A DNA stretch of 64,000 nt from NCBI GenBank assembly GCA_963829855.1, contig CAWHKE010000009.1, positions 4,202 through 68,201 on the forward strand, read 5' to 3'. This DNA comes from an uncultured Actinomycetota bacterium. Lineage in GTDB: Bacteria > Actinomycetota > Actinomycetes > Propionibacteriales > Nocardioidaceae. How positions within the stretch are numbered: position 1 is the first letter of the stretch; each line of letters starts with the position of its first letter. Made by a program: the position numbers and the translations under genes. Below the pieces are notes generated by a model. It was given only the letters and a program-made list of their open reading frames with translations. It was not told the origin of the DNA and made no database searches. Below are positions 1 to 64,000 of the stretch, one piece after another.

Positions 1-184
1 TTCCCACGAGCTTGGCCTTGGTCGAGGAAGCGACCCCCCGCCCTGGCTGGACGTACGGGGCCGACAGCACGGTGACTCCGCTCTGCGCGCTGGGTGCGCC
101 ACTGCTGGGCGCTGAGGTGAGGACGAGCAAGGGCGAGAGCAGGCCGATCGCCGTTGCGACGGCCATCCGAGAGCGCGTGGACAT
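1..184 (-). CDS. Secreted protein, N-terminal fragment (gene runs off the left edge)
   Basis: My reverse translation from ATG 184-182 gives MSTRSRMAVATAIGLLSPLLVLTSAPSSGAPSAQ..., which has a basic n-region, a hydrophobic core and small residues like a signal peptide. GGGGGA lies just upstream and third positions are mostly G/C. It is absent from the ORF track because it is truncated. Confidence 0.35.
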   Translation of the reverse strand, partial: MSTRSRMAVATAIGLLSPLLVLTSAPSSGAPSAQSGVTVLSAPYVQPGRGVASSTKAKLVG

Positions 185-369
185 GGTGGAGTTCCCCCAG
201 TGAAGTAAGCAGGCGCGAAGGCGCGGCCGAGGTTATCAGGGTCCCGGCTGCTTCCCGGCATCACGGGGACCGCCACCCTGAGATGCACGACACCTACACT
301 GCGGCCCATGCAGACCACCCCCGTGCAGCGTTGCCGTGACCGGGCACGGGGAGCCTCCGCGCTCTCAGC

Positions 370-2358
370 GTGGGGGCCCGAGGGCGCCTCGCCGTGAGGC
401 GCCGACCCGTTCGGGGGCCCGCCGGCCACCTACGCGAAGCGCGGGACGTCCTGTTCCTGGTCGCTCCCGGGGTGGATGCCGGGGCTGCCCTCGAGACAGT
501 CCCGGGCGCACGCAGCCACGCCCTCGCGAGTCCCGTCCCGCGCCCCCGCGAGCGCGATGCGGTCATCCTCGTGGTGCGCGACCTGACCCAGCTGCGGTCG
601 TCGATCACGGGGGTCGCGAACTTCGGCTCCGCCCGCCAGGTGGGCGTGTGGTTCCAGCGTCCGGTCCACAGGCTCCCGATCACGACCCTCCACCCGGAGT
701 GGCCGGACGTCGATCAGGTCGTCGCGGTCCGCACGCCGGAGAGCTTCATCGTCGTCTCCTTCCTCGAGCGCGCGCAGGTGCGGCCGGTTCTCGTCGAGCT
801 CGCGAGGGCAGCCGCCCCGTCCGGGACACTTGCTTCGGGATGGCCCGCAGTCGGTGCCGAGCGCGACCATCCGGCGTCCTGGCCCCCCGCTGAGCCCTCG
901 GCCAAGATCGCACTGCGCGCCCGCTTGCTCGACCAGTCCGCTGAACTCCCACCGGACGTCGTCCTGGTGACCGGAACGGACGCCGAGGGGACGCCCTCCG
1001 ACGATCATGCGGCGCTGGGCAGGCCGACCCACGTGACGGTGGTCGAACCCGAACTCACCTGGGCCATGTGGGACTCACTCACCTCGGAGGAGTCGACCGA
1101 GGCGCTGGCGCGGCGGGGGCCGGGGTCTTTGGGGCCCGTGGACGACCAGCTCGTCAACCCGATCGGTTTCGATCGCGACCCGCCCGGTGGCACGGGGAGC
1201 CTGAGGGGGGCCAGGAACGGTTCCCTCGCGGTCGCCGGCGAGCTGGTCCCCGGGTCTGGTGAGGTGGCCGTCGAGCACGGGGTCAGCGATGCCGACCTGC
1301 CGACGCTGCGGGGCCTGGCGGGCGTGCGCCTCGACTGGACCGGAGGCCGAGGCCCGCAGCACTACTGCCGGGTCGTGGCCGAGCTGGCCGCCGCTGGGGT
1401 CCCGCTGGTCACGACCGCGGTGCCGGCATGGGCGCGCCACCTGCTCTCCCCCGACCTCCTCACCGCCCTCGGTGCACCCGTCGACCTGACCGACCGACTG
1501 CGTCGGGAGGAGCACAGCATCCGGATCAGGCGGGCCGCCCTACGAGACCACGGACAGCGCGCGTGGCGGCGAGCGCTGGCGCGCGGCCACGGCCTGCAGG
1601 AGGTGCCCCAGCCCCGCATCAGCGCGCTGCTCGTGACACGTCGACCCGACATGCTCACCTTCGCACTGCGCCAGCTGGCTCGACAGCGCTGGGGGAGCCT
1701 CGAGGTGGTGCTGGCCACGCATGGGTTCGATCCGGACCCGGTGGCGCTCTCGGCGTTCCGCGAGGCGACCTCGGTGCCGGTGACGACCCTGACCGTCGAG
1801 GCGTCCGTGCCCTTCGGGCAGGTTCTCAACACCGCCGCCGATCGAGCCAGCGGCGACCTCCTTGCGAAGGTGGACGACGACGACTGGTACTCCCCGGACT
1901 TCCTGGGGGACCTACAGCTCGCTCATGCCTACAGCGGCGCCGAGCTGGTGGGGTGTCCTCCGGAGTTCACGTTCATCGAACCGTTGTGGCTCACCACTCG
2001 ACGCGCCACCCCGACGGAGGTGTACCGACCGTTCGTCGCCGGTGGGACGTTGCTGGTGGAGCGTGGTCTCTTCTGGTCGCTGGGCGGCTTCAGGCACACC
2101 CTCCGGTCGGTCGACGCGACGCTGCTGTCGGCGGTGACGGGGGCAGGGGGGCGGGTCTTCCGCACGCAGGGACTCGGCTACGTGCTGCGCCGGGCCGCGT
2201 CGGGGCACACCTGGGACCCCGGACTGGGCTACTTCCTGGCCGGCGAACGCGCGAGCGACCAGTGGCGCGGATTCCGCCCGAGCGCGCTGCTCGATCCCGA
2301 CCCCACAACCCTGCCGGACCGACCCGACGAGGCTCCAGATACCATCGAGATGCCATGA
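370..2358 (+). CDS. Glycosyltransferase family 2-like protein with a large uncharacterised N-terminal region
   Basis: The C-terminal third reads ISALLVTRRPDMLTFAL...VDDDDWYSPDFL, a GT-A fold with an acidic DXD-type motif. G/C third positions are near 95% from about nt 600 but lower at 430-480, so the true start is uncertain (370 to about 560). The stop overlaps the next gene's ATG (ATGA at 2355-2358). Confidence 0.7.
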   Translation: MGARGRLAVRRRPVRGPAGHLREARDVLFLVAPGVDAGAALETVPGARSHALASPVPRPRERDAVILVVRDLTQLRSSITGVANFGSARQVGVWFQRPVHRLPITTLHPEWPDVDQVVAVRTPESFIVVSFLERAQVRPVLVELARAAAPSGTLASGWPAVGAERDHPASWPPAEPSAKIALRARLLDQSAELPPDVVLVTGTDAEGTPSDDHAALGRPTHVTVVEPELTWAMWDSLTSEESTEALARRGPGSLGPVDDQLVNPIGFDRDPPGGTGSLRGARNGSLAVAGELVPGSGEVAVEHGVSDADLPTLRGLAGVRLDWTGGRGPQHYCRVVAELAAAGVPLVTTAVPAWARHLLSPDLLTALGAPVDLTDRLRREEHSIRIRRAALRDHGQRAWRRALARGHGLQEVPQPRISALLVTRRPDMLTFALRQLARQRWGSLEVVLATHGFDPDPVALSAFREATSVPVTTLTVEASVPFGQVLNTAADRASGDLLAKVDDDDWYSPDFLGDLQLAHAYSGAELVGCPPEFTFIEPLWLTTRRATPTEVYRPFVAGGTLLVERGLFWSLGGFRHTLRSVDATLLSAVTGAGGRVFRTQGLGYVLRRAASGHTWDPGLGYFLAGERASDQWRGFRPSALLDPDPTTLPDRPDEAPDTIEMP

Positions 2359-3943
2359 CTCTCGGACCTGGCCCTCGTGTGAAGGGCAATGACTGGAGCG
2401 TGCTCGACCCTCCGGACCCGGGCTCGTACGTACCGTCGCGGACGGTCAGCGTCGTGATCCCGGCCTACCGCGCGCAGGACACCCTGCCATACACCCTGGC
2501 CGCTCTGGAGGCCCAGTCATACCCGGCGCACCTGCTCGAGGTCGTGGTCGTGGACGACGACGACGACAGCCCGCGCCTAGACCTCCCCGAGCGTCGTCCC
2601 GAGCGGACGAGGCTCGTCGACGCCACGTCATCCTGGGGTCCGGCCAACGCTCGCGATGCGGGCGCCGCCGTGGCCGAGGGGGAGGTCATCCACTGGCTCG
2701 ACGCCGACATGGTGCCCGACCGTGACCACGTCGCCCAGCAGATGCGTTGGCACCACGTGCTCGACCACGCCGTGGTGCTCGGTCACAAGCGGTTCGTGGA
2801 CCGGGCGCCCCTCCCACCGGTCGACGAGGTGCATCGGGCGGTCGTCGAGGGGCGACTGGACGACGTGCTCGCGCGGGGATGGGTCGAGGACCACGCCTGG
2901 GTCGAGGCGATCTGGTCACGGACGGACGACCTGAAGACCGCGGGCTTCCGCGCCTTCCACGTGCATGTCGGGGCCACCGCCAGCGCCCGACGTGAGCTGT
3001 ATGCCGCTGCGGGGGGCATAGACATTCGCTGAAGCTCGGGGAGGACGTCGAACTGGGGTACCGCCTGGCGATGCGGGGGGCCGTCTTCGTCGCGGATCGC
3101 GGTGCTACGAGCTGGCACCTCGGGCGCTCGCACCTGATGCGACTCGAGTCACTCGTGCAGCGCTACAACACGCCCTTCGTCGCCCAGCGGGTCCCGGACT
3201 TCCGCAAGTTCCGCCAGTGCCGCGGCCGCTCGTACCAGGTGCCGTACATCGAGGTCGTGATCCCCGTGGCGGGGCACGCCTGGGAACTGGTGAAATACAC
3301 CGTCGACGGGGTGCTCCAGGCCCAGCCCTCCGACCTGCGCTGCGTGCTCGTGGGCCCGTGGGGCGACCTGCACGACGAGCGGCGACAGCTGCTGCAGGAC
3401 GACGCCCTCGACCTCCGCCTGGTCCAGGAGGAGTACGCGTCGGACCGACGCGTGGTCATGGCCGAGGCCGCCGAACCGACCGCGTTCCCGGCTCAGTTCC
3501 GGCTCCGGCTCCCGGTCGGCTGGCGGCCCGGGGCGATGACCCTCGAACGTCTGACCCGTGAGATGCAGCGGCGCTCCCAGGGCCTGCGCTCCGTGATCCT
3601 CGGTGCAGGTCAGGTCGCGCGGCTCGAACGGACGGCGGCGTTCGAACGCGCCCGTCGCGTCCGATCACCGGGCGAGACCATCGACGATGCCGTCGATACC
3701 GTCTCCGAGACGTGGTGGTCCGACGGTGCCGAGGACGGGTTCGAGTGTCCCGAGGTGCCGCTCGAGCCACCGGCCAAGCCAGGCCCGGCACCGCAGGTGG
3801 ATCGCGCGGACCCGTGGGCGTCGTCCGCACCGACCGCGGGTGTTCTGGGAGAGGCGGCGATCGTCGAGCAGGATCAACCCGGGTTCCCGGGGCGCCGCAG
3901 CCTGTCCCGCCTGCGCCCCCACTCGTTCGGCGGCCGTCGCTGA
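2355..3943 (+). pseudogene. GT2 glycosyltransferase interrupted by a 1-nt deletion (frames join near 3024-3030)
   Basis: ORF 2355-3032 has VSVVIPAYRAQDTLPYTLAALEAQ...VVVDDDDD...HWLDADM and ends ...AAAGGIDIR*. The +2 frame is open from 2996 and reads ...SLKLGEDVELGYRLAMRGAVFVAD (track ORF 3071-3943), which is the canonical GT2 GEDxELxxRL continuation. Total length is 1589 nt, which is 3n-1. Confidence 0.7.
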
Positions 3944-4519
3944 CAAGTTGGCCGGGCCTCAACTGGCGCGACGCGCATCAGTCCTTCGAGTCTGTCTGCT
4001 CTCAGGGTGCAGCAGCCACCCGCGGCATCGCCTCCGGACTCGGACTACAGCGCCTCGGTGACGATCGACCTGGACGCCCTCGAAAGTCATCATCTCACGG
4101 TTGGCATTCGATCGACCACGCGAGGACCAACGCTGCCGACGGAGCGAAATCTGATGACCTACGGGGGGCTGTCCGGGGACTTGACGGTCAGCACCACGGG
4201 TTCAGACATTGAACCTCGAAGAGCGCCTGATGCGACCTGCGCTGGAGAAGCAAGCTCATCGCCGCTGGCGGGAGCATGTGACGAGCTGTGACGAGGTGGA
4301 GCACCTCGTGCGCCCTAGACGCAGCGGTGCCGACCATGCTTTGTCACGCGAGCCATGGCAAGATCGACCATCAAGTGGGAGCGAGCCCACTCGCCTTGTT
4401 CGGAACCTGGCCGAGTCTTGCAGCAGCCAAAGATTAGGCTTCGCGCGGTGCGGACGTTGCTGCACTGAGACACCAAGGACCCCCATGACTCTCGGATCAC
4501 GATTCCCGCAGGGCCCCCC

Positions 4520-7500
4520 ATGCCCGCCTCGCAGTCAGCGACTCAAGTTCAAGTGCGGGATGCCCGCATGAGCCCGCGCGGCGTCGACCTTTCGGTCGTC
4601 ATTGGGTTCAAGGACTGGGGTGTCGACCGCCTGCGGCTGGCCGTCGAGTCACTTGTCGGCTCCTTCGGCGACCTGTGTGGCGAAGTCATCGTGTCGGACT
4701 ACGGGTCCACTACCTGCCCTGAAGTGAAGCAGGTCGTGGAGGATGCGGGTGGTCGCCACGTCTACACCCACACCGACGGAACCTGGTCGAGGTCGCGTGC
4801 CCTGAATGCCGGGTTCGCAGAATCCACGGGGTTCGTCCTGGTGTCGACGGACGCAGACATGCTGTTCGCCCCGAGGTCAATGGAGGTCATCGGAGAACGG
4901 GTGATGACGGATCCGTGGGAGGCCCTGGTCCTACAGTGCAGAGATCTGCCTCCTGGCATGGGCAGTGACTGGGTTGACGCGAACGGGCCCCAATGGGGCG
5001 CGCTTCGCGCCGCATCGACTCTTCGTCCTCGCTGGGGGATGGGGGGGATGATGGCAGTCGCGCGGGATGCCTTCTTGGACGTGCGCGGTTTCGATGAGCG
5101 GATGCAGATCTATGGCGGCGAGGACCTCGACTTCGCACAGCGGGTGAGGCGGTCGGGACGACGGGTGAGTTGGATAGAGGATCCCGACGTACGCATGTAC
5201 CACATGTGGCACCCGTCCTCTCGAACGGCGGCCAGCGAGACAACGGTGGGCTTGGCGGCCATCGAGTACAACCGAGATGTACTTCTCAACGATGCCTCGA
5301 TCATCCGCAACATCACGACCTGGCGCCACAGGACACCCGATGCTCCGCCGGTGGCGTCGGTCGTCATCGTGACGCGAAACAGGGCCGCGCTCCTGCGCGA
5401 GAGTCTGAGTTCCGCCCTGGCTCAGACGGTCCAGGACATAGAGGTTCTCGTCGTCGACGACGGGTCCGATGACGATACCCGTGAGGTGGTCGAACGCGTT
5501 CAGGACCCGCGCGTCCGATACCTGCGCTCGCCAGGCACAGGTATCGCTGCGGCGCGCAACTTCGCGGCAACTCACACCCGTGGCAAGTACACCGTTGTCC
5601 ACGATGACGACGACATGATGATGCCCGACCGCATTGAGCATCACTTGGCGAGCTTGGAGGCGGGGGACTCAGGCAACTACGGGGGATGGGTCGACTTCGA
5701 TGGCACGACGGGGGAAGTCGTCGCGGTCAACAGAGGGAAGCCGTACTCCCTGATGGCGCTGCTCTTCTCCGAGCGCGTGTATGCCCACGCCACCGTGATG
5801 CTGGAGACCCGGTTGATTCGCGAGGTCGGGTATGACGAGCGCTTCCGGTCCGGATCTGACTACAACCTCGCCATCCGACTGGCTCGCCTGGGGATAACTC
5901 TCCGGCACACAGGTCGGATCCACCTCGCGCGTCGCCTCCACTCAGACCAGGTGACCTACCACGACACGAGGACCCAGCAGTCAGCCGGCCGTTGGACCTC
6001 GGGGGCGGCCCTGGGCTTGATCGCACCCGACCGGCACGCCGCCATCCGTGCGTCGGCCCGTCAGGTCGCTCCTGTCGACTTGGGCATGGACGACCAAGAA
6101 GCGGGAAGGTCGATTCGCCCATTCCTCCCCGATCGATTCGTGTGTCGCGACCTTCATGTCGTGATGATGCCGGGCGAGGTGTCGGGAGCCGCGTCTGAGG
6201 TCACGGAAGTCGTGGCCATCGAGGAGTTGCTCCACGGCCATGCGGAGCGCCTCGTGTGTGGTGTGGTCCGAGACGTGACGTGGGACGAGTGGGCGGCCTT
6301 GAGTCGCCACGCACGGTGCACCGTGCTCCGCTCCCGTATGCGCACTGGCAAGCCTGCGCCCCTCGTGGCCGTGGAAACCGGCGAGCACTTTCGCCGCATC
6401 GCAATGCTCCTGCTCCATACCTTGCCGACGACCAAGGCCGCGTTGGTGGTGGGGCACTGGGACGAAATCGATCTGCAGAAGTCGTGTTTGCTCGGCCATT
6501 GGAGGGCCGGCAGTGACCAGGCCTTGCTCGTTTCGTTGCCGGCGGGTCAGCCCATGGTCGATGAGCTGCGCACGTCCTCAGGGGCCCACGTCCGGGTGAT
6601 GCAGGCTCCGCGAAGCCTGCCTTCCAAGCGAAAGCCTGAGACCTCAGCGAGACCCGTGCAGCGCGTGGTGCCGAAGGCGCCGAAGAAGCCAAAGCTCGCT
6701 GGGCAAGAGGGGGTTCGCCGCGGCAAGCCAGCGACGTCCCGAAGGGCGGCCGACAAAGGCACTGGCGCGCGGGGTGGGACCCAAGCGGGCAAACGGCAGG
6801 TGACACCCCGGAGGTCACCGGCCAAGGTGCCAGGCCGCGGTTCTCTTGGCTCCGACGCAGTCGGGGATGACGTCCCCAAGGGTCCGCGCGCGCACAAGAA
6901 GTCAGGCGCGCCTCGCGCGCGTACGAGTCCGCTTGAGCACGAGCCGCGGGGGTTCTTCACACGCCGCCGCGCTCTCATCGGGTCTGTGACACTGTCGGCG
7001 TTGTGTGGTGGGGTGGCCGTCAGCGCCCTCATGGGCGGTGGGCTGGGGGCCGCTGTTGCGATGGCTGTCGGAGTGTGGTTTGCCGTCACAGCGGGACTGC
7101 TGCTCATGCTGATGTTTCGAGCGATCGACTCGGCGAGAGACGTTGAACATGTCGCGCGCGGCGCCGCGCGGCGCGCGCGATCGGCGGCTGAGTCCAACGG
7201 TCGACAGGCTCGGCGTCAACATCAGCGAGCGCTCTTGAGGGAACGAAAGTTCACCGAGAAGGCGAACGAGCGCCTCGTGGCTCAAATCGCGCAGCGCGTT
7301 GGTGAGCAGCAGCGCACGGACGATGATCGACTGCTGGGAAGGATCTCCGAACGGGTTACTGCTCTGGAAGCGCTTCTCGGCGAACTGGCTGGGCAGGAGG
7401 CGGTGGCGCTTGAAGCAGCTGCTGCTGGACTGGCTGATCGTTTGACCATGCTCCAGGCACCCCTCTCATCGATTGATGAACGCATACGAGGTCTAGAAGA

Positions 7501-8254
7501 GGCGTTGACGGCGCTCGACCTACGCCTTTCCGGGGCCCAGGAGCAACAGGCCGAGCTGCTCAAGGCAACGAGGGCCGTTCCTGACGCCGTTGAGATGCGC
7601 ACGCGCGCTCAGCTTCGACATCAGCTGGATGAGGCGCAGGCACTGGTTAATCTCTTCCGGCTCGCGCCCCTAAAGGCTGCGGCCCCTCGGATGGGCGGCT
7701 GGGCTGCCTCCGCTGATGTCGTGCTCCGGATCGTGGACGAGCTGCTCGCGAACGAGCCCAAGGTAGTAGTGGAGTGTGGCAGCGGCGCGTCTACGGTATG
7801 GATGGCCCTGGTCATCCGCGAGTTTGGCCTCCCCAGTCACATCGTGGCCCTTGAACACGACGAGAAGTTCGCAACTGCTACGAGGCTTCAGCTGGAACGG
7901 CTCGGGGTTTCCGATCATGCGGAGGTGCGGCTGACTCCGTTGAGAACGACTAACGTGATACCTGGACACACCACACCGTGGTACGACCCGACACTCCTGC
8001 AGGACCTCAACGACATCGGACTTCTCTTCGTAGACGGGCCGCCTGGTGGCACCGGAGCCCAGGCCCGCTTGCCAGCTGTGCCGGTTCTCATGGGGCGACT
8101 CGCTGATGTGTGCACCATCGTGGTCGACGATCTTCACCGCCCGGAGGAACAGGCAATCGTTGAACGCTGGCGTGACCTGCTCGACGACTTCGACCACGAA
8201 GTACTTCCCGGAGAGAAGCCTGCCGCGATCCTCACCAGACGGGCGCGTACGTAA
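4520..8254 (+). CDS. Multidomain membrane protein: GT2 (aa 23-235), GT2 (aa 279-478), unknown domain (aa 480-697), K/R/P-rich linker (aa 698-817), TM hairpin (aa 818-866), coiled coil (aa 867-1047) and class I SAM-methyltransferase-like domain (aa 1055-1244)
   Basis: GT2-A: LSVVIGFKDWG...STDADMLF...YGGEDLDFAQRV. GT2-B: ASVVIVTRNRAALL...VLVVDDGSDDDT...HDDDDMMMPD. TM hairpin: ALIGSVTLSALCGGVAVSALMGGGLGAAVAMAVGVWFAVTAGLLLMLMF. Coiled-coil-like stretch: RISERVTALEALLGELAG...IDERIRGLEEALTALDLRL. C-terminus: VVVECGSGASTVWMALV...LLFVDGPPGG (Methyltransf_24-like). An alternative start is M17 (nt 4568). Confidence 0.85.
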   Translation: MPASQSATQVQVRDARMSPRGVDLSVVIGFKDWGVDRLRLAVESLVGSFGDLCGEVIVSDYGSTTCPEVKQVVEDAGGRHVYTHTDGTWSRSRALNAGFAESTGFVLVSTDADMLFAPRSMEVIGERVMTDPWEALVLQCRDLPPGMGSDWVDANGPQWGALRAASTLRPRWGMGGMMAVARDAFLDVRGFDERMQIYGGEDLDFAQRVRRSGRRVSWIEDPDVRMYHMWHPSSRTAASETTVGLAAIEYNRDVLLNDASIIRNITTWRHRTPDAPPVASVVIVTRNRAALLRESLSSALAQTVQDIEVLVVDDGSDDDTREVVERVQDPRVRYLRSPGTGIAAARNFAATHTRGKYTVVHDDDDMMMPDRIEHHLASLEAGDSGNYGGWVDFDGTTGEVVAVNRGKPYSLMALLFSERVYAHATVMLETRLIREVGYDERFRSGSDYNLAIRLARLGITLRHTGRIHLARRLHSDQVTYHDTRTQQSAGRWTSGAALGLIAPDRHAAIRASARQVAPVDLGMDDQEAGRSIRPFLPDRFVCRDLHVVMMPGEVSGAASEVTEVVAIEELLHGHAERLVCGVVRDVTWDEWAALSRHARCTVLRSRMRTGKPAPLVAVETGEHFRRIAMLLLHTLPTTKAALVVGHWDEIDLQKSCLLGHWRAGSDQALLVSLPAGQPMVDELRTSSGAHVRVMQAPRSLPSKRKPETSARPVQRVVPKAPKKPKLAGQEGVRRGKPATSRRAADKGTGARGGTQAGKRQVTPRRSPAKVPGRGSLGSDAVGDDVPKGPRAHKKSGAPRARTSPLEHEPRGFFTRRRALIGSVTLSALCGGVAVSALMGGGLGAAVAMAVGVWFAVTAGLLLMLMFRAIDSARDVEHVARGAARRARSAAESNGRQARRQHQRALLRERKFTEKANERLVAQIAQRVGEQQRTDDDRLLGRISERVTALEALLGELAGQEAVALEAAAAGLADRLTMLQAPLSSIDERIRGLEEALTALDLRLSGAQEQQAELLKATRAVPDAVEMRTRAQLRHQLDEAQALVNLFRLAPLKAAAPRMGGWAASADVVLRIVDELLANEPKVVVECGSGASTVWMALVIREFGLPSHIVALEHDEKFATATRLQLERLGVSDHAEVRLTPLRTTNVIPGHTTPWYDPTLLQDLNDIGLLFVDGPPGGTGAQARLPAVPVLMGRLADVCTIVVDDLHRPEEQAIVERWRDLLDDFDHEVLPGEKPAAILTRRART

Positions 8255-8265
8255 AGGGACTTGCT

Positions 8266-9549
8266 GTGGACAACGATCAATTGGTGGAGCCGTCGAGCGT
8301 CGTTGACCTTGTGGTAGTCGGCTTGGGCTACGTGGGCTTGCCACTTGCGCATCGCGCGACTGAGGCAGGCCTGTCTGTACTCGGGTTCGACGTCAATGGG
8401 GACGTCGTGGACGGACTCAATTCCGGGGTCTCCCACATCGACGATCTGGATGATGCGGAGATGGGGTTCATGCTGGAGGCTGGGTTCAAAGCCACAACGG
8501 ATCCCAATGTCCTGCGTGCCACGACGGCAGCCGCGATCTGTGTGCCGACACCTCTCGCGGCGAGCGGCGGCCCTGATCTCTCGGCAGTCCGCGCTGCGTG
8601 TGCCACGATCGGGGATCACGTGAAGGCGAATACGCTTGTGGTGCTCGAGTCCACGACCTATCCGGGGACGACTGCCGAGGTCGTAGGACCCGCCTTGGAA
8701 GAGCGCTCTGGGCTTCGAGTCGGAGACGACTTGTTCCTTGCCTTCTCGCCCGAGCGTATCGACCCAGGGAACGCCGAGTTCGGCGTGGCAAATACGCCTA
8801 AGGTGGTGGGTGCGGACGACCCCTTGAGCCTCAAGCGTGCGACAGAGTTGTACGGGGTAATGGTCGGAGAAGTCGTTGAGGCCAAGGGAACGCGCGAGGC
8901 GGAGGCCGCCAAACTGCTCGAAAACACCTACCGGCACGTCAACATCGCTCTCGTGAACGAGATGAGCCAGGTGTTTCATGCTCTCGAGGTCGACGTGTGG
9001 GACGTGATACGTCTCGCGGCAACCAAACCGTTTGGTTTCGCTCCCTTCTACCCCGGCCCAGGCGTCGGCGGGCACTGCATCCCCATCGACCCGAACTATC
9101 TCAGTCACCACGTGCGTAGCCAGCTCGGGTTCGGTTTTCGAATCATCGAGCTGTCGCAGGAGATCAACCAGATGATGCCCGCCTACATTGCCCGCCGGGT
9201 GCAGTCGCTCCTGAATGATGAGGGTCGCCCAGTGCGCGGCAGCAAGGTCTTGTTGCTGGGCACGACGTACAAGCCCGACATCGCGGATCAACGGGAGTCA
9301 CCGTCGTCGGCGGTAGCGAGTGAACTGGCTTCTCTCGGTGCGGAGCTGTACTACCACGATCCGCATGTCCTTCAGTGGCTCCACGGAGTGACACGAGTCG
9401 AAGACCCATACGCATCAGCTGGTGACATGGACCTGTGCGTCCTGCTCGTCAACCACAAGCGATACGACGTTCCTGCGTTGGTTTCCGCTAGCCGCCTCTT
9501 CTTTGACACGCGAGGCGCCACCGAGGGCGACGACGCCATCCGTCTATAA
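8266..9549 (+). CDS. Nucleotide-sugar 6-dehydrogenase, UDP-N-acetylhexosamine (GlcNAc/ManNAc) dehydrogenase-like
   Basis: It has a Rossmann VVVGLGYVGLPLA motif, FSPERIDPGN, and the catalytic Cys motif GVGGHCIPIDP. The GTG start lies 11 nt after the upstream stop and is preceded by AAAGGGA, so it is in an operon with the giant gene. Confidence 0.9.
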   Translation: MDNDQLVEPSSVVDLVVVGLGYVGLPLAHRATEAGLSVLGFDVNGDVVDGLNSGVSHIDDLDDAEMGFMLEAGFKATTDPNVLRATTAAAICVPTPLAASGGPDLSAVRAACATIGDHVKANTLVVLESTTYPGTTAEVVGPALEERSGLRVGDDLFLAFSPERIDPGNAEFGVANTPKVVGADDPLSLKRATELYGVMVGEVVEAKGTREAEAAKLLENTYRHVNIALVNEMSQVFHALEVDVWDVIRLAATKPFGFAPFYPGPGVGGHCIPIDPNYLSHHVRSQLGFGFRIIELSQEINQMMPAYIARRVQSLLNDEGRPVRGSKVLLLGTTYKPDIADQRESPSSAVASELASLGAELYYHDPHVLQWLHGVTRVEDPYASAGDMDLCVLLVNHKRYDVPALVSASRLFFDTRGATEGDDAIRL

Positions 9550-9587
9550 CCCTTCAGCAGCGAGACATGCTCGGACGGTCCCGGGGT

Positions 9588-10232
9588 TCAGCTGGCGAAC
9601 TCGACAGTGAGCCCGCTCGACTGCAACAAGTCCCCCACGCGCTCGCTAAGCACGGACGGGCGCGACGCCCCCGGGAGGCGAAGGGTGCCGATCCCAAAGT
9701 CCTCGGCAAGCAGCACAGCGGCTGCTATGTGTGGCATCAGACGTACCAATGCGTCGTCAGACTGCGGCGACAACAAGGTCGCGTTCGTTGGGACCGTTGT
9801 CACGGTCGGTGCAAACAGATGGCCGAAATCTTGACCCGATGAGCTCAGGCGCAGTCGGGAGACGCCCTCGTTCGGACGGTCGTTGACCGCCTCTCCCGGT
9901 GTATCTGGCGCCTCAACCTGGAATACGCCCGTACCGAGCGGCATCTCCTTCGGATGGAACTCGAGTGGTCCAGGGAACGTCGTCGCGGGAGACAAGAACT
10001 CGCTGATGCTCCTCGCCAGCTCCGGGGCGATCCCGTGGGGGAACGTCGCGGCACCTGAGATGAAGGGTCGAAACGCCAACACTGCGGCCGCGGCAAGTCG
10101 TCCGGGACTGGCGAATCGAGGGCTGAAGTCCATCATCAGCGACGACGGCGCCGGATAGCCGTCGTAGTCCTCCGCGATCGCCGTCAGCGCGCAGCCGCCC
10201 ATGTCCAAGTTCGGGTGCCACTCGAACCTCAT
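9588..10232 (-). CDS. Hypothetical protein, no recognisable motif
   Basis: A 214-aa ORF with GGGAGGTTGGGAGAGG just upstream of the ATG. It lies in the low-GC island, convergent with the dehydrogenase. I recognise no family. Confidence 0.5.
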   Translation of the reverse strand: MRFEWHPNLDMGGCALTAIAEDYDGYPAPSSLMMDFSPRFASPGRLAAAAVLAFRPFISGAATFPHGIAPELARSISEFLSPATTFPGPLEFHPKEMPLGTGVFQVEAPDTPGEAVNDRPNEGVSRLRLSSSGQDFGHLFAPTVTTVPTNATLLSPQSDDALVRLMPHIAAAVLLAEDFGIGTLRLPGASRPSVLSERVGDLLQSSGLTVEFAS

Positions 10233-10279
10233 CAGACCTCTCCCAACCTCCCAGATCCGCCCTGGATGTCCCTACCCGC

Positions 10280-11572
10280 TCAGTCGCCGGAGTTGATCAT
10301 GCCGGCGCCGACCGTGATGCCGGTCGCCTCGTCGATCAGGATGAACGAGCCGGTGGACCGGTTCTTGGAGTAGGGGTCGCACAGCAGCGGCACCGTGGTG
10401 CGCAGCTGGACGCGGCCGATCTCGTTGAGACCGAGCTCCTTGGTCTCCTGGTCGCGGTGCAGCGTGTTGACGTCGAGCCGGTACTGGATGTCCTTGACCA
10501 TCGCCCGGCCGCTGCGGGTGGTGTGCTTGATCGCCAGCTTCTGGCGCGGCCGGAGCGGGGCGTTGGTCATCCAGCAGACCATCGCGTCGATGTCCTGGCT
10601 GGGCTTCGGCGCGTTCTTGACGCGGGCGATCATGTCGCCGCGGGAGACGTCGACGTCGTCCTCGAGGTGGACGGTGACGCTCATCGGCGGGAACGCCTCG
10701 GTGATCTCCTCGTCGAACAGGTCGATCTTGGAGATGGTCGAGGTCATGCCCGAGGGGAGGACGACGACCTCGTCACCGGGCTTGAGGACGCCACCGGCCA
10801 CCTGGCCGGCGTACCCGCGGTAGTCGTGGTACTGGTCGGACTTCGGCCGGACGACGTACTGCACCGGGAACCGGACGTCGACCAGGTCGCGGTCGGACGC
10901 GACGTGGATGTGCTCGAGGTGGTGCATCAGCGTGGAGCCGGAGTACCACGGCATCTCCTCGCTCCGGGTCACGACGTTGTCGCCCTTGAGCGCCGAGATC
11001 GGGATGACCTCGAGGTCCGGGATCGCGAGCTTGGTCGCGAACTGGGTGAACTCCTGGTGGATCCGGTCGTAGACCTCCTGGGAGTAGTCGACGAGGTCCA
11101 TCTTGTTCACGGCCAGCACGAGGTGCGGCACCCGCAGCAGCGAGAGGATCACGGCGTGCCGGCGCGACTGCTCGGTCAGGCCCTGGCGGGCGTCGACGAG
11201 CACCAGGCCGAGGTCGGCCGTCGAGGCGCCGGTGACCATGTTGCGCGTGTACTGCACGTGGCCCGGGGTGTCGGCGATGATGAACTTGCGACTCGGCGTC
11301 GCGAAGTAGCGGTAGGCGACGTCGATCGTGATGCCCTGCTCACGCTCGGAGCGCAGGCCGTCGGTCAGCAGCGCGAGGTCGGTGTAGTCGTACCCCTTCG
11401 CCTGCGAGGACGACTCCACGGCCTCGAGCTGGTCCTCGAAGATCGCCTTCGAGTCGAGCAGCAGGCGCCCGATCAGGGTCGACTTGCCGTCGTCCACGGA
11501 CCCGGCGGTCGCGAACCGGAGCAGGTCCATCTCGCGCTTGTCGGTGCCGGACTGGTCGGAAACGGTGCTCAT
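10280..11572 (-). CDS. cysN: Sulfate adenylyltransferase subunit 1 (GTPase)
   Basis: It has the GSVDDGKSTLIGRLL P-loop, DTPGH and NKMD GTPase motifs. The ATG shares one nt with the cysD stop (TGATG). Confidence 0.95.
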   Translation of the reverse strand: MSTVSDQSGTDKREMDLLRFATAGSVDDGKSTLIGRLLLDSKAIFEDQLEAVESSSQAKGYDYTDLALLTDGLRSEREQGITIDVAYRYFATPSRKFIIADTPGHVQYTRNMVTGASTADLGLVLVDARQGLTEQSRRHAVILSLLRVPHLVLAVNKMDLVDYSQEVYDRIHQEFTQFATKLAIPDLEVIPISALKGDNVVTRSEEMPWYSGSTLMHHLEHIHVASDRDLVDVRFPVQYVVRPKSDQYHDYRGYAGQVAGGVLKPGDEVVVLPSGMTSTISKIDLFDEEITEAFPPMSVTVHLEDDVDVSRGDMIARVKNAPKPSQDIDAMVCWMTNAPLRPRQKLAIKHTTRSGRAMVKDIQYRLDVNTLHRDQETKELGLNEIGRVQLRTTVPLLCDPYSKNRSTGSFILIDEATGITVGAGMINSGD

Positions 11573-12492
11573 CAGAAGTAGCCTTCCTTCTTCCGGTCCT
11601 CCATGGCTGCCTCGGAGAACCGGTCGTCGCCGCGGGTCGCGCCGCGCTCGGTCACGCGGGCGATCGCGATCTCGTCGATGATCTTCTCGATCGTGTCGGC
11701 CTCGGACTCCACGCAGCCGGTGAGCGTCAGGTCACCCACGGTGCGGAAGCGCACGGTCCGCTCCTCGACGGTCTCGTTGCCCTTGGTCGGGTTGAACTCG
11801 CTCTCCGACAGCAGCATGCCGTCACGCAGGAACACGCGACGCTGGTGGGAGAAGTAGATGGTCGGGATCTCGATCTGCTCGCGGCCGAGGTAGTGCCAGA
11901 TGTCCAGCTCGGTCCAGTTGGAGAGCGGGAAGATCCGCATGTGCTCGCCCTCGTGGAGCCGGCCGTTGTAGAGGCTCCAGAGCTCCGGGCGCTGCATCTT
12001 GGGGTCCCACTGACCGAACTCGTCGCGGTGGGAGTAGACGCGCTCCTTGGCGCGGGCCTTCTCCTCGTCGCGGCGGCCGCCACCGAAGGCGGCGGTGTAG
12101 CCCTCCTCCTCCAGCGCGTGGAGCAGGGTGCCGATCTGCAGCCGGTTGCGAGACGTCTTGCCGTCGTCGACGACCACGCCGTTCTCGATGGCCTCCTCGA
12201 CGGAGGCGACCTTGAGCTTCACGCCCAGCCGGTCGACCCAGGAGTCGCGGCAGGCGAGCACCTCGGGGAAGTCGTACCCGGTGTCGACCTGGAGCACGGG
12301 GAAGGGGATCTTGGCCGGGAAGAACGCCTTCTCGGCCAGGCGCAGCATCACGATCGAGTCCTTGCCGCCCGAGAACATCAGGACGGGCTTCTCGAACTCG
12401 GCGGCGACCTCACGGAAGATGTGGATCGACTCCGCTTCGAGCTGGTCGAGCTGGCTCAGCTGGTAGTCGACATGGGTCGGCGGTGCAGTCAT
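11572..12492 (-). CDS. cysD: Sulfate adenylyltransferase subunit 2
   Basis: It carries the PAPS-reductase-fold motif VLMFSGGKDSIVML and is full length, with typical CysD sequence throughout. Confidence 0.95.
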   Translation of the reverse strand: MTAPPTHVDYQLSQLDQLEAESIHIFREVAAEFEKPVLMFSGGKDSIVMLRLAEKAFFPAKIPFPVLQVDTGYDFPEVLACRDSWVDRLGVKLKVASVEEAIENGVVVDDGKTSRNRLQIGTLLHALEEEGYTAAFGGGRRDEEKARAKERVYSHRDEFGQWDPKMQRPELWSLYNGRLHEGEHMRIFPLSNWTELDIWHYLGREQIEIPTIYFSHQRRVFLRDGMLLSESEFNPTKGNETVEERTVRFRTVGDLTLTGCVESEADTIEKIIDEIAIARVTERGATRGDDRFSEAAMEDRKKEGYF

Positions 12493-12595
12493 GGGGTGGC
12501 GGGACCTCTCCTCGGGGTAAGCGGGTTCATGCTAGCCGGGGACGTGGGAGGCGGCGGAATCGTCGTCCGGGGGCGGACGGCGGGGCCGCGCCCGG

Positions 12596-13639
12596 TCACG
12601 TCGGTGGTCCGGCGGTGCCCTCGGGGCCGCCGTCGCCGCGCTTCATGCCGACGATGCCGGGCCGGTACGACGGGTTCTCGAGCTCGGCCACGGTGGGCGA
12701 GCCGAACATGGGGATGCCCTGGCTGCGACGGATCAGGCCCCACACGAGCGGGAGCAGGACCACCATCGCCAGGCCCACCCCGGCCACCAGCAGGGGGTAG
12801 GTCTCGTCCTCGCCGGCTCCGAGCGGGGGCCACTGGGCCTTGTCGAGCAGCGCGACGCCCGACATGGTCAGCACCACCACGATGCCGCGTCGGATGTAGG
12901 ACTGCGGCACCCGGGGGGCGATCTTGGCGCCGATCATCGTGCCCGGGAGCGACCCGATGACGAGCGGGATCAGCAGCCCCCAGTCGAGCCCGTGGATGGC
13001 GATGTTGGAGATCGCGGCGGCGAGGACGAGCGGCACCGCCTGGACCAGGTCGGTGCCCACGAGCTTCGCGGCCGAGAGGCCGGGGTAGAGCATCAGCAGC
13101 GCGATCATGATGACGGAGCCGGAGCCGACGCTGGTGACGCCCACGAGCAGGCCGCCCAGTGCTCCGACGAGGACGGTGGGCAGGATCCGGATGGCGGGGT
13201 CGCTGTTGTCGGTCGTCTCGCCGAGCCGCACCCGACGCAGGTTGATCCACAGCCGGAGGGCGTAGGTGAGGGCCGCGAAGAGCAGCGCGAACCCGATGCA
13301 GAGCTTGAGGATGCGGTCGAGCTCGTCCTTGTCCGAGGTGAGGCTGAAGACGAGGTAGGGCCCCAGGAGGGCCATCGGGACCGACCCGATGATCAGCCAC
13401 TTGGCCAGCGCCAGGTTGGGCGTGCCCTCCCGGTGGTGCACCACCGCCCCGCCGGTCTTGTAGACGGCGGCGGCGGTGAGGTCGGCGGTGATGACCGCCG
13501 TCGTCTCGCCCACCCCCAGGAAGATCAGGGCAGGCGTCATCAGCGCGCCGCCACCCATCCCGGTCATGCCGACGACGATGCCGACGACGAAGCCGGCAGC
13601 GATGACGGCGAAGAACGTCGTCGTGATGACGTCGCCCAT
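12596..13639 (-). CDS. TauE/SafE (DUF81) family anion permease, possibly the sulfate uptake component of the operon
   Basis: It is polytopic, with GMTGMGGGALMTPALIFLG and a repeated half (GGLLVGVTSVGSGSVIM). It sits between cysC and cysD, like the DUF81-type CysZ proposed in Corynebacterium cys clusters. A soluble tail of about 50 aa follows. Confidence 0.8.
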   Translation of the reverse strand: MGDVITTTFFAVIAAGFVVGIVVGMTGMGGGALMTPALIFLGVGETTAVITADLTAAAVYKTGGAVVHHREGTPNLALAKWLIIGSVPMALLGPYLVFSLTSDKDELDRILKLCIGFALLFAALTYALRLWINLRRVRLGETTDNSDPAIRILPTVLVGALGGLLVGVTSVGSGSVIMIALLMLYPGLSAAKLVGTDLVQAVPLVLAAAISNIAIHGLDWGLLIPLVIGSLPGTMIGAKIAPRVPQSYIRRGIVVVLTMSGVALLDKAQWPPLGAGEDETYPLLVAGVGLAMVVLLPLVWGLIRRSQGIPMFGSPTVAELENPSYRPGIVGMKRGDGGPEGTAGPPT

Positions 13640-13715
13640 GAGTACCTCCCCTTAGACCCGTTGCCCGCCGAACTCTACTGAACTACCTGAGATGGTGGGA
13701 ATCAGCGGCGTGCGG

Positions 13716-14927
13716 TCACGATAACGGCGCCACGTCCAGCAGTCCGGCGTCTCGGAGCGCGTCGGTCACGTCGCCGAGCGCGTCCTCGATGGTGCGGCCG
13801 GTCGTGTCGACCCGGACCGCGGCGTCGTCCGGCTCCTCGTACGGCGAGGAGATGCCGGTGAACTCGGGGATCTCACCGCGCCGGGCCTTGGCGTACAGGC
13901 CCTTGCGGTCGCGTCGCTCGCACTCCTCGAGCGGGGTCGCGACGTGGACCAGGAAGAACGCCCCGCCGGCGTCCTCGACCATGGTGCGGACCTGCGCCCG
14001 GGTCTCGGCGAACGGTGCGATCGGGCTGCAGACGGCGAGCCCTCGGTGGCGCGAGATCTCCGCGGCGACCCAGCCGATCCGCCGGATGTTCGTCTCGCGG
14101 TCGGCCTTGGAGAACGTGAGCCCGGCCGACAGGTGCCGCCGGACGACGTCGCCGTCGAGGCTGGTGACGGTGCGGTCGGTCTGCTCGTGGACCCGGTCGA
14201 CCAGCGCCTGGGCCAGCGTCGACTTCCCGCTGCCGGACAGCCCGGTGAAGAACAGGACCAGTCCCTGGCCGCCCGGCCCGGGCCGGTCGGCGGCCACGAT
14301 CCCGGCGACGTCCTCGGGGTAGGAGGGGTCGCTGTCGTCGGGCTCGGTGAGCGCGTGCACGGGGTCGTCGCCGGCGTACGTCGCCACGACCCGGACTCCC
14401 AGCGCGTGGTCGGCCTCCGGGTCGCCGTGCGCAGCGAGCGGCACGGCCACGACCTCGCCCCCGAGCCGGGTCGCGGCGGCCAGCGAGGCGCGGAGCAGGG
14501 CGACCGGGCTGAGCGCGGGGGTGCCGTGGCCGACCAGCGCGAGCAGCACGACCCGGCCACCGAGCGCGGCCAGCTCCGCCAGCTGGTCGTCGGTCAGCGC
14601 GTCGTCGGCGGGGACGAACGTGGCTCCGGCGTACCGCTCCCGCACCTCGGCGGGGGAGAGGTAGAGCCGGCGGAACGCGCCGTACTGGGGGTGGGTGAGG
14701 GTCTCGACCTCGCCCGACGCGGTGGTGACGCGGGCCAGCGGCAGCCCCTCGGGGTCGACCAGCTCGACGACCGGCGCCGACGCGAGCTCGGGCGGCAACG
14801 TGAGCGTGACCGGGCTGCCCGGCTCGCCGAACCGGGTCACCGGCGCCAGCGCTCCCGTGGTGAGGAGCTCGAGGTCGTCGAGCTCGCGGGGCGTGGGGCA
14901 GTGCTGGGGGACGGGCGCATCGGGCAC
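13716..14927 (-). CDS. cysC: Adenylylsulfate (APS) kinase with a roughly 200-aa N-terminal degenerate ATP-sulfurylase-like domain
   Basis: The C-terminal half has LVLFFTGLSGSGKSTLAQAL...DGDVVRRHL...FSKADRETNIRR, as in APS kinase. The N-terminal half resembles the Sat PUA/N-domain (HPQYGAFRRLYLSPAEVRERY), but the position of the QTRNPxHRxH motif reads LLALVGHGTPALS. Confidence 0.85.
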   Translation of the reverse strand: MPDAPVPQHCPTPRELDDLELLTTGALAPVTRFGEPGSPVTLTLPPELASAPVVELVDPEGLPLARVTTASGEVETLTHPQYGAFRRLYLSPAEVRERYAGATFVPADDALTDDQLAELAALGGRVVLLALVGHGTPALSPVALLRASLAAATRLGGEVVAVPLAAHGDPEADHALGVRVVATYAGDDPVHALTEPDDSDPSYPEDVAGIVAADRPGPGGQGLVLFFTGLSGSGKSTLAQALVDRVHEQTDRTVTSLDGDVVRRHLSAGLTFSKADRETNIRRIGWVAAEISRHRGLAVCSPIAPFAETRAQVRTMVEDAGGAFFLVHVATPLEECERRDRKGLYAKARRGEIPEFTGISSPYEEPDDAAVRVDTTGRTIEDALGDVTDALRDAGLLDVAPLS

Positions 14928-14970
14928 GGCGCCATCCTGCCACCGGGCCGCCGGGGTGCCGCTGGTTAGG

Positions 14971-15357
14971 GTGCGTGCTGTGTCAGACGAGGCCGTGCCC
15001 GACCAGCACGCACGCTCCGCCGAGCGCCCCTGGGGCGCCTGGCACGTGCTCGACGTCGGCGACGGCTACAAGCTGAAGCGGATCGAGGTGCTGGCCGGTC
15101 ACCGGCTGTCGTACCAGACCCACGCGCACCGGTCCGAGCACTGGCTGGTCGTCTCCGGCACCGCCACCTGCGTGATCGACGGCCACGCCGTCGTCGTCGG
15201 GCCGGGCCAGCACGTCGACGTCGACCAGGGAGTGCCGCACCGGATCGCCAACGAGGGCGAGGAGCTGCTGGTGATCCTGGAGACCCAGCTCGGCCACTAC
15301 ACGGAGGAGGACGACATCGTGCGGCTCGAGGACGACTACGCGAGGTGCCCGGAGTGA
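14971..15357 (+). CDS. Cupin-type phosphomannose isomerase domain protein (type II PMI C-terminal domain)
   Basis: RPWGAWHVLDVGDGYKLKRIEVLAGHRLSYQTHAHRSEHWLVVSGTA...PHRIAN is the typical ManC/PMI cupin. The GTG start at 14971 is provisional (14980 is also possible). Confidence 0.75.
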   Translation: MRAVSDEAVPDQHARSAERPWGAWHVLDVGDGYKLKRIEVLAGHRLSYQTHAHRSEHWLVVSGTATCVIDGHAVVVGPGQHVDVDQGVPHRIANEGEELLVILETQLGHYTEEDDIVRLEDDYARCPE

Positions 15358-16344
15358 CCGGCCCGGTCGTCGTCGCCGAGATCGTCCGCTCCGGGTTCGT
15401 CGAGGGCCACCACTACGGGTCGGTCGTCGCGCTCGACGCGTCCGGCGCGGTGGACTGGTCGGTCGGCGACGTCACCTCACCCGTGCTGCCCGCGGTCCTG
15501 CAACAAGCCGGTGCAGGCGCTCGGGATGCTGCGGCTGGGTCTCGAGCTCGAGCCGGAGCTGCTCGCCCTGGCCTGCGCGTCGCACTCGGGGGAGGAGTTC
15601 CACGTCGCCGGGGTCCGCCGGATCCTGGCCGACGCCGGGCTCGACGAGTCGGCGCTGCAGACCCCTCCCGACTTCCCCCTGGACGACGCGGCGCGCGAGC
15701 AGGTGGTCCGCGCCGGTGGGGTGAAGGCGCCGGTCCTCATGAACTGCTCCGGCAAGCACGCCGCCATGCTCGCCACGTGCGTCCGGAACGGCTGGGACGT
15801 CGCCGACTACCGCAGCGCCGACCACCCGCTCCAGGTCGGGATCCGCGAGGTGTTCGAGGAGCTCACCGGCGAGGCGGCGGTCGCGGTCGCCGTCGACGGG
15901 TGCGGCGCCCCGCTGTTCTCGACCTCGCTGACCGGGCTGGCCCGGGCCTTCGCCCGGCTCGCGCGCGGCCTCGACGGCCGGGACCGCCCCGACCCGCTCG
16001 CGGCCCGGGTGGCCGACGCGATCCGGGCCCATCCGGCGTACGTCTCCGGCAGCGGGCGCGACGAGCGGGCACTCCTGACGGCCGTGCCCGGCGCGATCGG
16101 GAAGGCGGGGGCGGAGTCGTGCTATGCGGTCGCGCTGCCCGACGGCCGCGCGTTCGCCCTCAAGACCGATGACGGCGCGCCCCGGGTGCGGCCGGTGCTG
16201 ATGGCGGCCGCGCTCGAGCGCAGCGGTGTCCTCGCGGAGCCGGGCGTGGACGCCGAGGCCGTCCGGCGGACCGGCCACGTCCCGCTGCTCGGCGGCGGCG
16301 AGCCCGTGGGCGAGATCCGCGCCAGCTTCTGGACCGGCGACTGA
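15354..16344 (+). pseudogene. Asparaginase II family (PF06089-like) gene interrupted by a 1-nt insertion near 15489-15493
   Basis: Frame 0 gives VTGPVVVAEIVRSGFVEGHHYGSVVALDASGAVDWSVGDVTSPVLP, then nonsense. Frame +1 gives RSCNKPVQALGMLRLG...CSGKHAAML... to 16344. The join reproduces the family motif (L/F)PRSxxKPxQAL. Length is 991 nt, which is 3n+1. A GTGA overlap couples it to the upstream cupin gene. Confidence 0.7.
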
Positions 16345-16402
16345 GACCGAGATACCCGGATCACCGACTGTGAAGCACCTCACGCTTGCTCAGTTTGCAT
16401 TT

Positions 16403-16420
16403 TGCTAGCTGCTGCTAGCA
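16403..16420. promoter_or_regulatory. Candidate operator upstream of the XRE regulator (TGCTAGC-TGC-TGCTAGCA)
   Basis: The self-complementary octamer TGCTAGCA (16413-16420) is preceded by a near copy (16403-16409), 11 nt upstream of the ATG at 16431. This rests on sequence only and has no known consensus. Confidence 0.25.
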
Positions 16421-16430
16421 CAGTGGGGGC

Positions 16431-16811
16431 ATGGCCAAGAGCAAGGTCGGGAAGACCGTCGGGTCTCTCGGGGAGTACCTCAGGGAGCAGCGACTCGCGT
16501 CGCGGCTCTCCCTGCGGCAGCTCGCCGAGCAGGCCGGCGTGTCGAACCCCTACCTCAGCCAGATCGAACGCGGTCTGCGCAAGCCCTCGGCCGAGGTCCT
16601 CCAGCAGATCGCGAAGGCGCTGCGGATCTCTGCGGAACAGCTCTACCTCCGGGCCGGCCTCGTCAGCCCGGAGCACGTCCCGAGCGCACCGGAACGCTCG
16701 CTGGAGCTCGCCGTCCTGCACGACCCCCACCTGAGCGAGCGGCAGAAGCAGACCCTGCTCGACGTCTACGCGTCGTTCCGCTCGCTCAACACCACCACCC
16801 CGAAGGAGTGA
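16431..16811 (+). CDS. XRE-family helix-turn-helix transcriptional regulator (Rv0474-like)
   Basis: LSLRQLAEQAGVSNPYLSQIERGLRKPSAEVLQQIAKAL is a canonical HTH_3 motif. It is conserved upstream of hbhA. Confidence 0.9.
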   Translation: MAKSKVGKTVGSLGEYLREQRLASRLSLRQLAEQAGVSNPYLSQIERGLRKPSAEVLQQIAKALRISAEQLYLRAGLVSPEHVPSAPERSLELAVLHDPHLSERQKQTLLDVYASFRSLNTTTPKE

Positions 16812-16816
16812 GCCGC

Positions 16817-17485
16817 ATGGCCACGTTCGACACCCTCAAGCTCGACACCATCAAGTCCGACCTGAAGGTCGTCGCGAAGCCGCTGTACGCCGGCGTCGGC
16901 GCGACCGACCTCGCCGTGGAGCTCGTCCGCGACTACGTCACCGAGGCGCAGAAGCGCTTCGCCGGTGCGCAGAAGCGCGTGACGGACCTCGACCTCGAGC
17001 CCCAGGCGCTGCGCGACCAGGCCACCACGGTCGTCAACGCCCGCGTCGACGCCCTCGCCAAGGACGCCAAGGCCCGCCGTGCCGCGATCGAGAAGCGCGT
17101 CGCCGAGCTGCAGGCCGACGCCAAGACCCTGCCGGCCAAGGTGCAGGCGTTCGTCGACGAGAACGTCTCGACCGTCGGCGACACCTACGGCGACCTGATC
17201 GCCCGCGGGGAGGTCCTCGTGACCCGGATCCGCAAGCAGGAGTCCACCCAGGCCACGGCCGCCGCCGCGAAGACCACGACGGCGAAGGCCAAGACCACCA
17301 AGACCCAGGCCACCAAGGCCGCGAAGTCGACGACCAAGACCACGGCCAAGAAGGCCACCACCACGGCCAAGAAGAAGAGCGCCGCTCCGAAGAGCAGCGC
17401 CAAGGCCACCGCGACCGCGGCCAAGAAGACCGCGGCGTCCGCGACCGACGCCGTCACCGACGGTGCCGCGAAGATCGGCGACTGA
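16817..17485 (+). CDS. hbhA: Heparin-binding hemagglutinin (HbhA)-like protein with a Lys/Thr/Ala-rich tail
   Basis: PLYAGVGATDLAVELV and YGDLIARGEVLVTRIRKQ parallel mycobacterial HbhA (PLLAALGAADLA.., YNELVERGEAALQRLRSQ). The C-terminus is KTTTAKAKTTKTQATKAAKSTTKTTAKKATTTAKKKSAAPK. GAAGGAG lies 9 nt before the ATG at 16817. Confidence 0.8.
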   Translation: MATFDTLKLDTIKSDLKVVAKPLYAGVGATDLAVELVRDYVTEAQKRFAGAQKRVTDLDLEPQALRDQATTVVNARVDALAKDAKARRAAIEKRVAELQADAKTLPAKVQAFVDENVSTVGDTYGDLIARGEVLVTRIRKQESTQATAAAAKTTTAKAKTTKTQATKAAKSTTKTTAKKATTTAKKKSAAPKSSAKATATAAKKTAASATDAVTDGAAKIGD

Positions 17486-17502
17486 ACGACCTCGTTCGAC
17501 TC

Positions 17503-17534
17503 GAGACCCCCGGGGTGTGAGCCCCGGGGGTCTC
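17503..17534 (+). terminator. Hairpin after hbhA-like gene (13-bp perfect stem, 6-nt loop)
   Basis: GAGACCCCCGGGG-tgtgag-CCCCGGGGGTCTC begins 18 nt after the stop. There is no T-tract, which is common in high-GC actinobacteria. Confidence 0.6.
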
Positions 17535-17553
17535 GGCGTCTCCGGGTGCGAGC

Positions 17554-17877
17554 GTGCGGCGCGGCGGCTCCAGTACCGTGGGAGCCGTGGACAACGTGAT
17601 CGGCATCGAGGGCTGGGTCCTGCTCGTTGTCACGCTGGCTCTGCTGGCGGTCAAGATCTTCGCGCTCGTGACCTCGCTCGGATTCAGCCCGCAGCACTAC
17701 CAGGCGGCCGACAAGCTGACCAAGCCTGCGTGGGTCGCCATCCTCGGGCTCGGCGTGCTCGCGAACGTGCTGTTCCTGAGCAACCCGATCGGGCTGCTGA
17801 ACATCGCCTTCACGATCGCGACGTTCGTCTACCTCGCCGACGTGCGCCCCGCCCTCCAGGGCCTGCACCAGCGCTGA
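17554..17877 (+). CDS. DUF2516 family membrane protein (Rv0476-like)
   Basis: It is a small protein with 3 TM segments (IEGWVLLVVTLALLAVKIFALV...KPAWVAILGLGVLANVLF) in conserved synteny after hbhA. The start may instead be the GTG at about 17587. Confidence 0.75.
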   Translation: MRRGGSSTVGAVDNVIGIEGWVLLVVTLALLAVKIFALVTSLGFSPQHYQAADKLTKPAWVAILGLGVLANVLFLSNPIGLLNIAFTIATFVYLADVRPALQGLHQR

Positions 17878-17884
17878 GCGCGCC

Positions 17885-19779
<1,895 letters not shown>

Positions 19780-19790
<11 letters not shown>

Positions 19791-20724
19791 GCTCGGCGTC
19801 GACCAGCCGCGCCACGAGCTCGTCGAAGCCCACGGTCGGTGACCAGCCGAGCTCTCGGCGGGCCTTCGCCGGGTCGCCCACCAGCTCGGTCGCGTCGGCC
19901 GGCCGCACCAGCGCGGGGTCGACCTCGACCCGCTGCACCCAGTCGTCGACGCCGGCGCGGGTGAACGCCGCCTCGACGAAGTCGCGGACGGAGTGGCCGG
20001 TGCCGGTCGCGACGACGTAGTCGTCGGGCCGCTCGGCTCGCGCGGCCCGCACCATCGCGTCGACGTAGTCGGGCGCCCAGCCCCAGTCGCGGCGGGCATC
20101 GAGGTTGCCGAGCACCAGCCGGTCGGCCTCACCACGCGCGATGGCGGCGGCGGTCGCCGTGATCTTGCGCGTGACGAACTGCGGCGGCCGCCGCGGCGAC
20201 TCGTGGTTGTAGAGGATCGTCGTGGCCGCGTGCAGCCCGCGGTGCCGGTAGACGCCGCACATCAGGTGGGCGAACGCCTTCGCGGCGCCGTACGGGTTCA
20301 CCGGTCGGACGGGCGTCGACTCGTCCTGCGGCGACCGGTCGGGTTGGCCGAAGATCTCCGCGCTGGAGGCCTGCAGCACCCGGACCTGCCGACCGCTGCG
20401 CTCCTGGAGCCGGTACGCCGTGTCGAGGAGCGCGACCGCGGCGCCGCCGTTCACGGCGGCCGTCAGGTCCGGCTCCTCCCACGACCGGGCGACCGAGCTC
20501 AGCGCGGCCAGGTTGTAGATCTCGTCCGGTGCCAGGTCGAGCACCAGCCGGCGCACCTCGTCGGTGCGGGTGAGGTCGCCGAGGTGGAGCTCGACGCCGG
20601 GTACGTCGGGCAGCGGCTCGGCCTCGTGCGCCAGGGCGTGCACCTCGACGCCGTCGGCCACCAGCCGCTCGGCGAGGTAGCCGCCGTCCTGCCCGCCGAT
20701 CCCGGTGACGAACGCGCGCGTCAC
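19780..20724 (-). CDS. GDP-mannose 4,6-dehydratase family paralog (possible GDP-4-keto-6-deoxymannose reductase role)
   Basis: [27 protein letters not shown] and [16 protein letters not shown] are present. The GTG start lies 1 nt after the gmd stop. A reductase function is inferred only from the pairing. Confidence 0.75.
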
Positions 20725-20725
20725 G

Positions 20726-21706
20726 TCACCAGCCCTGCCGGGTGGCCGTGAGGTCGGCCTCGACCATCATCGCGACCAGCTCGGGGAACGACACCTTCGG
20801 CTTCCAGCCGAGCACCTCACGGGCCTTGCCGGCGTCGCCGACCAGCTCGTCGACCTCGGCGGGCCGGATGAAGCGCGGGTCCTGCCGGACGTGGGGCGTC
20901 CAGTCGTCGATGCCGACCTGGCCGAAGGCGAGGTCGAGCAGGTCGCGGATCGAGTGGGTCTGGCCGGTCGCGACCACGTAGTCGTCGGCGTCCGGCTGCT
21001 GCAGCATCAGCCACATCGCCTCGACGTAGTCGCCGGCATAGCCCCAGTCGCGGCGGGCATCGAGGTTGCCGAGCGTCACGTGGTCGGCGAGCCCGAGCGA
21101 GATCCGCGCCACCGCCCGGCTCACCTTGCGGGTCACGAACTCGTGTCCCCGCCGCGGCGACTCGTGGTTGAAGAGGATGCCCGAGCTGGCGTGCATCCCG
21201 TAGGACTCGCGGTAGTTGATCGTCATGTGGTGGCCGAAGACCTTGCTCACGCCGTACGGCGAGCGCGGCCACAACAGCGTCCGCTCGTGCTGCGGCGACT
21301 CCTGCACCTTGCCGAACATCTCCGAGCTCGACGCCTGGTAGAAGCGGACCCGGCCGGGCTCGTCGCCGGTGTGCAGCCGGAGCGCCTCGAGCAGGTTCAG
21401 CACGCCCTTGCCGGTGACGTCGGTGGTGAGCGCGGCGTTCTCCCACGAGTAGGCGACGTAGGAGATCGCGCCGAGGTTGTACACCTCGTCCGGGTCGGAC
21501 TCGCGCAGCGCCCGGATCAGGCTGGACATGTCGGTGAGGTCACCGGTGTGCAGCCGCACGTCCGGCACCAGGTCGGCCACCAGGTCGCGCCGCGGGTTGT
21601 TCTGGCCGCGGACCAGCCCGTGCACGTCGTACCCCTTGGCGATGAGGAGCTCGGCGAGGTAGAGCCCGTCCTGCCCGGTGATCCCGGTGATCAACGCGGT
21701 CGGCAT
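20726..21706 (-). CDS. gmd: GDP-mannose 4,6-dehydratase
   Basis: [47 protein letters not shown] and [16 protein letters not shown] are present. Confidence 0.93.
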
Positions 21707-21750
21707 GCGCCGATCATGCCAGCGGCGGAGCGGTCGATACGCTGCCGGGC

Positions 21751-22764
21751 ATGAAGGTTCTCGTGAGTGGTGGTGCCGGCTACATCGGCTCGCACACCGT
21801 GGTCCGGCTCGTCGAGGCCGGCCACGACGTGGTGATCGTCGACAACTTCAGCAACTCGGTGCCGGCGGTCGTCGGTCGGCTGGAGGCGTTGACGGGCACG
21901 AGCCTGCCGGTCCACGCCTTCGACCTGCGCGACGTCGACAAGATCGAGCACCTGTTCGCCGCGGAGCAGTACGACGCCGTCATCCACTTCGCGGGCTTCA
22001 AGGCGGTCGGGGAGAGCGTCGCGAAGCCGCTGGACTACTACGAGAACAACCTGGGCTCGACGTTCTCGCTCGTCCGGGCGATGCGTCGCTACGGCGTCGA
22101 GCGACTCGTCTTCTCCTCGAGCGCGACCGTCTACGGCACCGACCAGGCCGGCGCGACGGAGGACCGGCCCACCTTCGCGACCAACCCCTACGGCTGGACC
22201 AAGGTGATGCAGGAGCAGATCCTCGGTGACGTGGCCCGGGCGGCGCCGGGGATGCGGGTGGCGTTGCTGCGCTACTTCAACCCGGTCGGCGCGCACCCCT
22301 CCGGCACGATCGGCGAGGACCCGTCCGAGGTGCCCAACAACCTGATGCCCTACATCGCGCAGGTGGCCGTCGGCCGCCGCGAGAAGCTGCAGGTCTTCGG
22401 TGACGACTACGACACCCCCGACGGCACCGGCGTGCGCGACTACATCCACGTGGAGGACCTCGCCGCCGGTCACGTCGCGGCGCTCGAGGCGCTCGCGACC
22501 ACCGGCGACGCGGTCAACACCTGGAACCTCGGGTCCGGTCGCGGCACGAGCGTGCTGGAGCTGCTCCACGCGTTCGAGAAGGCGGTCGGCCGCGAGCTGC
22601 CCTACGAGGTCGTGGCGCGCCGCCCCGGTGACGTCGCCACGTCGTACGCCGACCCCGCCAAGGCCAACGCCGAGCTGGGCTGGCGCACCACCAAGTCCGT
22701 CGAGGAGATGTGCGCCGACACCTGGCGCTGGCAGTCCCAGAACCCCGAGGGGTACGTCGGCTGA
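21751..22764 (+). CDS. galE: UDP-glucose 4-epimerase
   Basis: [48 protein letters not shown] and [14 protein letters not shown] are present. Confidence 0.93.
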
Positions 22765-22808
22765 CGCGGTGGCTCGGGGCGGCCGTCGCGCTACTAGGCT
22801 CCACGTCC

Positions 22809-22928
22809 ATGACCGCCGTGTTCCACAACGTCAGCGCGGTGCTGCTCGACGAGGCCCTGACCGCCAACCTGATCCGCTGCAACCGGCGGTGCAAGGCGCA
22901 CTCCGGGACCCGGGTCACCGACCTGTGA
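22809..22928 (+). CDS. Unannotated 39-codon ORF (MTAVFHNVSAVLLDEALTANLIRCNRRCKAHSGTRVTDL), translationally coupled to the GNAT gene
   Basis: All 38 codons after the ATG end in G or C by my count. The stop overlaps the GNAT GTG (GTGA at 22925-22928). It contains a CxxxC pair, has no strong SD and belongs to no known family. Confidence 0.35.
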   Translation: MTAVFHNVSAVLLDEALTANLIRCNRRCKAHSGTRVTDL

Positions 22929-23449
22929 CCGGACCGGTCGTCGAGATCCGGCGCCGGCGCGGTGACGACCTGCCCGCGCTGGTCGCGGTGCTGGCCGCGC
23001 AGCAGCCCACCAGCCGCTACCCGATGCGCTGGCCGCTGCCCTTCCCGATCGAGCAGTTCGTCGTACGGGACGGCGAGCTCGCGGCCTGGACGGCGCTCGC
23101 CGACGCGCGGCCCGTCGGCCACGTCGCCGTCCTGGAGGCCACCGACGAGCTGTTCGGGCCGCACTGGGAGCGCGGCCACGGACTGCCGGCGGACCGGCTC
23201 GGGGTGATGAGCACCCTCTTCGTGGACCCGACGGTCCGCGGCGCCGGGTTGGGCCGGCGGCTCCACGACGTGGCGGTGGAGTGGCTGCGCGAGCAGGGCC
23301 GCGGGCCGTGCCTCGACGTGGTGCCGGTCCACGCGGGGGCGCTGGCGCTCTACCAGGCGGCCGGCTGGCGCGAGGTGTGCCGGGTGCGGACGCACTGGCT
23401 GCCGGCCGACCAGCCCGACGTGCTCGGCATGGTGCTGCCGCTCACCTGA
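22925..23449 (+). CDS. GNAT family N-acetyltransferase
   Basis: It has an acetyl-CoA pocket-like VDPTVRGAGLGRRLHDVAVEWL and ALALYQAAGW, and is about 174 aa. Confidence 0.8.
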   Translation: MTGPVVEIRRRRGDDLPALVAVLAAQQPTSRYPMRWPLPFPIEQFVVRDGELAAWTALADARPVGHVAVLEATDELFGPHWERGHGLPADRLGVMSTLFVDPTVRGAGLGRRLHDVAVEWLREQGRGPCLDVVPVHAGALALYQAAGWREVCRVRTHWLPADQPDVLGMVLPLT

Positions 23450-24335
23450 CGTCGAGCATCTCCATGGCCCGCAGCACGGTGCGGATGTGCGGAATCTCGT
23501 GGACGCGCAGCAGGTGGACCCGGCCGAGGGTCGCGAAGACCGTGAAGAACCCCTCCGCCTTGCGGAACTCGTCCTCGAAGATGTCGAGGTTGTGCGGCAG
23601 CACGCTGGCGGTGGGGACGCCGAGCACGCGGAGCCGGAAGTTCTGGGTGACCGTGCGGGTCTGCAGGTTCGCCCGCTCCAAGCCGCCGAGGTTGGGGAAC
23701 GTGAACCCCATCCCGGGGTCGACCACGATCTTGCCGACACCGAGCGAGCGAGCGTGCTCGATCCGCTCGGCGAAGTGGTCGACGAGGTACGGCGCGAGGT
23801 CGGTCTCGTTCGGCAGCTCGTCCTGCTCACGGACGTTGGCGGAGGTCCCGAAGCACATCAACAGCGACGCGTCGTGCTCGGCGATCGAGGCGAGCATCTC
23901 GTCCTCGTCCTCGCGGCCGGTCAGGTTGATCATCCGGGCGCCCGCGTCGAGCACGGCCTGGACCACGGCCGGCCGGTAGGTCTCCACCGACACGGCGGTC
24001 TCGCGGGAGAGCTGCTCGACGACCGGGAGCAGCTTCTCGAGCTGCTCGTCGGGTCCGACTCGGTCGGCGGCGTCGTTGCTCGCCTCGGCGCCGAGGTCGA
24101 TGATCCGGGCGCCCTGGGCCGTCTGAACCCGCGCCTTGTGGAGCGCGGCCTCGGTCGAGCCGGCGATGCTCTCGCGGTACGTCGAGTCGCGGGAGAGGTT
24201 CACGACGCCCATCAGCAGCGGCAGGCCGTCGTCCTCGATCACGACGTCGTCGGTGACTTGCACCGGTGACACCGGCCGTGCCAGGTCGTCGGCATAGGTC
24301 TCGTGGAGCGTGGCGAGGTCGGACAGCGTGATCAC
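23442..24335 (-). CDS. Dihydropteroate synthase-like (pterin-binding domain) protein, FolP2-like
   Basis: LLMGVVNLSRDSTYRES...ARIIDLGAEAS...VSVETYRP...MINLTGRED is consistent with the DHPS TIM-barrel fold. It is not adjacent to folK/folB. Confidence 0.75.
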   Translation of the reverse strand: MITLSDLATLHETYADDLARPVSPVQVTDDVVIEDDGLPLLMGVVNLSRDSTYRESIAGSTEAALHKARVQTAQGARIIDLGAEASNDAADRVGPDEQLEKLLPVVEQLSRETAVSVETYRPAVVQAVLDAGARMINLTGREDEDEMLASIAEHDASLLMCFGTSANVREQDELPNETDLAPYLVDHFAERIEHARSLGVGKIVVDPGMGFTFPNLGGLERANLQTRTVTQNFRLRVLGVPTASVLPHNLDIFEDEFRKAEGFFTVFATLGRVHLLRVHEIPHIRTVLRAMEMLDVR

Positions 24336-24373
24336 CCGACGGAGTGTAGGCAGCCCCCGGCTAACGTCGGCGC

Positions 24374-25033
24374 ATGCGCGTGCTGCTCGGTCCCGACGTC
24401 CCTCTGCCCGAGCTCTACACCGTCCCCGCCGAGCCGTGGCTGCGGTTGAACATGGTGGCGACCGTCGACGGCGCGGCCACGGGGCCTGGCGGCACCAGCC
24501 GGTCGATCAACAACGAGCCCGACCAGGTCGTCTTCCGGCTGCTCCGCGAGCAGGCCGACGTGATCGTGGTCGGTGCCGGGACGCTGCGCGACGAGGGCTA
24601 CCGCCCGAACCCGCTCCCGATCGTCGCCGTCAGCCGCAGCGGTGCCGTGCCGCCGACGCTCCGCGACTGTCCGCCCGGCCAGGTGCTCCTCGCGACGTGC
24701 GAGCAGGCCCCGGGGTTGTCCGAGGCCCGTCGGGTGCTCGGACCGAAGCACGTGCTGGTCCTCGGCTCGCACCGGGTCGACCTCGCCGTGCTGCGCGACG
24801 TGCTCGTCGACCGCGGCTTCCGCCGGATCCTCTCCGAGGGCGGCCCGCACCTCCTGCGCGACCTGCTCGACCAGGAAGTCGCCGACGAGGTCTGCACGAC
24901 CACGGTGCCGCGGGTGATCGGGGGGCTGCACCCGCGGATCAGCGACGGGCCGCCGATCGACGTACCGCTGCGGCTGCACACGCTGGTCGAGCAGGACGGC
25001 ACCCTGCTGGCGCGGTGGTTCGTCGAGCGGTGA
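24374..25033 (+). CDS. RibD C-terminal domain / dihydrofolate-reductase-like pyrimidine reductase family protein
   Basis: LRLNMVATVDGAATGPGGTSRSINNEPDQVVFRLLREQADVIVVGAGTLRDEGY...LSEGGPHLLRDLL is present. Confidence 0.8.
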   Translation: MRVLLGPDVPLPELYTVPAEPWLRLNMVATVDGAATGPGGTSRSINNEPDQVVFRLLREQADVIVVGAGTLRDEGYRPNPLPIVAVSRSGAVPPTLRDCPPGQVLLATCEQAPGLSEARRVLGPKHVLVLGSHRVDLAVLRDVLVDRGFRRILSEGGPHLLRDLLDQEVADEVCTTTVPRVIGGLHPRISDGPPIDVPLRLHTLVEQDGTLLARWFVER

Positions 25034-25036
25034 CGC

Positions 25037-25561
25037 TCAGCCGACGGCGTCCAGCAGCGCCTTGGTGAAGGCGGGCAGGTCGTCGGGGTTGCGGCTGCTG
25101 ATGAGGTTGCCGTCGACGACGACCTCCTCGTCGACCCAGTCGCCGCCGGCGTTGCGGATGTCCGTCTGCAGGCTCGGCCACGACGTGACCCGCTTGCCCG
25201 ACAGGCTGCCGGCCTCGACGAGCGTCCAGGGAGCGTGGCAGATCGCCGCCACCGGCTTGCCGGACGCCACGAACTCGCGGACGAAGCCCACCGCGTCCGC
25301 GTCCATGCGCAACGCGTCGGGGTTCGCCACGCCGCCGGGCAGCACCAAGGCGTCGTAGTCGGCCACCGATGCGTCGGCCACGGTGCGGTCGACGGCCTGG
25401 GTGTCGGCCTTGTCGAGGTGGTCGAACAGCTGCACCTCGCCCGCGTCGGGGGCCAGCAGCTCAGCGGTGTGGCCGGCGTCGGTCACGGCCCGCCAGGGGT
25501 CGGTGAGCTCCACCCGCTCGATGCCTTCGGATGCGGTCAGGAACGCGATCTTCTTGGTCAT
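25037..25561 (-). CDS. DJ-1/PfpI family protein
   Basis: MTKKIAFLTASEGIERVELTDPW...KPVAAICHAPWTLVEAG carries the nucleophile-elbow Cys. The start is set at the internal ATG because the upstream extension is non-coding-like. Confidence 0.9.
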   Translation of the reverse strand: MTKKIAFLTASEGIERVELTDPWRAVTDAGHTAELLAPDAGEVQLFDHLDKADTQAVDRTVADASVADYDALVLPGGVANPDALRMDADAVGFVREFVASGKPVAAICHAPWTLVEAGSLSGKRVTSWPSLQTDIRNAGGDWVDEEVVVDGNLISSRNPDDLPAFTKALLDAVG

Positions 25562-25695
25562 GCCTTCGACCGTACGAGCCGGGATCGGCTCGCAGGACGC
25601 CCGTAGGGGTGAAGTCTGGCCAGTTGCGATCACGCTGGCCGAATTCGGCAGTCTGCCGTCTCGCCGCACAGCCGGATCCTGCCACCGTGCGCGGA

Positions 25696-26640
25696 TCAGG
25701 CCGCCGGAGCGGGAAAATGGAGTCGCCACTGAGGGTCGAGCTCAGGCACGACCCCGCCCCGCCGGACGATCGCGTCGCATACCCGCGCCAGCGTCTCGCC
25801 GGGTCGTCGGTAGATGCCGCGTGAGATGACGGGCAGTACCTCCCACCCGTGCTGGGCGAACCAGGCGAGGCGGTCGTTGTCGCGGTCCCACTGGGTGAGG
25901 TCGTCCGCGCGGTGCTGCTGGCCGTCGTACTCGATGACCAGTTGTAGCTGCGGGTAGCAGAGGTCGACCCGGGTGCGGAAGCCGTCGCCGCGGATCTCCG
26001 GGTTGACCTGCGGCTCGGGGAGCCCGGCCAGCACCAGCAGGAGCCGGAGCCGGGTCTCCATCGGGGAGTCGACGCGAGCCCGGACGAGCGACGCCGCTCG
26101 AACGACCGCGGCGCGGTGCGAGTGGCGCAGGGTCGTTGCGGCCTCCATCAATCGGGCCGGCGTTGCCAGCCGCCGGGCGACCATGGCATCGCCGAGGACG
26201 ACCAGGTCCACGAGCCCCACGAGTTCACCCATCTCGCCGAACAGGTCCGGGCCTGTCGTGACCAGCAGGTTGTCGACGTACGCCGTCGCCGGCCGCGGCC
26301 GGACTCGCACCTTCAGAGTCCCGCGCAATCGCCTGTCCGCTGCCGAGGGTACGCAGGCGTGGACGGTCACGTCGTGCGGGACCGGGAGGCCCTGGAGGCT
26401 GGCGGCCGTGGAGTGGGACAGCCAGGCGGTGCCAGGTAGCACCAGGGCGGCGGCCTCCGCCATGAGCCGAGGCGTCACTTCGACCTCGCGAGCGACGTAC
26501 ACCGTCGGCAGGAGCCTCCGGAACCGTGGTCCGCGTACCGTCGACCATGGGATCTCGTCACGCACCATGCGGGCGGTGAAGGGGCGCGTCAGGTCGTGCG
26601 GCACCCGATCAGCGTGCCGCGGATCGGCGCGCCGGGGCAC
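25696..26640 (-). CDS. DUF559 endonuclease-domain protein (AbiEi-like N-terminus)
   Basis: The C-terminus VDLCYPQLQLVIEYDGQQHR...WDRDNDRLAWFAQHGWEVLPV matches the Vsr-like DUF559 motif. Confidence 0.75.
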   Translation of the reverse strand: MPRRADPRHADRVPHDLTRPFTARMVRDEIPWSTVRGPRFRRLLPTVYVAREVEVTPRLMAEAAALVLPGTAWLSHSTAASLQGLPVPHDVTVHACVPSAADRRLRGTLKVRVRPRPATAYVDNLLVTTGPDLFGEMGELVGLVDLVVLGDAMVARRLATPARLMEAATTLRHSHRAAVVRAASLVRARVDSPMETRLRLLLVLAGLPEPQVNPEIRGDGFRTRVDLCYPQLQLVIEYDGQQHRADDLTQWDRDNDRLAWFAQHGWEVLPVISRGIYRRPGETLARVCDAIVRRGGVVPELDPQWRLHFPAPAA

Positions 26641-26656
26641 CGGTCATCCACAGGAC

Positions 26657-27826
26657 CTACTTGCCGAGGTGGGTGACGGAACCGCCACCCTTCGCGAGGT
26701 GCCGGGCGATCACCATCCGCTGGATCTGGTTGGTGCCCTCGAAGATCTGCATCACCTTCGCCTCGCGCATGTAGCGCTCGACGGGGAAGTCGCGGGTGTA
26801 GCCGTAGCCGCCGAGGACCTGCACGGCGTCGGTGGTGACCTTCATCGCCTGGTCGGTCGCGACCAGCTTGGCGATGCTCGCCTCGCGGCTGAAGGGCAGC
26901 CCGGCGTCCTTGAGCCGCGCCGCGTGCAGGGTGGTGGCGCGGGCGGACTGGACGGCCGCCTCCATGTCGGCGAGCAGGAACGCGAGGCCCTGGTGCTCGA
27001 TGATCGGCTTCCCGAACGTCTCGCGCTCCTGGGCGTACGCGACCGCCTGGTCGAGCGCTCCCTGCGCGAGCCCGGTGGCCACGGCCGCGATGCCCAGCCG
27101 CCCGGCGTCGAGGCCGGCCAGCGCGATCCGCAGCCCGTCGCCCTCCCCGCCGAGGAGCCGCTCGGCCGGGACCCGGACGTCGTCGAGGCGCATCGTCGCC
27201 GTCGTCGACCCGGTCAGGCCCATCTTGCGCTCGGGCGAGTCGGCGGAAAGCCCGTCGGCGTCGGCGGGGACCAGGAAGCAGGAGATGCCGTCCCGCCCGT
27301 CGGAGGTCCGCACCATCACCTTGTAGAAGTCGGCGTGGCCGCCGTGCGTGGTCCAGGCCTTGCTGCCCCGGAGCACGTAGTGGTCGCCGTCGCGGGTGGC
27401 CGTGGCCCGCATCGCGGACGGGTCGGAGCCCGCGTGCGCCTCGGACAGGCAGTAGGCGCCCAGCAGGTCGCCGCCCAGCATGTCCGGCAGCCACTGCTGC
27501 TTCTGCTCCTCGGTGCCCCGCGTGACGAGGCCGAAGCACGACAGCGCGTGCACCGAGACGCCCACCCCGACGCTCGCCCAGACCGCAGCGATCTCCTCCA
27601 GCACCTGGAGGTACACCTCGTAGGGCTGCCCGCCGCCGCCGTACTCCTCCGGGTACGGGAGCCCCAGCACCCCCAGCCCGCCGATCATCCGGAAGACGTC
27701 GCGCGGGAAGGTGCCGTCGGCCTCGGCGACGGCGCTGCGGGGCAGGAGTTCGCGGGTCGCGAAGTCGCGCACCAGGCGGACCAGCTCGGTGGACTCCTCG
27801 GTGGGCATCACCCGGGTCGCGGGCAT
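26657..27826 (-). CDS. Acyl-CoA dehydrogenase
   Basis: CLSEAHAGSDPSAM, KAWTTHGG, and GGYGYTRDFPVERYMREAKVMQIFEGTNQIQR with the catalytic Glu are present. Confidence 0.93.
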   Translation of the reverse strand: MPATRVMPTEESTELVRLVRDFATRELLPRSAVAEADGTFPRDVFRMIGGLGVLGLPYPEEYGGGGQPYEVYLQVLEEIAAVWASVGVGVSVHALSCFGLVTRGTEEQKQQWLPDMLGGDLLGAYCLSEAHAGSDPSAMRATATRDGDHYVLRGSKAWTTHGGHADFYKVMVRTSDGRDGISCFLVPADADGLSADSPERKMGLTGSTTATMRLDDVRVPAERLLGGEGDGLRIALAGLDAGRLGIAAVATGLAQGALDQAVAYAQERETFGKPIIEHQGLAFLLADMEAAVQSARATTLHAARLKDAGLPFSREASIAKLVATDQAMKVTTDAVQVLGGYGYTRDFPVERYMREAKVMQIFEGTNQIQRMVIARHLAKGGGSVTHLGK

Positions 27827-27907
27827 CGCTGTCCTCCTCGAGGGGAGAGGGGTGGGTCGGTGGGGTCACAGTAGACGGGGCGGGACGGTTGGGACTGCCC
27901 GGGTAGG

Positions 27908-28504
27908 TTGCCCCTCGTGAGCGCCACCAGTGCCGATCCGACCCGCGGCTGGGTGCGGGCCGCGGCGGTCGTGGCGGCGTTCGTCGGACTGCTCTGGGTG
28001 GTCGAGATCGTGGACGCCGTCGGCGGCGGAGGCCTCGACCGCTACGGCATCGAGCCGCGGTCGGAGGACGGGCTCGTCGGGATCGCCCTCGCGCCCCTGC
28101 TGCACTCCGGCTGGACCCACCTCGAGGCGAATTCCGTGCCGTTGCTGGTGCTGGGGCTGATCGTGGCGGTCGGCTCCACCGCCCGGTTCCTCGGCGTGCT
28201 CGCGTGGGCGTGGGTCGTCGGTGGCTTCGGAGTGTGGCTGGTCGCGCCGAGCAGCACGGTGACGATCGGGGCCTCCGGCCTGGTCTTCGGGTTGCTGACG
28301 TACCTGCTCGTGGTCGGCTTCCTCGAGCGTCGGGCGGTCGGGATCCTCGTCGCCGTCGGCGTCTTCCTGCTGTACGGCGGTGTCCTCCTGGGCGTGCTGC
28401 CCGGCCAGCCCGGGGTGTCCTGGCAGGGGCACCTGTTCGGCGCCGCGGGCGGCGTGCTGGCGGCGTACCACCTGGCGAACCGGCGGCGTCCGCGCGACTG
28501 GTGA
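27908..28504 (+). CDS. Rhomboid family intramembrane serine protease
   Basis: LLHSGWTHLEANS, the GASGLVFGLL active-site GxSG and WQGHLFGAAGG are present, with 6 TM segments. Confidence 0.85.
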   Translation: MPLVSATSADPTRGWVRAAAVVAAFVGLLWVVEIVDAVGGGGLDRYGIEPRSEDGLVGIALAPLLHSGWTHLEANSVPLLVLGLIVAVGSTARFLGVLAWAWVVGGFGVWLVAPSSTVTIGASGLVFGLLTYLLVVGFLERRAVGILVAVGVFLLYGGVLLGVLPGQPGVSWQGHLFGAAGGVLAAYHLANRRRPRDW

Positions 28505-28512
28505 CCTGACCG

Positions 28513-30399
<1,887 letters not shown>

Positions 30400-30534
30400 G
30401 GTGTGCTGCGACCGCTTTCGTGGGGAGGCTGGGGACCGACGGATCAGTCTACGGAGCCGCCGTCGTCCGCCGCGATTCGTCGCGCCTAGGCTGTCCGCCA
30501 TGCTGCTGGCCGTCCCGACCGTCCCCGACCGCGC

Positions 30535-31416
30535 ATGACCCTGATCGCGGCCGCCGACGGGTCCGCCCTCGGCAACCCCGGTCCGAGCGGGTGGGCGTGG
30601 TACGTCGACGACGACTGCTGGGCCAGCGGGGGCTGGGCGCACGGCACCAACAACATGGGTGAGCTCACCGCGGTGCTGGACCTGCTCCAGCAGACCGCCG
30701 GCGTCGACGAGGAGCTGCACGTCTTCTGCGACTCGACGTACGCCATCAACGCGATCACGAAGTGGATGGCCGGCTGGAAGCGGCGCGGCTGGAAGAAGGG
30801 CGACGGCAAGCCGGTCGCCAACGTCGAGATCATGAAGGCGCTCGACGAGGCGATGCAGGGTCGGCGCGTGGTCTTCGAGTGGGTCAAGGGGCACGCCGGC
30901 CACGTGCTGAACGAGAAGGCCGACGAGCTGGCGAACGCGGCCGCGCGGGCGTTCCAGGAGGGGTCGGCGCCGGACCCCGGACCCGGCTTCCACGGCGACC
31001 GGTCCTCGCACGCGTTCAGCGTCACGGTGGCTCCGGAGCCCGACCCCGACCTGTTCTCGCTGGCCGAGGAGGCGGTGGAGTCCGACGAGGAGCTCGTCGT
31101 ACGGCTGGAGCGGGCGCTGCTGACCGACGAGGTGCGCGGCGACCCGGCCGCGGTGGCCGCGCTGCTGCACCCCGCGTGGGAGGAGGTCGGCCGCTCGGGC
31201 CGGCGCTGGTCACGCGAGGAGGTGCTGGCGTCGATCGGGCCGCTGGACGAGCGGGTCGGGCTCGAGGTGCTCTCGGTCGATCGGGTGGGCGACGCGCTGC
31301 TCCTGCTGTGGCGCGCGGTCCGGGCCGGTGGGGACGCCACCGTGCGCAGCTCGCTGTGGGTGCGCGAGGGCGAGCGCTGGCTGCAGCGCTTCCACCAGGG
31401 CACCCCCGAGGCCTGA
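30535..31416 (+). CDS. rnhA: Ribonuclease HI fused to a C-terminal DUF4440/SnoaL-like domain
   Basis: The N-terminal domain has AADGSALGNPGPSGWAWY..NNMGELTAVL..FCDSTYAINAITKW..WVKGHAGHVLNEKADELA, i.e. the DEDD residues. The C-terminal 110 aa or so read LERALLTDEVRGDPAAVAALLHPAWEEVGRSGRRWSREEV...WVREGERWLQRFHQGTP. Confidence 0.85.
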   Translation: MTLIAAADGSALGNPGPSGWAWYVDDDCWASGGWAHGTNNMGELTAVLDLLQQTAGVDEELHVFCDSTYAINAITKWMAGWKRRGWKKGDGKPVANVEIMKALDEAMQGRRVVFEWVKGHAGHVLNEKADELANAAARAFQEGSAPDPGPGFHGDRSSHAFSVTVAPEPDPDLFSLAEEAVESDEELVVRLERALLTDEVRGDPAAVAALLHPAWEEVGRSGRRWSREEVLASIGPLDERVGLEVLSVDRVGDALLLLWRAVRAGGDATVRSSLWVREGERWLQRFHQGTPEA

Positions 31417-31418
31417 CG

Positions 31419-31574
31419 CGCGAGTCGTGGGTAAATCGGCCCGAGTCGTGAGGAAATTGGCCCGAGTCGTGAGGAAATCGAGTCGAGTGGTGAACTCATT
31501 CGTTCGGGCCTGCGATTTCGTCACGAATGGACCGGATTCAGTCACGACTCGCGCCGAATCAGGCACGACTCGCG
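31419..31574. repeat. Array of 21-bp repeats: 4 forward units (CGAGTCGTG at 31421, 31442, 31463; degenerate unit at 31484) facing 3 inverted units (degenerate CACGAATGG at 31522; CACGACTCG at 31543 and 31564)
   Basis: I read this directly from the sequence. The period is exactly 21 nt on both arms. The array fills the whole 159-nt gap between the rnhA stop (31416) and the racemase stop (31576). The outermost units pair as an imperfect long hairpin. Confidence 0.85.
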
Positions 31575-31575
31575 G

Positions 31576-32265
31576 TCAGGCGAGGGCGCGGTCGAGGGCC
31601 GCGTTGACGTGCAGCGTCGTGCAGGGGTACGCCGGGACGTCGAGGTCGGACTGCCGGATCAGCAGCTCGAGCTCGGTGCAGCCGACGAGGATCCCCTGGG
31701 CGCCGTCGTCCCAGAGCTCGTCGATGATCTCGACCACGCGGCGGCGGGTCCGGTCCAGGACGTGGCCGTGCACCAGCTCGTCGTAGATCGCGGAGTTGAG
31801 GTAGTCGTGGTGGTCGGCCGTGGGGACGACGACCTCGACTCCTTGGTCGGCCATCCGGTCGATGAAGAACCGGTCCGACATCGCCACCGCGGTCCCGATG
31901 AAGCCGACCTTGGTCGACTCGGCGGCCCGGACGGCGTCGGCGACCACGTCGGCGAGGTGGAGCAGCGGGATGTCGACCGCCGCCGCAACCTGGTCGGCCA
32001 CCTTGTGGAACGTCGTCGTGCAGAGCAGCAGGAAGTCCGCGCCCGCCCGCTCGACGCCCTGCGCGGCCTCGCCGAGGAGCTGCCCGATCCGGTCCCACCG
32101 TTCGGCGTCCTCGAGGGCGGTGAGCTCCGCGAAGTCGACCGTGCTGAGGACCAGCTTCGGCGACGAGAGACCACCCAGCCGCTCCTGCATGCCGACGTTG
32201 AGGTCGCGGTAGTAGACGAGGCTGGACTCCCAGCTCATGCCTCCGACGAGTCCGATGGTCTGCAC
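31576..32265 (-). CDS. Aspartate/glutamate racemase family protein
   Basis: VQTIGLVGGMSWESSLVYYR...LLLCTTTFH...ILVGCTELELL carries the two catalytic Cys motifs. The start is set at the GTG at 32265. Confidence 0.85.
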   Translation of the reverse strand: MQTIGLVGGMSWESSLVYYRDLNVGMQERLGGLSSPKLVLSTVDFAELTALEDAERWDRIGQLLGEAAQGVERAGADFLLLCTTTFHKVADQVAAAVDIPLLHLADVVADAVRAAESTKVGFIGTAVAMSDRFFIDRMADQGVEVVVPTADHHDYLNSAIYDELVHGHVLDRTRRRVVEIIDELWDDGAQGILVGCTELELLIRQSDLDVPAYPCTTLHVNAALDRALA

Positions 32266-32288
32266 GGGTGGCAGTCTGCCACCCGGCG

Positions 32289-33320
32289 TCAGGGCTTGCG
32301 GCCGCGTACCACCCGAGCGAAGGGCAGCTCGACGAACTCGACGTCGATGAAACCGGTGCGCTCCAGCTCCGACTGCAGGTCCTCGGCGCTCCGGTCCGGG
32401 ATCCCCCACGCGCCGTGCAGCAGGGCGTCCAGGGCGTAGTCGCGGCCGTCGACCGTGCGGAGCTCCGCCACGTCGGCCACGGGCTCCTGCAGCAACGGCG
32501 CCCGCACCATGCCGCCGCTGCGGAGCGAGCTGAACAACACCTGCAGTGCAGCCTCGCGGGCACCCTCGGGAAAGAAGAACTGGCTCCAGAAGGCGAAGTC
32601 GAACGAGTCGGGACGCGAGAACGTCGTGGCGTCGCCGAGCACGATCTCCATCCGGTCCTCGAGGCCCAGTCGGTGGGAGCGCTCCCGCGCCACGTCCGCC
32701 AGCTCCTCGCTGAGCTCGACGCCCACCCCGCGCACGTTCGGGTAGAGCTGCAGGATCGTGCTCATCCCGCCGGCGACCCCGCACCCCAGCTCCAGGTAGC
32801 TGCCGCCTCGCTCGAGCAAGGGGGTGAGCACGTCGTCGGTCGCGATCGCCCGGGCCAGCAGCTCGAGCGTCCCGGGCGACTCCGGGTCGAGGGAGACGCC
32901 CACGGCGTAGGCGGTGCGGTCATCGGCGGTCGTCGTCCAGTAGTCCGCGAGCCCGTCGACGGCGTCCTCGACCATCCGGCTACGCGCCTCCCGGAACCGC
33001 AGGACGCGCAGCAGGTCCGTGGGAGGGTCCGGCAGCAGCAACGGCCGCCAGCGCTCGGTCACGACGAACCGACCGTCGTCGAGGTCGAGCACGTCGTACG
33101 CCGTGAGCGCGGTCAGGACTCGGCGGACGCGGTCCACGGGGCGCTCGAGACTGGCGGCCAGCTCCTCCGCGGTCGCGGGCTCGGCCGCAGCCTGGACCAG
33201 CCCGAGCCGCCAGGCGCCACGGACGAGCGCGAGCGCCTCGTGGCCGGCGAAGGTGCCCGACACCTCGCGCAGCGCCTGCATGTACGCGAGGCTCGGCCCC
33301 GCCTCGGCTTCCTCGGGCAT
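32289..33320 (-). CDS. Class I SAM-dependent methyltransferase with an N-terminal winged-helix-like domain
   Basis: YLELGCGVAGGMSTIL (motif I) and the ...GVELSEELADVARER spacing are present. The N-terminus resembles an O-methyltransferase dimerisation/HTH domain. The start is the internal ATG at 33320. Confidence 0.8.
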   Translation of the reverse strand: MPEEAEAGPSLAYMQALREVSGTFAGHEALALVRGAWRLGLVQAAAEPATAEELAASLERPVDRVRRVLTALTAYDVLDLDDGRFVVTERWRPLLLPDPPTDLLRVLRFREARSRMVEDAVDGLADYWTTTADDRTAYAVGVSLDPESPGTLELLARAIATDDVLTPLLERGGSYLELGCGVAGGMSTILQLYPNVRGVGVELSEELADVARERSHRLGLEDRMEIVLGDATTFSRPDSFDFAFWSQFFFPEGAREAALQVLFSSLRSGGMVRAPLLQEPVADVAELRTVDGRDYALDALLHGAWGIPDRSAEDLQSELERTGFIDVEFVELPFARVVRGRKP

Positions 33321-33331
33321 GGCGAGTCTCC

Positions 33332-34078
33332 TCAGTCGATGCGGTGGACCTTGTGCTGGGCGGCCTGGGCCCGGGGCCGGATCACCAGCTCGTCGATGTT
33401 GACGTGGGAGGGCCGGGTGGCGATCCACGAGATCGCATCGGCGACGTCCTCGGCGACCAGCGGGTCGGGGACACCGGCGTAGACGGCGTCGGCCTTGCTG
33501 GCGTCGCCCTCGAACCGGACCAGCGCGAACTCGTCGGTGCGGACCATGCCGGGCGCGATCTCCGAGATCCGGATCGGCTCCCCGTTGAGCTCGAGCCGCA
33601 ACGTCTCGGTCAGCACCTTCGTGCCGTGCTTGGCCGCCGTGTAGCCGCCGCCGCCCTCGTAGGCGACCCGGCCGGCGGTCGAGCCGACGTTGACGATCAG
33701 GCCGTCTCCGCTCGCGCGGAGGGCCGGCAGCAGCGCCTGGGTGACGTGGAGCGTGCCGAGGACGTTGACCTCGAACATCGCCCGCCACTGCTCGGGGTCG
33801 GCCGTCGCCACCGGATCTGCGCCGAACGCGCCGCCGGCGTTGTTGACCAGCACGTGCACCGGCTCGCCGACGGCGTCGGCGAGGGCAGCCACCGAGGTGG
33901 GGTCGGTCACGTCGCAGACCGCCGCCGTCCCACCGATCTCCGCCGCCAGCGGTTCGATCCGCTCAGAGCGGCGTGCGGCGCACCAGACGTGGAAGCCGTC
34001 GGCGGCGAGGGCGCGCGCGGTGGCGGCTCCGATGCCGCTGCTCGCACCGGTGACGACGGCCGTGCGGGGTACGCTCAT
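33332..34078 (-). CDS. SDR family oxidoreductase
   Basis: AVVTGASSGIGAATARAL, NNAG and the YTAAKHG catalytic YxxxK are present. Confidence 0.88.
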   Translation of the reverse strand: MSVPRTAVVTGASSGIGAATARALAADGFHVWCAARRSERIEPLAAEIGGTAAVCDVTDPTSVAALADAVGEPVHVLVNNAGGAFGADPVATADPEQWRAMFEVNVLGTLHVTQALLPALRASGDGLIVNVGSTAGRVAYEGGGGYTAAKHGTKVLTETLRLELNGEPIRISEIAPGMVRTDEFALVRFEGDASKADAVYAGVPDPLVAEDVADAISWIATRPSHVNIDELVIRPRAQAAQHKVHRID

Positions 34079-34133
34079 GGGCGCGATTCTGCCCTTTGGC
34101 ACAATCGGGCGTCCCACCCGACAGGAGTTGTGC

Positions 34134-34526
34134 ATGAGCCTGCGTGTCTTCGCGCTGGTGACGGGTCTGCTCGGTGGTGGCTGCTGGGTGGCACGGTGGG
34201 GGGCGGACCTGGCAGGCAGTGCACCGACGTGGTCCGACAGCGTCTACTGGGCCGGGCTGGGGTTGCTCGGCCTCGCCCTGGCCTGTGCCGGCAGTGGCCT
34301 GGTCAGCCGGAGCGCGCTCTGGTTGCGCCTGATCGTCGCGGTGGCGTTACCCCTGCTCGTCTGGTCGGTGTACGCCGTGGTGAAGGGCGACGACGACGCC
34401 CTGATGCTCGACGGCGTGCTCGGCGCGGTCGCCATCGTCGGGTCGCTGGCCCTCTTCGCGACCTCGGGCCGGCACGTCGACGGCTCGGAGCCGCCCCGGC
34501 GCGCCCCCGGCTCGCACGCCCGCTGA
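34134..34526 (+). CDS. Small integral membrane protein (4 predicted TM segments)
   Basis: MSLRVFALVTGLLGGGCWVARW...VYWAGLGLLGLALACAGSGLV...LRLIVAVALPLLVWSVYAVV...VLGAVAIVGSLALFA is present. ACAGGAG lies 7 nt upstream of the ATG. Confidence 0.6.
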   Translation: MSLRVFALVTGLLGGGCWVARWGADLAGSAPTWSDSVYWAGLGLLGLALACAGSGLVSRSALWLRLIVAVALPLLVWSVYAVVKGDDDALMLDGVLGAVAIVGSLALFATSGRHVDGSEPPRRAPGSHAR

Positions 34527-34562
34527 CCGGCCTGCCGCCGCCGTACCGACGGGCCGGACGGA

Positions 34563-35882
34563 ATGAACGACGGCCGGACGTCGTTATGGCTCTTCGGAGC
34601 ATCGGGTCGAGCGGCAGGAGACGGCGTGGACGGGCTGCAGCGGGTGGCGATGATCAGCCTGCACACCTCCCCGCTCGACCAGCCGGGCATCGGCGACGCC
34701 GGCGGCATGAACGTCTACGTGCTCGAGCTGTCGAAGCGGCTCGCCCGGCGGGGAATCGAGGTCGACATCTTCACGCGGGCGACGACCTCCGAGCTGCCGC
34801 AGGTGGCGCCCGCCGGTGACGGCGTCACGGTGCGTCACATCACGGCAGGTCCGTTCGAGGGCCTGACCAAGGGTGAGCTGCCGGGCCAGCTGTGCGTGTT
34901 CGCACGCGAGGTGCTGCGGGCGGAGGCCTCCCAGCCGCTCGGCCACTACGACGCCGTGCACAGCCACTACTGGCTGTCGGGCCAGGTCGGGGCGCTCGCC
35001 CGCGACCGGTGGGGCGTGCCGCTCGTCCACTCCATGCACACCATGGCCAAGGTCAAGAACGACGCCCTCGCCGACGGCGACACCCCGGAGCCCGAGGGGC
35101 GGATCATCGGCGAGGAGCAGGTGGTCGAGGCGGCCGACATGCTGGTCGCGAACACCGACCTCGAGGCCACCCAGCTGATCGAGCTGTACGGCGCCGACCC
35201 GGGCCGGGTGGAAGTGGTCCACCCCGGGGTCGACCTCGACGTGTTCCGGCCCCACGACCGGCGGGCGACCCGTCGCGAGCTCGGGCTGGCCGAGGACGCC
35301 CACGTGCTCCTGTTCGCCGGCCGGATCCAGCCCCTGAAGGCGCCCGACGTGCTGCTGCGCGCCGTCTCCGAGCTGCTGCGCCGCGATCCCGGCCTGCGCT
35401 CACGGCTGGTCGTCCCCGTGGTGGGCGGGCCGTCGGGGTCGGGGCTCGACCACCCCGAGTCGCTGGCCGAGCTCGCGGGGGAGCTCGGGCTCGACGGCGT
35501 CGTCCGGTTCGTGCCGCCGGTGACGCAGCCCGACCTGAGCCGCTGGTGCGCCGCGGCCGACCTGGTCGCGGTGCCGTCCTACAACGAGTCCTTCGGTCTG
35601 GTCGCCGTCGAGGCCCAGGCCTCGGGGACCCCGGTCGTCGCGGCGGCGGTCGGCGGGCTCACGACGGTGGTCCGCGACGAGGTCTCCGGTCTGCTGGTCG
35701 ACAGCCACGACGCGACGGCCTGGGCGGGCGCGCTGCAGCGGGTGATCGGCGACGAGGCGCTGCGCGACCGGCTCGCCGCCGGTGCCCTCGAGCACGCCCG
35801 TTCCTTCTCGTGGGAACGCACCGCGGACGCCACCCTGGACGTCTACCACCAGGCACGCGAGACCATGGCCGCGTGGGTGTGA
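34563..35882 (+). CDS. mshA: D-inositol-3-phosphate glycosyltransferase (mycothiol biosynthesis)
   Basis: [46 protein letters not shown] is present, plus the GT4 C-terminal motif [23 protein letters not shown]. The start may be later. Confidence 0.9.
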
Positions 35883-36379
35883 CGGATCCGACCAGCGCGG
35901 CCGCGGTGCTGCGGGAGTACCTCGCGGACGCCGGGCTCGATCACGAGGAGATCGCCGACGGCGTCTTCACGGTGACGATGCCGGGAGAGCGCAAGCTCCA
36001 GGTCCCGGTCCGGCTCGACGTCGGGCCGCACGCGCTCGGCGTGCACGCCTTCGTCTGCCGCCGGCCGGACGAGGACCACGAGGTGGTCTACCGGTGGCTG
36101 CTCCAGCGCAACCTGAAGATGTACGCCGTGGCGTTCGGGATCGATCCGCTCGGCGACATCTACCTCGACGCCCGGCTACCGCTCGCGATGATCAGCCCCG
36201 ACGAGATCGACCGGCTGCTCGGCTCGGTGCTGACCTACGCCGACGAGTCGTTCAACACGATCCTCGAGCTCGGCTTCGGGACCGCCATCCGCAAGGAGTG
36301 GGAGTGGCGCGTCTCGCGCGGCGAGTCGACCCGCAACCTGGACGCGTTCCGCGGCTGGCTCGGCGTCACGGACGAGTGA
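35879..36379 (+). CDS. YbjN domain-containing protein (Rv0487-like)
   Basis: The GTG overlaps the mshA stop (GTGTGA). The partnership downstream of mshA is conserved. The sequence includes [17 protein letters not shown]...[20 protein letters not shown]. Confidence 0.8.
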
Positions 36380-37289
36380 GGACCGGCGGCTCGTCACGGG
36401 CGGCCGCCGTCGGCCGGCGGCGCGCGACCGCGACGCCGACCAGCGCCAGCGCCCCTCCGACGTACGCCATGGCGGGCGGGGCCTCGTCGAGGAACACCAG
36501 CCCCATGACGATCGTGATGGGCGGGACCAGGTAGGTCGTCACGCCCAGGTTGCTGGCGCTCATGTGGCGCAGCGCGTAGGCGTACGTCGTGAAGGCGATC
36601 GCCGTCGGGAAGACGCCGAGGTAGACCAGCCACCACACCGAGGCGGCGGGCGCCTCCTGCAGCTCCGACCAGAGTGAGCCCGCGAACGGCAGGCACGCGA
36701 CCATGCCTACCGAGCAGGCGAGCCAGGTGACGTCGACGCCGCGGAGGCTGGCCACGAGCGGCTTCTGGAGGACCAGGCTCACGGCGTAGACGGCGGCTGC
36801 GAGCAGGCACAGTCCGACGCCGAGGACGTCGCGGTCGCCGCCGGGTGAGGTCGAGACCGCGATCAGCACGACGCCGCCGAACGCCAGCGCCAGCCCGATC
36901 ACGAGGAACCGGGTGAACTTCTCGTCCAGGAACAGGGCGGCCAGCACCGCGATCAGGATCGGCGACACCTGGATCAGCATGGCTGCGGTGCCGGCGTCGA
37001 CCCGCTGCTCGCCCTCGTTGAGGGCGACGTTGTAGACGCCGAACCACAGCACCCCGATCACCACGATCGAGCCCCACTGCCCTCGCGTGGGGCGGGGTAC
37101 GCCGCCTGCCAGCGCCACGACGCCGAGACAGAGCGAGCCGACGACGAGCCGGCCGAGCGAGAGCGGCCCGGGTGAGAACGAGTCACCCAGGTAGCGGATG
37201 GCCACGAACGCCGACGCCCAGAACACCAGTGTCGTCGCCACGGCCGCCAGCGGCAGCCAGCTGGGCGGGGTCCGCGTCAGGTCCTTCAC
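36366..37289 (-). CDS. DMT superfamily (EamA) transporter
   Basis: It has 10 TM segments and two EamA repeats (LVFWASAFVAIRYL..., VYLGVFPTAIAFTTYAYALRH). Confidence 0.85.
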   Translation of the reverse strand: MKDLTRTPPSWLPLAAVATTLVFWASAFVAIRYLGDSFSPGPLSLGRLVVGSLCLGVVALAGGVPRPTRGQWGSIVVIGVLWFGVYNVALNEGEQRVDAGTAAMLIQVSPILIAVLAALFLDEKFTRFLVIGLALAFGGVVLIAVSTSPGGDRDVLGVGLCLLAAAVYAVSLVLQKPLVASLRGVDVTWLACSVGMVACLPFAGSLWSELQEAPAASVWWLVYLGVFPTAIAFTTYAYALRHMSASNLGVTTYLVPPITIVMGLVFLDEAPPAMAYVGGALALVGVAVARRRPTAAARDEPPVLTRP

Positions 37290-37386
37290 CGGCTCAGCCT
37301 AGGAAGCCCGGCCCTCCCCGGTCGCGCGGTTTTCGGACGGCGCACGGCGACATCCCGCCAGTCGGCTCGGGTCGTGGACCCGTCCC

Positions 37387-38064
37387 TCACAGGTCCAGCT
37401 TGTAGCCCAGCCCGCGCACGGTGACGAGAAAGCGGGGCTCGGACGGGTTCGGCTCCAGCTTGGCGCGCAACCGCTTCACGTGGACGTCGAGGGTCTTGGT
37501 GTCACCGACGTAGTCGGAGCCCCACACCCGGTCGATCAGCTGGCCGCGGGTGAGCACGCGCCCCGCGTTCCGCAGGAACATCTCGAGCAGCTCGAACTCC
37601 TTGAGCGGGAGCCGCTGCTGCTCTCCGTTCACGGTCACCACGTGCCGCTCGACGTCCATCCGCACCGGGCCGGCCTCGAGCGCGGCGGGGGCGTGGTCGG
37701 GCTCGACGCCGCGGCGCAGCACGGCCCGGACCCGGGCGACCAGCTCGCGGGGCGAGTACGGCTTGGTGACGTAGTCGTCGGCGCCGAGCTCGAGCCCGAC
37801 CACCTTGTCGACCTCGTCGTCCTTCGCCGACACCATGATCACCGGCACGCTCGACGTGGCCCGGATCTGGCGGCACACCTCCGTGCCCGGGATGCCGGGG
37901 AGCATCAGGTCGAGCAGCACGATGTCGGCGCCGTTGCGCTCGAACTCGGTGAGCGCGTCGTGCCCGTTGGTCGCGATCGCGACCTCGAAGCCTTCCTTGC
38001 GCAGCATGTAGGAGAGCGCATCGCTGTAGCTCTCCTCGTCCTCGACGACGAGTACCCGGGTCAC
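37387..38064 (-). CDS. regX3: OmpR/PhoB-family response regulator (RegX3/PhoP type)
   Basis: VLVVEDEESYSDAL...DIVLLDLMLPGIPGTEVC...GADDYVTKPYSPRELVARV is present, with the winged-helix C-terminus TVRGLGYKL. A GTGA overlap links it to the kinase gene. Confidence 0.93.
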   Translation of the reverse strand: MTRVLVVEDEESYSDALSYMLRKEGFEVAIATNGHDALTEFERNGADIVLLDLMLPGIPGTEVCRQIRATSSVPVIMVSAKDDEVDKVVGLELGADDYVTKPYSPRELVARVRAVLRRGVEPDHAPAALEAGPVRMDVERHVVTVNGEQQRLPLKEFELLEMFLRNAGRVLTRGQLIDRVWGSDYVGDTKTLDVHVKRLRAKLEPNPSEPRFLVTVRGLGYKLDL

Positions 38065-39215
38065 CGGTCTGTCTCCTGCTTCCTGCGGGGCAGCGTGAGG
38101 GTGAACGTCGATCCTTGCCCTTCCACGGACCAGACGCTGATGTCGCCGCCGTGGGTGGCCGCGACGTGCTTGACGATCGAGAGGCCGAGGCCGGTGCCGC
38201 CGGTGGAGCGGTGCCGGGCCGGGTCGACCCGGTAGAACCGCTCGAAGATCCGGCCGACCTCGTGCTCGGGGATGCCGATGCCCTGGTCGACCACGGAGAT
38301 CTCCACGCTCTCGGGGAGCCCCTTGGTCGACACCAGCACGGTGGATCCCTCGCCGGAGTAGGCGATGGCGTTGGCGACCAGGTTCGCGACGGCGGCCGTG
38401 ATCTGCTCGGCGTTGCCCAGGACCTCCAGGTCGGACGTGCCGCCGCTGACGACCGAGATCCGCGCGGCGTCCGCGTCGATCGCGCTGGTGTCGACGGCGG
38501 TCTTGACGACCTCGTCGACCTGGACCGGCACGGGGGTGTCGATCGGGTCGTCGGCCTGCAGCCGCGACAGCTCGATGATCTGCTGGACGAGCCGGGTGAG
38601 CCGCTCGGACTCGGTGATCATCCGGCCGCTGAAGCGTTGCACGGCCTCCGGGTCCTCGGCCGCGTCGTGCACGGCCTCGGCGAGCAGCCTGATCGCGCCG
38701 ACCGGCGTCTTCAGCTCGTGGCTCACGTTGGCCACGAAGTCGCGCCGGACCGCCTCGATCTGCCGCTCCCGCGTCCGGTCCTCGACCAGCGCGAGCACGA
38801 GCCGGGAGCTGAGCGGGGCCACGCGGGCGGTGACGTGTCGAGGTGACAGGCCGTCGGGACGGCTCATGAGCAGCTCGGTCTCGCGGATGGTCCCGTCGCG
38901 GCGTACCTGCTCGACGAGGCCGGCCAGCTCGGTCGACACGAGGGCGTGGCCCTTGACCAGGCCGAGGGAGTACGCCGGTGCGCTGGCCTTGACCACGACG
39001 TCGTCCTCGCCGAGCACGACCGCGCTGCTGCGGAGCACCGAGAGCACGGTGGCGACGCCCGGTGGGAGGACGGGTTCCTCGACCGGCGGCGGCGTGCGCT
39101 GGAGCCGGTCGCTGAGGGCCCACGCGAAGACCGCGGCGGCGGCGACGCCCGCGCCGATCAGCGCGGCGAGCAGCGCCTGGGTCGTCCCGTCCACGCTCCC
39201 AGGGTACGCAGCCAT
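38061..39215 (-). CDS. senX3: Sensor histidine kinase (SenX3/PhoR type)
   Basis: The H-box FVANVSHELKTPVGAI, the N-box LVANAIAYS and the G-boxes DQGIGIP, GGTGLGLSIVKH are present. Confidence 0.9.
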   Translation of the reverse strand: MAAYPGSVDGTTQALLAALIGAGVAAAAVFAWALSDRLQRTPPPVEEPVLPPGVATVLSVLRSSAVVLGEDDVVVKASAPAYSLGLVKGHALVSTELAGLVEQVRRDGTIRETELLMSRPDGLSPRHVTARVAPLSSRLVLALVEDRTRERQIEAVRRDFVANVSHELKTPVGAIRLLAEAVHDAAEDPEAVQRFSGRMITESERLTRLVQQIIELSRLQADDPIDTPVPVQVDEVVKTAVDTSAIDADAARISVVSGGTSDLEVLGNAEQITAAVANLVANAIAYSGEGSTVLVSTKGLPESVEISVVDQGIGIPEHEVGRIFERFYRVDPARHRSTGGTGLGLSIVKHVAATHGGDISVWSVEGQGSTFTLTLPRRKQETDR

Positions 39216-39254
39216 TCACCGGCGATTTCGACGGCGGACGGACCGCCGTCGACT

Positions 39255-39279
39255 GTTCACCATGCGTTCACGCGTTCAC
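39255..39279. promoter_or_regulatory. PHO-box-like direct repeats (GTTCAC x3) in the senX3/phoU divergent region
   Basis: GTTCAC occurs at 39255, 39266 and 39274 (spacing 11 and 8 nt), and aTTCACC at 39214. They match the GTTCACC core of actinobacterial PhoP/RegX3 direct-repeat units. Confidence 0.45.
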
Positions 39280-39315
39280 CCCGTCCCGTCACCTGCCCTG
39301 CCTAGGGTGTCGGTC

Positions 39316-39966
39316 ATGCGTGAGGCTTTCCATGACCAGCTCGACTCCGTGTTCGAGGATCTCGCCGGCATCTGCCGCAGCGTCGAGACCGCGGTGGCGC
39401 TCGCGAGCCAGGCGCTCCTCGAGGGCGACGCCCAGGTGGCCGAGCGGGTCATCAGCTCCGACGCCGACATCGACGCGGCCCGCGAGCAGGTCGAGGACAC
39501 CTGCTTCACGCTGCTCTCGCTGCAGCAGCCGGTCGCGGGCGACCTCCGGGTCGTCGTGTCGGCGCTGAGGATGGTGAGCGAGCTCGAGCGGATGGGCGAC
39601 CTCTCGGTGCACGTCGCGAAGATCGCCCGGCTGCGGGTGCCCGGCATGGCCGTGCCCGACCAGGTCCGGCCGACGATGTCCCAGATGGCCGAGGTCGCCC
39701 GCGACATGGTCGCCCGCGTCTCGCAGATCATCACCACCAAGGACGTCGAGGCCGCGATCGCGCTCGGCCGCGACGACGAGGTGATGGACCGGCTGCGCCG
39801 GCAGAGCTTCCGCGAGCTGCTGTCCGACGACTGGGCTCACGGAGTCGAGGCGGCCGTCGACCTGGCACTGCTCGGGCGCTACTACGAGCGGATCGCCGAC
39901 CACGCCGTGTCGGTCGCCAACCGGATCGTCTTCGTCGTCACCGGCCAGCAGCCCGTCGACGCCTGA
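39316..39966 (+). CDS. phoU: Phosphate signalling complex protein PhoU
   Basis: It has two PhoU repeats, including the typical ...LRMVSELERMGDLSVHVAKIA... and ...LGRYYERIADHAVSVANRI. Confidence 0.93.
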   Translation: MREAFHDQLDSVFEDLAGICRSVETAVALASQALLEGDAQVAERVISSDADIDAAREQVEDTCFTLLSLQQPVAGDLRVVVSALRMVSELERMGDLSVHVAKIARLRVPGMAVPDQVRPTMSQMAEVARDMVARVSQIITTKDVEAAIALGRDDEVMDRLRRQSFRELLSDDWAHGVEAAVDLALLGRYYERIADHAVSVANRIVFVVTGQQPVDA

Positions 39967-39986
39967 CCGACCGGTCGTCGCGCGGC

Positions 39987-41054
39987 TCAGCGGCGGAGCA
40001 GCAGCGCCGAGTCGCCGAACTCGTGCCAGAGATAGCCCTCGGCCGTCGCTGCGTCGTACGCCGCCTGCGTCAGCCCGGCACCGGCGACGGCCTCGACGAG
40101 CAGCAGGTGCGAGGCCCCCGGGTCGTGCCATCCGGTGACCAGCCCGTCGACCACCTGCGGCGGGTCCGCCGGCGTCACGACCCGCTCGGTCCAGCCCCGG
40201 CGCGCGACGACCCGCTCGCCGTCGACGGCCGACTCGAGGGCGCGCGTCACGGTGGTCCCGACCGCCACGACCCGCCCGCCGGCCGCGCGGGTGGCGGTGG
40301 CCAGGCGCGCGGTCGCGGCCGGCACGTCGTACCACTCCGGCTGCGGCGCCTCGCCCGCCTCCTGCGACGAGAAGCCGGTGTGCAGCGTGATGGGGGCGAC
40401 GCCGACCCCACGCGCCACGAGCCGGGTGACGACCTCGTGCGTGAACGGTCGGCCGGCCGACGGCATCTCGGCGCTGCCGGGCTCGGTGCCGAAGACCGAC
40501 TGGTAGGCCGACAGCGGGAACCGACCGTCGAGGTAGCCGTAGCTGATCGGCCGGCCGTCACGGCGCAGCGCGCCGACGAGGTCACCGTCGACCCGGGCCC
40601 GCCACAGCCGGTTGCCCGTCCCGGTCGGGGAGGAGTCGGCCGCCGGGTACGGCGCCACGAGCGTCAGCGTGAACGCGGCGGTGCCGACCCGGTCGCCCGG
40701 AGCCGCGTCGAGCACGGCCCGGGCCGCGTCCGGGGCGGTGCGGAGCTCGACGACCCGGCAGAGGTCGTCGAGCCGGGACCCGACGTGCACGACCACCCTC
40801 GTGCCCGAGCCGGTGCGCTCCCACCGGGCGTCGAGCTGACCGGCGACCGTCGCCGAGTTGTTGACGACCAGGAGGTCGCCGGGGCGCAGGTGGTCGGGCA
40901 GGTCGGCGAACCGCGCGTGGCGGATCCCGGCCGGGTCGCCGACCAGCAGCCGGACGTCGTCCCGCCCGAGCCCCCGCGCCTCGGCCGGCGACGCCGCGAA
41001 GGCGGTGGCCGGCGCCGTGAACGTCGTCGTGGGGCGCAGCGTCAGCGTCGTCAC
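39987..41054 (-). CDS. queA: S-adenosylmethionine:tRNA ribosyltransferase-isomerase
   Basis: It is collinear with E. coli QueA: DLLVVNNSATV (DLLVFNNTRV), YQSVFGTEPGSAEMPSAGRPF ([21 protein letters not shown]), VAVGTTVTRALES (IAVGTTSVRSLES). The GTG start overlaps the upstream SDR stop (GTGA). Confidence 0.88.
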   Translation of the reverse strand: MTTLTLRPTTTFTAPATAFAASPAEARGLGRDDVRLLVGDPAGIRHARFADLPDHLRPGDLLVVNNSATVAGQLDARWERTGSGTRVVVHVGSRLDDLCRVVELRTAPDAARAVLDAAPGDRVGTAAFTLTLVAPYPAADSSPTGTGNRLWRARVDGDLVGALRRDGRPISYGYLDGRFPLSAYQSVFGTEPGSAEMPSAGRPFTHEVVTRLVARGVGVAPITLHTGFSSQEAGEAPQPEWYDVPAATARLATATRAAGGRVVAVGTTVTRALESAVDGERVVARRGWTERVVTPADPPQVVDGLVTGWHDPGASHLLLVEAVAGAGLTQAAYDAATAEGYLWHEFGDSALLLRR

Positions 41055-41800
41055 GCGAGCACCTCCGCGCGCGCGACCTCGACGTCGGCGGCCCGGTAGC
41101 GGCCCGTCGGTGGGCGTTGCTCGACGAGCGCCAGCAGGCGTGGCGCGACCGTGTCCGGCAGCGGGCGGTCGGAGATGTCCTCGCCCGGGAACGCGTCCTG
41201 GTGCATGCGGGTCCGCATGTCGCCGGGGTCCACGGCGTACGTCCGGAGCCCGGTCTCCGCGCCGAAGGTCTGCACCAGGTGGTCGAGCGCGGCCTTGGCG
41301 GCGCCGTAGGGACCCCAGGTCTCGTAGTGCTCGACCGCCGCGTCGGAGGAGATCCCCACCACCACCCCGCCGCGCGCCAGCAACGGCTCGACGAGCTCGA
41401 TCATCAGCGCGGCGTTCGCGCCCGCGGTGCCCCGGATCGTCTCGCCGAGCTCGGTGGCCGAGAGGTCGCGCAGCGGTCGCAGGGGTAGCGGACCCAGGGT
41501 GCTCGCGTTCAGGACGAGGAGGTCGAGACCACCAGCCGCCTCGACCTCACTCAGGAGAGCGGCGCGGTGGGTCGCGTCGGCGACGTCGCCGACGATCGCC
41601 CGGGCCCGCTCCCGGTACCGCAGCTCCCTCAGGTTCTCGTGCAGCCGCTCGGCGTTCCGCGCGTCGGTCACGACCGTCCAGCCTCGCTCGGTCAGGGCAC
41701 GGACGAGCTCGAGCCCGAGCCCCTCCGAGCCCCCTGTCACGAGGGCGACGGGCGTGCGGGAGGGGGTGTCTGGGTTGAGTTCGTTCGTCATGCCTGCCAT
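41051..41800 (-). CDS. SDR family oxidoreductase, predicted SoxR target
   Basis: VALVTGGSEGLGLEL and YGAAKAALDH are present. The alternative start at 41791 (MTNELNP...) fits a leaderless transcript from the SoxR-box promoter. Confidence 0.88.
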   Translation of the reverse strand: MAGMTNELNPDTPSRTPVALVTGGSEGLGLELVRALTERGWTVVTDARNAERLHENLRELRYRERARAIVGDVADATHRAALLSEVEAAGGLDLLVLNASTLGPLPLRPLRDLSATELGETIRGTAGANAALMIELVEPLLARGGVVVGISSDAAVEHYETWGPYGAAKAALDHLVQTFGAETGLRTYAVDPGDMRTRMHQDAFPGEDISDRPLPDTVAPRLLALVEQRPPTGRYRAADVEVARAEVLA

Positions 41801-41829
41801 TGTTCAAGTTCAAGTTAACTTGAGTTCAA
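41799..41829 (-). promoter_or_regulatory. SoxR-box promoter: TTGAAC, 19 nt, AACAAT, enclosing the palindrome TCAAGTTAACTTGA (41810-41823)
   Basis: The minus strand reads TTGAAC-tcaagttaacttgaacttg-AACAAT-ggcaggc-ATG. The 14-bp perfect palindrome matches the core of the E. coli soxS operator CCTCAAGTTAACTTGAGG. The 19-nt spacer is the MerR-family hallmark. It lies in the 38-bp gap between the SDR gene and soxR. Confidence 0.7.
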
Positions 41830-41838
41830 GGAGACGCC

Positions 41839-42312
41839 GTGGAGAAGCACGACCTGCTGTCGATGGGGGAGGTCGTCGAGCGCAGTGGCTTCGCGGCCTC
41901 GGCGCTCCGCTACTACGAGGCCGAGGGCCTGGTGCACGCCACCAGGTCACCGGGCGGGCGGAGGATGTTCGAGCGGAGCGCGTTGCGGAGGCTGGCGTTC
42001 ATCAGGGCGGCCGCGAACGTCGGGCTGACGCTGCACGAGATCCGCGATGAGCTCGACCGGCTCCCGGAGGGACGCACCCCTACCAAGGCCGACTGGAGCC
42101 GGATCAGCCGCCACTGGCGCGGCCGGCTGGACGAGCAGATCGCAGCGCTGGAGCAGCTGCGCGACGGGCTCGACTCGTGCATCGGCTGCGGCTGCCTGTC
42201 ACTGCAACGGTGCTGGATCTACAACCCGGACGACGTGCTGGCGGCCGACGACCGCGCCCCCGGGGCGGCCCGGCTGCCGCGGCTGCTGCGCCGTCCACAC
42301 CCCACCCGCTGA
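41839..42312 (+). CDS. soxR: Redox-sensitive MerR-family transcriptional activator SoxR
   Basis: The MerR HTH LSMGEVVERSGFAASALRYYEAEGL and the [2Fe-2S] motif CIGCGCLSLQRC are present. Confidence 0.92.
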   Translation: MEKHDLLSMGEVVERSGFAASALRYYEAEGLVHATRSPGGRRMFERSALRRLAFIRAAANVGLTLHEIRDELDRLPEGRTPTKADWSRISRHWRGRLDEQIAALEQLRDGLDSCIGCGCLSLQRCWIYNPDDVLAADDRAPGAARLPRLLRRPHPTR

Positions 42313-42315
42313 GCG

Positions 42316-42378
42316 CGAGTCGTGCCTGATTCGGACCGAGTCGTGGCCTGATTCGGACCGAGTCGTGGCGAATGCCGG
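42316..42378. repeat. Three tandem forward copies of the 21/22-bp repeat (CGAGTCGTG at 42316, 42337, 42359)
   Basis: cgagtcgtgcctgattcggac / cgagtcgtggcctgattcggac / cgagtcgtggcgaatgccgg. The array fills the 66-nt gap between the soxR stop (42312) and the gpmA stop (42379). Confidence 0.85.
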
Positions 42379-43122
42379 TCAGCGGCCCTGGTTGGCGACG
42401 GCGGCAGCGGCCGCGGCGGCCGCCTCGGGGTCGAGGTACTCGCCGCCGGCGACGGTCGGCGCGAACGCCGCGTCGAGGCGGTACACGAGCGGCATCCCGG
42501 TCGGGATGTTGAGGCCCGCGATGTCGGCATCACTGATGCCGTCGAGGTGCTTCACGATGCCGCGCAGGCTGTTGCCGTGGGCGGCCACGAGCACCGTCAG
42601 GCCGGCCTCGAGGTCGGGCACGACCGCCGACTCCCAGTAGGGAAGCATCCGCGCGATCACGTCCTTGAGGCACTCCGTGCGCGGCAGGTCGTCGCCGAGA
42701 TCGGCGTAGCGCGGGTCTCCGGCCTGCGACCACTCGTCGTCGTCGGGCAGCGGCGGGGGCGGGACGTCGAACGAGCGACGCCACGTCATGAACTGCTCCT
42801 CGCCGTACTCCGCGAGCGTCTGCTTCTTGTCCTTGCCCTGCAGCGCGCCGTAGTGACGCTCGTTGAGGCGCCACGAACGACGGACCGGGATCCAGTGCCG
42901 GTCGGCGGCGTCCAGGGACAGGTGGGCCGTGGTGATGGCGCGCCGCTGGAGCGAGGTGTGGACGACGTCGGGCAGCAGCCCGGCCGCGCGCAGCTGCTCG
43001 CCGCCGCTGACGGCCTCCGCCCGGCCCTTCTCGGTCAGGTCGACGTCGACCCAGCCGGTGAAGAGGTTCTTCGCGTTCCACTCGCTCTCGCCGTGCCGGA
43101 GCAGGATCAGCGTGTGCGTCAT
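42379..43122 (-). CDS. gpmA: 2,3-bisphosphoglycerate-dependent phosphoglycerate mutase
   Basis: [33 protein letters not shown] and [15 protein letters not shown] are present. The start is the internal ATG at 43122, overlapping the upstream stop (TGATG). Confidence 0.95.
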
Positions 43123-43646
43123 CAGTGCTCGCCCACGGGCTCGGCGACCTCGCACTCGCCACCCGTGCCGTCGAGGCCCTCGAACTCCTCGCAGTTGGCG
43201 ACCACGGGCACCGTCATCTCGACAACCTGTCCACCGGAGAGCTGGAACGTGATCGGCATCGAGGCGCCGGCCCCGAACTCACCCTCGACGGCGACGCCCT
43301 CCTCGCCCTCGGCCCCGAGGTAGACGAGGCCGCCCGGGGCGACCGTGATGGGCGAGAAGTCGGGGATCTGGGCCGTCTCGACCCCGGGCGTCATGGCCTC
43401 GACCGTGGCGTCCTCGGCGACGTCGTTGTTGACGAACGTCGCGATGAACGTGCCCGATCCCTCCTCGGCCGACACGATCGCCGCGCCGAGCACGTCGACC
43501 GAGGCGTCGCGGTTGTTGGCGCCGGCGGCCGGGGTGTACTCCCGCTCGGTGGCCTTGTCGAAACCGCACGAGGACAGCGGCACCGCCAGCAGCAGCGCAC
43601 CTGCCGCCAGCGCCCAGGAGCGTCGGGTCTTCTGCATGGCTCGCAT
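43122..43646 (-). CDS. Lipoprotein of unknown function
   Basis: It has a signal peptide with the lipobox [11 protein letters not shown] and an acidic C-terminus with [14 protein letters not shown]. Confidence 0.7.
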
Positions 43647-43667
43647 GCTAGCGGTCCGGGTCGGCGC

Positions 43668-44462
43668 TCACTGGCGGAGGCCGACCTGCGATCCCGCGGC
43701 CAGGAGGCCGGCCAGGACCAAGGTCGTCACCGCGATCGTGGACCAGAGCGCCTTGGCGGCACCGATCCGCAGGCCGAGCCGCATCGGGAGGTGGCGGACG
43801 CCGTGCTCGTGGTCGCGGACCAGGCCAGGGAGCGACACCAGGACGTGGACACAGACCCCGAGGAGTGCCGCCAGGACGGTGACGCTGATCTCCGGCGGGG
43901 TGGTGCGGCCGTCGCCGGCCCATCCGCCGTACGCCAGGAACGCCGGGTACAGCGCGTACGCCGCAGCCCAGGGAAGCCACGAGAGCCACCCGCGCCTCAA
44001 GACCAGGTTGCCGACGAGGCCGATCGCCACCGACGCGAGGTAGGCCACCCCGCTCCACACCCCGTGCGAGACCGCGAGCGGCACGAGCAGCAGCCCGGCG
44101 CACGCGATGGCGAAACCGACGTCGCCGGCGGCCAGCCAGCCCTGCGCGACGGGCTTGTCCTGCCGCTCGTCCTCCGCGTCGCGGTGCCGGTCGACGAGGT
44201 CGTTGTGCCAGCCCAGGATCGCCTGCCCCACGAGCACCGTGACCAGCACGACCCCGACCTCGCGAGTGGTCCGCCCGCTGAGGGCGGCCGCGCCGGCGAG
44301 GGCCACCGCGCTGACCAGGCCGAGCCGGGGGTGCGAGGCCTGCAGGAGCAGGACCGGAGTCCATCTGCGCCACCCGGAGAGGCCGCGGGCACGCCGGCCC
44401 ACGGAACCGTCGACGGCGCGGCTGTCCGAGCGGCTGCGGGCCATGCCCGCAGTATCGACCAC
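43668..44462 (-). CDS. UbiA-family prenyltransferase-like membrane protein
   Basis: It is polytopic with an Asp-rich motif [16 protein letters not shown] (NDxxDxxxD type). Confidence 0.7.
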
Positions 44463-44643
44463 CCGCGCGCGAGGGTCACGGAGGTCGGCGAAGCCGAGAC
44501 CCGATCGAGGCGTCCGGAGAGCGGCGCCACCACACGAAGTGGCGATCTGTCAAGCCCTCAATGCCGCCCTGACCTGCACAAACGCGTCGGGAGCACAACC
44601 GGGGCCGTGTTACGATAGTCACCTGGAAAGGGGTACTTCACAT

Positions 44644-45129
44644 ATGAGTTTCACCGTCGGCGAAACGGTTGTCTATCCGAATCACGGAGCCGCAGTCATC
44701 GAGGACATCGAGATGCGGAAGATCAAGGGGGAGGACCGGCAGTACCTCGTTCTGAGGATCGTCGCGCAGCAGGACCTGGTCGTCCGGGTCCCCGCGTGCA
44801 ACCTCGATCTCGTGGGTGTCCGGGACGTCGTCGACAAGGAGGGCCTCGACCGCGTGTTCGACGTCCTCCGTGCCGCGCACGTCGAGGAGCCGACCAACTG
44901 GTCGCGCCGCTACAAGGCCAACCTCGAGAAGCTCCACAGCGGCGACGTCATGAAGGTCTCGGAGGTCGTCCGCGACCTGTGGCGCCGCGAGCGCGATCGT
45001 GGCCTGTCGGCCGGCGAGAAGCGGATGCTCGCCAAGGCCCGGCAGATCCTGGTCTCCGAGCTGGCGCTGGCCGAGCACACCAACGAGGACAAGGCCGAGG
45101 CCATCCTCGACGAGGTGCTGGCTTCCTGA
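44644..45129 (+). CDS. carD: CarD/CdnL family RNA polymerase-binding transcription factor
   Basis: [38 protein letters not shown]...[17 protein letters not shown] is present. GAAAGGGG lies upstream of the ATG. Confidence 0.95.
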
Positions 45130-45160
45130 GCCTGGCTCACGCACCGCACTGAACCATCCA

Positions 45161-45194
45161 CGACGTGCCCCGGTCCTCGGACCGGGGCACGTCG
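45161..45194 (+). terminator. Hairpin after carD (15-bp perfect stem, 4-nt loop)
   Basis: CGACGTGCCCCGGTC-ctcg-GACCGGGGCACGTCG begins 32 nt after the carD stop. Confidence 0.7.
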
Positions 45195-45215
45195 CGTTCG
45201 GCCGGCTCCCCGCCG

Positions 45216-45293
45216 CGAGTCGTGCCCGATGCGAGACGAGTCGTGCCTGATTCCGGAACGAGCCACGACTCGACCGGATTCAGGCACGACTCG
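45216..45293. repeat. Same repeat family: 2 forward units (45216, 45237) facing 2 inverted units (CACGACTCG at 45264, 45285)
   Basis: cgagtcgtgcctgattccgg (45237-45256) and ccggattcaggcacgactcg (45274-45293) are reverse complements except for one base. The period is 21 nt on each arm. Confidence 0.85.
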
Positions 45294-45366
45294 CGCCCAC
45301 GGGCCGTCACATCCCCGAAACACCGTGCGGCGTCGCGCGAAACGTGGCGCGCCTAGCGTCCGCTGG

Positions 45367-45726
45367 GTGACCTCGGACGCCGCCCAGGACCAGACAGGGT
45401 TCCTGCCGGTGTGCCGGGTCGAGGAGCTCGAGGTCGAACGGGGGGCGGCCGCGTTGGTCCACGGCCAGGCAGTCGCATTGTTCAGAACCGCCGACGACCA
45501 GGTGCACGCCGTGAGCAACCACGACCCGTTCGAGCACACGAGCGGGCTCGCCAGGGGGATCGTCGGACGCCGCGGGGACGTGCAGTTCGTCGCGTCCCCG
45601 CGGCACGGTCACGCCTTCGACCTCGCCACCGGCCGCTGCCTCGACGACGCGGCCGTCGCCGTCTCCGTGTACGACGTGCGGGTGACCGACGGCGTGGTCG
45701 AGGTCGGCCATCGGCGGCACGCGTGA
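45367..45726 (+). CDS. nirD: Nitrite reductase small subunit NirD-like (Rieske-fold without cluster ligands), stand-alone
   Basis: PVCRVEELEVERGAAALVHGQAVALFRTADDQVHAVSNHDPF...GIVGRRGDVQFVASP...FDLATGRCLDD...VYDVRVTDGVVEV is present. No nirB lies in the window. The GTG start is provisional. Confidence 0.75.
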   Translation: MTSDAAQDQTGFLPVCRVEELEVERGAAALVHGQAVALFRTADDQVHAVSNHDPFEHTSGLARGIVGRRGDVQFVASPRHGHAFDLATGRCLDDAAVAVSVYDVRVTDGVVEVGHRRHA

Positions 45727-45739
45727 GCCCGCTCGCGGA

Positions 45740-46228
45740 TCAGCCGTGCAGCAGGGCGGTCGCGATCGCCGCGATGCCCTCGCCGCGGCCGGTGAGCCCG
45801 AGCCCGTCGGTGGTCGTGGCCGACACCGAGACCGGCGCACCGACCGCCTGACCGAGCGCTGCCTCGGCCTCGGCGCGGCGAGGCCCGAGCCGGGGCCGGT
45901 CGCCGATGACCTGCACCGCGACGTTCCCGATCTCGTAGCCGGCCTCGCGGACCCGGCGCGCGGTCTCGGTCAGCAGGGCGACCCCCGACGCCCCGGCCCA
46001 GCGCGGCTCCGAGGTGCCGAAGTTGCTGCCCAGGTCGCCGAGCCCCGCCGCCGAGAGCAGCGCGTCGCAGGCGGCGTGCGCGGCGACGTCGGCGTCCGAG
46101 TGACCCTCGAGCCCCTGCGGCTCCTCCGGCCAGCTGAGGCCGGCGAGGTGCAGCGGTGCGCCGTCGACGAGCCGGTGGACGTCGGTGCCGATCCCGATGC
46201 GGACGGGAGGGTGAGGGTCGTGCTGCAC
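45740..46228 (-). CDS. ispF: 2-C-methyl-D-erythritol 2,4-cyclodiphosphate synthase
   Basis: [11 protein letters not shown]...[26 protein letters not shown]...[21 protein letters not shown] is present. The start is set at the GTG at 46228; the track start (46267) would overlap the divergent gene. Confidence 0.9.
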
Positions 46229-46259
46229 GTGCTGATCATGCCTGAGGGACAATGACGCC

Positions 46260-47789
46260 ATGAGCACGCACCGCTACGCGTGGCCGCTGGCGGGTCTGGT
46301 CGCTGGCGCCGCCGGGCTGGCCACGAGCTACGCCACGGCGAACGTGATGTCGGTGCGCAGCGCGCCGGTCGTCGCTGTCGCGGAGCTCGTGATCCGACTG
46401 ACGCCGGGCGAGGTCGTGGAGCGGGCCATCGGGCTGCTCGGTTTCAACGACAAGCCGGCTCTCGTCGCGGGGATCCTGGTGCTGCTCGGGCTGCTCTTCG
46501 CCTGGGCCGGCTGGCTGGCCGCCCGCCGGTGGTGGGCGCCGGTCGCGGTGTTCGGGGCGCTCGCGGCGGTGGGCGTGGTCGCGGTCGCCGCCCAGGACCC
46601 CCCGTCGACGACGTCGTACCTCCCCGTGGTGATCGGCTTCGTCACCTGGCTGCTGGTGCTGAGCGTGCTGACCAGTCGGCTCGATCGGCCGTCGCCGGGC
46701 GTTGCGGAGCCGGCCCAGGGGGGCTCGCGGCGCGGCTTCCTCATCGGCGTCGCGGGCGTCGCCGTGGTGTCGATCGGACTCGGCGCGCTGGGCCGGGCGT
46801 GGGGCGGCAGCCGGCGTCGGGTCGAGGAGAGCCGCAGGCTGCTGCGGCTGACCGGCGTCACGGAGCCGAAGGTCCCGCCCGCGACGAAGCTCGGGCTCGA
46901 CGGTGTGTCCTCGTGGCTGACCCCGGCCGCCGACTTCTACCTGATCCACACCGCGATCGCCCTGCCCACGATCGAGCCGGAGGAGTGGCGGCTGCGGATC
47001 CACGGCCTCGTCGACCGTGAGGTGACGCTGTCGTTCCAGGACCTCCTCGACCGGGAGCGGACCGAGGCGTGGGTGACGCTCAACTGCGTGTCCAACCCGG
47101 TCGGCGGCGAGCTGATCGGCAACGCCTGGTGGAGCGGGGTGCGGCTGGCGAGCGTGCTGGAGGAGCTCGGCGTCAGCAGCGAGGCCGACTGCGTGCTCCA
47201 GACGTCCGACGACGGCTGGACGTGCGGTACGCCGCTCGCCGCCCTCACCGACGACCGGGACGCCATGCTGGCGATCGCCATGAACGGCCGGCCGTTGCCG
47301 GTCGAGCACGGGTTCCCCGTCCGCACCGTCGTCCCGGGCCTCTTCGGGTTCGTCTCGGCGTGCAAGTGGGTGGTGGACATCGAGGTGACCCGGTTCGACC
47401 GGATCGAGGCCTACTGGACGAGCAAGGGCTGGTCCGAGCAGGCGCCGGTCCGGCTGGCCTCGCGGATCGACGTGCCGCGGTCCGGGGCGGAGGTCACGGC
47501 CGGCGAGGTCCGGGTCGGCGGCGTGGCCTGGCAGCAGCACGTCGGGATCCGCGCCGTCGAGATCAGCCTCGACGGCGGCGACTTCGAGCCGGTGCTGCTC
47601 GGCGAGGTGCCGACCGCCGACACCTGGGTGCAGTGGGCGGGCACGATCACCGTCTCGCCGGGCGACCACGTCCTGCGGGTGCGGGCGACCAGCGCCGACG
47701 GCGAGGTGCAGACGTCGTTCGAACGTGGCGTGGTGCCCGACGGCGCCACCGGCTGGCACGAGGTCGAGTTCAGCGCGACGGAGGACTGA
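46260..47789 (+). CDS. Molybdopterin-dependent (sulfite-oxidase family) oxidoreductase with an N-terminal membrane domain
   Basis: The N-terminus has 5-6 TM segments, followed by [26 protein letters not shown]...[26 protein letters not shown]...[23 protein letters not shown]. Confidence 0.88.
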
Positions 47790-47798
47790 CCGCGCGCC

Positions 47799-49025
47799 TC
47801 ACGCGGCGTCGCGGGTGAGGACGTACACGACGCCCCCGGACGTCGGCAGCCAGGCGTCCTCGAACTGCCCGCGGTCGTAGGTCCGCCGTACGCCGCTGCG
47901 CCGCTGCGCGGCCGGATCGTTCACCACGACGTCGCCGGACCGCGTGAATCCCACGATGACCAGCAGGTGGCCGTTGGTCGAGGAGATGGGCGCGCCGTCG
48001 AGCTCGCCCGCGCCGAACGAGATGGAGGCCACCAGCGGGGTCCCACCGGCGACGTACCGCTCCGCCTGCCGGAGGCTGCGCAGCCGCGTCACGTACGCCC
48101 TGGCGCCCGGGCCGAGCCGGGTCCCGGCGTACGCCGTGTTGAAGGGCCAGTTCCCGGTGCCGTCGTAGTCCGCGTCGAACGTCATCCGGGCCGCGTGGTC
48201 GACCCAGGGCTGCGGGTGACCGTCCGGCACCCAGGCGTACGCCGAGCGCGGGGGCAGGGCGTCGTAGTAGCCGAGCACCATCGACAGGGACGTCGGCGAG
48301 CACCACGCCTGGCCGCCGCCACCCCAGGCCGGGTAGTGCCCCGAGTGGACCATCTGCGAGTACCGGGGGACGTCGAGGACGACGTGGTCCGGGCCGCTCG
48401 CCACGCCGGGGTCCGAGGTCGCCACCCCGTCGACGTCGGGGAGCCGCGAGGCCACGGCGCCGAGCGCGCGCACCGTGGGACGGGCCGTGCCGGCACGCAT
48501 CAGGTTGACCCGCAGCTGCCAGGCGCGGACGCCGCCCGGCACCTGCCAGGTGTCGACGTTGACGTCGGCGAGGTCGTCACCCTGCCCGCCGACGGAGGTA
48601 CGCCGGACGTGCCGGTCGCCCGCGGCCCACCGACCCAGCGTGTCCCAGCTCGACCGCGTGCCCTGGGCGGTCCGGCCGCGCACCTGGACCTCGACCCAGC
48701 TGTCGCCGGGCGTGGTCGCCTGCCACGAGGCGATCAGCTCGGTGAGGGCGAACCCGGGTCGGCGCCACGGCGAGACCCAGCGGCCGACGTCGTACCTCGT
48801 GCCGCCGTAGGTCCGGGTCGCGACCGGCTCGCCGATCCGGAGCCGGGCCCTGCGCAGGAGCGTCCCGTCGAACGTCCCGGCGGCCAGGTCCGCGCCCCGC
48901 CACTCGGCGTACTGGATCCGGCGCTCGGCCTCCGGCGCGGCGGCGGCGGACGTCGCGGCCGGCCCGGGCACGGCCAGGGCGAGGGCCAGCAGGGGGAGGA
49001 GCGGACGCGCGAGACGGGGAAGCAC
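47799..49025 (-). CDS. Secreted peptidase C39-like (papain-fold) domain protein
   Basis: The signal peptide is MLPRLARPLLPLLALALAVPGPAATSAAAA. The C-terminal domain is LDVPRYSQMVHSGHYPAWGGGGQAWCSPTSLSMVLGYY...NGHLLVIVG. Confidence 0.75.
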   Translation of the reverse strand: MLPRLARPLLPLLALALAVPGPAATSAAAAPEAERRIQYAEWRGADLAAGTFDGTLLRRARLRIGEPVATRTYGGTRYDVGRWVSPWRRPGFALTELIASWQATTPGDSWVEVQVRGRTAQGTRSSWDTLGRWAAGDRHVRRTSVGGQGDDLADVNVDTWQVPGGVRAWQLRVNLMRAGTARPTVRALGAVASRLPDVDGVATSDPGVASGPDHVVLDVPRYSQMVHSGHYPAWGGGGQAWCSPTSLSMVLGYYDALPPRSAYAWVPDGHPQPWVDHAARMTFDADYDGTGNWPFNTAYAGTRLGPGARAYVTRLRSLRQAERYVAGGTPLVASISFGAGELDGAPISSTNGHLLVIVGFTRSGDVVVNDPAAQRRSGVRRTYDRGQFEDAWLPTSGGVVYVLTRDAA

Positions 49026-49105
49026 CCGACGAGGGTACGCCGATCGTTCACTCCTGTCCCACGAGTCACAGAGTCCGGGGATCGGGCGAATCCGGGCCCC
49101 GCCCG

Positions 49106-49111
49106 TAGAAT
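49106..49111 (+). promoter_or_regulatory. Candidate -10 hexamer TAGAAT, 6 nt upstream of the cysS GTG (possible leaderless mRNA)
   Basis: The sequence is ccgTAGAATcgcccgGTG, with no SD between hexamer and start. TANNNT followed by about 6-7 nt is the actinobacterial leaderless pattern. Confidence 0.35.
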
Positions 49112-49117
49112 CGCCCG

Positions 49118-50518
49118 GTGACCCTGCGCCTCTACGACACCGCGACCCGCGACGTCCGCGACTTCGTCCCGCTCGTGGCGGGCCGGGCGGGCATCTACGT
49201 CTGCGGTCTGACGGTGCAGTCGGAGCCGCACGTGGGCCACGTCAGGTCGGCGGTCAACTTCGACGTGCTGCGCCGGTGGCTGGAGCACGCCGACTACCAG
49301 GTCGACTTCATCCGCAACGTCACCGACATCGACGACAAGATCCTCGCCAAGGCCTCCGACCAGGGCCTGCACTGGTACGAGCTCGCCCAGCGGATGCATC
49401 ACGAGCTCGACGACGTGCTCGCGGCGATCAACGTGCGGCGCCCGACCTACGAGCCCGGGGCGACCGGCCACGTCCCGGAGATCCTCGAGCTGATCGGCCG
49501 GCTGGTCGCCCAGGGCCACGCGTACGCCGCGGAGGACGGCTCGGGAGATGTCTACTTCGACGTCCGCTCCTGGCCGCAGTACGGCGAGCTGACCCGGCAG
49601 CGGATCGACGACATGGAGCCGGCGGGCGACGCGGACCCGAGGGGCAAGCGCGACCCGCGCGACTTCGCGCTGTGGAAGGGCCACAAGCAGGAGACCGAGC
49701 CGGAGACGGCGGCCTGGCCGTCGCCCTACGGACCGGGCCGGCCCGGCTGGCACATCGAGTGCTCGGCGATGGCGCGCAAGTACCTCGGCCCCGCCTTCGA
49801 CATCCACGGCGGCGGCGTCGACCTGCGCTTCCCCCACCACGAGAACGAGCAGGCCCAGTCGCGGGCGGCCGGTGACCCGTTCGCGTCGTACTGGCTCCAC
49901 AACGCCTGGATCACCACCGCGGGTGAGAAGATGAGCAAGTCGCTCGGCAACTCGCTGCTGGTGCCGAACGTGCTGCAGCGGGTCCGCGGGGTCGAGCTGC
50001 GCTTCTACATGGTCAGCGCCCACTACCGGTCGACCGTCGAGTTCTCCTTCGAGGCGCTCGAGGAGGCGGCGGTCTCGTTCCGGCGGATCGAGTCGTTCCT
50101 GGAGCGCTCGAAGCCGCACGTGGGCGACGGTTGGTTCGCCACCAGGCTCCCCCAGGCGTTCACGGACGCGATGGACGACGACCTCGGGACGCCGGCAGCG
50201 ATCGCCGTGCTCCACGAGACGGTGCGCGACGGCAACCGGCTGCTCACCGAGGGCCCCTCCGACGGGCTCTCGGCGCGGCGCACGGAGGTCCTCCTCATGC
50301 TCGACGTCCTCGGGCTCGACCCGCAGGACTACGCCACCACCGGGGGCGACGATCGGCTGACCGGCGTGGTCGACGCCCTGGTGCAGGGTCTGCTCGAGGA
50401 GCGCGCCCAGGCCCGCGCCGACAAGGACTGGGCGCGCGCCGACGCGATCCGCGACCGGCTCAAGGCCGCCGGCGTCGAGATCGAGGACACCCCCGACGGC
50501 CCCCAGTGGAGCGTGTGA
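49118..50518 (+). CDS. cysS: Cysteine--tRNA ligase
   Basis: The HIGH-type motif [19 protein letters not shown] and KMSKSLGN are present. Confidence 0.96.
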
Positions 50519-50521
50519 GAG

Positions 50522-51484
50522 ATGCCAGGGAATTCGCAGCGCAAGGGCTCGATCCGCAAGAGCTCCAAGAAGCCCACGGCCGGCTCCGGCGGCCGGGTGA
50601 AGCGCGGGCTGGAGGGCAAGGGCCCGACGCCGAAGGCGAAGGACCGCCCGAACCACAAGGTCTACAAGGCCAAGCAGCAGGCCGAGCGCGCCCAGTCGGC
50701 GCGCCCCCGGCGCCGGCCGGCCGTCTCCGACGCCGAGTGGGTGGCCGGGCGCAACTCGGTCGTCGAGGCGCTGCGTGCCGGCGTCCCCGTGACCGCCGTG
50801 TACGTCGCCGAGGGCGCCGACCGCGACAGCCGGCTGCGTGAGGCGTTCAAGATCGCGGCCGAGCAGGGCACCAGCCTGCTGGAGGTCACCCGCACCGAGC
50901 TCGACCGGCTCACCGGCAACGCCGTCCACCAAGGCCTCGCCGCCCGGATCCCGGCCTACGAGTACGCCCACGCCGACGACCTGGTGTCCCAGGCCGACGC
51001 GGCCGGCGAGCCGCCCCTGATCGTCGTGCTCGACCAGGTGACCGACCCCCGCAACCTCGGCGCGATCGTGCGCAGCGCGAGCGGCTTCGGCGCCCATGGC
51101 GTCGTGATCCCCGAGCGGCGCGCGGCGACGATGACGGCCAGCGCGTGGAAGACCAGCGCCGGAGCGGCTGCCCGGATCCCGGTCGCCCAGACGGTCAACC
51201 TGACCCGTCAGCTCAAGGCGTACCAGGACGCGGGCTGCATGGTCGTCGGGCTCGCCGCCGACGGCGAGCTCTCGCTGACCGAGCTGACCGCGCCCGACGG
51301 GCTGGCCGAGGGACCGCTCGTGGTGGTCGTCGGGGCCGAGGGCGGCGGGCTGTCCCGGCTGGTCGCCGAGACCTGCGACCAGCTGGTGTCCATCCCGATG
51401 GCGAACGATCTCGAGTCGCTCAATGCCGGAGTGGCGGCGTCAGTGACGCTCTACGCGATCGCGCAGGCCCGGACCGGACGGTGA
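50522..51484 (+). CDS. rlmB: 23S rRNA (guanosine-2'-O)-methyltransferase RlmB (SpoU/TrmH family)
   Basis: It has a basic N-terminal tail, then GRNSVVEAL, VLDQVTDPRNLGAIVRSA and SIPMANDLESLNAGVAASV. Confidence 0.92.
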   Translation: MPGNSQRKGSIRKSSKKPTAGSGGRVKRGLEGKGPTPKAKDRPNHKVYKAKQQAERAQSARPRRRPAVSDAEWVAGRNSVVEALRAGVPVTAVYVAEGADRDSRLREAFKIAAEQGTSLLEVTRTELDRLTGNAVHQGLAARIPAYEYAHADDLVSQADAAGEPPLIVVLDQVTDPRNLGAIVRSASGFGAHGVVIPERRAATMTASAWKTSAGAAARIPVAQTVNLTRQLKAYQDAGCMVVGLAADGELSLTELTAPDGLAEGPLVVVVGAEGGGLSRLVAETCDQLVSIPMANDLESLNAGVAASVTLYAIAQARTGR

Positions 51485-52998
51485 GGCGAGCCGCCGTCCC
51501 TCTCGTCCAGGGTCTCGGCCTGGCCGCGGTCTGGGCGGTGGTGGCGGTGACGGTCGGGCTCGGCTTCTTCCTCAACGCCGAGCGTGAGGCGGTCGTGGCC
51601 GGACACGACACGGTGATCCGGCCGACCCTCGACGGGTACGTCGTCGTCCACACGGGTCCGGTGCTGCCCGACCTCCGGCTCGACTCCGGGCGCCGGATCG
51701 GCGTCGACGTCACGCTCGGCAAGACGAACGCCAGCACCCTGGGCGAGCTCGTCGAGCGGTACGCCGTCATCGGTGCCCAGCCCGAGGGGTCGGTCGCGCG
51801 GGTGGAGGGGGCGGTGGCCGACATGGCCGCCGACGCCGCCGTCCGCGGCACGGTCGTCGGCCTCCTCCCGGTCGCCGTGTGGCTGCTGCTGGGGCCCGCC
51901 CGCCGGCGGGAGCTCTGGCGGGCGGCCCGCAGCCGGCGCGGGCTGGCGGTGGCGACCGTGACCGCGGTCGCCCTGGTCCTCGTGTGGGAGCCGTGGGAGG
52001 ACGACCAGCCGTCGATCGGGGAGGACCAGTCGTGGGTCGCGCTGCCGACCTACCTCGGCGACGCGGTCCCCGTGCCGTCGCAGCTGGCGGCCGTCGAGGT
52101 GCGCAGCGATCCCGGTGCGATCGACTCACGCCGCCTGATCGAGAGCGCCGTCTCGACGTACGAGCTCAGCAAGGAGTTCTACGACGAGGCCGCGGGCGCC
52201 GCCGGGCTGCTCGAGCTCCGCCAGCCCGCGGAGGGCGAGACGGTGGCGCTGCTGGTCTCGGACCGACACGACAACATCGGCATGGACAAGGTGGCGCGTG
52301 CGATCGGCGACCGGGCCGGGGCCACGGTGCTGCTCAACGCCGGCGACGACACCTCGACCGGGGAGGAGTGGGAGGCGTTCAGCCTCGACTCGGTGTCGGA
52401 GGCGTTCGACGGCTACGACCGGTTCGTCGCGACCGGCAACCACGACGAGGGCGACTTCGTCGCCGACTACTTCGGCGGCCTGGGGTGGACCGTGCTCGAC
52501 GGGTCGACCGAGGAGGGACCGGGCGGCGGCACCCTGGTCGGCGCCCCCGACCCTCGGTCGAGCGGCCTCGGCAACTGGCGCGACGCGAGCGGCCTCAGCT
52601 TCTCGGAGGTGGGCGACCTCTTCAGCGAGGAGCTGTGCGCCGCGGAGGAGCGGGTCAACACGGTGCTCGTGCACGACGTGAACCTGGCGGCCGACGCGCT
52701 GGAGCGCGGCTGCGTCGACCTGGTCGTGGGCGGCCACGTGCACGTCCGGATCGGACCCGACGCGGTGGAGGCCGAGAACGGCGCCGTCGGCTACAGCTAC
52801 ACCAACGGCACGACCGGCGGCGCGGCGTACGCCATCGCGATCGGCAGCAAGCCCCGCCGCGACGCGATGGTCTCGCTGGTCACCTATCGCGACGGCGTGC
52901 CGGCCGCGATCCAGTCGGTCACGCTGCAGACCAACGGCACGTTCGCGGTGGGCGAGTTCGTCGAGCTCGCACCGTCCGCGGGCGTGGACAGTCCGTGA
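51481..52998 (+). CDS. Membrane-anchored metallophosphoesterase
   Basis: The GTG overlaps the rlmB stop. The N-terminus has TM segments, followed by LLVSDRHDNIG, NAGDDTSTG, ATGNHDEG and GGHVHV. Confidence 0.8.
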   Translation: MRRAAVPLVQGLGLAAVWAVVAVTVGLGFFLNAEREAVVAGHDTVIRPTLDGYVVVHTGPVLPDLRLDSGRRIGVDVTLGKTNASTLGELVERYAVIGAQPEGSVARVEGAVADMAADAAVRGTVVGLLPVAVWLLLGPARRRELWRAARSRRGLAVATVTAVALVLVWEPWEDDQPSIGEDQSWVALPTYLGDAVPVPSQLAAVEVRSDPGAIDSRRLIESAVSTYELSKEFYDEAAGAAGLLELRQPAEGETVALLVSDRHDNIGMDKVARAIGDRAGATVLLNAGDDTSTGEEWEAFSLDSVSEAFDGYDRFVATGNHDEGDFVADYFGGLGWTVLDGSTEEGPGGGTLVGAPDPRSSGLGNWRDASGLSFSEVGDLFSEELCAAEERVNTVLVHDVNLAADALERGCVDLVVGGHVHVRIGPDAVEAENGAVGYSYTNGTTGGAAYAIAIGSKPRRDAMVSLVTYRDGVPAAIQSVTLQTNGTFAVGEFVELAPSAGVDSP

Positions 52999-53035
52999 CG
53001 AACCGGCGGCCGCCGGCGTCCCGGCAGCCAGGACG

Positions 53036-54280
53036 TCACGGACTACCGGTGTCGTCGGGGTCTGACGGCGCCGAGGCCGGTGCGGCCACCGCCTCCTCGG
53101 GCTTCGTGGTGAGGACGGTCTCGATGTAGTCGCGGGCTGCGTCGCGGATGCTGACCTCGGCGCCCTTCCGCTCGGAGAGGTACCAGCGGTGCACGAGGAT
53201 CTCGTGGAAGAGCTCCGCCGGCTCGAGCTTGCCGCGGGCGTCGGACGGCACCATGGCCATCAACGGCTCGTAGACCTCGGTGAGCCAGCGGTTCGCGACC
53301 AGCACGCGGTCCTCGCGGCCGAGGTCGTTGGCGGCGGTGTAGGCGGCGATGTCGTTGAGCATCCGGCGCGCCTGCGCGTCCTCGACGTTCATCCCGGTCA
53401 GGCCTTGCAGCTCGCGACGATGGTGGCCGAGCTCGACCACCTTCGGCTGGATGACGACCCGGTCGCCGTCGAAGTCGGTGACGATGTCGAGCTCCTCGAC
53501 GTCGAAACCGAGGTCGTTGAGGCGCTCGATCCGCTGCTCGATCCGCCACATCTCGCCGGCCGGGAACTCCTCCTCGCCGGTCAGCTCGCTCCACAGCGCG
53601 TCGTACCTGGTGTGGATCAGCTCGACCACGTCGGATGCGTCGACCTGGTCGTCGAGCTGGCCGCTGGCCTGGAGGTCCAGCAGCTCGGCGTAGACGTTCT
53701 CGCAACCGACCGTGAGGTCGTACTCGCGCATCGACCCCGACAGCTGCGGCCGGAGCTCGCCGGTCTCCGCGTCGACGAGGTACGCCGAGAAGCCGCCGGC
53801 GCTGCGACGGAAGAGCACGTTGGACAGGGACACGTCACCCCAGTAGAACTCCGCGAGGTGGAGCCGGACGAGCAGCACGACGAGCGCGTCGATCAGGTTC
53901 GGCAGGCTGTCGGCGGACAGCCCGTGGGAGAACAGGCTGCGGTAGGGCAGCGAGAAGCGCAGGTGCTCCGTGAGCAGGGCGGCCGGCAGCTCCGCGTCGT
54001 CCTCGTCCTCGCGGCCGGTGACCACGCCCTGCGGCACGACCGCCGGCAGGCCCATCCGCTGCAGGTCGCGCAGCAGGCGGTACTCGCGGAAGGCGATGGC
54101 CTCCTGGGTCTCCTTGACCGCGTACACCCGGTCGCGCAGCCGCACGATCCGCACGACGTGGCGCGACAGGCCGCGCGGGAGCGGCACGACGTAGTCGTCG
54201 CCCCAGTCCTCGAGCGGTGTGGACCAGGGCAAGGTCACGATCGCCGGATCGGGCCGGCTCGCGACGATCCTCAGGGCCAT
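53036..54280 (-). CDS. DUF4032 domain-containing protein (protein-kinase-like fold)
   Basis: MALRIVASRPDPAIVTLPWSTPLEDW...RGLSRHVVRIVRLRDRVYAVKETQEAIAFREYRLLRDL is the typical DUF4032 N-terminus. Confidence 0.8.
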   Translation of the reverse strand: MALRIVASRPDPAIVTLPWSTPLEDWGDDYVVPLPRGLSRHVVRIVRLRDRVYAVKETQEAIAFREYRLLRDLQRMGLPAVVPQGVVTGREDEDDAELPAALLTEHLRFSLPYRSLFSHGLSADSLPNLIDALVVLLVRLHLAEFYWGDVSLSNVLFRRSAGGFSAYLVDAETGELRPQLSGSMREYDLTVGCENVYAELLDLQASGQLDDQVDASDVVELIHTRYDALWSELTGEEEFPAGEMWRIEQRIERLNDLGFDVEELDIVTDFDGDRVVIQPKVVELGHHRRELQGLTGMNVEDAQARRMLNDIAAYTAANDLGREDRVLVANRWLTEVYEPLMAMVPSDARGKLEPAELFHEILVHRWYLSERKGAEVSIRDAARDYIETVLTTKPEEAVAAPASAPSDPDDTGSP

Positions 54281-54289
54281 GCGTCGAGC

Positions 54290-56395
54290 CTAGGGCGTGG
54301 CGGGCAGGTGCCGCGCGAGTCGGCGGGCCCGGTCGAGGTCGACGAGGTCCTCGAGCAGCAGCGGCGTGCCGTCGGGGCCCGCGAGCGGGATCCGCCAGTT
54401 GGGGTACTCCCGGTGGGTGCCCGGCTGGTTCTGCGTCCGGCGGTCACCCACCAGGTCGGCCAGCGAGACGCCGAGCAGCCGACTGGGGGCACACGCGAGC
54501 AGGCGGTGCAGGGCGGCGACCGTCTCCTCCTCGTCGGCGCCCTCGGACAGCAGCCCTCGCTCGCGCAGCAGCGACCGGAACGTCTCCTGCTCGTGCGCCG
54601 ACACCAGGAGCTCCTGCTCGACCGGTCGCGTGAGCAGCCCGAGCGAGTCGCGCAGCCGGACGTGGTCGCCCGCGAGGTAGCCCGCCGTCGGTGGCAGGTC
54701 GTGCGTGGTCACCGACGCCAGGCACAGCTCCCGCCAGGTCTCGGGTGGCCGGGGTGCGCCGTCCTCGCTCTCGAACCACAGGATCGAGGTGCCCAGCACT
54801 CCGCGACCGGCGAGGTAGTCGCGCACGAACGGCTCGACCACGCCGAGGTCCTCGCCCACGACGAAGCCGCCCGCCCGCTCGGCCTCCAGCACAAGGATCG
54901 AGACCAGGGCCTCGTGGTCGTAGCGGAGGTACGCGCCCTCCGACGACGGGGCACCCTGCGGGATGCACCAGAGCCGGAAGAGCCCCATGACGTGGTCGAT
55001 CCGGACCCCGCCCGCGTGCCGCAGCGCGGCCCGCAGCACCGCGCGGTACGGCGCGTAGCCCAGCTCGGCGAGGACGTCGGGCCGCCAGGGCGGCTGGGAC
55101 CAGTCCTGCCCGCGCTGGTTGAACGCGTCGGGTGGGGCGCCGACCGACAGCCCGCGAGCCAGCGCGGGGCCGAGCGTCCAGACCTCCGCCCCGGCGGGGT
55201 GGACGCCGACCGCGAGGTCGGTCACCAGCCCGATGGACATGCGGGCGTCGAGGGCGGCCGCCTGCGCGGCGGCCAGCTGCTCGTCGCAGAGCCACTGCAG
55301 CCAGCCGAAGAACCGCACCCGGTGCGCCAGCTTCCTCGCGAGCACGGCGACCTCCGGCGATCCGGGGTCACGCAGCTCCTCGGGCCAGTCGTCTCCGGCG
55401 AGGTGCTCGGCGAGCGCGCACCAGATGGCGAACTGGTGCAGCTCCGGGCCCTGGTCGGTCAGGAACGCCTCGAAGGCCCGCTCCCGCTCCGGAGTGCGGG
55501 GGGCGGCATGGATGAGGTCGAGGGCGGCGAGCTTGGCGGCGTACGACGCCTGCCGGTCGATCAGTCCGTCCTCGTCGTCGAACGGTCCGGCGGCGTACGC
55601 CTCGACCTTCGCGCGCTGCTTCTTCGGCAGGGCGGCGAGCTCGGGCACGTCGGTGACGCGCAGGTAGAGCGGGTTCAGGTAGCGGCGTGAGGTGGGGAGG
55701 TACGGCGAGTCCTCGATCGGCGGGACCGGCTCGGCGGCGTGGAGCGGGTTGACGAGCACGAAGTCCGCGCCGAGGCCGGCCGCCCAGCGGGCCTGGGTCG
55801 CGAGGTCGGACAGGTCGCCCACGCCCCAGGAGCCGCGCGACCGCACGGAGTAGAGCTGGGTCATCACGCCCCACACCTGGTGCGCGAGGTCGTCGGGCAG
55901 GTCGATCCGGTCGGGCGCCAGGATCAGCAGCCCCTCGCGGGTCTTCTCGCGGCTCGTGGCCCGCACCCGGTGGTAGCCGGTCGGGAGGTCGTCCGGCAGC
56001 ACGAACCTGGCCTCGCCGACCAGTCGGCCCTCGACCTCGCGCGGCGGGGTCCAGTGCTCCACCTGGGTCGCGTCGACCACGGCCCCGTCCTCCGTGACGA
56101 CCTGCAGCGCGAGCGGGTCGCCGTCGGGCACGTGCACCAGCACCTCGACCGGGTGCCCCGCGCGGCCGACGGTCACCGCGGGCAGCGCCCGGCGCCACGG
56201 CGCCTCGTCGAGGTCGGCGAGCGCGGCGTGCACCGACTCGTCGGTGCTCGCGTCGATGTCGAGCGCGCCGAGCAGCGCCTGCACCGTCTCGACCGTGACC
56301 GGGACGTGGTGGCCCTGCCAGTCCCAGTACTCCCGGGAGACTCCACACCGGTCCGCGAGCTCGGCGAGTGCCGGCCAGTCCTCGACGTGGGCCAC
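54290..56395 (-). CDS. malQ: 4-alpha-glucanotransferase (amylomaltase)
   Basis: It is 701 aa with SPYLPTSRRYLNPLYL, VRIDHVMGLFRLW, FVVGEDLGVV and the GH77 signatures TTHDLPPTAGY. Confidence 0.93.
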   Translation of the reverse strand: MAHVEDWPALAELADRCGVSREYWDWQGHHVPVTVETVQALLGALDIDASTDESVHAALADLDEAPWRRALPAVTVGRAGHPVEVLVHVPDGDPLALQVVTEDGAVVDATQVEHWTPPREVEGRLVGEARFVLPDDLPTGYHRVRATSREKTREGLLILAPDRIDLPDDLAHQVWGVMTQLYSVRSRGSWGVGDLSDLATQARWAAGLGADFVLVNPLHAAEPVPPIEDSPYLPTSRRYLNPLYLRVTDVPELAALPKKQRAKVEAYAAGPFDDEDGLIDRQASYAAKLAALDLIHAAPRTPERERAFEAFLTDQGPELHQFAIWCALAEHLAGDDWPEELRDPGSPEVAVLARKLAHRVRFFGWLQWLCDEQLAAAQAAALDARMSIGLVTDLAVGVHPAGAEVWTLGPALARGLSVGAPPDAFNQRGQDWSQPPWRPDVLAELGYAPYRAVLRAALRHAGGVRIDHVMGLFRLWCIPQGAPSSEGAYLRYDHEALVSILVLEAERAGGFVVGEDLGVVEPFVRDYLAGRGVLGTSILWFESEDGAPRPPETWRELCLASVTTHDLPPTAGYLAGDHVRLRDSLGLLTRPVEQELLVSAHEQETFRSLLRERGLLSEGADEEETVAALHRLLACAPSRLLGVSLADLVGDRRTQNQPGTHREYPNWRIPLAGPDGTPLLLEDLVDLDRARRLARHLPATP

Positions 56396-56445
56396 GGGAT
56401 CACCCTAGGCGGCGTCCCACCCGCGACGTGGGCCAGCCCGCACGA

Positions 56446-56850
56446 TCAGTAGGACTTCCCTTCGGCGTACCGGAGCCGCCGGGCGTGCCGACCTCGCCCC
56501 CGGTTGCGGCTCTTGTAGGTGGGAAGCTGCGAGTCGCAGTTGGGACAGACGAGTCGCAGGTTGCCCCTGTGGTTGTTCGTCGAGTCGCCGTCCACGTGAT
56601 CGAGGACGAAGCGCAGCGGCTTGCCCTCCCACTCCGCCTGCAGGCCGCAGAGGTCGCACTGACTTCCCTGCAGTTCGTCGAGGTACCGGCGGATGTAGTG
56701 GTTGGCCGCGGTGCCCGGGGTCGCCGCCCCCGTTCTCAGCCAGGACTCGAGAAGCAGCCACTGCTTCCTCGCTTGCTGGCACACAGCGCTGCAGTAGATG
56801 CGCTGCGAACGCTTTCCGAGAGGGTCACCGCAGGCCTGACACCAACGCAC
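56446..56850 (-). CDS. HNH endonuclease with an N-terminal zinc-ribbon-like CxxC...CxxC
   Basis: CQACGD...YCSAVCQ and DHVDGDSTNNHRGNLRLVCPNCD (H-N-H) are present. The start is moved to the GTG at 56850 because the track start (56910) lies inside the tRNA. Confidence 0.7.
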   Translation of the reverse strand: MRWCQACGDPLGKRSQRIYCSAVCQQARKQWLLLESWLRTGAATPGTAANHYIRRYLDELQGSQCDLCGLQAEWEGKPLRFVLDHVDGDSTNNHRGNLRLVCPNCDSQLPTYKSRNRGRGRHARRLRYAEGKSY

Positions 56851-56881
56851 GCCGCCCAACCTAGAGGCGTCCGCCGACAGA

Positions 56882-56953
56882 GCCGGTGACAGGAGTCGAA
56901 CCCGCGACATTTCCCTTACAAGGGGAACGCTCTACCAACTGAGCTACACCGGC
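56882..56953 (-). tRNA. tRNA-Thr (anticodon UGU)
   Basis: I folded it by hand as GCCGGTG-TA-GCTC-AGTTGGTA-GAGC-G-TTCCC-CTTGTAA-GGGAA-ATGTC-GCGGG-TTCGACT-CCTGT-CACCGGC. The acceptor, D and anticodon stems are perfect; the T stem has two G-U pairs. No CCA is encoded. Confidence 0.85.
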
Positions 56954-56992
56954 GAGGTGCGGCAATCCTAAGGATCGCGCGCCTCGGCGTGC

Positions 56993-57868
56993 TCACCGCA
57001 CCCGACGGACCCCGAACTCGCACGCGGGGAAGGCGATCGCGTCCTGGGCCTCGACCAGCCGCAGCTCGCGCTCGCCGGACTCGAGCGTCCGCTGCAGGAC
57101 CCCGAACACCGAGCTCACGGTCCGCGCGAGCGCGACGTCGGCCGACCCGGTGTCGTGCAGGTGCGCGGTGAACAGCGCTGCGGTGATGTCGCCGGAGCCG
57201 TTGGCCTTCATCGGCAGCCGGGGAGTCTCGACCAGCCAGGCGCCGTCGTCGGTGACCGCGAGCAGCCCGATCGAGTCGGTGCCGGTCTCGACGCTGGTCA
57301 CCAGGATCGTCGACGGCCCCATCGCTCGCGCCAGGTCGGCGCTGGCGAGCACCTCGTCGAGCGAGGACGGCGTGGTGTCGGTGAGGAAGCCGAGCTCGAA
57401 CTGGTTGGGCGTGATGACATCGGCCACCGGCACCACGCGCTCGCGGATGATCGGCGGGATCTCCGGGTTGACGAAGCAGCCCGAGGTCGCGTTGCCCATC
57501 ACCGGGTCGCAGGTGTAGGTCGCCGACGGGTTGGCCGCCTTGACCCGCCGTACCGCGTCGACGACGACGTCGGCGATGGCGGGGCTGCCCTGGTAGCCCG
57601 ACAGCACGGCGTCGCAGGTCGCGAGCACGCCACGATCCTCGATCCCCTCGACGACCGCCGAGACGTCGGCGGGGTCGATCAACGGGCCGCGCCAGGTGCC
57701 GTACCCGGTGTGGTTCGAGAAGTTCACCGTCAGCACCGGCCACACCTCGTGGCCCAACCGCTGCAGCGGGAAGACCGCGGCCGAGTTGCCGACGTGGCCG
57801 TAGGCGACGTGGGACTGGATCGACAGGATGCGCACCCGTCGATCCTGCCGCCGCGAAGGGGTGAGCAC
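56993..57868 (-). CDS. pdxY: Pyridoxal kinase
   Basis: ILSIQSHVAYGHVGNSAAVFPLQRLGHEVWPVLTVNFSNHTGYGTWRG closely parallels the E. coli PdxY N-terminus. Confidence 0.88.
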   Translation of the reverse strand: MLTPSRRQDRRVRILSIQSHVAYGHVGNSAAVFPLQRLGHEVWPVLTVNFSNHTGYGTWRGPLIDPADVSAVVEGIEDRGVLATCDAVLSGYQGSPAIADVVVDAVRRVKAANPSATYTCDPVMGNATSGCFVNPEIPPIIRERVVPVADVITPNQFELGFLTDTTPSSLDEVLASADLARAMGPSTILVTSVETGTDSIGLLAVTDDGAWLVETPRLPMKANGSGDITAALFTAHLHDTGSADVALARTVSSVFGVLQRTLESGERELRLVEAQDAIAFPACEFGVRRVR

Positions 57869-57899
57869 AAACCTTCCGCGCCTTCCCTAGGTTGGGGCG

Positions 57900-58472
57900 A
57901 TGTCTCCCCTCGACTGGATCTCCGGCTCCCCCTGGTCCTACGTCGTGGTCGCGCTCATGATCGCCGGCTCGGCGGTCTTCCCGCCGTTGCCGAGCGAGGC
58001 CTCGATGCTGACCGCGCTCAGCCTGGCACTGGAGGGCGAGCTGCTCCTGGTCCCGGCCGCGGCGGCAGCGGCGGCAGGTTCCGTCGGGGGCGATCTGGTC
58101 GCCTACGGCGTGGGCCGGGTCGCCGGCAGCCGTCGGGACGACGCGCGCAGCGGTGACGGGCGGATCGCCCGGGCGATCGCCTGGGTCGACGAGCGGGACG
58201 AGCAGTGGGGACCGGGCCTGATCGTGGGCGGTCGCTTCGTGCCGGGTGGGACCACGGCGGTCGGGATCACCGCCGGTGTCGTCCGCTTCCCGTTCCGCCG
58301 CTTCGTGACCTTCTCGCTCGTCGGTGCCGCGGTCTGGGTCGGCTACGGGGTGGGGCTCGCCTACCTGGGCGCGACCTTCATCCCCGGTGGCTGGTGGATG
58401 GGGACGCTCGTCGCCGTCGGGCTGGGCCTCGCGTTCGCCGGGTTCGTGCGCTGGCGCGACAAGCGCCGCTAG
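57900..58472 (+). CDS. DedA/VTT-domain family membrane protein
   Basis: FPPLPSEASML...GGRFVPGGTTAVGITAG is present, with 4-5 TM segments. Confidence 0.8.
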   Translation: MSPLDWISGSPWSYVVVALMIAGSAVFPPLPSEASMLTALSLALEGELLLVPAAAAAAAGSVGGDLVAYGVGRVAGSRRDDARSGDGRIARAIAWVDERDEQWGPGLIVGGRFVPGGTTAVGITAGVVRFPFRRFVTFSLVGAAVWVGYGVGLAYLGATFIPGGWWMGTLVAVGLGLAFAGFVRWRDKRR

Positions 58473-58480
58473 ACCGCTGC

Positions 58481-59254
58481 TCAGGCCACCTGCAGCGACC
58501 GCTTCGAGAGCCCCATCCAGAAGCCGTCGATGACCTGGAGTCCCGGCTCCTCCGGGTCGGTCGCCGCGCCGAGGGTCACGAAGAGCGGCGTGTAGTGCTC
58601 GACCGTCGGGTGGGCGTAGGGCATGCCCGGTGCCTGCGAGCCGTACGCCGCCAGCGCGTCGACGTCGCCGCGCGCCAGCGCCTCCCCGGCCCAGGCGTCG
58701 AAGTCGGACGACCAGCCCGGGACGTCGGCGTCGATCCGGAACTCCTTGAGGAACGGCAGGCCGTGGGTGAGGAAGCCGGAGCCGATGATCAGCACGCCCT
58801 CGTCGCGGAGCGGCCGCAACCGCTCGCCGAGCCGGAGCAGCCGGGTCGGGTCCTGGGTGGGCAGCGACATCTGGAGGACCGGGATGTCGGCGTCCGGGTA
58901 CATGATCCGCAGCGGCACCCACGCGCCGTGGTCGAGCCCGCGAGACGGGTGCTGGTGGACCGGCTCGTCCGCCGGCATCATCGCCGCGATCCGGGTGGCG
59001 AGCGCGGTGGCGTCGGGCGTCTCGTACGTCATCCGGTAGTACTTCGCCTCGAAGCCGCCGAAGTCGTAGACCAGCGGCGCCTGGCCGGCGCTGAGCATCA
59101 CCGGCGCCGACTCCCAGTGCGCGCTGACGATGAGGATCGCCTTCGGGCGCGGCAGGTCCGCCGCCCAGCGCGCGAGCTGGCTCGACCACACCGGGTCGTC
59201 GAGCAGCGGCGGCGCGCCGTGGCCGAGGTAGAGCGCGGGCATCCGGTCGGTCAT
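58481..59254 (-). CDS. Class III extradiol dioxygenase (LigB/YgiD, 4,5-DOPA dioxygenase-like)
   Basis: MPALYLGHGAPPLL...ILIVSAHWE...LDHGAWVPL...GSGFLTHG is present. The minus-strand TATTGT lies 7 nt before the ATG, so the mRNA may be leaderless. Confidence 0.88.
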   Translation of the reverse strand: MTDRMPALYLGHGAPPLLDDPVWSSQLARWAADLPRPKAILIVSAHWESAPVMLSAGQAPLVYDFGGFEAKYYRMTYETPDATALATRIAAMMPADEPVHQHPSRGLDHGAWVPLRIMYPDADIPVLQMSLPTQDPTRLLRLGERLRPLRDEGVLIIGSGFLTHGLPFLKEFRIDADVPGWSSDFDAWAGEALARGDVDALAAYGSQAPGMPYAHPTVEHYTPLFVTLGAATDPEEPGLQVIDGFWMGLSKRSLQVA

Positions 59255-59282
59255 GTCACCTACAATAGTTCAAAGTTCAATT

Positions 59283-59975
59283 TCATTCCCAGCCCTGCGC
59301 CCAGTCAACCGGTTCGCCACCCTGCTCCGCCAGCATCCGGTCGACCCGGCTGAACGGCTTCGACCCGAAGAAGCCGCGGCTGGCCGACAGCGGCGACGGG
59401 TGCACGGACTCGACCCACGGCACCGGGCCCAGCAACGGCTTCAGCGACTGGGCGTCACGACCCCAGAGGATCGCGGCCAGCGGACCGCCGCGGGCGGCCA
59501 GGGCGCGGATCGCGCACTCGGTGACCTCCTCCCAGCCGCGGCCCCGGTGGCTGGCGGACTCGCCCGGCCGCACCGTCAGCACCCGGTTGAGCAGCATCAC
59601 CCCCTGGTCGGCCCACGCCGTGAGGTCGCCGTGCTTCGGCGGTACGACGCCGAGGTCGTCGCGCAGCTCGACGTAGATGTTGCGGAGGCTGGCCGGCAGC
59701 GGCCACACGTCGCGCGCCACCGCGAAGCTCAGCCCGATCGGGTGCCCCGGCGTCGGGTACGGGTCCTGCCCGACGATCAACACCCGGACGTCGGCGAGCG
59801 GGCGCTGGAAGGCCCGCAGCACGTGGTCGCCGTCAGGGAGGTAGGAGCGGCCGGCCGCGAGCTCCTCACGCAGGAACCGGCCCATCGCCGTGATCCGCTC
59901 CTCGACCGGCGCGAGCGCCTCTGCCCAGTCGGTGGCGACCAGCCCTCGGTCGACCAGGCCAGCGAGCGTGCTCAC
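59283..59975 (-). CDS. ung: Uracil-DNA glycosylase (family 1)
   Basis: [29 protein letters not shown] and [11 protein letters not shown] are present. Confidence 0.95.
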
Positions 59976-61393
59976 GACCCCGAACGTACCGGGCGGCCGA
60001 GCCGGTCGAGGAACGCGACGAGCAGCGCCTCGCGCATGGCGGGTGACGCGACGTCGAGCATCGCGTTGACCGGGGCCATCCGGTCGGGAAGGGCCAGCCC
60101 GCCGTCGGCCGACTCACCCACCAGGCCGGACGCCGCGAGCAGCCCGTCGAAGTCGGCGTCCGTCAGCGCGGCGGGGTCGAGCGCCTCGATGAAGGCGACC
60201 ACGTCGGGGTCGACGCCCACCGGGCCGGCGGCCACGGCCGCCGCGACCGCCTCGGACAGCGCCACGAGGAACTCCGACGCCGGGGTCGACGCGGACACGG
60301 AGAGATGGAGGGTGGGCGGCCGCCCGGCGTACGACATCTGGGGCTGCACGAACCAGCCCCGCGCCGCCATCTCGTCGCAGACCGTGAACGGGTCGCAGCT
60401 GCCGTCGGTCTGCACGGCCACCAGCGTGGAGTCGGGGGCAGCGATCAGCGACAGCGGCGACGACAGCCCGGCCACGATCGCGTCGGTCGCCGCGAACGCC
60501 TGGCCGGCCAGGGACGCGTAGCCCTCGTCGCCCAGCGTCTGCAGCACCGCCCACGCCCCGGCCAGGGGGCCGCCCGACTTCGTCGACTGCATCGTCGAGT
60601 TGAGCATCGTGTAGCCCGGCCAGTCCGCCCACGCGAAGTACTGCGGCCGCCGCAGCGCGGGCTCGCGGTGCAGCAGCAGCGACGTGCCCTTCGGCGCGTA
60701 GCCGTACTTGTGCAGGTCGACCGAGATCGACGTGACGCCGGGCACCGCGAACGACCAGGGTGGTACGTCGCGCCCGGCCCGCGCGGCGTACGGCAGCACC
60801 CACCCGCCGATGCACGCGTCGACGTGGCAGCGGATGCCGCGCCCGGACGCGGCGGCCGCCAGCGCGGTGATCGGGTCGACGACGCCGTGGGCGTACGAAG
60901 GCGCCGACCCGACGACCAGCACGGTCGAGTCGTCGAGCGCGGCGGTGGTGGCGGCCACGTCGGCCCGGAAGTCCTCGCCGGCCGGCACCACGACGGTCCG
61001 CAACCCGAAGTAGTGGGCGGCCTTGTGGAAGGCCGCGTGCACCGTGTCGGGCACCACGATCGCCGGGTCGCGGACGTCCGGCCGCGCGTCGCGGGCAGCC
61101 TGCACCGCCAGCAGGCACGACTCGGTGCCGCCGGACGTCACCGTGCCGACGGCCGTCGCGGGCGCGTCCAGCAGGTCGCAGGCGAAGCCGACCAGCTCGT
61201 TCTCCATCCTGAGCAGCGAGGGGAAGGCGGTGGGGTCGAGCCCGTTGGCCCCGGCGTACGCCGCCACCGCCGCCCGTCCGACCTCGTCGACCTCGGCGAG
61301 CCCGGAGTCGTAGACGTAGGCGAGGGTGCGCCCGCCGTGGACCGGCAGGTCACCGGCCTGCATCGCCCGCAGCCGCGCCAGCACGTCGTTCAT
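59972..61393 (-). CDS. PLP-dependent decarboxylase/lyase (group II; sphingosine-1-phosphate-lyase / glutamate-decarboxylase-like)
   Basis: [12 protein letters not shown] and [17 protein letters not shown] (PLP lysine) are present. The start is the ATG at 61393 (MNDVLARL), overlapping the MFS stop; the stop overlaps the ung start. Confidence 0.85.
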
Positions 61394-62721
61394 GCCGCCA
61401 CCTCCTCGTCCACCGTCGTGGCGTCCAGCCGATAGTCGCGCAACCACCACAGGCTCGCCAGCACGAGTGCGGCCGGCAGCAGCGAGAAGCCCAGCACGAT
61501 CGCGGTCACGGCCGAGCCGGGCTGGGCGACGCCGGTCGTCGACGACACGTAGCCGCCGGCCGCGAGCACGAGCGCGAAGACGCCGGGGCCGAGCGCCAGC
61601 CCGAACGTCTCACCCGCGGTCCAGACGCCGGTGTAGACGCCGACCCGGTTGCTGCCGGTCCGCCGGGAGTCGATCGCGGCCGCGTCGGGCAGCATCGCCA
61701 TCGGGAACACCTGCGCGCCGGCGTAGCCGACGCCGACCAGCGCCACGGCCGCGAACACCACCGCGGTGGGTGCCCGGTCGGCGAGCACGGCGAGGGCGGC
61801 GCCCGACGCGAGGACGAGCGACGACGCGACGTACCCCCGCTTCTTGCCGAACCGCTGCCCGACCCGGGCCCAGACCGGCGTCAGCACCAGGGCTGGGCCG
61901 ACGAAGCAGACGAACAGGATCGTCCCGGCGCCCTGCTCGCCCAGCACGTCGGTGGCGAGGTAGTCGACGCCCGCGAGCATGCAGCCGGTCGCGAGTGCCT
62001 GCATGACGAACGTCGTGAGCAGCGCCCGGAAGTCGCGGGCACCGGCGACGATCCGCAGCTGGTCGGCCAGCGAGCCGGCCCCGGGCTGCACCGCGCCGAC
62101 CGGCGCGGACCGGGTGCCGACGTAGGCGCTGACGACGCCGACCAGGATCACCAACGCCATCGCCAGCCCCATCACGCGGTAGCCGTCGCGGCCGCCGACG
62201 GCGTCGCGGATGATCGGCGCGGTCGCGCCCGCGAGCATGATCGTGAACGCCAGGATCACGACCCGCCAGGTCATCAGGCGGGTGCGCTCGTCGTAGGAGT
62301 CGGTGATCTCGGCCGGCATCGCGACGTACGGCACCTGGAAGAACGCGTACGCCGAGGCGGCGAGCAGGAAGCAGACGAGGACCCACAGCGCGTCGAACCC
62401 GCGGGAGCCGAGGTCCGGGCCGGCGAAGATCAGCGCGAACGAGGCCGCCAGCGCCAGCCCTGCCTTGAGCAGCCACGGCCGCCGCGGGCCGCGCGGGTCG
62501 ACGGTCCGGTCGCTGATCCGGCCGGCGATCGGGTTGAGGACGACGTCCCAGGCCTTCGGCGCGAACACGATGACCCCGGCCCAGAGCGCGGCGATCCCGA
62601 GGCTGTCGGTGAGGTAGGGCAGGAGCATCAGGCCGGGTACGGTCCCGAACGCGCCGGTCGCCACCGAGCCCGATCCGTACCCGAAGCGCACGCCCCGGGG
62701 CAGGGTCTCGGTGGCCGGCAT
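61390..62721 (-). CDS. MFS transporter, glycoside-pentoside-hexuronide (MelB-like) type
   Basis: It has 12 TM segments. The N-terminus YGSGSVATGAFGTVPGLMLLPYLTD...NPIAGRISDR is typical of GPH/MFS_2. Confidence 0.82.
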   Translation of the reverse strand: MPATETLPRGVRFGYGSGSVATGAFGTVPGLMLLPYLTDSLGIAALWAGVIVFAPKAWDVVLNPIAGRISDRTVDPRGPRRPWLLKAGLALAASFALIFAGPDLGSRGFDALWVLVCFLLAASAYAFFQVPYVAMPAEITDSYDERTRLMTWRVVILAFTIMLAGATAPIIRDAVGGRDGYRVMGLAMALVILVGVVSAYVGTRSAPVGAVQPGAGSLADQLRIVAGARDFRALLTTFVMQALATGCMLAGVDYLATDVLGEQGAGTILFVCFVGPALVLTPVWARVGQRFGKKRGYVASSLVLASGAALAVLADRAPTAVVFAAVALVGVGYAGAQVFPMAMLPDAAAIDSRRTGSNRVGVYTGVWTAGETFGLALGPGVFALVLAAGGYVSSTTGVAQPGSAVTAIVLGFSLLPAALVLASLWWLRDYRLDATTVDEEVAA

Positions 62722-62772
62722 GGCCGCACCCTAGTGCGCGACGTCGGTCGAGAGGCTCGTGACTGCCGTCGG

Positions 62773-63960
62773 TCAGCGGGCCAGGGAGCGGGAGCCGGCC
62801 GAGCCGTAGCGCCGCTTCGGGTTCGCCCCGATCGTGCCCTGCGATCCCTTGCGCGGCCGTCGTGGTGGCGGCGTCACCGGGCCGTCGTCGCCGGACGTCG
62901 ACCACTGGTCGAGCCACTCGTCGATCACGGTCCACGTGGTTCCGCGGGCGGCACGGCCCGTGAGCATCCCGAGATGGCCGCCGGGGACGATCTCGAACCG
63001 GACCTCCGGAGATCCGCTGAGCATCGGCACGACCGGCCTCACCGCGGCGATCGGCGCGATGCCGTCGGTGGTGCCGCCGAACACCAGCACCGGGACGGCC
63101 ACGTCGGCCAGCCGGATCGTCCGGTCCCCGAGCTCGATCTCTCCCTCGACCAGGGCGTTGCCCTTCACGAACCGGTGGTAGAGCTGCCCGAACGTCCGGC
63201 CGGGATAGGCGATCATGCGGTCGGTGAAGCGGTCGACCGCCTCGACCTGCGCGAGGAAGTCGACGTCGTCGAGGTTCTGGACGAGGGCGATCGGCTTCGT
63301 GACGAGCTTCTGGAACGACGACAGCTGGAACGCCCACTTCACCAGCGGCTTCGGGGCGCCGCCCATCGCCTGGTAGGCACGGGTGATCGCGCCCCGGCCC
63401 TGCGTCACGTTGAGCAGCGGGCGGAGCGGTGCCACGATCGGCACCCGGCTCACGTCCAGCGGCGTGCCGACCGCCGTGACCGACGCGATCGGCAGGTCCG
63501 CGTCGTCGGCTGCCGCCAGCAGCGCGAAGATCCCTCCGAGTGACCAGCCGACCAGGTGCACGGGGCGGCCGCCGGCGTGTGCGGACACCTCCCGCACGGC
63601 GGTCGGTACCACCTCGTCGACCCAGTGCTCCATCCCGAGGTTGCGGTCCTTGAACGACACCTCGCCGTACTCCACGAGGTACGTCGGTCGCCCCGCCCCG
63701 ACGAGGTGCTCGACCAGCGAGCAGCCACGGCGCAGGTCGAAGCAGAGGGCGGGGGCGGCGAGCGGCGTCACCAGCAGCACGGGGTCACCGGTCTCGAGGA
63801 CCTTCGCCGCCGGGCGGTAGTGGTAGACCTCGCGCAGCGTGCCCTCGTCGATCAGGGTGCGCGGCATCGGGCGCAGGTCGGCGAGACCGCCGTACAGCAC
63901 CTTGTGCGCGACGTTGCTGGCTGCGGCGACGACCTGATCGGGCTTCGGGATCAGATCCAT
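62773..63960 (-). CDS. Alpha/beta-fold hydrolase (PHA-synthase-N-like lid)
   Basis: It has the nucleophile elbow HLVGWSLGG. The family is assigned by overall pattern only. Confidence 0.75.
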   Translation of the reverse strand: MDLIPKPDQVVAAASNVAHKVLYGGLADLRPMPRTLIDEGTLREVYHYRPAAKVLETGDPVLLVTPLAAPALCFDLRRGCSLVEHLVGAGRPTYLVEYGEVSFKDRNLGMEHWVDEVVPTAVREVSAHAGGRPVHLVGWSLGGIFALLAAADDADLPIASVTAVGTPLDVSRVPIVAPLRPLLNVTQGRGAITRAYQAMGGAPKPLVKWAFQLSSFQKLVTKPIALVQNLDDVDFLAQVEAVDRFTDRMIAYPGRTFGQLYHRFVKGNALVEGEIELGDRTIRLADVAVPVLVFGGTTDGIAPIAAVRPVVPMLSGSPEVRFEIVPGGHLGMLTGRAARGTTWTVIDEWLDQWSTSGDDGPVTPPPRRPRKGSQGTIGANPKRRYGSAGSRSLAR

Positions 63961-64000
63961 GTCCGCGAAACTACCGTGCGCCTCGACACGGGACGGGCCG

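Follow-up and report, generated by a model that had tools for sequence, protein, structure and literature searches.

A two-domain glycosyltransferase polymerase joined through a membrane hairpin and a helical stalk to a C-terminal O-methyltransferase in a Nocardioides-like actinobacterium

Could one actinobacterial polypeptide polymerize a glycan, measure its length and cap it? The question is raised by an uninterrupted ORF of 1244 aa (positions 4520..8254, + strand) in a 64,000-nucleotide stretch of DNA (the window; coordinates are counted from its first letter), which a sequence-only reading had interpreted as a polymerase, a coiled-coil ruler and a terminating methyltransferase in a single chain. 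The public gene call (P0001) uses an alternative start at M17 (nt 4568, + strand) and is 1228 aa long. The ORF proved real, as the GC1/GC2/GC3 coding pattern was held over its entire length with no frame break, and six full-length metagenomic homologues (46-53% identity, conserved end to end) were recovered from JGI, ENA and Logan samples. These homologues come from independent metagenomes and share the architecture, with the linker and transmembrane (TM) region found in every one, so the fusion is not an artefact of assembly. End-to-end matches were confined to two 50%-identity clusters among 1.84 billion representatives. The fusion gene is genuine but rare, and its host is a soil bacterium of a Nocardioides-like lineage that is, as had been supposed, Gram-positive. 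The architecture and domain identities described below are regarded as very nearly certain.

The N-terminal half contains two GT2 domains, both detected by Pfam. GT2 domain A (aa 23-235; 4586..5224, + strand) was matched by Glycos_transf_2 (aa ~23-235) and Glyco_transf_7C (174-229), and GT2 domain B (aa 279-478; 5354..5953, + strand) by Glycos_transf_2 (aa 280-403 onward, E 1e-39). All motifs previously read from the translation were present: DAD at 111-113 (the DXD, D111-A-D113) and GGEDLDF at 199-205 in domain A, DDGSDDD at 313-319 and HDDDD at 361-365 in domain B. The motif residues, DXD included, were invariant across 57 homologues, and domain A was modeled by AF2 with pLDDT >90. Both domains aligned to the E. 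coli K4 chondroitin polymerase (K4CP), which was the PDB sequence match of aa 163-479 (2z86/2z87, E 2e-28) and the top Foldseek structural match of the N-terminus (E 3e-26, ~520 columns), with PmHS2 second. These matches bear out the proposal of a polymerase-type two-GT2 synthase; by sequence and model, the N-terminal ~480 aa are predicted to be a K4CP/KfoC-type bifunctional polymerase with two GT-A domains and the DXD intact in each. The ~220 aa that follow had been left unassigned, and Pfam and PDB sequence searches indeed returned no match, but a confidently folded α/β domain, family-specific and here called X (aa ~541-696; 6140..6607, + strand), was found within them by AF2 (compact β/α fold, pLDDT mostly 75-95). 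The X domain is shared with a ~700-aa standalone family and missing from a compact fusion (P0257).

Between the X domain and the membrane lies a basic tether (aa 700-817; 6617..6970, + strand). It is P/G/A-rich with 27% K/R, close to the ~120-aa linker with about a quarter K/R that had been described, is predicted to be disordered (AF2 pLDDT <50 from ~aa 703), and differs in length and sequence between fusions. The TM hairpin (aa 818-866, ~49 aa; 6971..7117, + strand) consists of two Gly/Ala-rich helices with GGG between them and basic flanks, and was the sole segment with a Kyte-Doolittle mean >1.6, in agreement with the two back-to-back helices proposed. Since both of its flanks are basic, both termini, and all catalytic domains with them, should face the cytoplasm, as was earlier suggested. 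Every fusion has a hairpin in the corresponding place, as do most members of a profiled set of 120 standalone MTase24 relatives (118 of them measurable for spacer length).

The C-terminal domain (aa 1049-1244; 7664..8251, + strand) was matched by Pfam Methyltransf_24 (aa 1084-1204, E 2.5e-9), by a PDB profile (E 8e-7) and, with probability 1.00 and E ~1e-9, by Foldseek to Rv0187, COMT, CCoAOMT-like OMTs and SafC; AF2 pLDDT was >90. The translation contains the motif-I-like VVVECGSGASTVW and LLFVDGP, and the methyltransferase motifs are GGWAAS, E1085-x-GSG-x-S, ALEH1113D, FVD1172GPP and D1203-D1204. Across 82 methyltransferase homologues 20 columns were invariant, including motif I, H1113, D1172 and D1203/D1204. 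The suspected SAM methyltransferase is thus upheld, and sequence and model together identify the domain as a genuine class I O-methyltransferase fold, COMT-type and predicted to be cation-dependent. The C-terminal ~430 aa as a whole are a widespread actinobacterial module made up of TM hairpin, helical spacer and COMT-like metal-dependent O-methyltransferase. To our knowledge, neither terminal-methyl chemistry nor enzyme activity has been established for any member of the fusion/MTase24 family.

The stalk, or spacer, that separates hairpin from methyltransferase (aa 867-1048; 7118..7663, + strand) was delimited from AF2 and periodicity. AF2 gave helices at aa 861-976 (116 residues) and 983-1048 (66 residues) with pLDDT 63-92, so that the segment was not predicted to be disordered; because the helix is broken at aa 977-982, the two may fold back on each other. 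A fixed hairpin turn is argued against, as proline positions in the stalk are unconserved among fusions and P0006 has no proline. Hydrophobic periodicity was 3.6-3.67 residues (z = 4-14), significant in 7/7 fusions, while the heptad test gave no significance at 3.5 residues and a clean heptad register was confined to aa ~957-992. Of the claim that aa 867-1047 form a coiled coil, the helical part therefore stood but the heptad part did not, its signal being weak. From TM end to motif I the distance was 188-232 aa in the long fusions, and for standalone relatives the modes were 80-89 and 120-139 aa, giving spacer length classes of ~84, ~128 and 188-232 aa. The spacers of most family members have ~37 free residues, too short for long rulers.

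The gene is embedded in a glycan cluster. Starting 11 bp downstream is an NDP-sugar dehydrogenase (8266..9549, + strand; Pfam UDPG_MGDP_dh N, central and C; NCBIfam TIGR03026 at 390 bits); the orthologues that adjoin the L001 and L002 fusions are 56% identical. A UDP-sugar dehydrogenase had been named at this position; its identity was refined, since the top-scoring models were of the UDP-N-acetyl-hexosamine type (UDP-ManNAc DH, TviB; under every equivalog cut-off) and not UDP-glucose dehydrogenase. A conserved 214-aa partner protein (9588..10232, - strand), recognized by homology across loci, returned no match in Pfam and PDB searches; in about 28/32 loci the dual-GT2 gene is directly followed by a homologue of it. 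Upstream, a 662-aa protein with a Pfam GT2 domain (370..2358, + strand) is a syntenic cluster member, 50% identical to GT2 proteins of 652 aa (L001) and 609 aa (L002). A second cluster GT2 (2370..3943, + strand), detected by tblastn as a homologue of a 469-aa L001 protein, is split over two frames (matches at 2370-3023 and 3011-3745) at a G-run near 3011-3017; because of this frameshifted neighbor, the cluster copy may be less than fully functional. At the window edge, tblastn to the GH16 proteins of L001 and L002, in which signal peptides are visible, revealed a secreted GH16 truncated to its N-terminus, the signal-peptide region (2..151, - strand). On the other side, cysN, cysD, a TauE-type permease and cysC for PAPS synthesis (10280..14927, - strand; NCBIfam, Pfam) abut the glycan island, with GC3 of 0.95-0.98 vs. 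0.74 in the island. Sister clusters carry sulfotransferases, and we infer that the PAPS genes are associated with the glycan cluster. The 64-kb window and the 15-kb fusion contigs were searched for Wzm/Wzt-type exporter, Wzx and initiating transferase genes, and none was present. Wzm/Wzt pairs were found beside short-form dual-GT2 genes in 7/32 loci. The ATPases of the short-form loci are 282-354 aa long, a size that would hardly accommodate the cap-reading CBM by which Gram-negative systems couple termination to export.

We are confident that polymerase and methyltransferase are functionally coupled, because five independent arrangements join them. In Terrabacter (L011) and Arthrobacter (L012), the gene immediately preceding the dual GT2 encodes a soluble ~250-aa MTase24 with neither anchor nor stalk; a TM-anchored MTase24 adjoins large multi-GT genes in 5/6 standalone loci (L006, L007, L008, L042 and L043); and the others are the long-stalk fusions, the compact short-spacer fusion P0257 and a giant multi-domain protein (P0371). 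In addition, P0008 has no methyltransferase but retains TM hairpin and helical tail, and UDP-GlcNAc 2-epimerase and dehydrogenase genes adjoin the standalone MTase24 genes in L007, L042 and L043. As relatives have very short spacers or a soluble, stalkless methyltransferase, the partnership does not depend on a long stalk.

The best overall explanation, to which we give somewhat less than an even chance, is a polymerase combined with a stalk-mounted capping methyltransferase that follows ruler logic. On a lipid carrier at the membrane's inner face, the polymerase would build an alternating uronic-acid glycan, probably with HexNAcA, from a precursor that the co-transcribed dehydrogenase would supply. 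The long helical stalk would project from the membrane with the methyltransferase at its end, the flexible tether would allow the polymerase to track the growing chain end, and the terminal non-reducing sugar would be O-methylated once the chain was long enough to reach the methyltransferase, thereby capping it. The glycan would be exported and possibly sulfated. An exported polymer is favored by the signal-peptide GH16 in the cluster and by Wzm/Wzt in 7/32 short-form loci. Such a protein would follow the logic of WbdD, WbbB and K. pneumoniae O7 ORF6 in a new topology, and a distal terminator on a coiled coil has been described as the hallmark of that assembly strategy (PMC11231755). Taken separately, the capping-plus-ruler role of methyltransferase and stalk is proposed tentatively. 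Against a ruler are the polymerase on a floppy tether, unfixed at the membrane, and the periodicity of 3.6-3.67 residues, not 3.5.

The C-terminal module could instead be an anchor or scaffold that brings an otherwise soluble polymerase to the membrane, which we consider doubtful though far from negligible. Methylation would then fall on residues within the chain, on the primer or near the reducing end, and chain growth would not be ended by it, while the helical region would serve oligomerization or partner binding and measure no length. The commonest relatives agree with this, holding the methyltransferase ~37 free residues from the hairpin and near the membrane, as do the short spacer of P0257, the stalkless soluble enzymes of L011 and L012, and P0008, which suggests an anchoring role for hairpin and helical tail by themselves. 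The observed periodicity suits generic amphipathic helices, and no cap-reading exporter was found in the loci searched. Left unexplained, however, are the occurrence of the longest family spacers (188-232 aa, rigid helices) in X-domain fusions and the existence of discrete length classes. A COMT-type metal-dependent OMT would, moreover, usually chelate a pair of neighboring hydroxyls, and the terminal sugar is where a linear polymer would most readily have them free. Every characterized system with such domain logic uses the stalk-mounted enzyme as its terminator (PMC11231755).

That the product is an intracellular O-methylated polysaccharide, cytoplasmic or membrane-associated like mycobacterial MGLP/MMP, instead of an exported wall polymer, is improbable. 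All catalytic domains should be cytoplasmic, neither the window nor the fusion contigs showed an exporter, and actinobacteria are known to make methylated polysaccharides of this kind (mycobacterial methylmannose polysaccharides; PMC9883506, in the portion available), yet the signal-peptide GH16, the Wzm/Wzt exporters of relatives, uronic-acid and sulfotransferase genes typical of surface polymers, and an island-like composition as in variable surface-glycan loci all argue for the exterior. Still less probable is a synthase-type secretion modeled on class I hyaluronan or cellulose synthases, in which the TM hairpins of an oligomer would form the translocation path and couple polymerization to export. 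Gly/Ala small-xxx-small motifs in the hairpin favor helix packing and no separate exporter was found nearby, but there are only two TM helices, with a 120-aa disordered tether between them and the GT domains, and these domains resemble the soluble K4CP/PmHS2 class, unlike membrane-embedded synthases. Moreover, TM segments are absent from the ~700-aa relatives (some lie beside Wzm/Wzt), and standalone methyltransferases without any GT domain are anchored through the same hairpin. That the ORF is an assembly chimera, or that a sequencing error merged two adjacent genes, is scarcely credible: the window derives from a metagenome-type contig, a neighboring gene has a homopolymer frameshift and the two halves are separate genes in other genomes, but the coding GC3 signal is unbroken and the six independent homologues have the same continuous architecture, linker/TM region included.

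The polymerase half resembles KfoC and the Pasteurella enzymes PmHS2, PmHAS and PmCS in its tandem GT-A/GT2 domains with DXD and in the UDP-sugar dehydrogenase of its locus. It differs from these class II GAG synthases in identity (~20%) and relative domain orientation (TM-score 0.37-0.42), in the added α/β domain, TM hairpin, stalk and methyltransferase, and in a locus with a UDP-HexNAc-type dehydrogenase and no Kps export locus. For the proposed product, teichuronic acids (TUA) offer a comparison; the TUA synthetase enzymes of M. luteus are reportedly proteins of ~54 kDa and ~52.5 kDa. TUA of M. luteus (PMC3005890, in the portion available) and TUA-WTA of Streptomyces (bioRxiv 10.1101/2025.04.24.650519) are actinobacterial-wall polymers with HexNAc-uronic-acid repeats, the latter with a 4-O-acetyl modification at the non-reducing end; a methyl cap is unreported for either in the available portions of these sources. 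The epimerase and dehydrogenase genes of L007, L042 and L043 fit ManNAcA synthesis, with no gene-level link to teichuronic acids implied.

As in the WbdD-WbdA systems of E. coli O9a and K. pneumoniae O3, membrane attachment, a helical stalk and a distal methyltransferase (there the terminator) are combined with a dual-GT polymerase at the membrane-proximal end, and split versions, with a multi-GT gene beside a TM-MTase24 gene (e.g., L008), resemble the WbdA/WbdD pair. In WbdD, however, the anchor is a C-terminal amphipathic helix and not a TM hairpin, and a kinase accompanies the methyltransferase; WbdA is of GT4 type and not K4CP-like GT2, and no WbdD chain was among the PDB sequence matches of the fusion protein. 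In WbbB of Raoultella and K. pneumoniae O12, polymerase, coiled-coil ruler and terminator are likewise in a single polypeptide, but the terminator is a β-Kdo glycosyltransferase and there is no TM hairpin; no WbbB chain was among the PDB matches of the N-terminal region.

Two published precedents make the novelty weaker than in the sequence-only reading, which had not recognized the arrangement as described. WsaE of Geobacillus stearothermophilus (S-layer glycan) is a Gram-positive fusion of a chain-capping O-methyltransferase with two polymerizing glycosyltransferase domains (PMC2943079); it is soluble, with neither TM anchor nor long helical spacer, has its methyltransferase at the N-terminus, makes a rhamnan and not a uronic-acid polymer, and is encoded next to wzm/wzt. 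K. pneumoniae O7 ORF6 has two GT2 modules, a long helical spacer (a coiled coil) and a far-end SAM-dependent methyltransferase(-kinase) in one protein, with chain termination by the methyltransferase side shown experimentally (PMC11231755). It comes from a Gram-negative wzm/wzt locus, whereas the fusion is actinobacterial with no exporter in the window, and it has kinase and CBM-like domains and no integral TM hairpin. The ORF6 methyltransferase is CgnL-like and N-terminal, with the GTs C-terminal; in the actinobacterial fusion this order is reversed, the methyltransferase is of the COMT-like Methyltransf_24 type, and a disordered tether connects the polymerase to its anchor.

The open reading frame at 4520..8254 (+) encodes a protein of 1244 aa, and the public gene call (P0001) begins at M17. 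Two GT2 domains and a Methyltransf_24 domain were found with Pfam, as the sequence-only reading had assigned them, and all of the motifs quoted in that reading were found in the protein. The remaining parts it described were also located: a basic linker (aa 700-817, 27% K/R, with many P and G), a TM segment (a single strongly hydrophobic stretch, aa 818-866, with basic residues on either side), a region rich in Ala, Arg, Leu and Glu after the TM stretch, and a neighboring sugar dehydrogenase gene, here an NDP-sugar dehydrogenase 11 bp downstream of the fusion gene. Window GC was 71-75%, and the window CysS was 84-89% identical to that of named Nocardioides species, indicating a Nocardioides-like actinobacterium. 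The coding signature (GC3 > GC2) was kept through the entire fusion ORF. GC3 was 0.74 in this ORF vs. 0.95-0.98 in the neighboring and flanking core genes (e.g. cysD, cysN); it was 0.73-0.77 across window positions ~4200-10250, with the GT2 genes upstream at 0.86-0.87. The stretch at ~4.2-10.2 kb is therefore compositionally foreign, and this low-GC3 island suggests that the polymerase, dehydrogenase and partner-protein genes were horizontally acquired.

The fusion is genuine and rare. Six metagenomic homologues (P0002-P0007; 1163-1267 aa, 46-53% identity) had the entire architecture in common, and when 1.84 billion cluster representatives were scanned exhaustively with HMMER, only two 50%-identity clusters matched end to end. 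An assembly or annotation chimera, which the sequence-only reading had named as a risk, was ruled out by these six independent full-length homologues together with the unbroken coding signal. Conservation across the fusions was very high in the GT2 domains, high in the methyltransferase and moderate in the X domain (the α/β domain after the second GT2); the TM hairpin was conserved in position only, and the tether and stalk were poorly conserved and also differed in length. Both halves, taken singly, are members of large families. Dual-GT2-plus-X proteins of ~700 aa (the short form) were found in Arthrobacter, Glutamicibacter, Rothia, Corynebacterium, Brevibacterium, Tessaracoccus and others, and proteins made of a TM hairpin, a spacer and Methyltransf_24 in Terrabacter, Nocardioides, Micromonospora and others.

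For the N-terminal half (aa 1-707), the closest solved relative by phmmer against PDB was the E. coli K4 chondroitin polymerase KfoC (K4CP; 2z86/2z87, E 2e-28), followed by Pasteurella heparosan synthase 2. With 57 homologues as input, aa 17-727 were modeled confidently by AF2 (pLDDT 90.2, pTM 0.90). Foldseek placed K4CP far in front (E 2.8e-26, ~520 aligned columns spanning both GT-A domains), and the DXD and acidic motifs of both GT-A domains were invariant in the family. Tandem K4CP-like GT-A domains, each with a DXD, are the arrangement of class II GAG-synthase-type polymerases. The sequence and structure matches and the invariant motifs thus identify the N-terminal half as a predicted class-II/K4CP-type bifunctional polymerase, in agreement with the earlier proposal of a two-GT2 synthase. 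The region previously left unassigned corresponded to the X domain, modeled as a compact α/β fold at ~aa 541-696, and the model was disordered from ~aa 703 onward. No relatives of the X domain were found in Pfam (E up to 10) or PDB (phmmer), and when the whole N-terminal model was searched with Foldseek, GT-A matches dominated.

The C-terminal half (aa 860-1244) was modeled from 82 homologues (pLDDT 89, with the Rossmann-type domain >90). Foldseek neighbors of the C-terminal domain were Rv0187, COMT, CCoAOMT-like enzymes and SafC, all cation-dependent class I O-methyltransferases (E ~1e-9, probability 1.00, TM up to 0.73). The PDB profile search agreed with this assignment, and the Pfam match to Methyltransf_24 had an E value of 1e-9, so that the lack of a methyltransferase match, which the sequence-only reading had named as refuting its proposal, does not apply. 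The Rossmann-type fold, the glycine-rich motif I and the acidic residue at the end of β2 that define class I were all present. Twenty columns were invariant in the 82 sequences, including E-x-G-S-G-x-S (motif I), H1113, W-Y 1154/5, D-G-P-P 1172-75, R1183 and D-D 1203/4; 'ALEH' of the fusion protein aligned to 'TLEY' of Rv0187. The invariant D1172 and D1203-D1204 follow the strands where an Asp/Asp/Asn(Asp) metal triad is expected and are candidates for it, and 'DGPP' stands where COMT has the catalytic Lys of 'DxDK'. A DUF579/GXMT-like identity was backed by no match, the structural neighbors being COMT/CCoAOMT-type OMTs. Literature searches found nothing relevant on Methyltransf_24/PF13578 in glycan capping and were unproductive for methyl-capped actinobacterial wall polymers.

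This methyltransferase fold, with intact SAM motifs, forms the distal end of the predicted stalk. In the AF2 monomer the stalk consisted of a helix at aa 861-976 (116 residues), a break at aa 977-982 and a second helix at aa 983-1048 (66 residues), and not of the disorder that the sequence-only reading had named as counting against its proposal. Hydrophobic periodicity of the spacer was 3.6-3.67 residues and significant in 7/7 fusions (z = 4-14); a period of 3.5 was non-significant in six of the seven spacers, P0005 being the sole significant case, and a clean a/d register in the fusion protein was limited to aa ~957-992. A canonical heptad coiled coil was not supported by these values. The 'heptad-like' description is corrected accordingly, and the long-fusion spacers are predicted to be long amphipathic helices. 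Proline positions in the long spacers were not conserved and P0006 had none, which makes a conserved fold-back turn slightly less likely.

The spacing between the TM hairpin end and motif I, of which ~47 residues are part of the methyltransferase fold, was measured in 118 sequences. It was 80-89 aa in the ~300-aa standalone proteins (41 sequences) and 120-139 aa in the ~550-aa standalone proteins (36 sequences), with the remaining sequences in a tail of up to 234 aa. The seven long fusions measured 188-232 aa, and a compact fusion (P0257) 86 aa. Such a pattern would be expected of a tunable spacer. Across the relatives it also shows that the polymerase-methyltransferase partnership need not involve a long stalk.

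Pairing of Methyltransf_24 with polymerase-type GT2 domains recurs in several independent arrangements, which is evidence for joint action of the two halves. In Terrabacter sp. NPDC000476 (L011) and Arthrobacter sp. JSM 101049 (L012), a soluble Methyltransf_24 protein (243-255 aa, 35% identical to the C-terminus of the window fusion protein) was encoded directly upstream of a ~720-aa dual GT2. At another locus (L008), a 1067-aa GT2-GT2-GT1 protein lay immediately upstream of a 596-aa TM-Methyltransf_24 protein on the same strand. At two Nocardioides loci (L007, L042), a GT gene of 836 aa or 1236 aa faced a ~320-aa TM-Methyltransf_24 gene. These two loci share a conserved glycan island within a folate-gene region, in the order folP, DUF6270, large GT, ~320-aa TM-hairpin methyltransferase, UDP-GlcNAc 2-epimerase, NDP-sugar dehydrogenase, folE, ftsH. 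The Micromonospora locus (L043) carried the methyltransferase among GT2 genes, a sulfotransferase, a UDP-GlcNAc 2-epimerase and an NDP-sugar dehydrogenase, with an ABC-2 permease gene at the locus edge, and the unannotated 715-aa neighbor at L006 was dual-GT2-like. Only one of the six standalone loci examined (L044) was without nearby glycan genes. P0257 (856 aa) represents a distinct fusion type, in which a dual GT2 lacking the X domain is followed by a TM hairpin, then a short spacer and then Methyltransf_24, and P0371 (2518 aa) combines TPR, an FkbM-type methyltransferase, Methyltransf_24, three GT2 domains and one GT1.

On the two other fusion contigs (L001, L002), the cluster comprised a dehydrogenase, the fusion gene, a ~216-aa protein of no assigned function, Sulfotransfer_2, GH16 and two more GT2 genes. 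The window cluster had these genes in rearranged order; the sulfotransferase was not found in the window, which was searched for sulfotransferases and exporters by ORF scan, by a screen for ABC motifs and by tblastn, the queries being the sulfotransferases of L001 and L008 and the Wzm/Wzt of a relative's locus (L015). GH16 was cut by the left window edge (2-151, -). The gene is conserved in the fusion clusters, and the signal peptides of its homologues (L001, 9700-10890; L002, 12299-13486) point to a polymer outside the cytoplasm. One cluster GT2 lay at 370-2358. The second (2370-3943, +), a homologue of a 469-aa L001 protein, was split into two frames (ORFs 1428-3032 and 3071-3943) at a G-run near 3011-3017, with homology matched to 3745; either the break is genuine and the gene a frameshifted pseudogene, or the homopolymer was misassembled. 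The dehydrogenase, probably co-transcribed with the fusion gene, scored best with UDP-HexNAc dehydrogenase models. From these genes we infer a teichuronic-acid-like or glycosaminoglycan-like alternating polymer with N-acetyl-hexosaminuronic acid, possibly sulfated.

The soluble 214-aa protein (9588-10232, -; encoded on the cysN strand, 47 bp downstream of that gene) had no match in Pfam (E up to 10) or PDB (phmmer). A homologue was encoded immediately downstream of the dual-GT2 gene in ~28/32 actinobacterial loci, and it therefore looks like an obligate, core partner of the polymerase. Immediately next to the low-GC3 glycan island is a PAPS-synthesis operon with core-genome GC3 (10280-14927, -), made up of cysN, cysD, the gene for a TauE/SafE permease and that for a fusion protein containing cysC. 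The recurrence of sulfotransferases in sister clusters (Sulfotransfer_2 in L001 and L002, Sulfotransfer_3 in L008 and L043) hints at sulfated actinobacterial glycans.

Several further features of the window were recorded. Downstream of the cys operon lies a nucleotide-sugar gene block with core GC3 (14695-22764). It contains four epimerase/dehydratase genes, of which two are GDP-mannose-4,6-dehydratase-like, along with an RmlA-like nucleotidyltransferase gene and a fragment of mannose-6-P isomerase/cupin type; one of the epimerases (21751-22764) was 39-40% identical to the L001 and L005 cluster epimerases. An HTH_3 regulator followed by an overlapping 225-aa protein without a family match occupies 16431-17485 (+), and a DUF559/REase_MTES_1575 endonuclease-like gene 25696-26640 (-). 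The TypA/BipA ORF (28513-31170, -) is 885 aa as called, with the GTPase domain from residue 264, and an RNase H-DUF4440 gene with good support (30535-31416, +) overlaps it in the 5' part; TypA itself probably starts a long way further downstream.

Genes for Wzm/Wzt, for which the sequence-only reading had proposed a search, and for Wzx or an initiating transferase were found neither among the ~65 GC3-supported ORFs of the 64-kb window, which is cut on the left inside the cluster, nor on the partial fusion contigs L001 and L002. At short-form loci, a Wzt/TagH-type ATPase was encoded within 10 kb of the dual-GT2 gene in 7/32 cases, and ABC2_membrane and ABC_tran pairs were confirmed by Pfam in the Tersicoccus and Tessaracoccus loci. 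Judged from such pairs, the polymerase family can feed an ABC-transporter-dependent route. In the Gram-negative paradigm, termination is coupled to export by a cap-binding module (CBM), typically on Wzt; the ATPases at short-form loci were 282-354 aa, a size that presumably leaves little room for such a module.

How the parts of the fusion protein might act together was then considered. Synthase-type export through the TM hairpin was judged unlikely. Both enzyme types need cytoplasmic donors (UDP-sugars and SAM) and basic residues flank the hairpin on both sides, so all domains should face the cytoplasm. On one account, the main rival of the one preferred here, the C-terminal module does no more than provide an anchor and decorate the glycan. 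This view is favored by the relatives with short spacers, by those with no stalk and by a protein that carries a TM hairpin and helical tail without a methyltransferase (P0008), and we hold it to be a realistic candidate, although short of probable. The other account is a cap-and-ruler role, in which the polymerase on its floppy basic tether would lengthen a lipid-linked chain at the membrane, and the methyltransferase on its stiff helical stalk would contact the non-reducing end only once the chain is long enough and then cap it. Metal-dependent enzymes of the COMT type typically bind a pair of adjacent hydroxyls, and in a linear polymer such a pair would be most readily free on the terminal sugar, which lends support to end-specific methylation. 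We adopt the cap-and-ruler role as a tentative working model, with the odds somewhat against it. The fuller version of the cap-and-ruler account is an actinobacterial, membrane-integrated polymerase-ruler-terminator: a TM-hairpin-anchored rigid stalk would hold a metal-dependent cap O-methyltransferase at a set height, with the K4CP-like polymerase on a tether, and a lipid-linked wall glycan, which would contain uronic acid and might be sulfated, would grow until its end reaches the cap enzyme. Taken in all its parts, this machine is doubtful. If it is real, the family series (a soluble methyltransferase and spacers of ~84, ~128 and 188-232 aa, split and fused) would correspond to different chain-length regimes.

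To our knowledge, the way in which Gram-positive and actinobacterial wall glycopolymers (e.g. teichuronic-acid-like) get their chain length is largely unknown, and we know of demonstrations of the coiled-coil ruler concept only in Gram-negative O-antigen systems. The family offers a ready comparative series for testing the ruler principle in monoderm actinobacteria, with one methyltransferase unanchored or on short, medium or long helical spacers, fused or unfused to the polymerase. It also draws attention to the K4CP-like dual-GT2 polymerases with their 214-aa partner, a large and uncharacterised family present in Arthrobacter, Corynebacterium, Rothia and relatives, and to enzymes that might be of use in engineering glycosaminoglycan-like polymers.

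The logic of the fusion matches that of WbdD/WbdA, WbbB, K. pneumoniae O7 ORF6 and Geobacillus WsaE, and polymerising GT modules (two GT-A, invariant DXD) are present in the same protein, as in ruler/terminator machines. ORF6 is a single protein with a methyltransferase-kinase, a coiled coil and two GT2 modules; its terminating role was shown in vitro, and the strategy was described by its authors as widespread (PMC11231755). In the Gram-positive Geobacillus, WsaE has a capping methyltransferase fused with two polymerising GT domains (PMC2943079). Given these two precedents, neither the combination of polymerase, spacer and methyltransferase in one polypeptide nor a Gram-positive methyltransferase-polymerase fusion is new, and the sequence-only reading, which did not recognise the arrangement as described, is corrected on this point. 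Likeness to ORF6, which has no solved structure, and to WsaE is by description; that to WsaE lies in an analogous domain composition, with order, domain families and membrane anchoring all different and no exporter found here. No WbdD or WbbB chain was among the PDB sequence matches for either half of the fusion protein, and membership in the Gram-negative ruler/terminator family is not established. Overall, what the sequence-only reading observed is confirmed, and its interpretation is supported in part. The value of the system lies in its natural spacer-length series and its link to uncharacterised, possibly sulfated wall glycans, and not in a new principle. Compared with the known systems, the fusion protein is distinguished by an integral TM hairpin mid-protein, a disordered tether on the polymerase side, a K4CP-like polymerase joined to a COMT-like Methyltransf_24 methyltransferase, and an actinobacterial host, where the modular family occurs both split and fused and with spacers that are short or long.

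Follow-up and report, generated by a model that had tools for sequence, protein, structure and literature searches.

Phased Arrays of 21- to 22-Nucleotide Repeats, Built of Independent Polar Arms, Form a Repeat Family at Gene 3′ Ends in Actinomycetota

In the window, the whole 64-kb stretch of DNA that was analysed, a gene with RNase H and DUF4440 domains (30535–31416, plus strand) converges on a gene of the Asp/Glu racemase family (31576–32265, minus strand). Because these genes end at 31416 and 31576, the 159-nt gap between them (31417–31575) is occupied from end to end by a repeat array, termed array 1. Its forward arm (31421–31504, plus strand) comprises four 21-nt units that start at 31421, 31442, 31463, and 31484, the fourth being degenerate (CGAGTGGTG). 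Its inverted arm (31510–31572, minus strand) comprises three 21-nt units, at 31552–31572, 31531–31551, and 31510–31530, the last of which is also degenerate and reads CCATTCGTG on the minus strand. Between the arms, flanked by the two degenerate innermost units, lies a 5-nt centre, CGGGC (31505–31509), that is read directly from the sequence. The units share a 9-mer, CGAGTCGTG, which is exact at 31421, 31442, and 31463; its inverted form, CACGACTCG, occupies 31543–31551 and 31564–31572, and a degenerate inverted form, CACGAATGG, occupies 31522–31530. Tandem Repeats Finder assigns to 31421–31480 a period of 21 with 2.9 copies, 89% matches, and a score of 99, and the inverted arms at 31419–31480 and 31513–31574, 62 nt each, are 76% complementary. 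The end of the TGA stop of the RNase H gene is 4 nt from the first copy of the 9-mer, hereafter the core, and the stop of the racemase gene is 3 nt from the outermost inverted core. An earlier note had described this gap as filled by four forward and three inverted repeats of period 21, with a 19-mer recurring elsewhere, and the description is right in all details, coordinates included.

The 19-mer in question, CGAGTCGTGCCTGATTCGG, recurs exactly at 42316–42334 and with one extra base at 45237–45256, and these positions lie within two further arrays. Array 2 (42316–42378, plus strand) has one arm only, with three units of 21, 22, and 20 nt, and is flanked by the stop of a MerR/SoxR-like gene (41839–42312, plus strand) on one side and by that of a His_Phos_1 phosphoglycerate-mutase-like gene (42379–43122, minus strand) on the other. 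Array 3 (45216–45293) consists of two forward units (45216 and 45237) and two inverted ones (cores 45264–45272 and 45285–45293) about an 18-nt centre; a terminator-like hairpin belonging to carD lies on one side of it and a Rieske_2 gene (45367–45726) on the other. The hairpin, which is G+C rich, follows carD (44644–45129) at 45161–45194 on the plus strand, upstream of array 3, and is part of the context and not of the repeat. A different hairpin sequence takes its place in L127 and L130 (at about 2020–2060), two other contigs whose CarD protein is identical.

The density of arrays is thus three per 64 kb of the window. Exact copies of the 9-mer number 13 in the window, where 2.8 are expected; 0 of 100 shuffles reached this count, and 12 of the 13 copies fall inside the three arrays. 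The thirteenth, at 61116, is within a coding region and looks like a chance occurrence. The window has 12 convergent gene junctions, two of which hold arrays; in eight of the ten array-free junctions the gap is only −14 to +13 nt. Abutting or overlapping convergent genes are seen, for example, at 17877/17885, 25033/25037, 28504/28513, and 58472/58481. No U-tract and no terminator-like site was detected anywhere in the 17 kb from 30000 to 47000, where the arrays end directly at stop codons.

The wider distribution of the repeat was assessed by scanning species-representative genomes (one per species) for two exact cores 12–13 nt apart, which returned at least 107 stretches. Many of the isolated matches in unrelated phyla are coding repeats or chance. 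Multi-unit arrays with the same 9-mer, phase, and layout are present at many loci in at least four actinobacterial lineages from at least two orders, among the matches listed. The carriers are soil Actinomycetota metagenome-assembled genomes (MAGs) near the window's organism, Nocardioides, Prauserella (P. flavalba, P. cavernicola, and P. endophytica), and Pseudonocardia. One locus in a related soil MAG, L043, is 92.7% identical to the window over the syntenic region, and the nucleotide identity of the window's organism to the MAG OY970374.1 is about 92.7%.

In all four lineages the 9-mer is the best-conserved block and forms the head of the unit, and the next 12–13 nt are lineage-specific. This body reads CCTGATTCGGNC or GGTAAATCGGCC in the window's lineage, CGTTCGGGACCG or CACTCAGGACCG in Prauserella, GTTTCGGCGCGCG in Pseudonocardia, and ACTTGTGACGCG in Nocardioides. 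Cores follow one another in steps of 22 nt in Pseudonocardia and of 21 nt in the other three lineages. Among neighbouring cores on the same strand, 73 of 80 pairs keep this step in the window's lineage, as do 85 of 87 in Prauserella and 28 of 32 in Pseudonocardia. The suggestion that the repeat belongs to a family is therefore borne out by its many loci in relatives and in other lineages, and a local duplication is not the source. Three further organisms, represented by a single array locus each among the matches listed, are candidate members of the family: the haloarchaeon Natronomonas sp. LN261, with the 9-mer in a 22-nt array of at least eight units (L041, 523–685), and Nonomuraea (L079, 6219–6311) and Streptomyces sp. 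NPDC050546 (L024, 616–666), with the 9-mer in 21-nt arrays. In Streptomyces the core reads CGWGTCGTG, and the array follows immediately on a TGA.

The earlier note did not recognise the sequence, and the catalogues bear this out. At the gathering threshold, Rfam has no match to the repeat either in the window or at eight loci from other lineages; over 31300–31700 there is none even at E values up to 10. BLAST finds no match to the array in plasmids and phages, and the searchable literature holds nothing relevant to the repeat, the literal 9-mer matching only primers. As far as checked, the family is uncatalogued, and it occupies the same genomic places as the REP elements of E. coli with a different build.

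Several other identities were considered and rejected. A scan of viral contigs produced six matches, all of them unrelated coding or chance repeats. A restriction or methylation target is not indicated, as CGAGTCG occurs outside the arrays at chance frequency (52 found, 50 expected). A coding repeat might seem compatible with a period that is a multiple of three in three lineages, but the period is 22 nt in Pseudonocardia, and one frame contains stops. CRISPR arrays have direct repeats of 23–55 nt with unique spacers of about the same length between them, whereas here the period is only 21 nt, the “spacers” of 12 nt are similar to each other (identity 0.50–0.73), and the arms are inverted. Toxin–antitoxin RNA arrays, integron attC sites, and plasmid iterons are ruled out by layout and context, and the arrays lack the U-tract that defines the intrinsic terminator class.

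Position relative to gene ends, which the earlier note had proposed to tabulate, is strongly biased: the arrays lie at gene 3′ ends, and divergent junctions are rare. Gene calls are available to either side of 49 arrays, of which 28 are at convergent junctions (57%), 19 at tandem junctions (39%), and 2 at divergent junctions (4%). Background junctions of the same loci number 77, 259, and 85, respectively, and the arrays differ from them (p = 2.5e-9). The corresponding values for E. coli REPs are about 60%, 40%, and 1%.

The arms are also polar with respect to the genes they adjoin. Of 77 informative core-first arm edges, or heads, 50 have a co-directional stop codon no more than 25 nt away, as against only 4 of 36 tail edges; for 33 of the 50 the distance is 1–5 nt (mode 3 nt). 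The stop-adjacency figures are lower bounds, because gene-flank calling mislabelled several true stops as starts. Part of this closeness is due to the compactness of the genome, in which gaps are very small. At tandem junctions the array lies 1–11 nt from the upstream stop and leaves 20–120 nt before the next start, and in three cases (L058, L023, and L089) the stop codon lies inside the first unit. Among the 27 two-armed arrays, 25 have outward-facing heads and 2 inward-facing ones (p = 5.6e-6). Both inward-headed arrays (L025, 1748–1982, and L098, 3117–3223) come from Pseudonocardia sp. CA-107938, and each may represent two adjacent elements that have lost their outer arms.

Array 1 had been called symmetric. 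Inverted arms are present, but the array is better seen as two independent head-to-tail arms with their core ends facing the gene ends. Each arm in the family is a head-to-tail run, of up to 8–13 units. Unequal arm lengths are frequent (4 + 8, 5 + 3, 2 + 4), and pure single-arm arrays exist (at 42316 in the window, and in L016, L072, and L023/L114). At the centre, exactly 18 nt separate the innermost cores in 9 of 21 arrays of the window's lineage, so spaced that the innermost core pair makes an imperfect palindrome of 36 nt whose stem has the 9-mer at its base. Among the other centre lengths are 39 and 60 nt, which exceed 18 nt by one and two 21-nt units, respectively. Such a palindrome is probably the basic element or seed of the arrays; in the window's lineage it typically consists of a core, 18 nt, and an inverted core.

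Comparison of the variable parts of the units indicates how the arms are related. In the window's lineage their identity is 0.57 for units of the same arm, 0.50 for units of opposite arms in the same array, and likewise 0.50 for units of different arrays; the corresponding values in Prauserella are 0.73, 0.56, and 0.62, and there opposite-arm identity falls below the between-array background in 10 of 10 two-armed arrays. Opposite arms are thus no more alike than unrelated arrays, and the arms therefore expand independently of each other. There is no preference for long perfect palindromes, which may even be avoided. Core mismatches increase from head to centre, a trend that is partly due to how the head was defined.

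Relatives of the window's organism display these changes directly: arms grow, shrink, and swap unit types separately, and elements are gained and lost among close relatives. A related MAG (L029, 87.7% identity) has a clean empty site at the position of array 2, TGA-GGACGGTCGG-TCA, with 10 nt between the stops. On other contigs array 2 has three, four, or five units, and among source-metagenome contigs with an identical flanking protein the gap is 65, 86, or 107 nt, that of the window being 66 nt. Array 3 is found in four states on contigs with an identical CarD protein: there is none in L127 and L130, a solitary core with debris in L129 and L133, two forward and three inverted units in L134 and L135, and two forward and two inverted units in the window. 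The gap at array 1 is 138 or 159 nt in the source metagenomes, with differing mosaics of unit types. Among contigs whose flanking proteins are identical, the lengths thus change by one 21-nt unit at a time. Array 1 is kept in L043 and persists at that junction while its units change. Orthologous arrays with changed units are also seen across species (L054/L055/L056, L053/L058, and L051/L073).

The copy-number variation is drawn from metagenome assemblies, in which several contigs break at the array and repeat collapse may contribute. The same array alleles recur in independent samples, and the same layout is present in MAGs of megabase-scale contigs, one of them a complete chromosome (OY970374.1). 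Four contigs (L002, L003, L008, and L009) end at or inside array 1, next to the RNase H gene; judged by contig ends, the array is a practical breaker of short-read assemblies. Slipped-strand mispairing or unequal recombination between units would account for the changes in arm length. The arrays change faster than the surrounding genes and therefore offer a ready strain marker of the VNTR kind.

No direct repeat that would represent a target-site duplication was seen at filled and empty sites, which come from species only about 88% identical and have flanks of 3–10 nt. An all-against-all BLAST comparison of 477 ORFs from 55 loci revealed no transposase-like or recurring gene near the arrays, and candidates for a mobilising gene beside them were rejected, as only ordinary large families (ABC, SDR, GTPase) matched among these ORFs. 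Since neither a target-site duplication nor a transposase-like neighbour was seen, it is only from presence and absence that we infer mobility.

The arrays were also considered as folded transcripts. The whole gap of array 1 folds at −99.5 kcal/mol on the plus strand (z −7.5) and at −98 kcal/mol on the minus strand (z −10.7); array 3 gives z values of −6.2 and −7.1, and the array in L076 gives −9.9. The long imperfect hairpin that the earlier note had anticipated is indeed predicted, both strands of array 1 folding stably at about −99 kcal/mol. Single arms compared with shuffled sequences have a mean z of −1.71 in the sense orientation and −0.37 in the antisense orientation, and the sense strand folds better in 12 of 15 (Wilcoxon p = 0.015). 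Better folding of the sense strand is the outcome expected because of G-U pairs in a transcript, and the stem CCGAGUC/GAUUCGG of the window's lineage includes such a pair. The unit types that fold on themselves are type B of the window's lineage (z −5.6) and the GGG type of Prauserella (z −5.5); arms from Pseudonocardia, Nonomuraea, and others range from −1.3 to +0.9. Single arms of Pseudonocardia (L070 and L096) and Nonomuraea (L079) show no RNA structure relative to shuffles, and the RNA-structure effect is therefore not general.

The stability of these folds bears on the proposal that the arms exist in order to pair as one long hairpin, which would serve as a bidirectional terminator or mRNA stabiliser between convergent genes. 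Most arrays do lie between convergent genes, and E. coli REPs act as terminators and stabilisers. However, selection for a single hairpin would be hard to reconcile with the lack of co-evolution between opposite arms, whose variable parts match at or below background (all ten Prauserella arrays), or with arms that are often unequal or solitary. The U-tract is absent. Eight of the ten array-free convergent junctions in the window manage within −14 to +13 nt, without any hairpin, and the array is missing altogether from relatives and strains with identical flanking proteins. Nor does a hairpin alone account for the 25:2 bias in orientation. The hairpin as a selected terminator is thus weakened, and this explanation of the arrays appears improbable.

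Comparison with known repeats points more clearly to the REP and BIME elements of Enterobacteriaceae and Pseudomonas. Like these, the arrays are short, high-copy, and strictly extragenic, and combine a conserved head with a lineage-specific body. Their junction distribution is nearly equal to that of REPs, including the location at 3′ ends that marks the class, and both form clusters of variable units whose locations differ between strains and which end up in 3′ UTRs. Inverted partners tend to be of unlike subtypes, as they are in REP dimers (PMC3733652). The build is different. The units of a BIME alternate in orientation. REP clusters are inverted, whereas the arms here run head to tail (F F F R R R), strictly in phase at 21 or 22 nt. 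As REPs form head-to-tail dimers rarely or not at all (PMC3733652), the layout here departs from theirs. A REP carries a GTAG or CGTC tag at one end (PMC3733652), whereas the head here is CGAGTCGTG. Each REP unit is itself an imperfect palindrome of 20–40 bp; here the palindrome forms between units of opposite arms. Finally, REPs are accompanied by a gene for a RAYT (a Y1 transposase), which they flank, and none was found among the 477 ORFs next to the arrays.

A second likeness drawn by the earlier note was to MIRUs. These have units of about 46–101 bp, occur as direct repeats only, and lie mainly within operons. MIRUs resemble the arrays in being actinobacterial, intergenic, and tandem, in abutting the upstream stop codon, and in having a strain-variable copy number (VNTR), as arrays 1 and 2 do. 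By description they are set apart by the 21–22-nt units, usually two inverted arms, and mostly convergent junctions found here. The two analogies thus proved apt for genomic position (57/39/4% against about 60/40/1%) and for VNTR-like copy number, but not for the way in which the arrays are built.

Other systems share fewer or different features. MITEs and foldback transposons resemble the arrays in their inverted arms of variable tandem subrepeats, presence or absence at orthologous sites, and constant arm polarity (25:2 here). Unlike them, the arrays have no boundary of terminal repeats other than the core, they include single-arm copies, and two arms of the same copy resemble each other no more than arms from separate copies do; a target-site duplication was not visible at the filled and empty sites of the diverged species compared. 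A simple foldback-transposon model does not predict pure single-arm arrays. Terminators without a U-tract in high-G+C Actinobacteria, and the TRIT sequences of M. tuberculosis, are G+C-rich hairpins at 3′ ends, often between convergent genes. With these the arrays share a G+C-rich hairpin without a U-tract at 3′ ends and a conserved, recurring sequence; they differ (from TRIT, by description) in that the array is not a single hairpin, complementarity of the arms is not kept, and relatives dispense with it. Iteron and partition-site arrays and the Sal-box arrays of eukaryotic rDNA bind one protein cooperatively, the Sal boxes in a polar arrangement at gene ends. These too have short conserved motifs head to tail, about two helical turns apart, whereas the arrays studied here have no adjacent rep, par, or terminator-factor gene and occupy many scattered chromosomal sites.

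The arrays are most readily understood as a REP/BIME-like family of interspersed extragenic repeats of Actinomycetota, a reading to which a probability of roughly 0.55 may be given. Its unit is the 9-mer head CGAGTCGTG with a lineage-specific body of 12–13 nt, and the element would lodge in permissive gaps at gene 3′ ends. An element so placed would be transcribed as part of a 3′ UTR in the sense orientation. By analogy with E. coli REPs, its structure there would probably impede 3′ exonucleases or read-through. Elements of the REP type have been studied in detail in Proteobacteria, and the REP survey lists no Actinobacteria (PMC3733652), whereas the hosts here are Actinomycetota. Since cultured Nocardioides, Prauserella, and Pseudonocardia carry the family as well as soil MAGs, experiments are possible; P. 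flavalba YIM 121212 and N. hankookensis CCUG 54522 are among the cultured carriers.

The conserved head and strict phase point to a putative recognition factor. The 9-mer and its spacing are plausibly conserved through recognition by a trans-acting protein, which would be a mobilising enzyme or else a DNA- or RNA-binding factor of the host. The more specific proposal, that CGAGTCGTG is the recognition site of a conserved protein, be it a mobilising enzyme unrelated to RAYT or a DNA- or RNA-binding factor forming a polar barrier, is tentative and rather doubtful as it stands. If it is a mobilising enzyme, the arrays would be the first REP-type system of Actinomycetota. If it is a binding factor, the protein would be lined up head to tail along each arm, a polar barrier where terminator-less genes abut. 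The arrays do sit where convergent genes would otherwise adjoin without a terminator, and they could show how high-G+C bacteria define 3′ ends.

The 21-bp phase had led to the suggestion that protein binds the arrays on one face of the helix. The sequences are consistent with this, and it may be the most interesting reading still standing. In its full form it regards the array as phased double-stranded DNA in which the 9-mer is bound head to tail on one helix face, with candidate roles as a polar barrier to RNA polymerase, an insulator of abutting convergent genes, or a recruiter of topoisomerase. The spacing of two helical turns is strict although the bodies have diverged, and changes of length within the body are compensated in the window's lineage (GATTCGG + AC versus GAATCCGG + T). 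The 9-mer is kept across orders while the rest varies, the core includes the near-palindrome CGANTCG, and head units are the best conserved, an observation biased by the definition of the head. However, no candidate protein accompanies these features, CGAGTCG is neither enriched nor depleted outside the arrays, and close relatives dispense with arrays entirely. The bias toward folding of the sense strand favours RNA over duplex DNA, and regular spacing also arises from tandem duplication alone. A DNA-binding array is thus an unlikely explanation of the family, as poorly favoured as the terminator.

A third explanation places the function in the sense-strand RNA. The repeated sequence CGAGUCGUG, read as a single strand in the 3′ UTR, would be the target of an RNA-binding protein or of a complementary small RNA; alternatively, as it begins about 3 nt past the stop codon, it would act on the ribosome during termination. 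Liang, Rudd, and Deutscher are said to have found in 2015 that E. coli REPs within about 15 nt of a stop codon stall ribosomes. The position of heads 1–5 nt after stops, even at roomy tandem junctions, suggests such a role, as do the sense orientation of stop-adjoining single arms and the three first units that contain the stop. Yet the closeness to stops is explained in large part by very small gaps and by the requirement that the ribosome-binding site downstream be left intact, arrays with two arms occur also where only one gene ends, and there is no known RNA or protein partner. This role therefore seems very unlikely. A chance local duplication without a wider family can be dismissed, since no point favours it and 13 exact cores against 2.8 expected, more than 100 loci, at least, in other genomes, and the orthologous array in the related MAG L043 speak against it.

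Between the typA stop and the convergent gene the window has a gap of 8 nt (28505–28512), and L043 holds 2.3 kb there (3788–6088), including an ORF weakly similar to Peptidase_M10 and a gene for an MFS transporter. As this example illustrates, convergent junctions are also sites of gene gain or loss. Elsewhere in the window, the stretch 4000–10200 has a G+C content of 0.61–0.66, against 0.70–0.74 on both sides. It encodes a 1244-residue fusion of a GT2 glycosyltransferase with Methyltransf_24 (4520–8254, plus strand) and a UDP-glucose/GDP-mannose dehydrogenase (8266–9549, plus strand). This stretch, with its glycosyltransferase and sugar dehydrogenase genes and no mobility genes, is probably an acquired surface-polysaccharide island. 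A tRNA gene at 56881–56953 on the minus strand is the sole Rfam match in the window.
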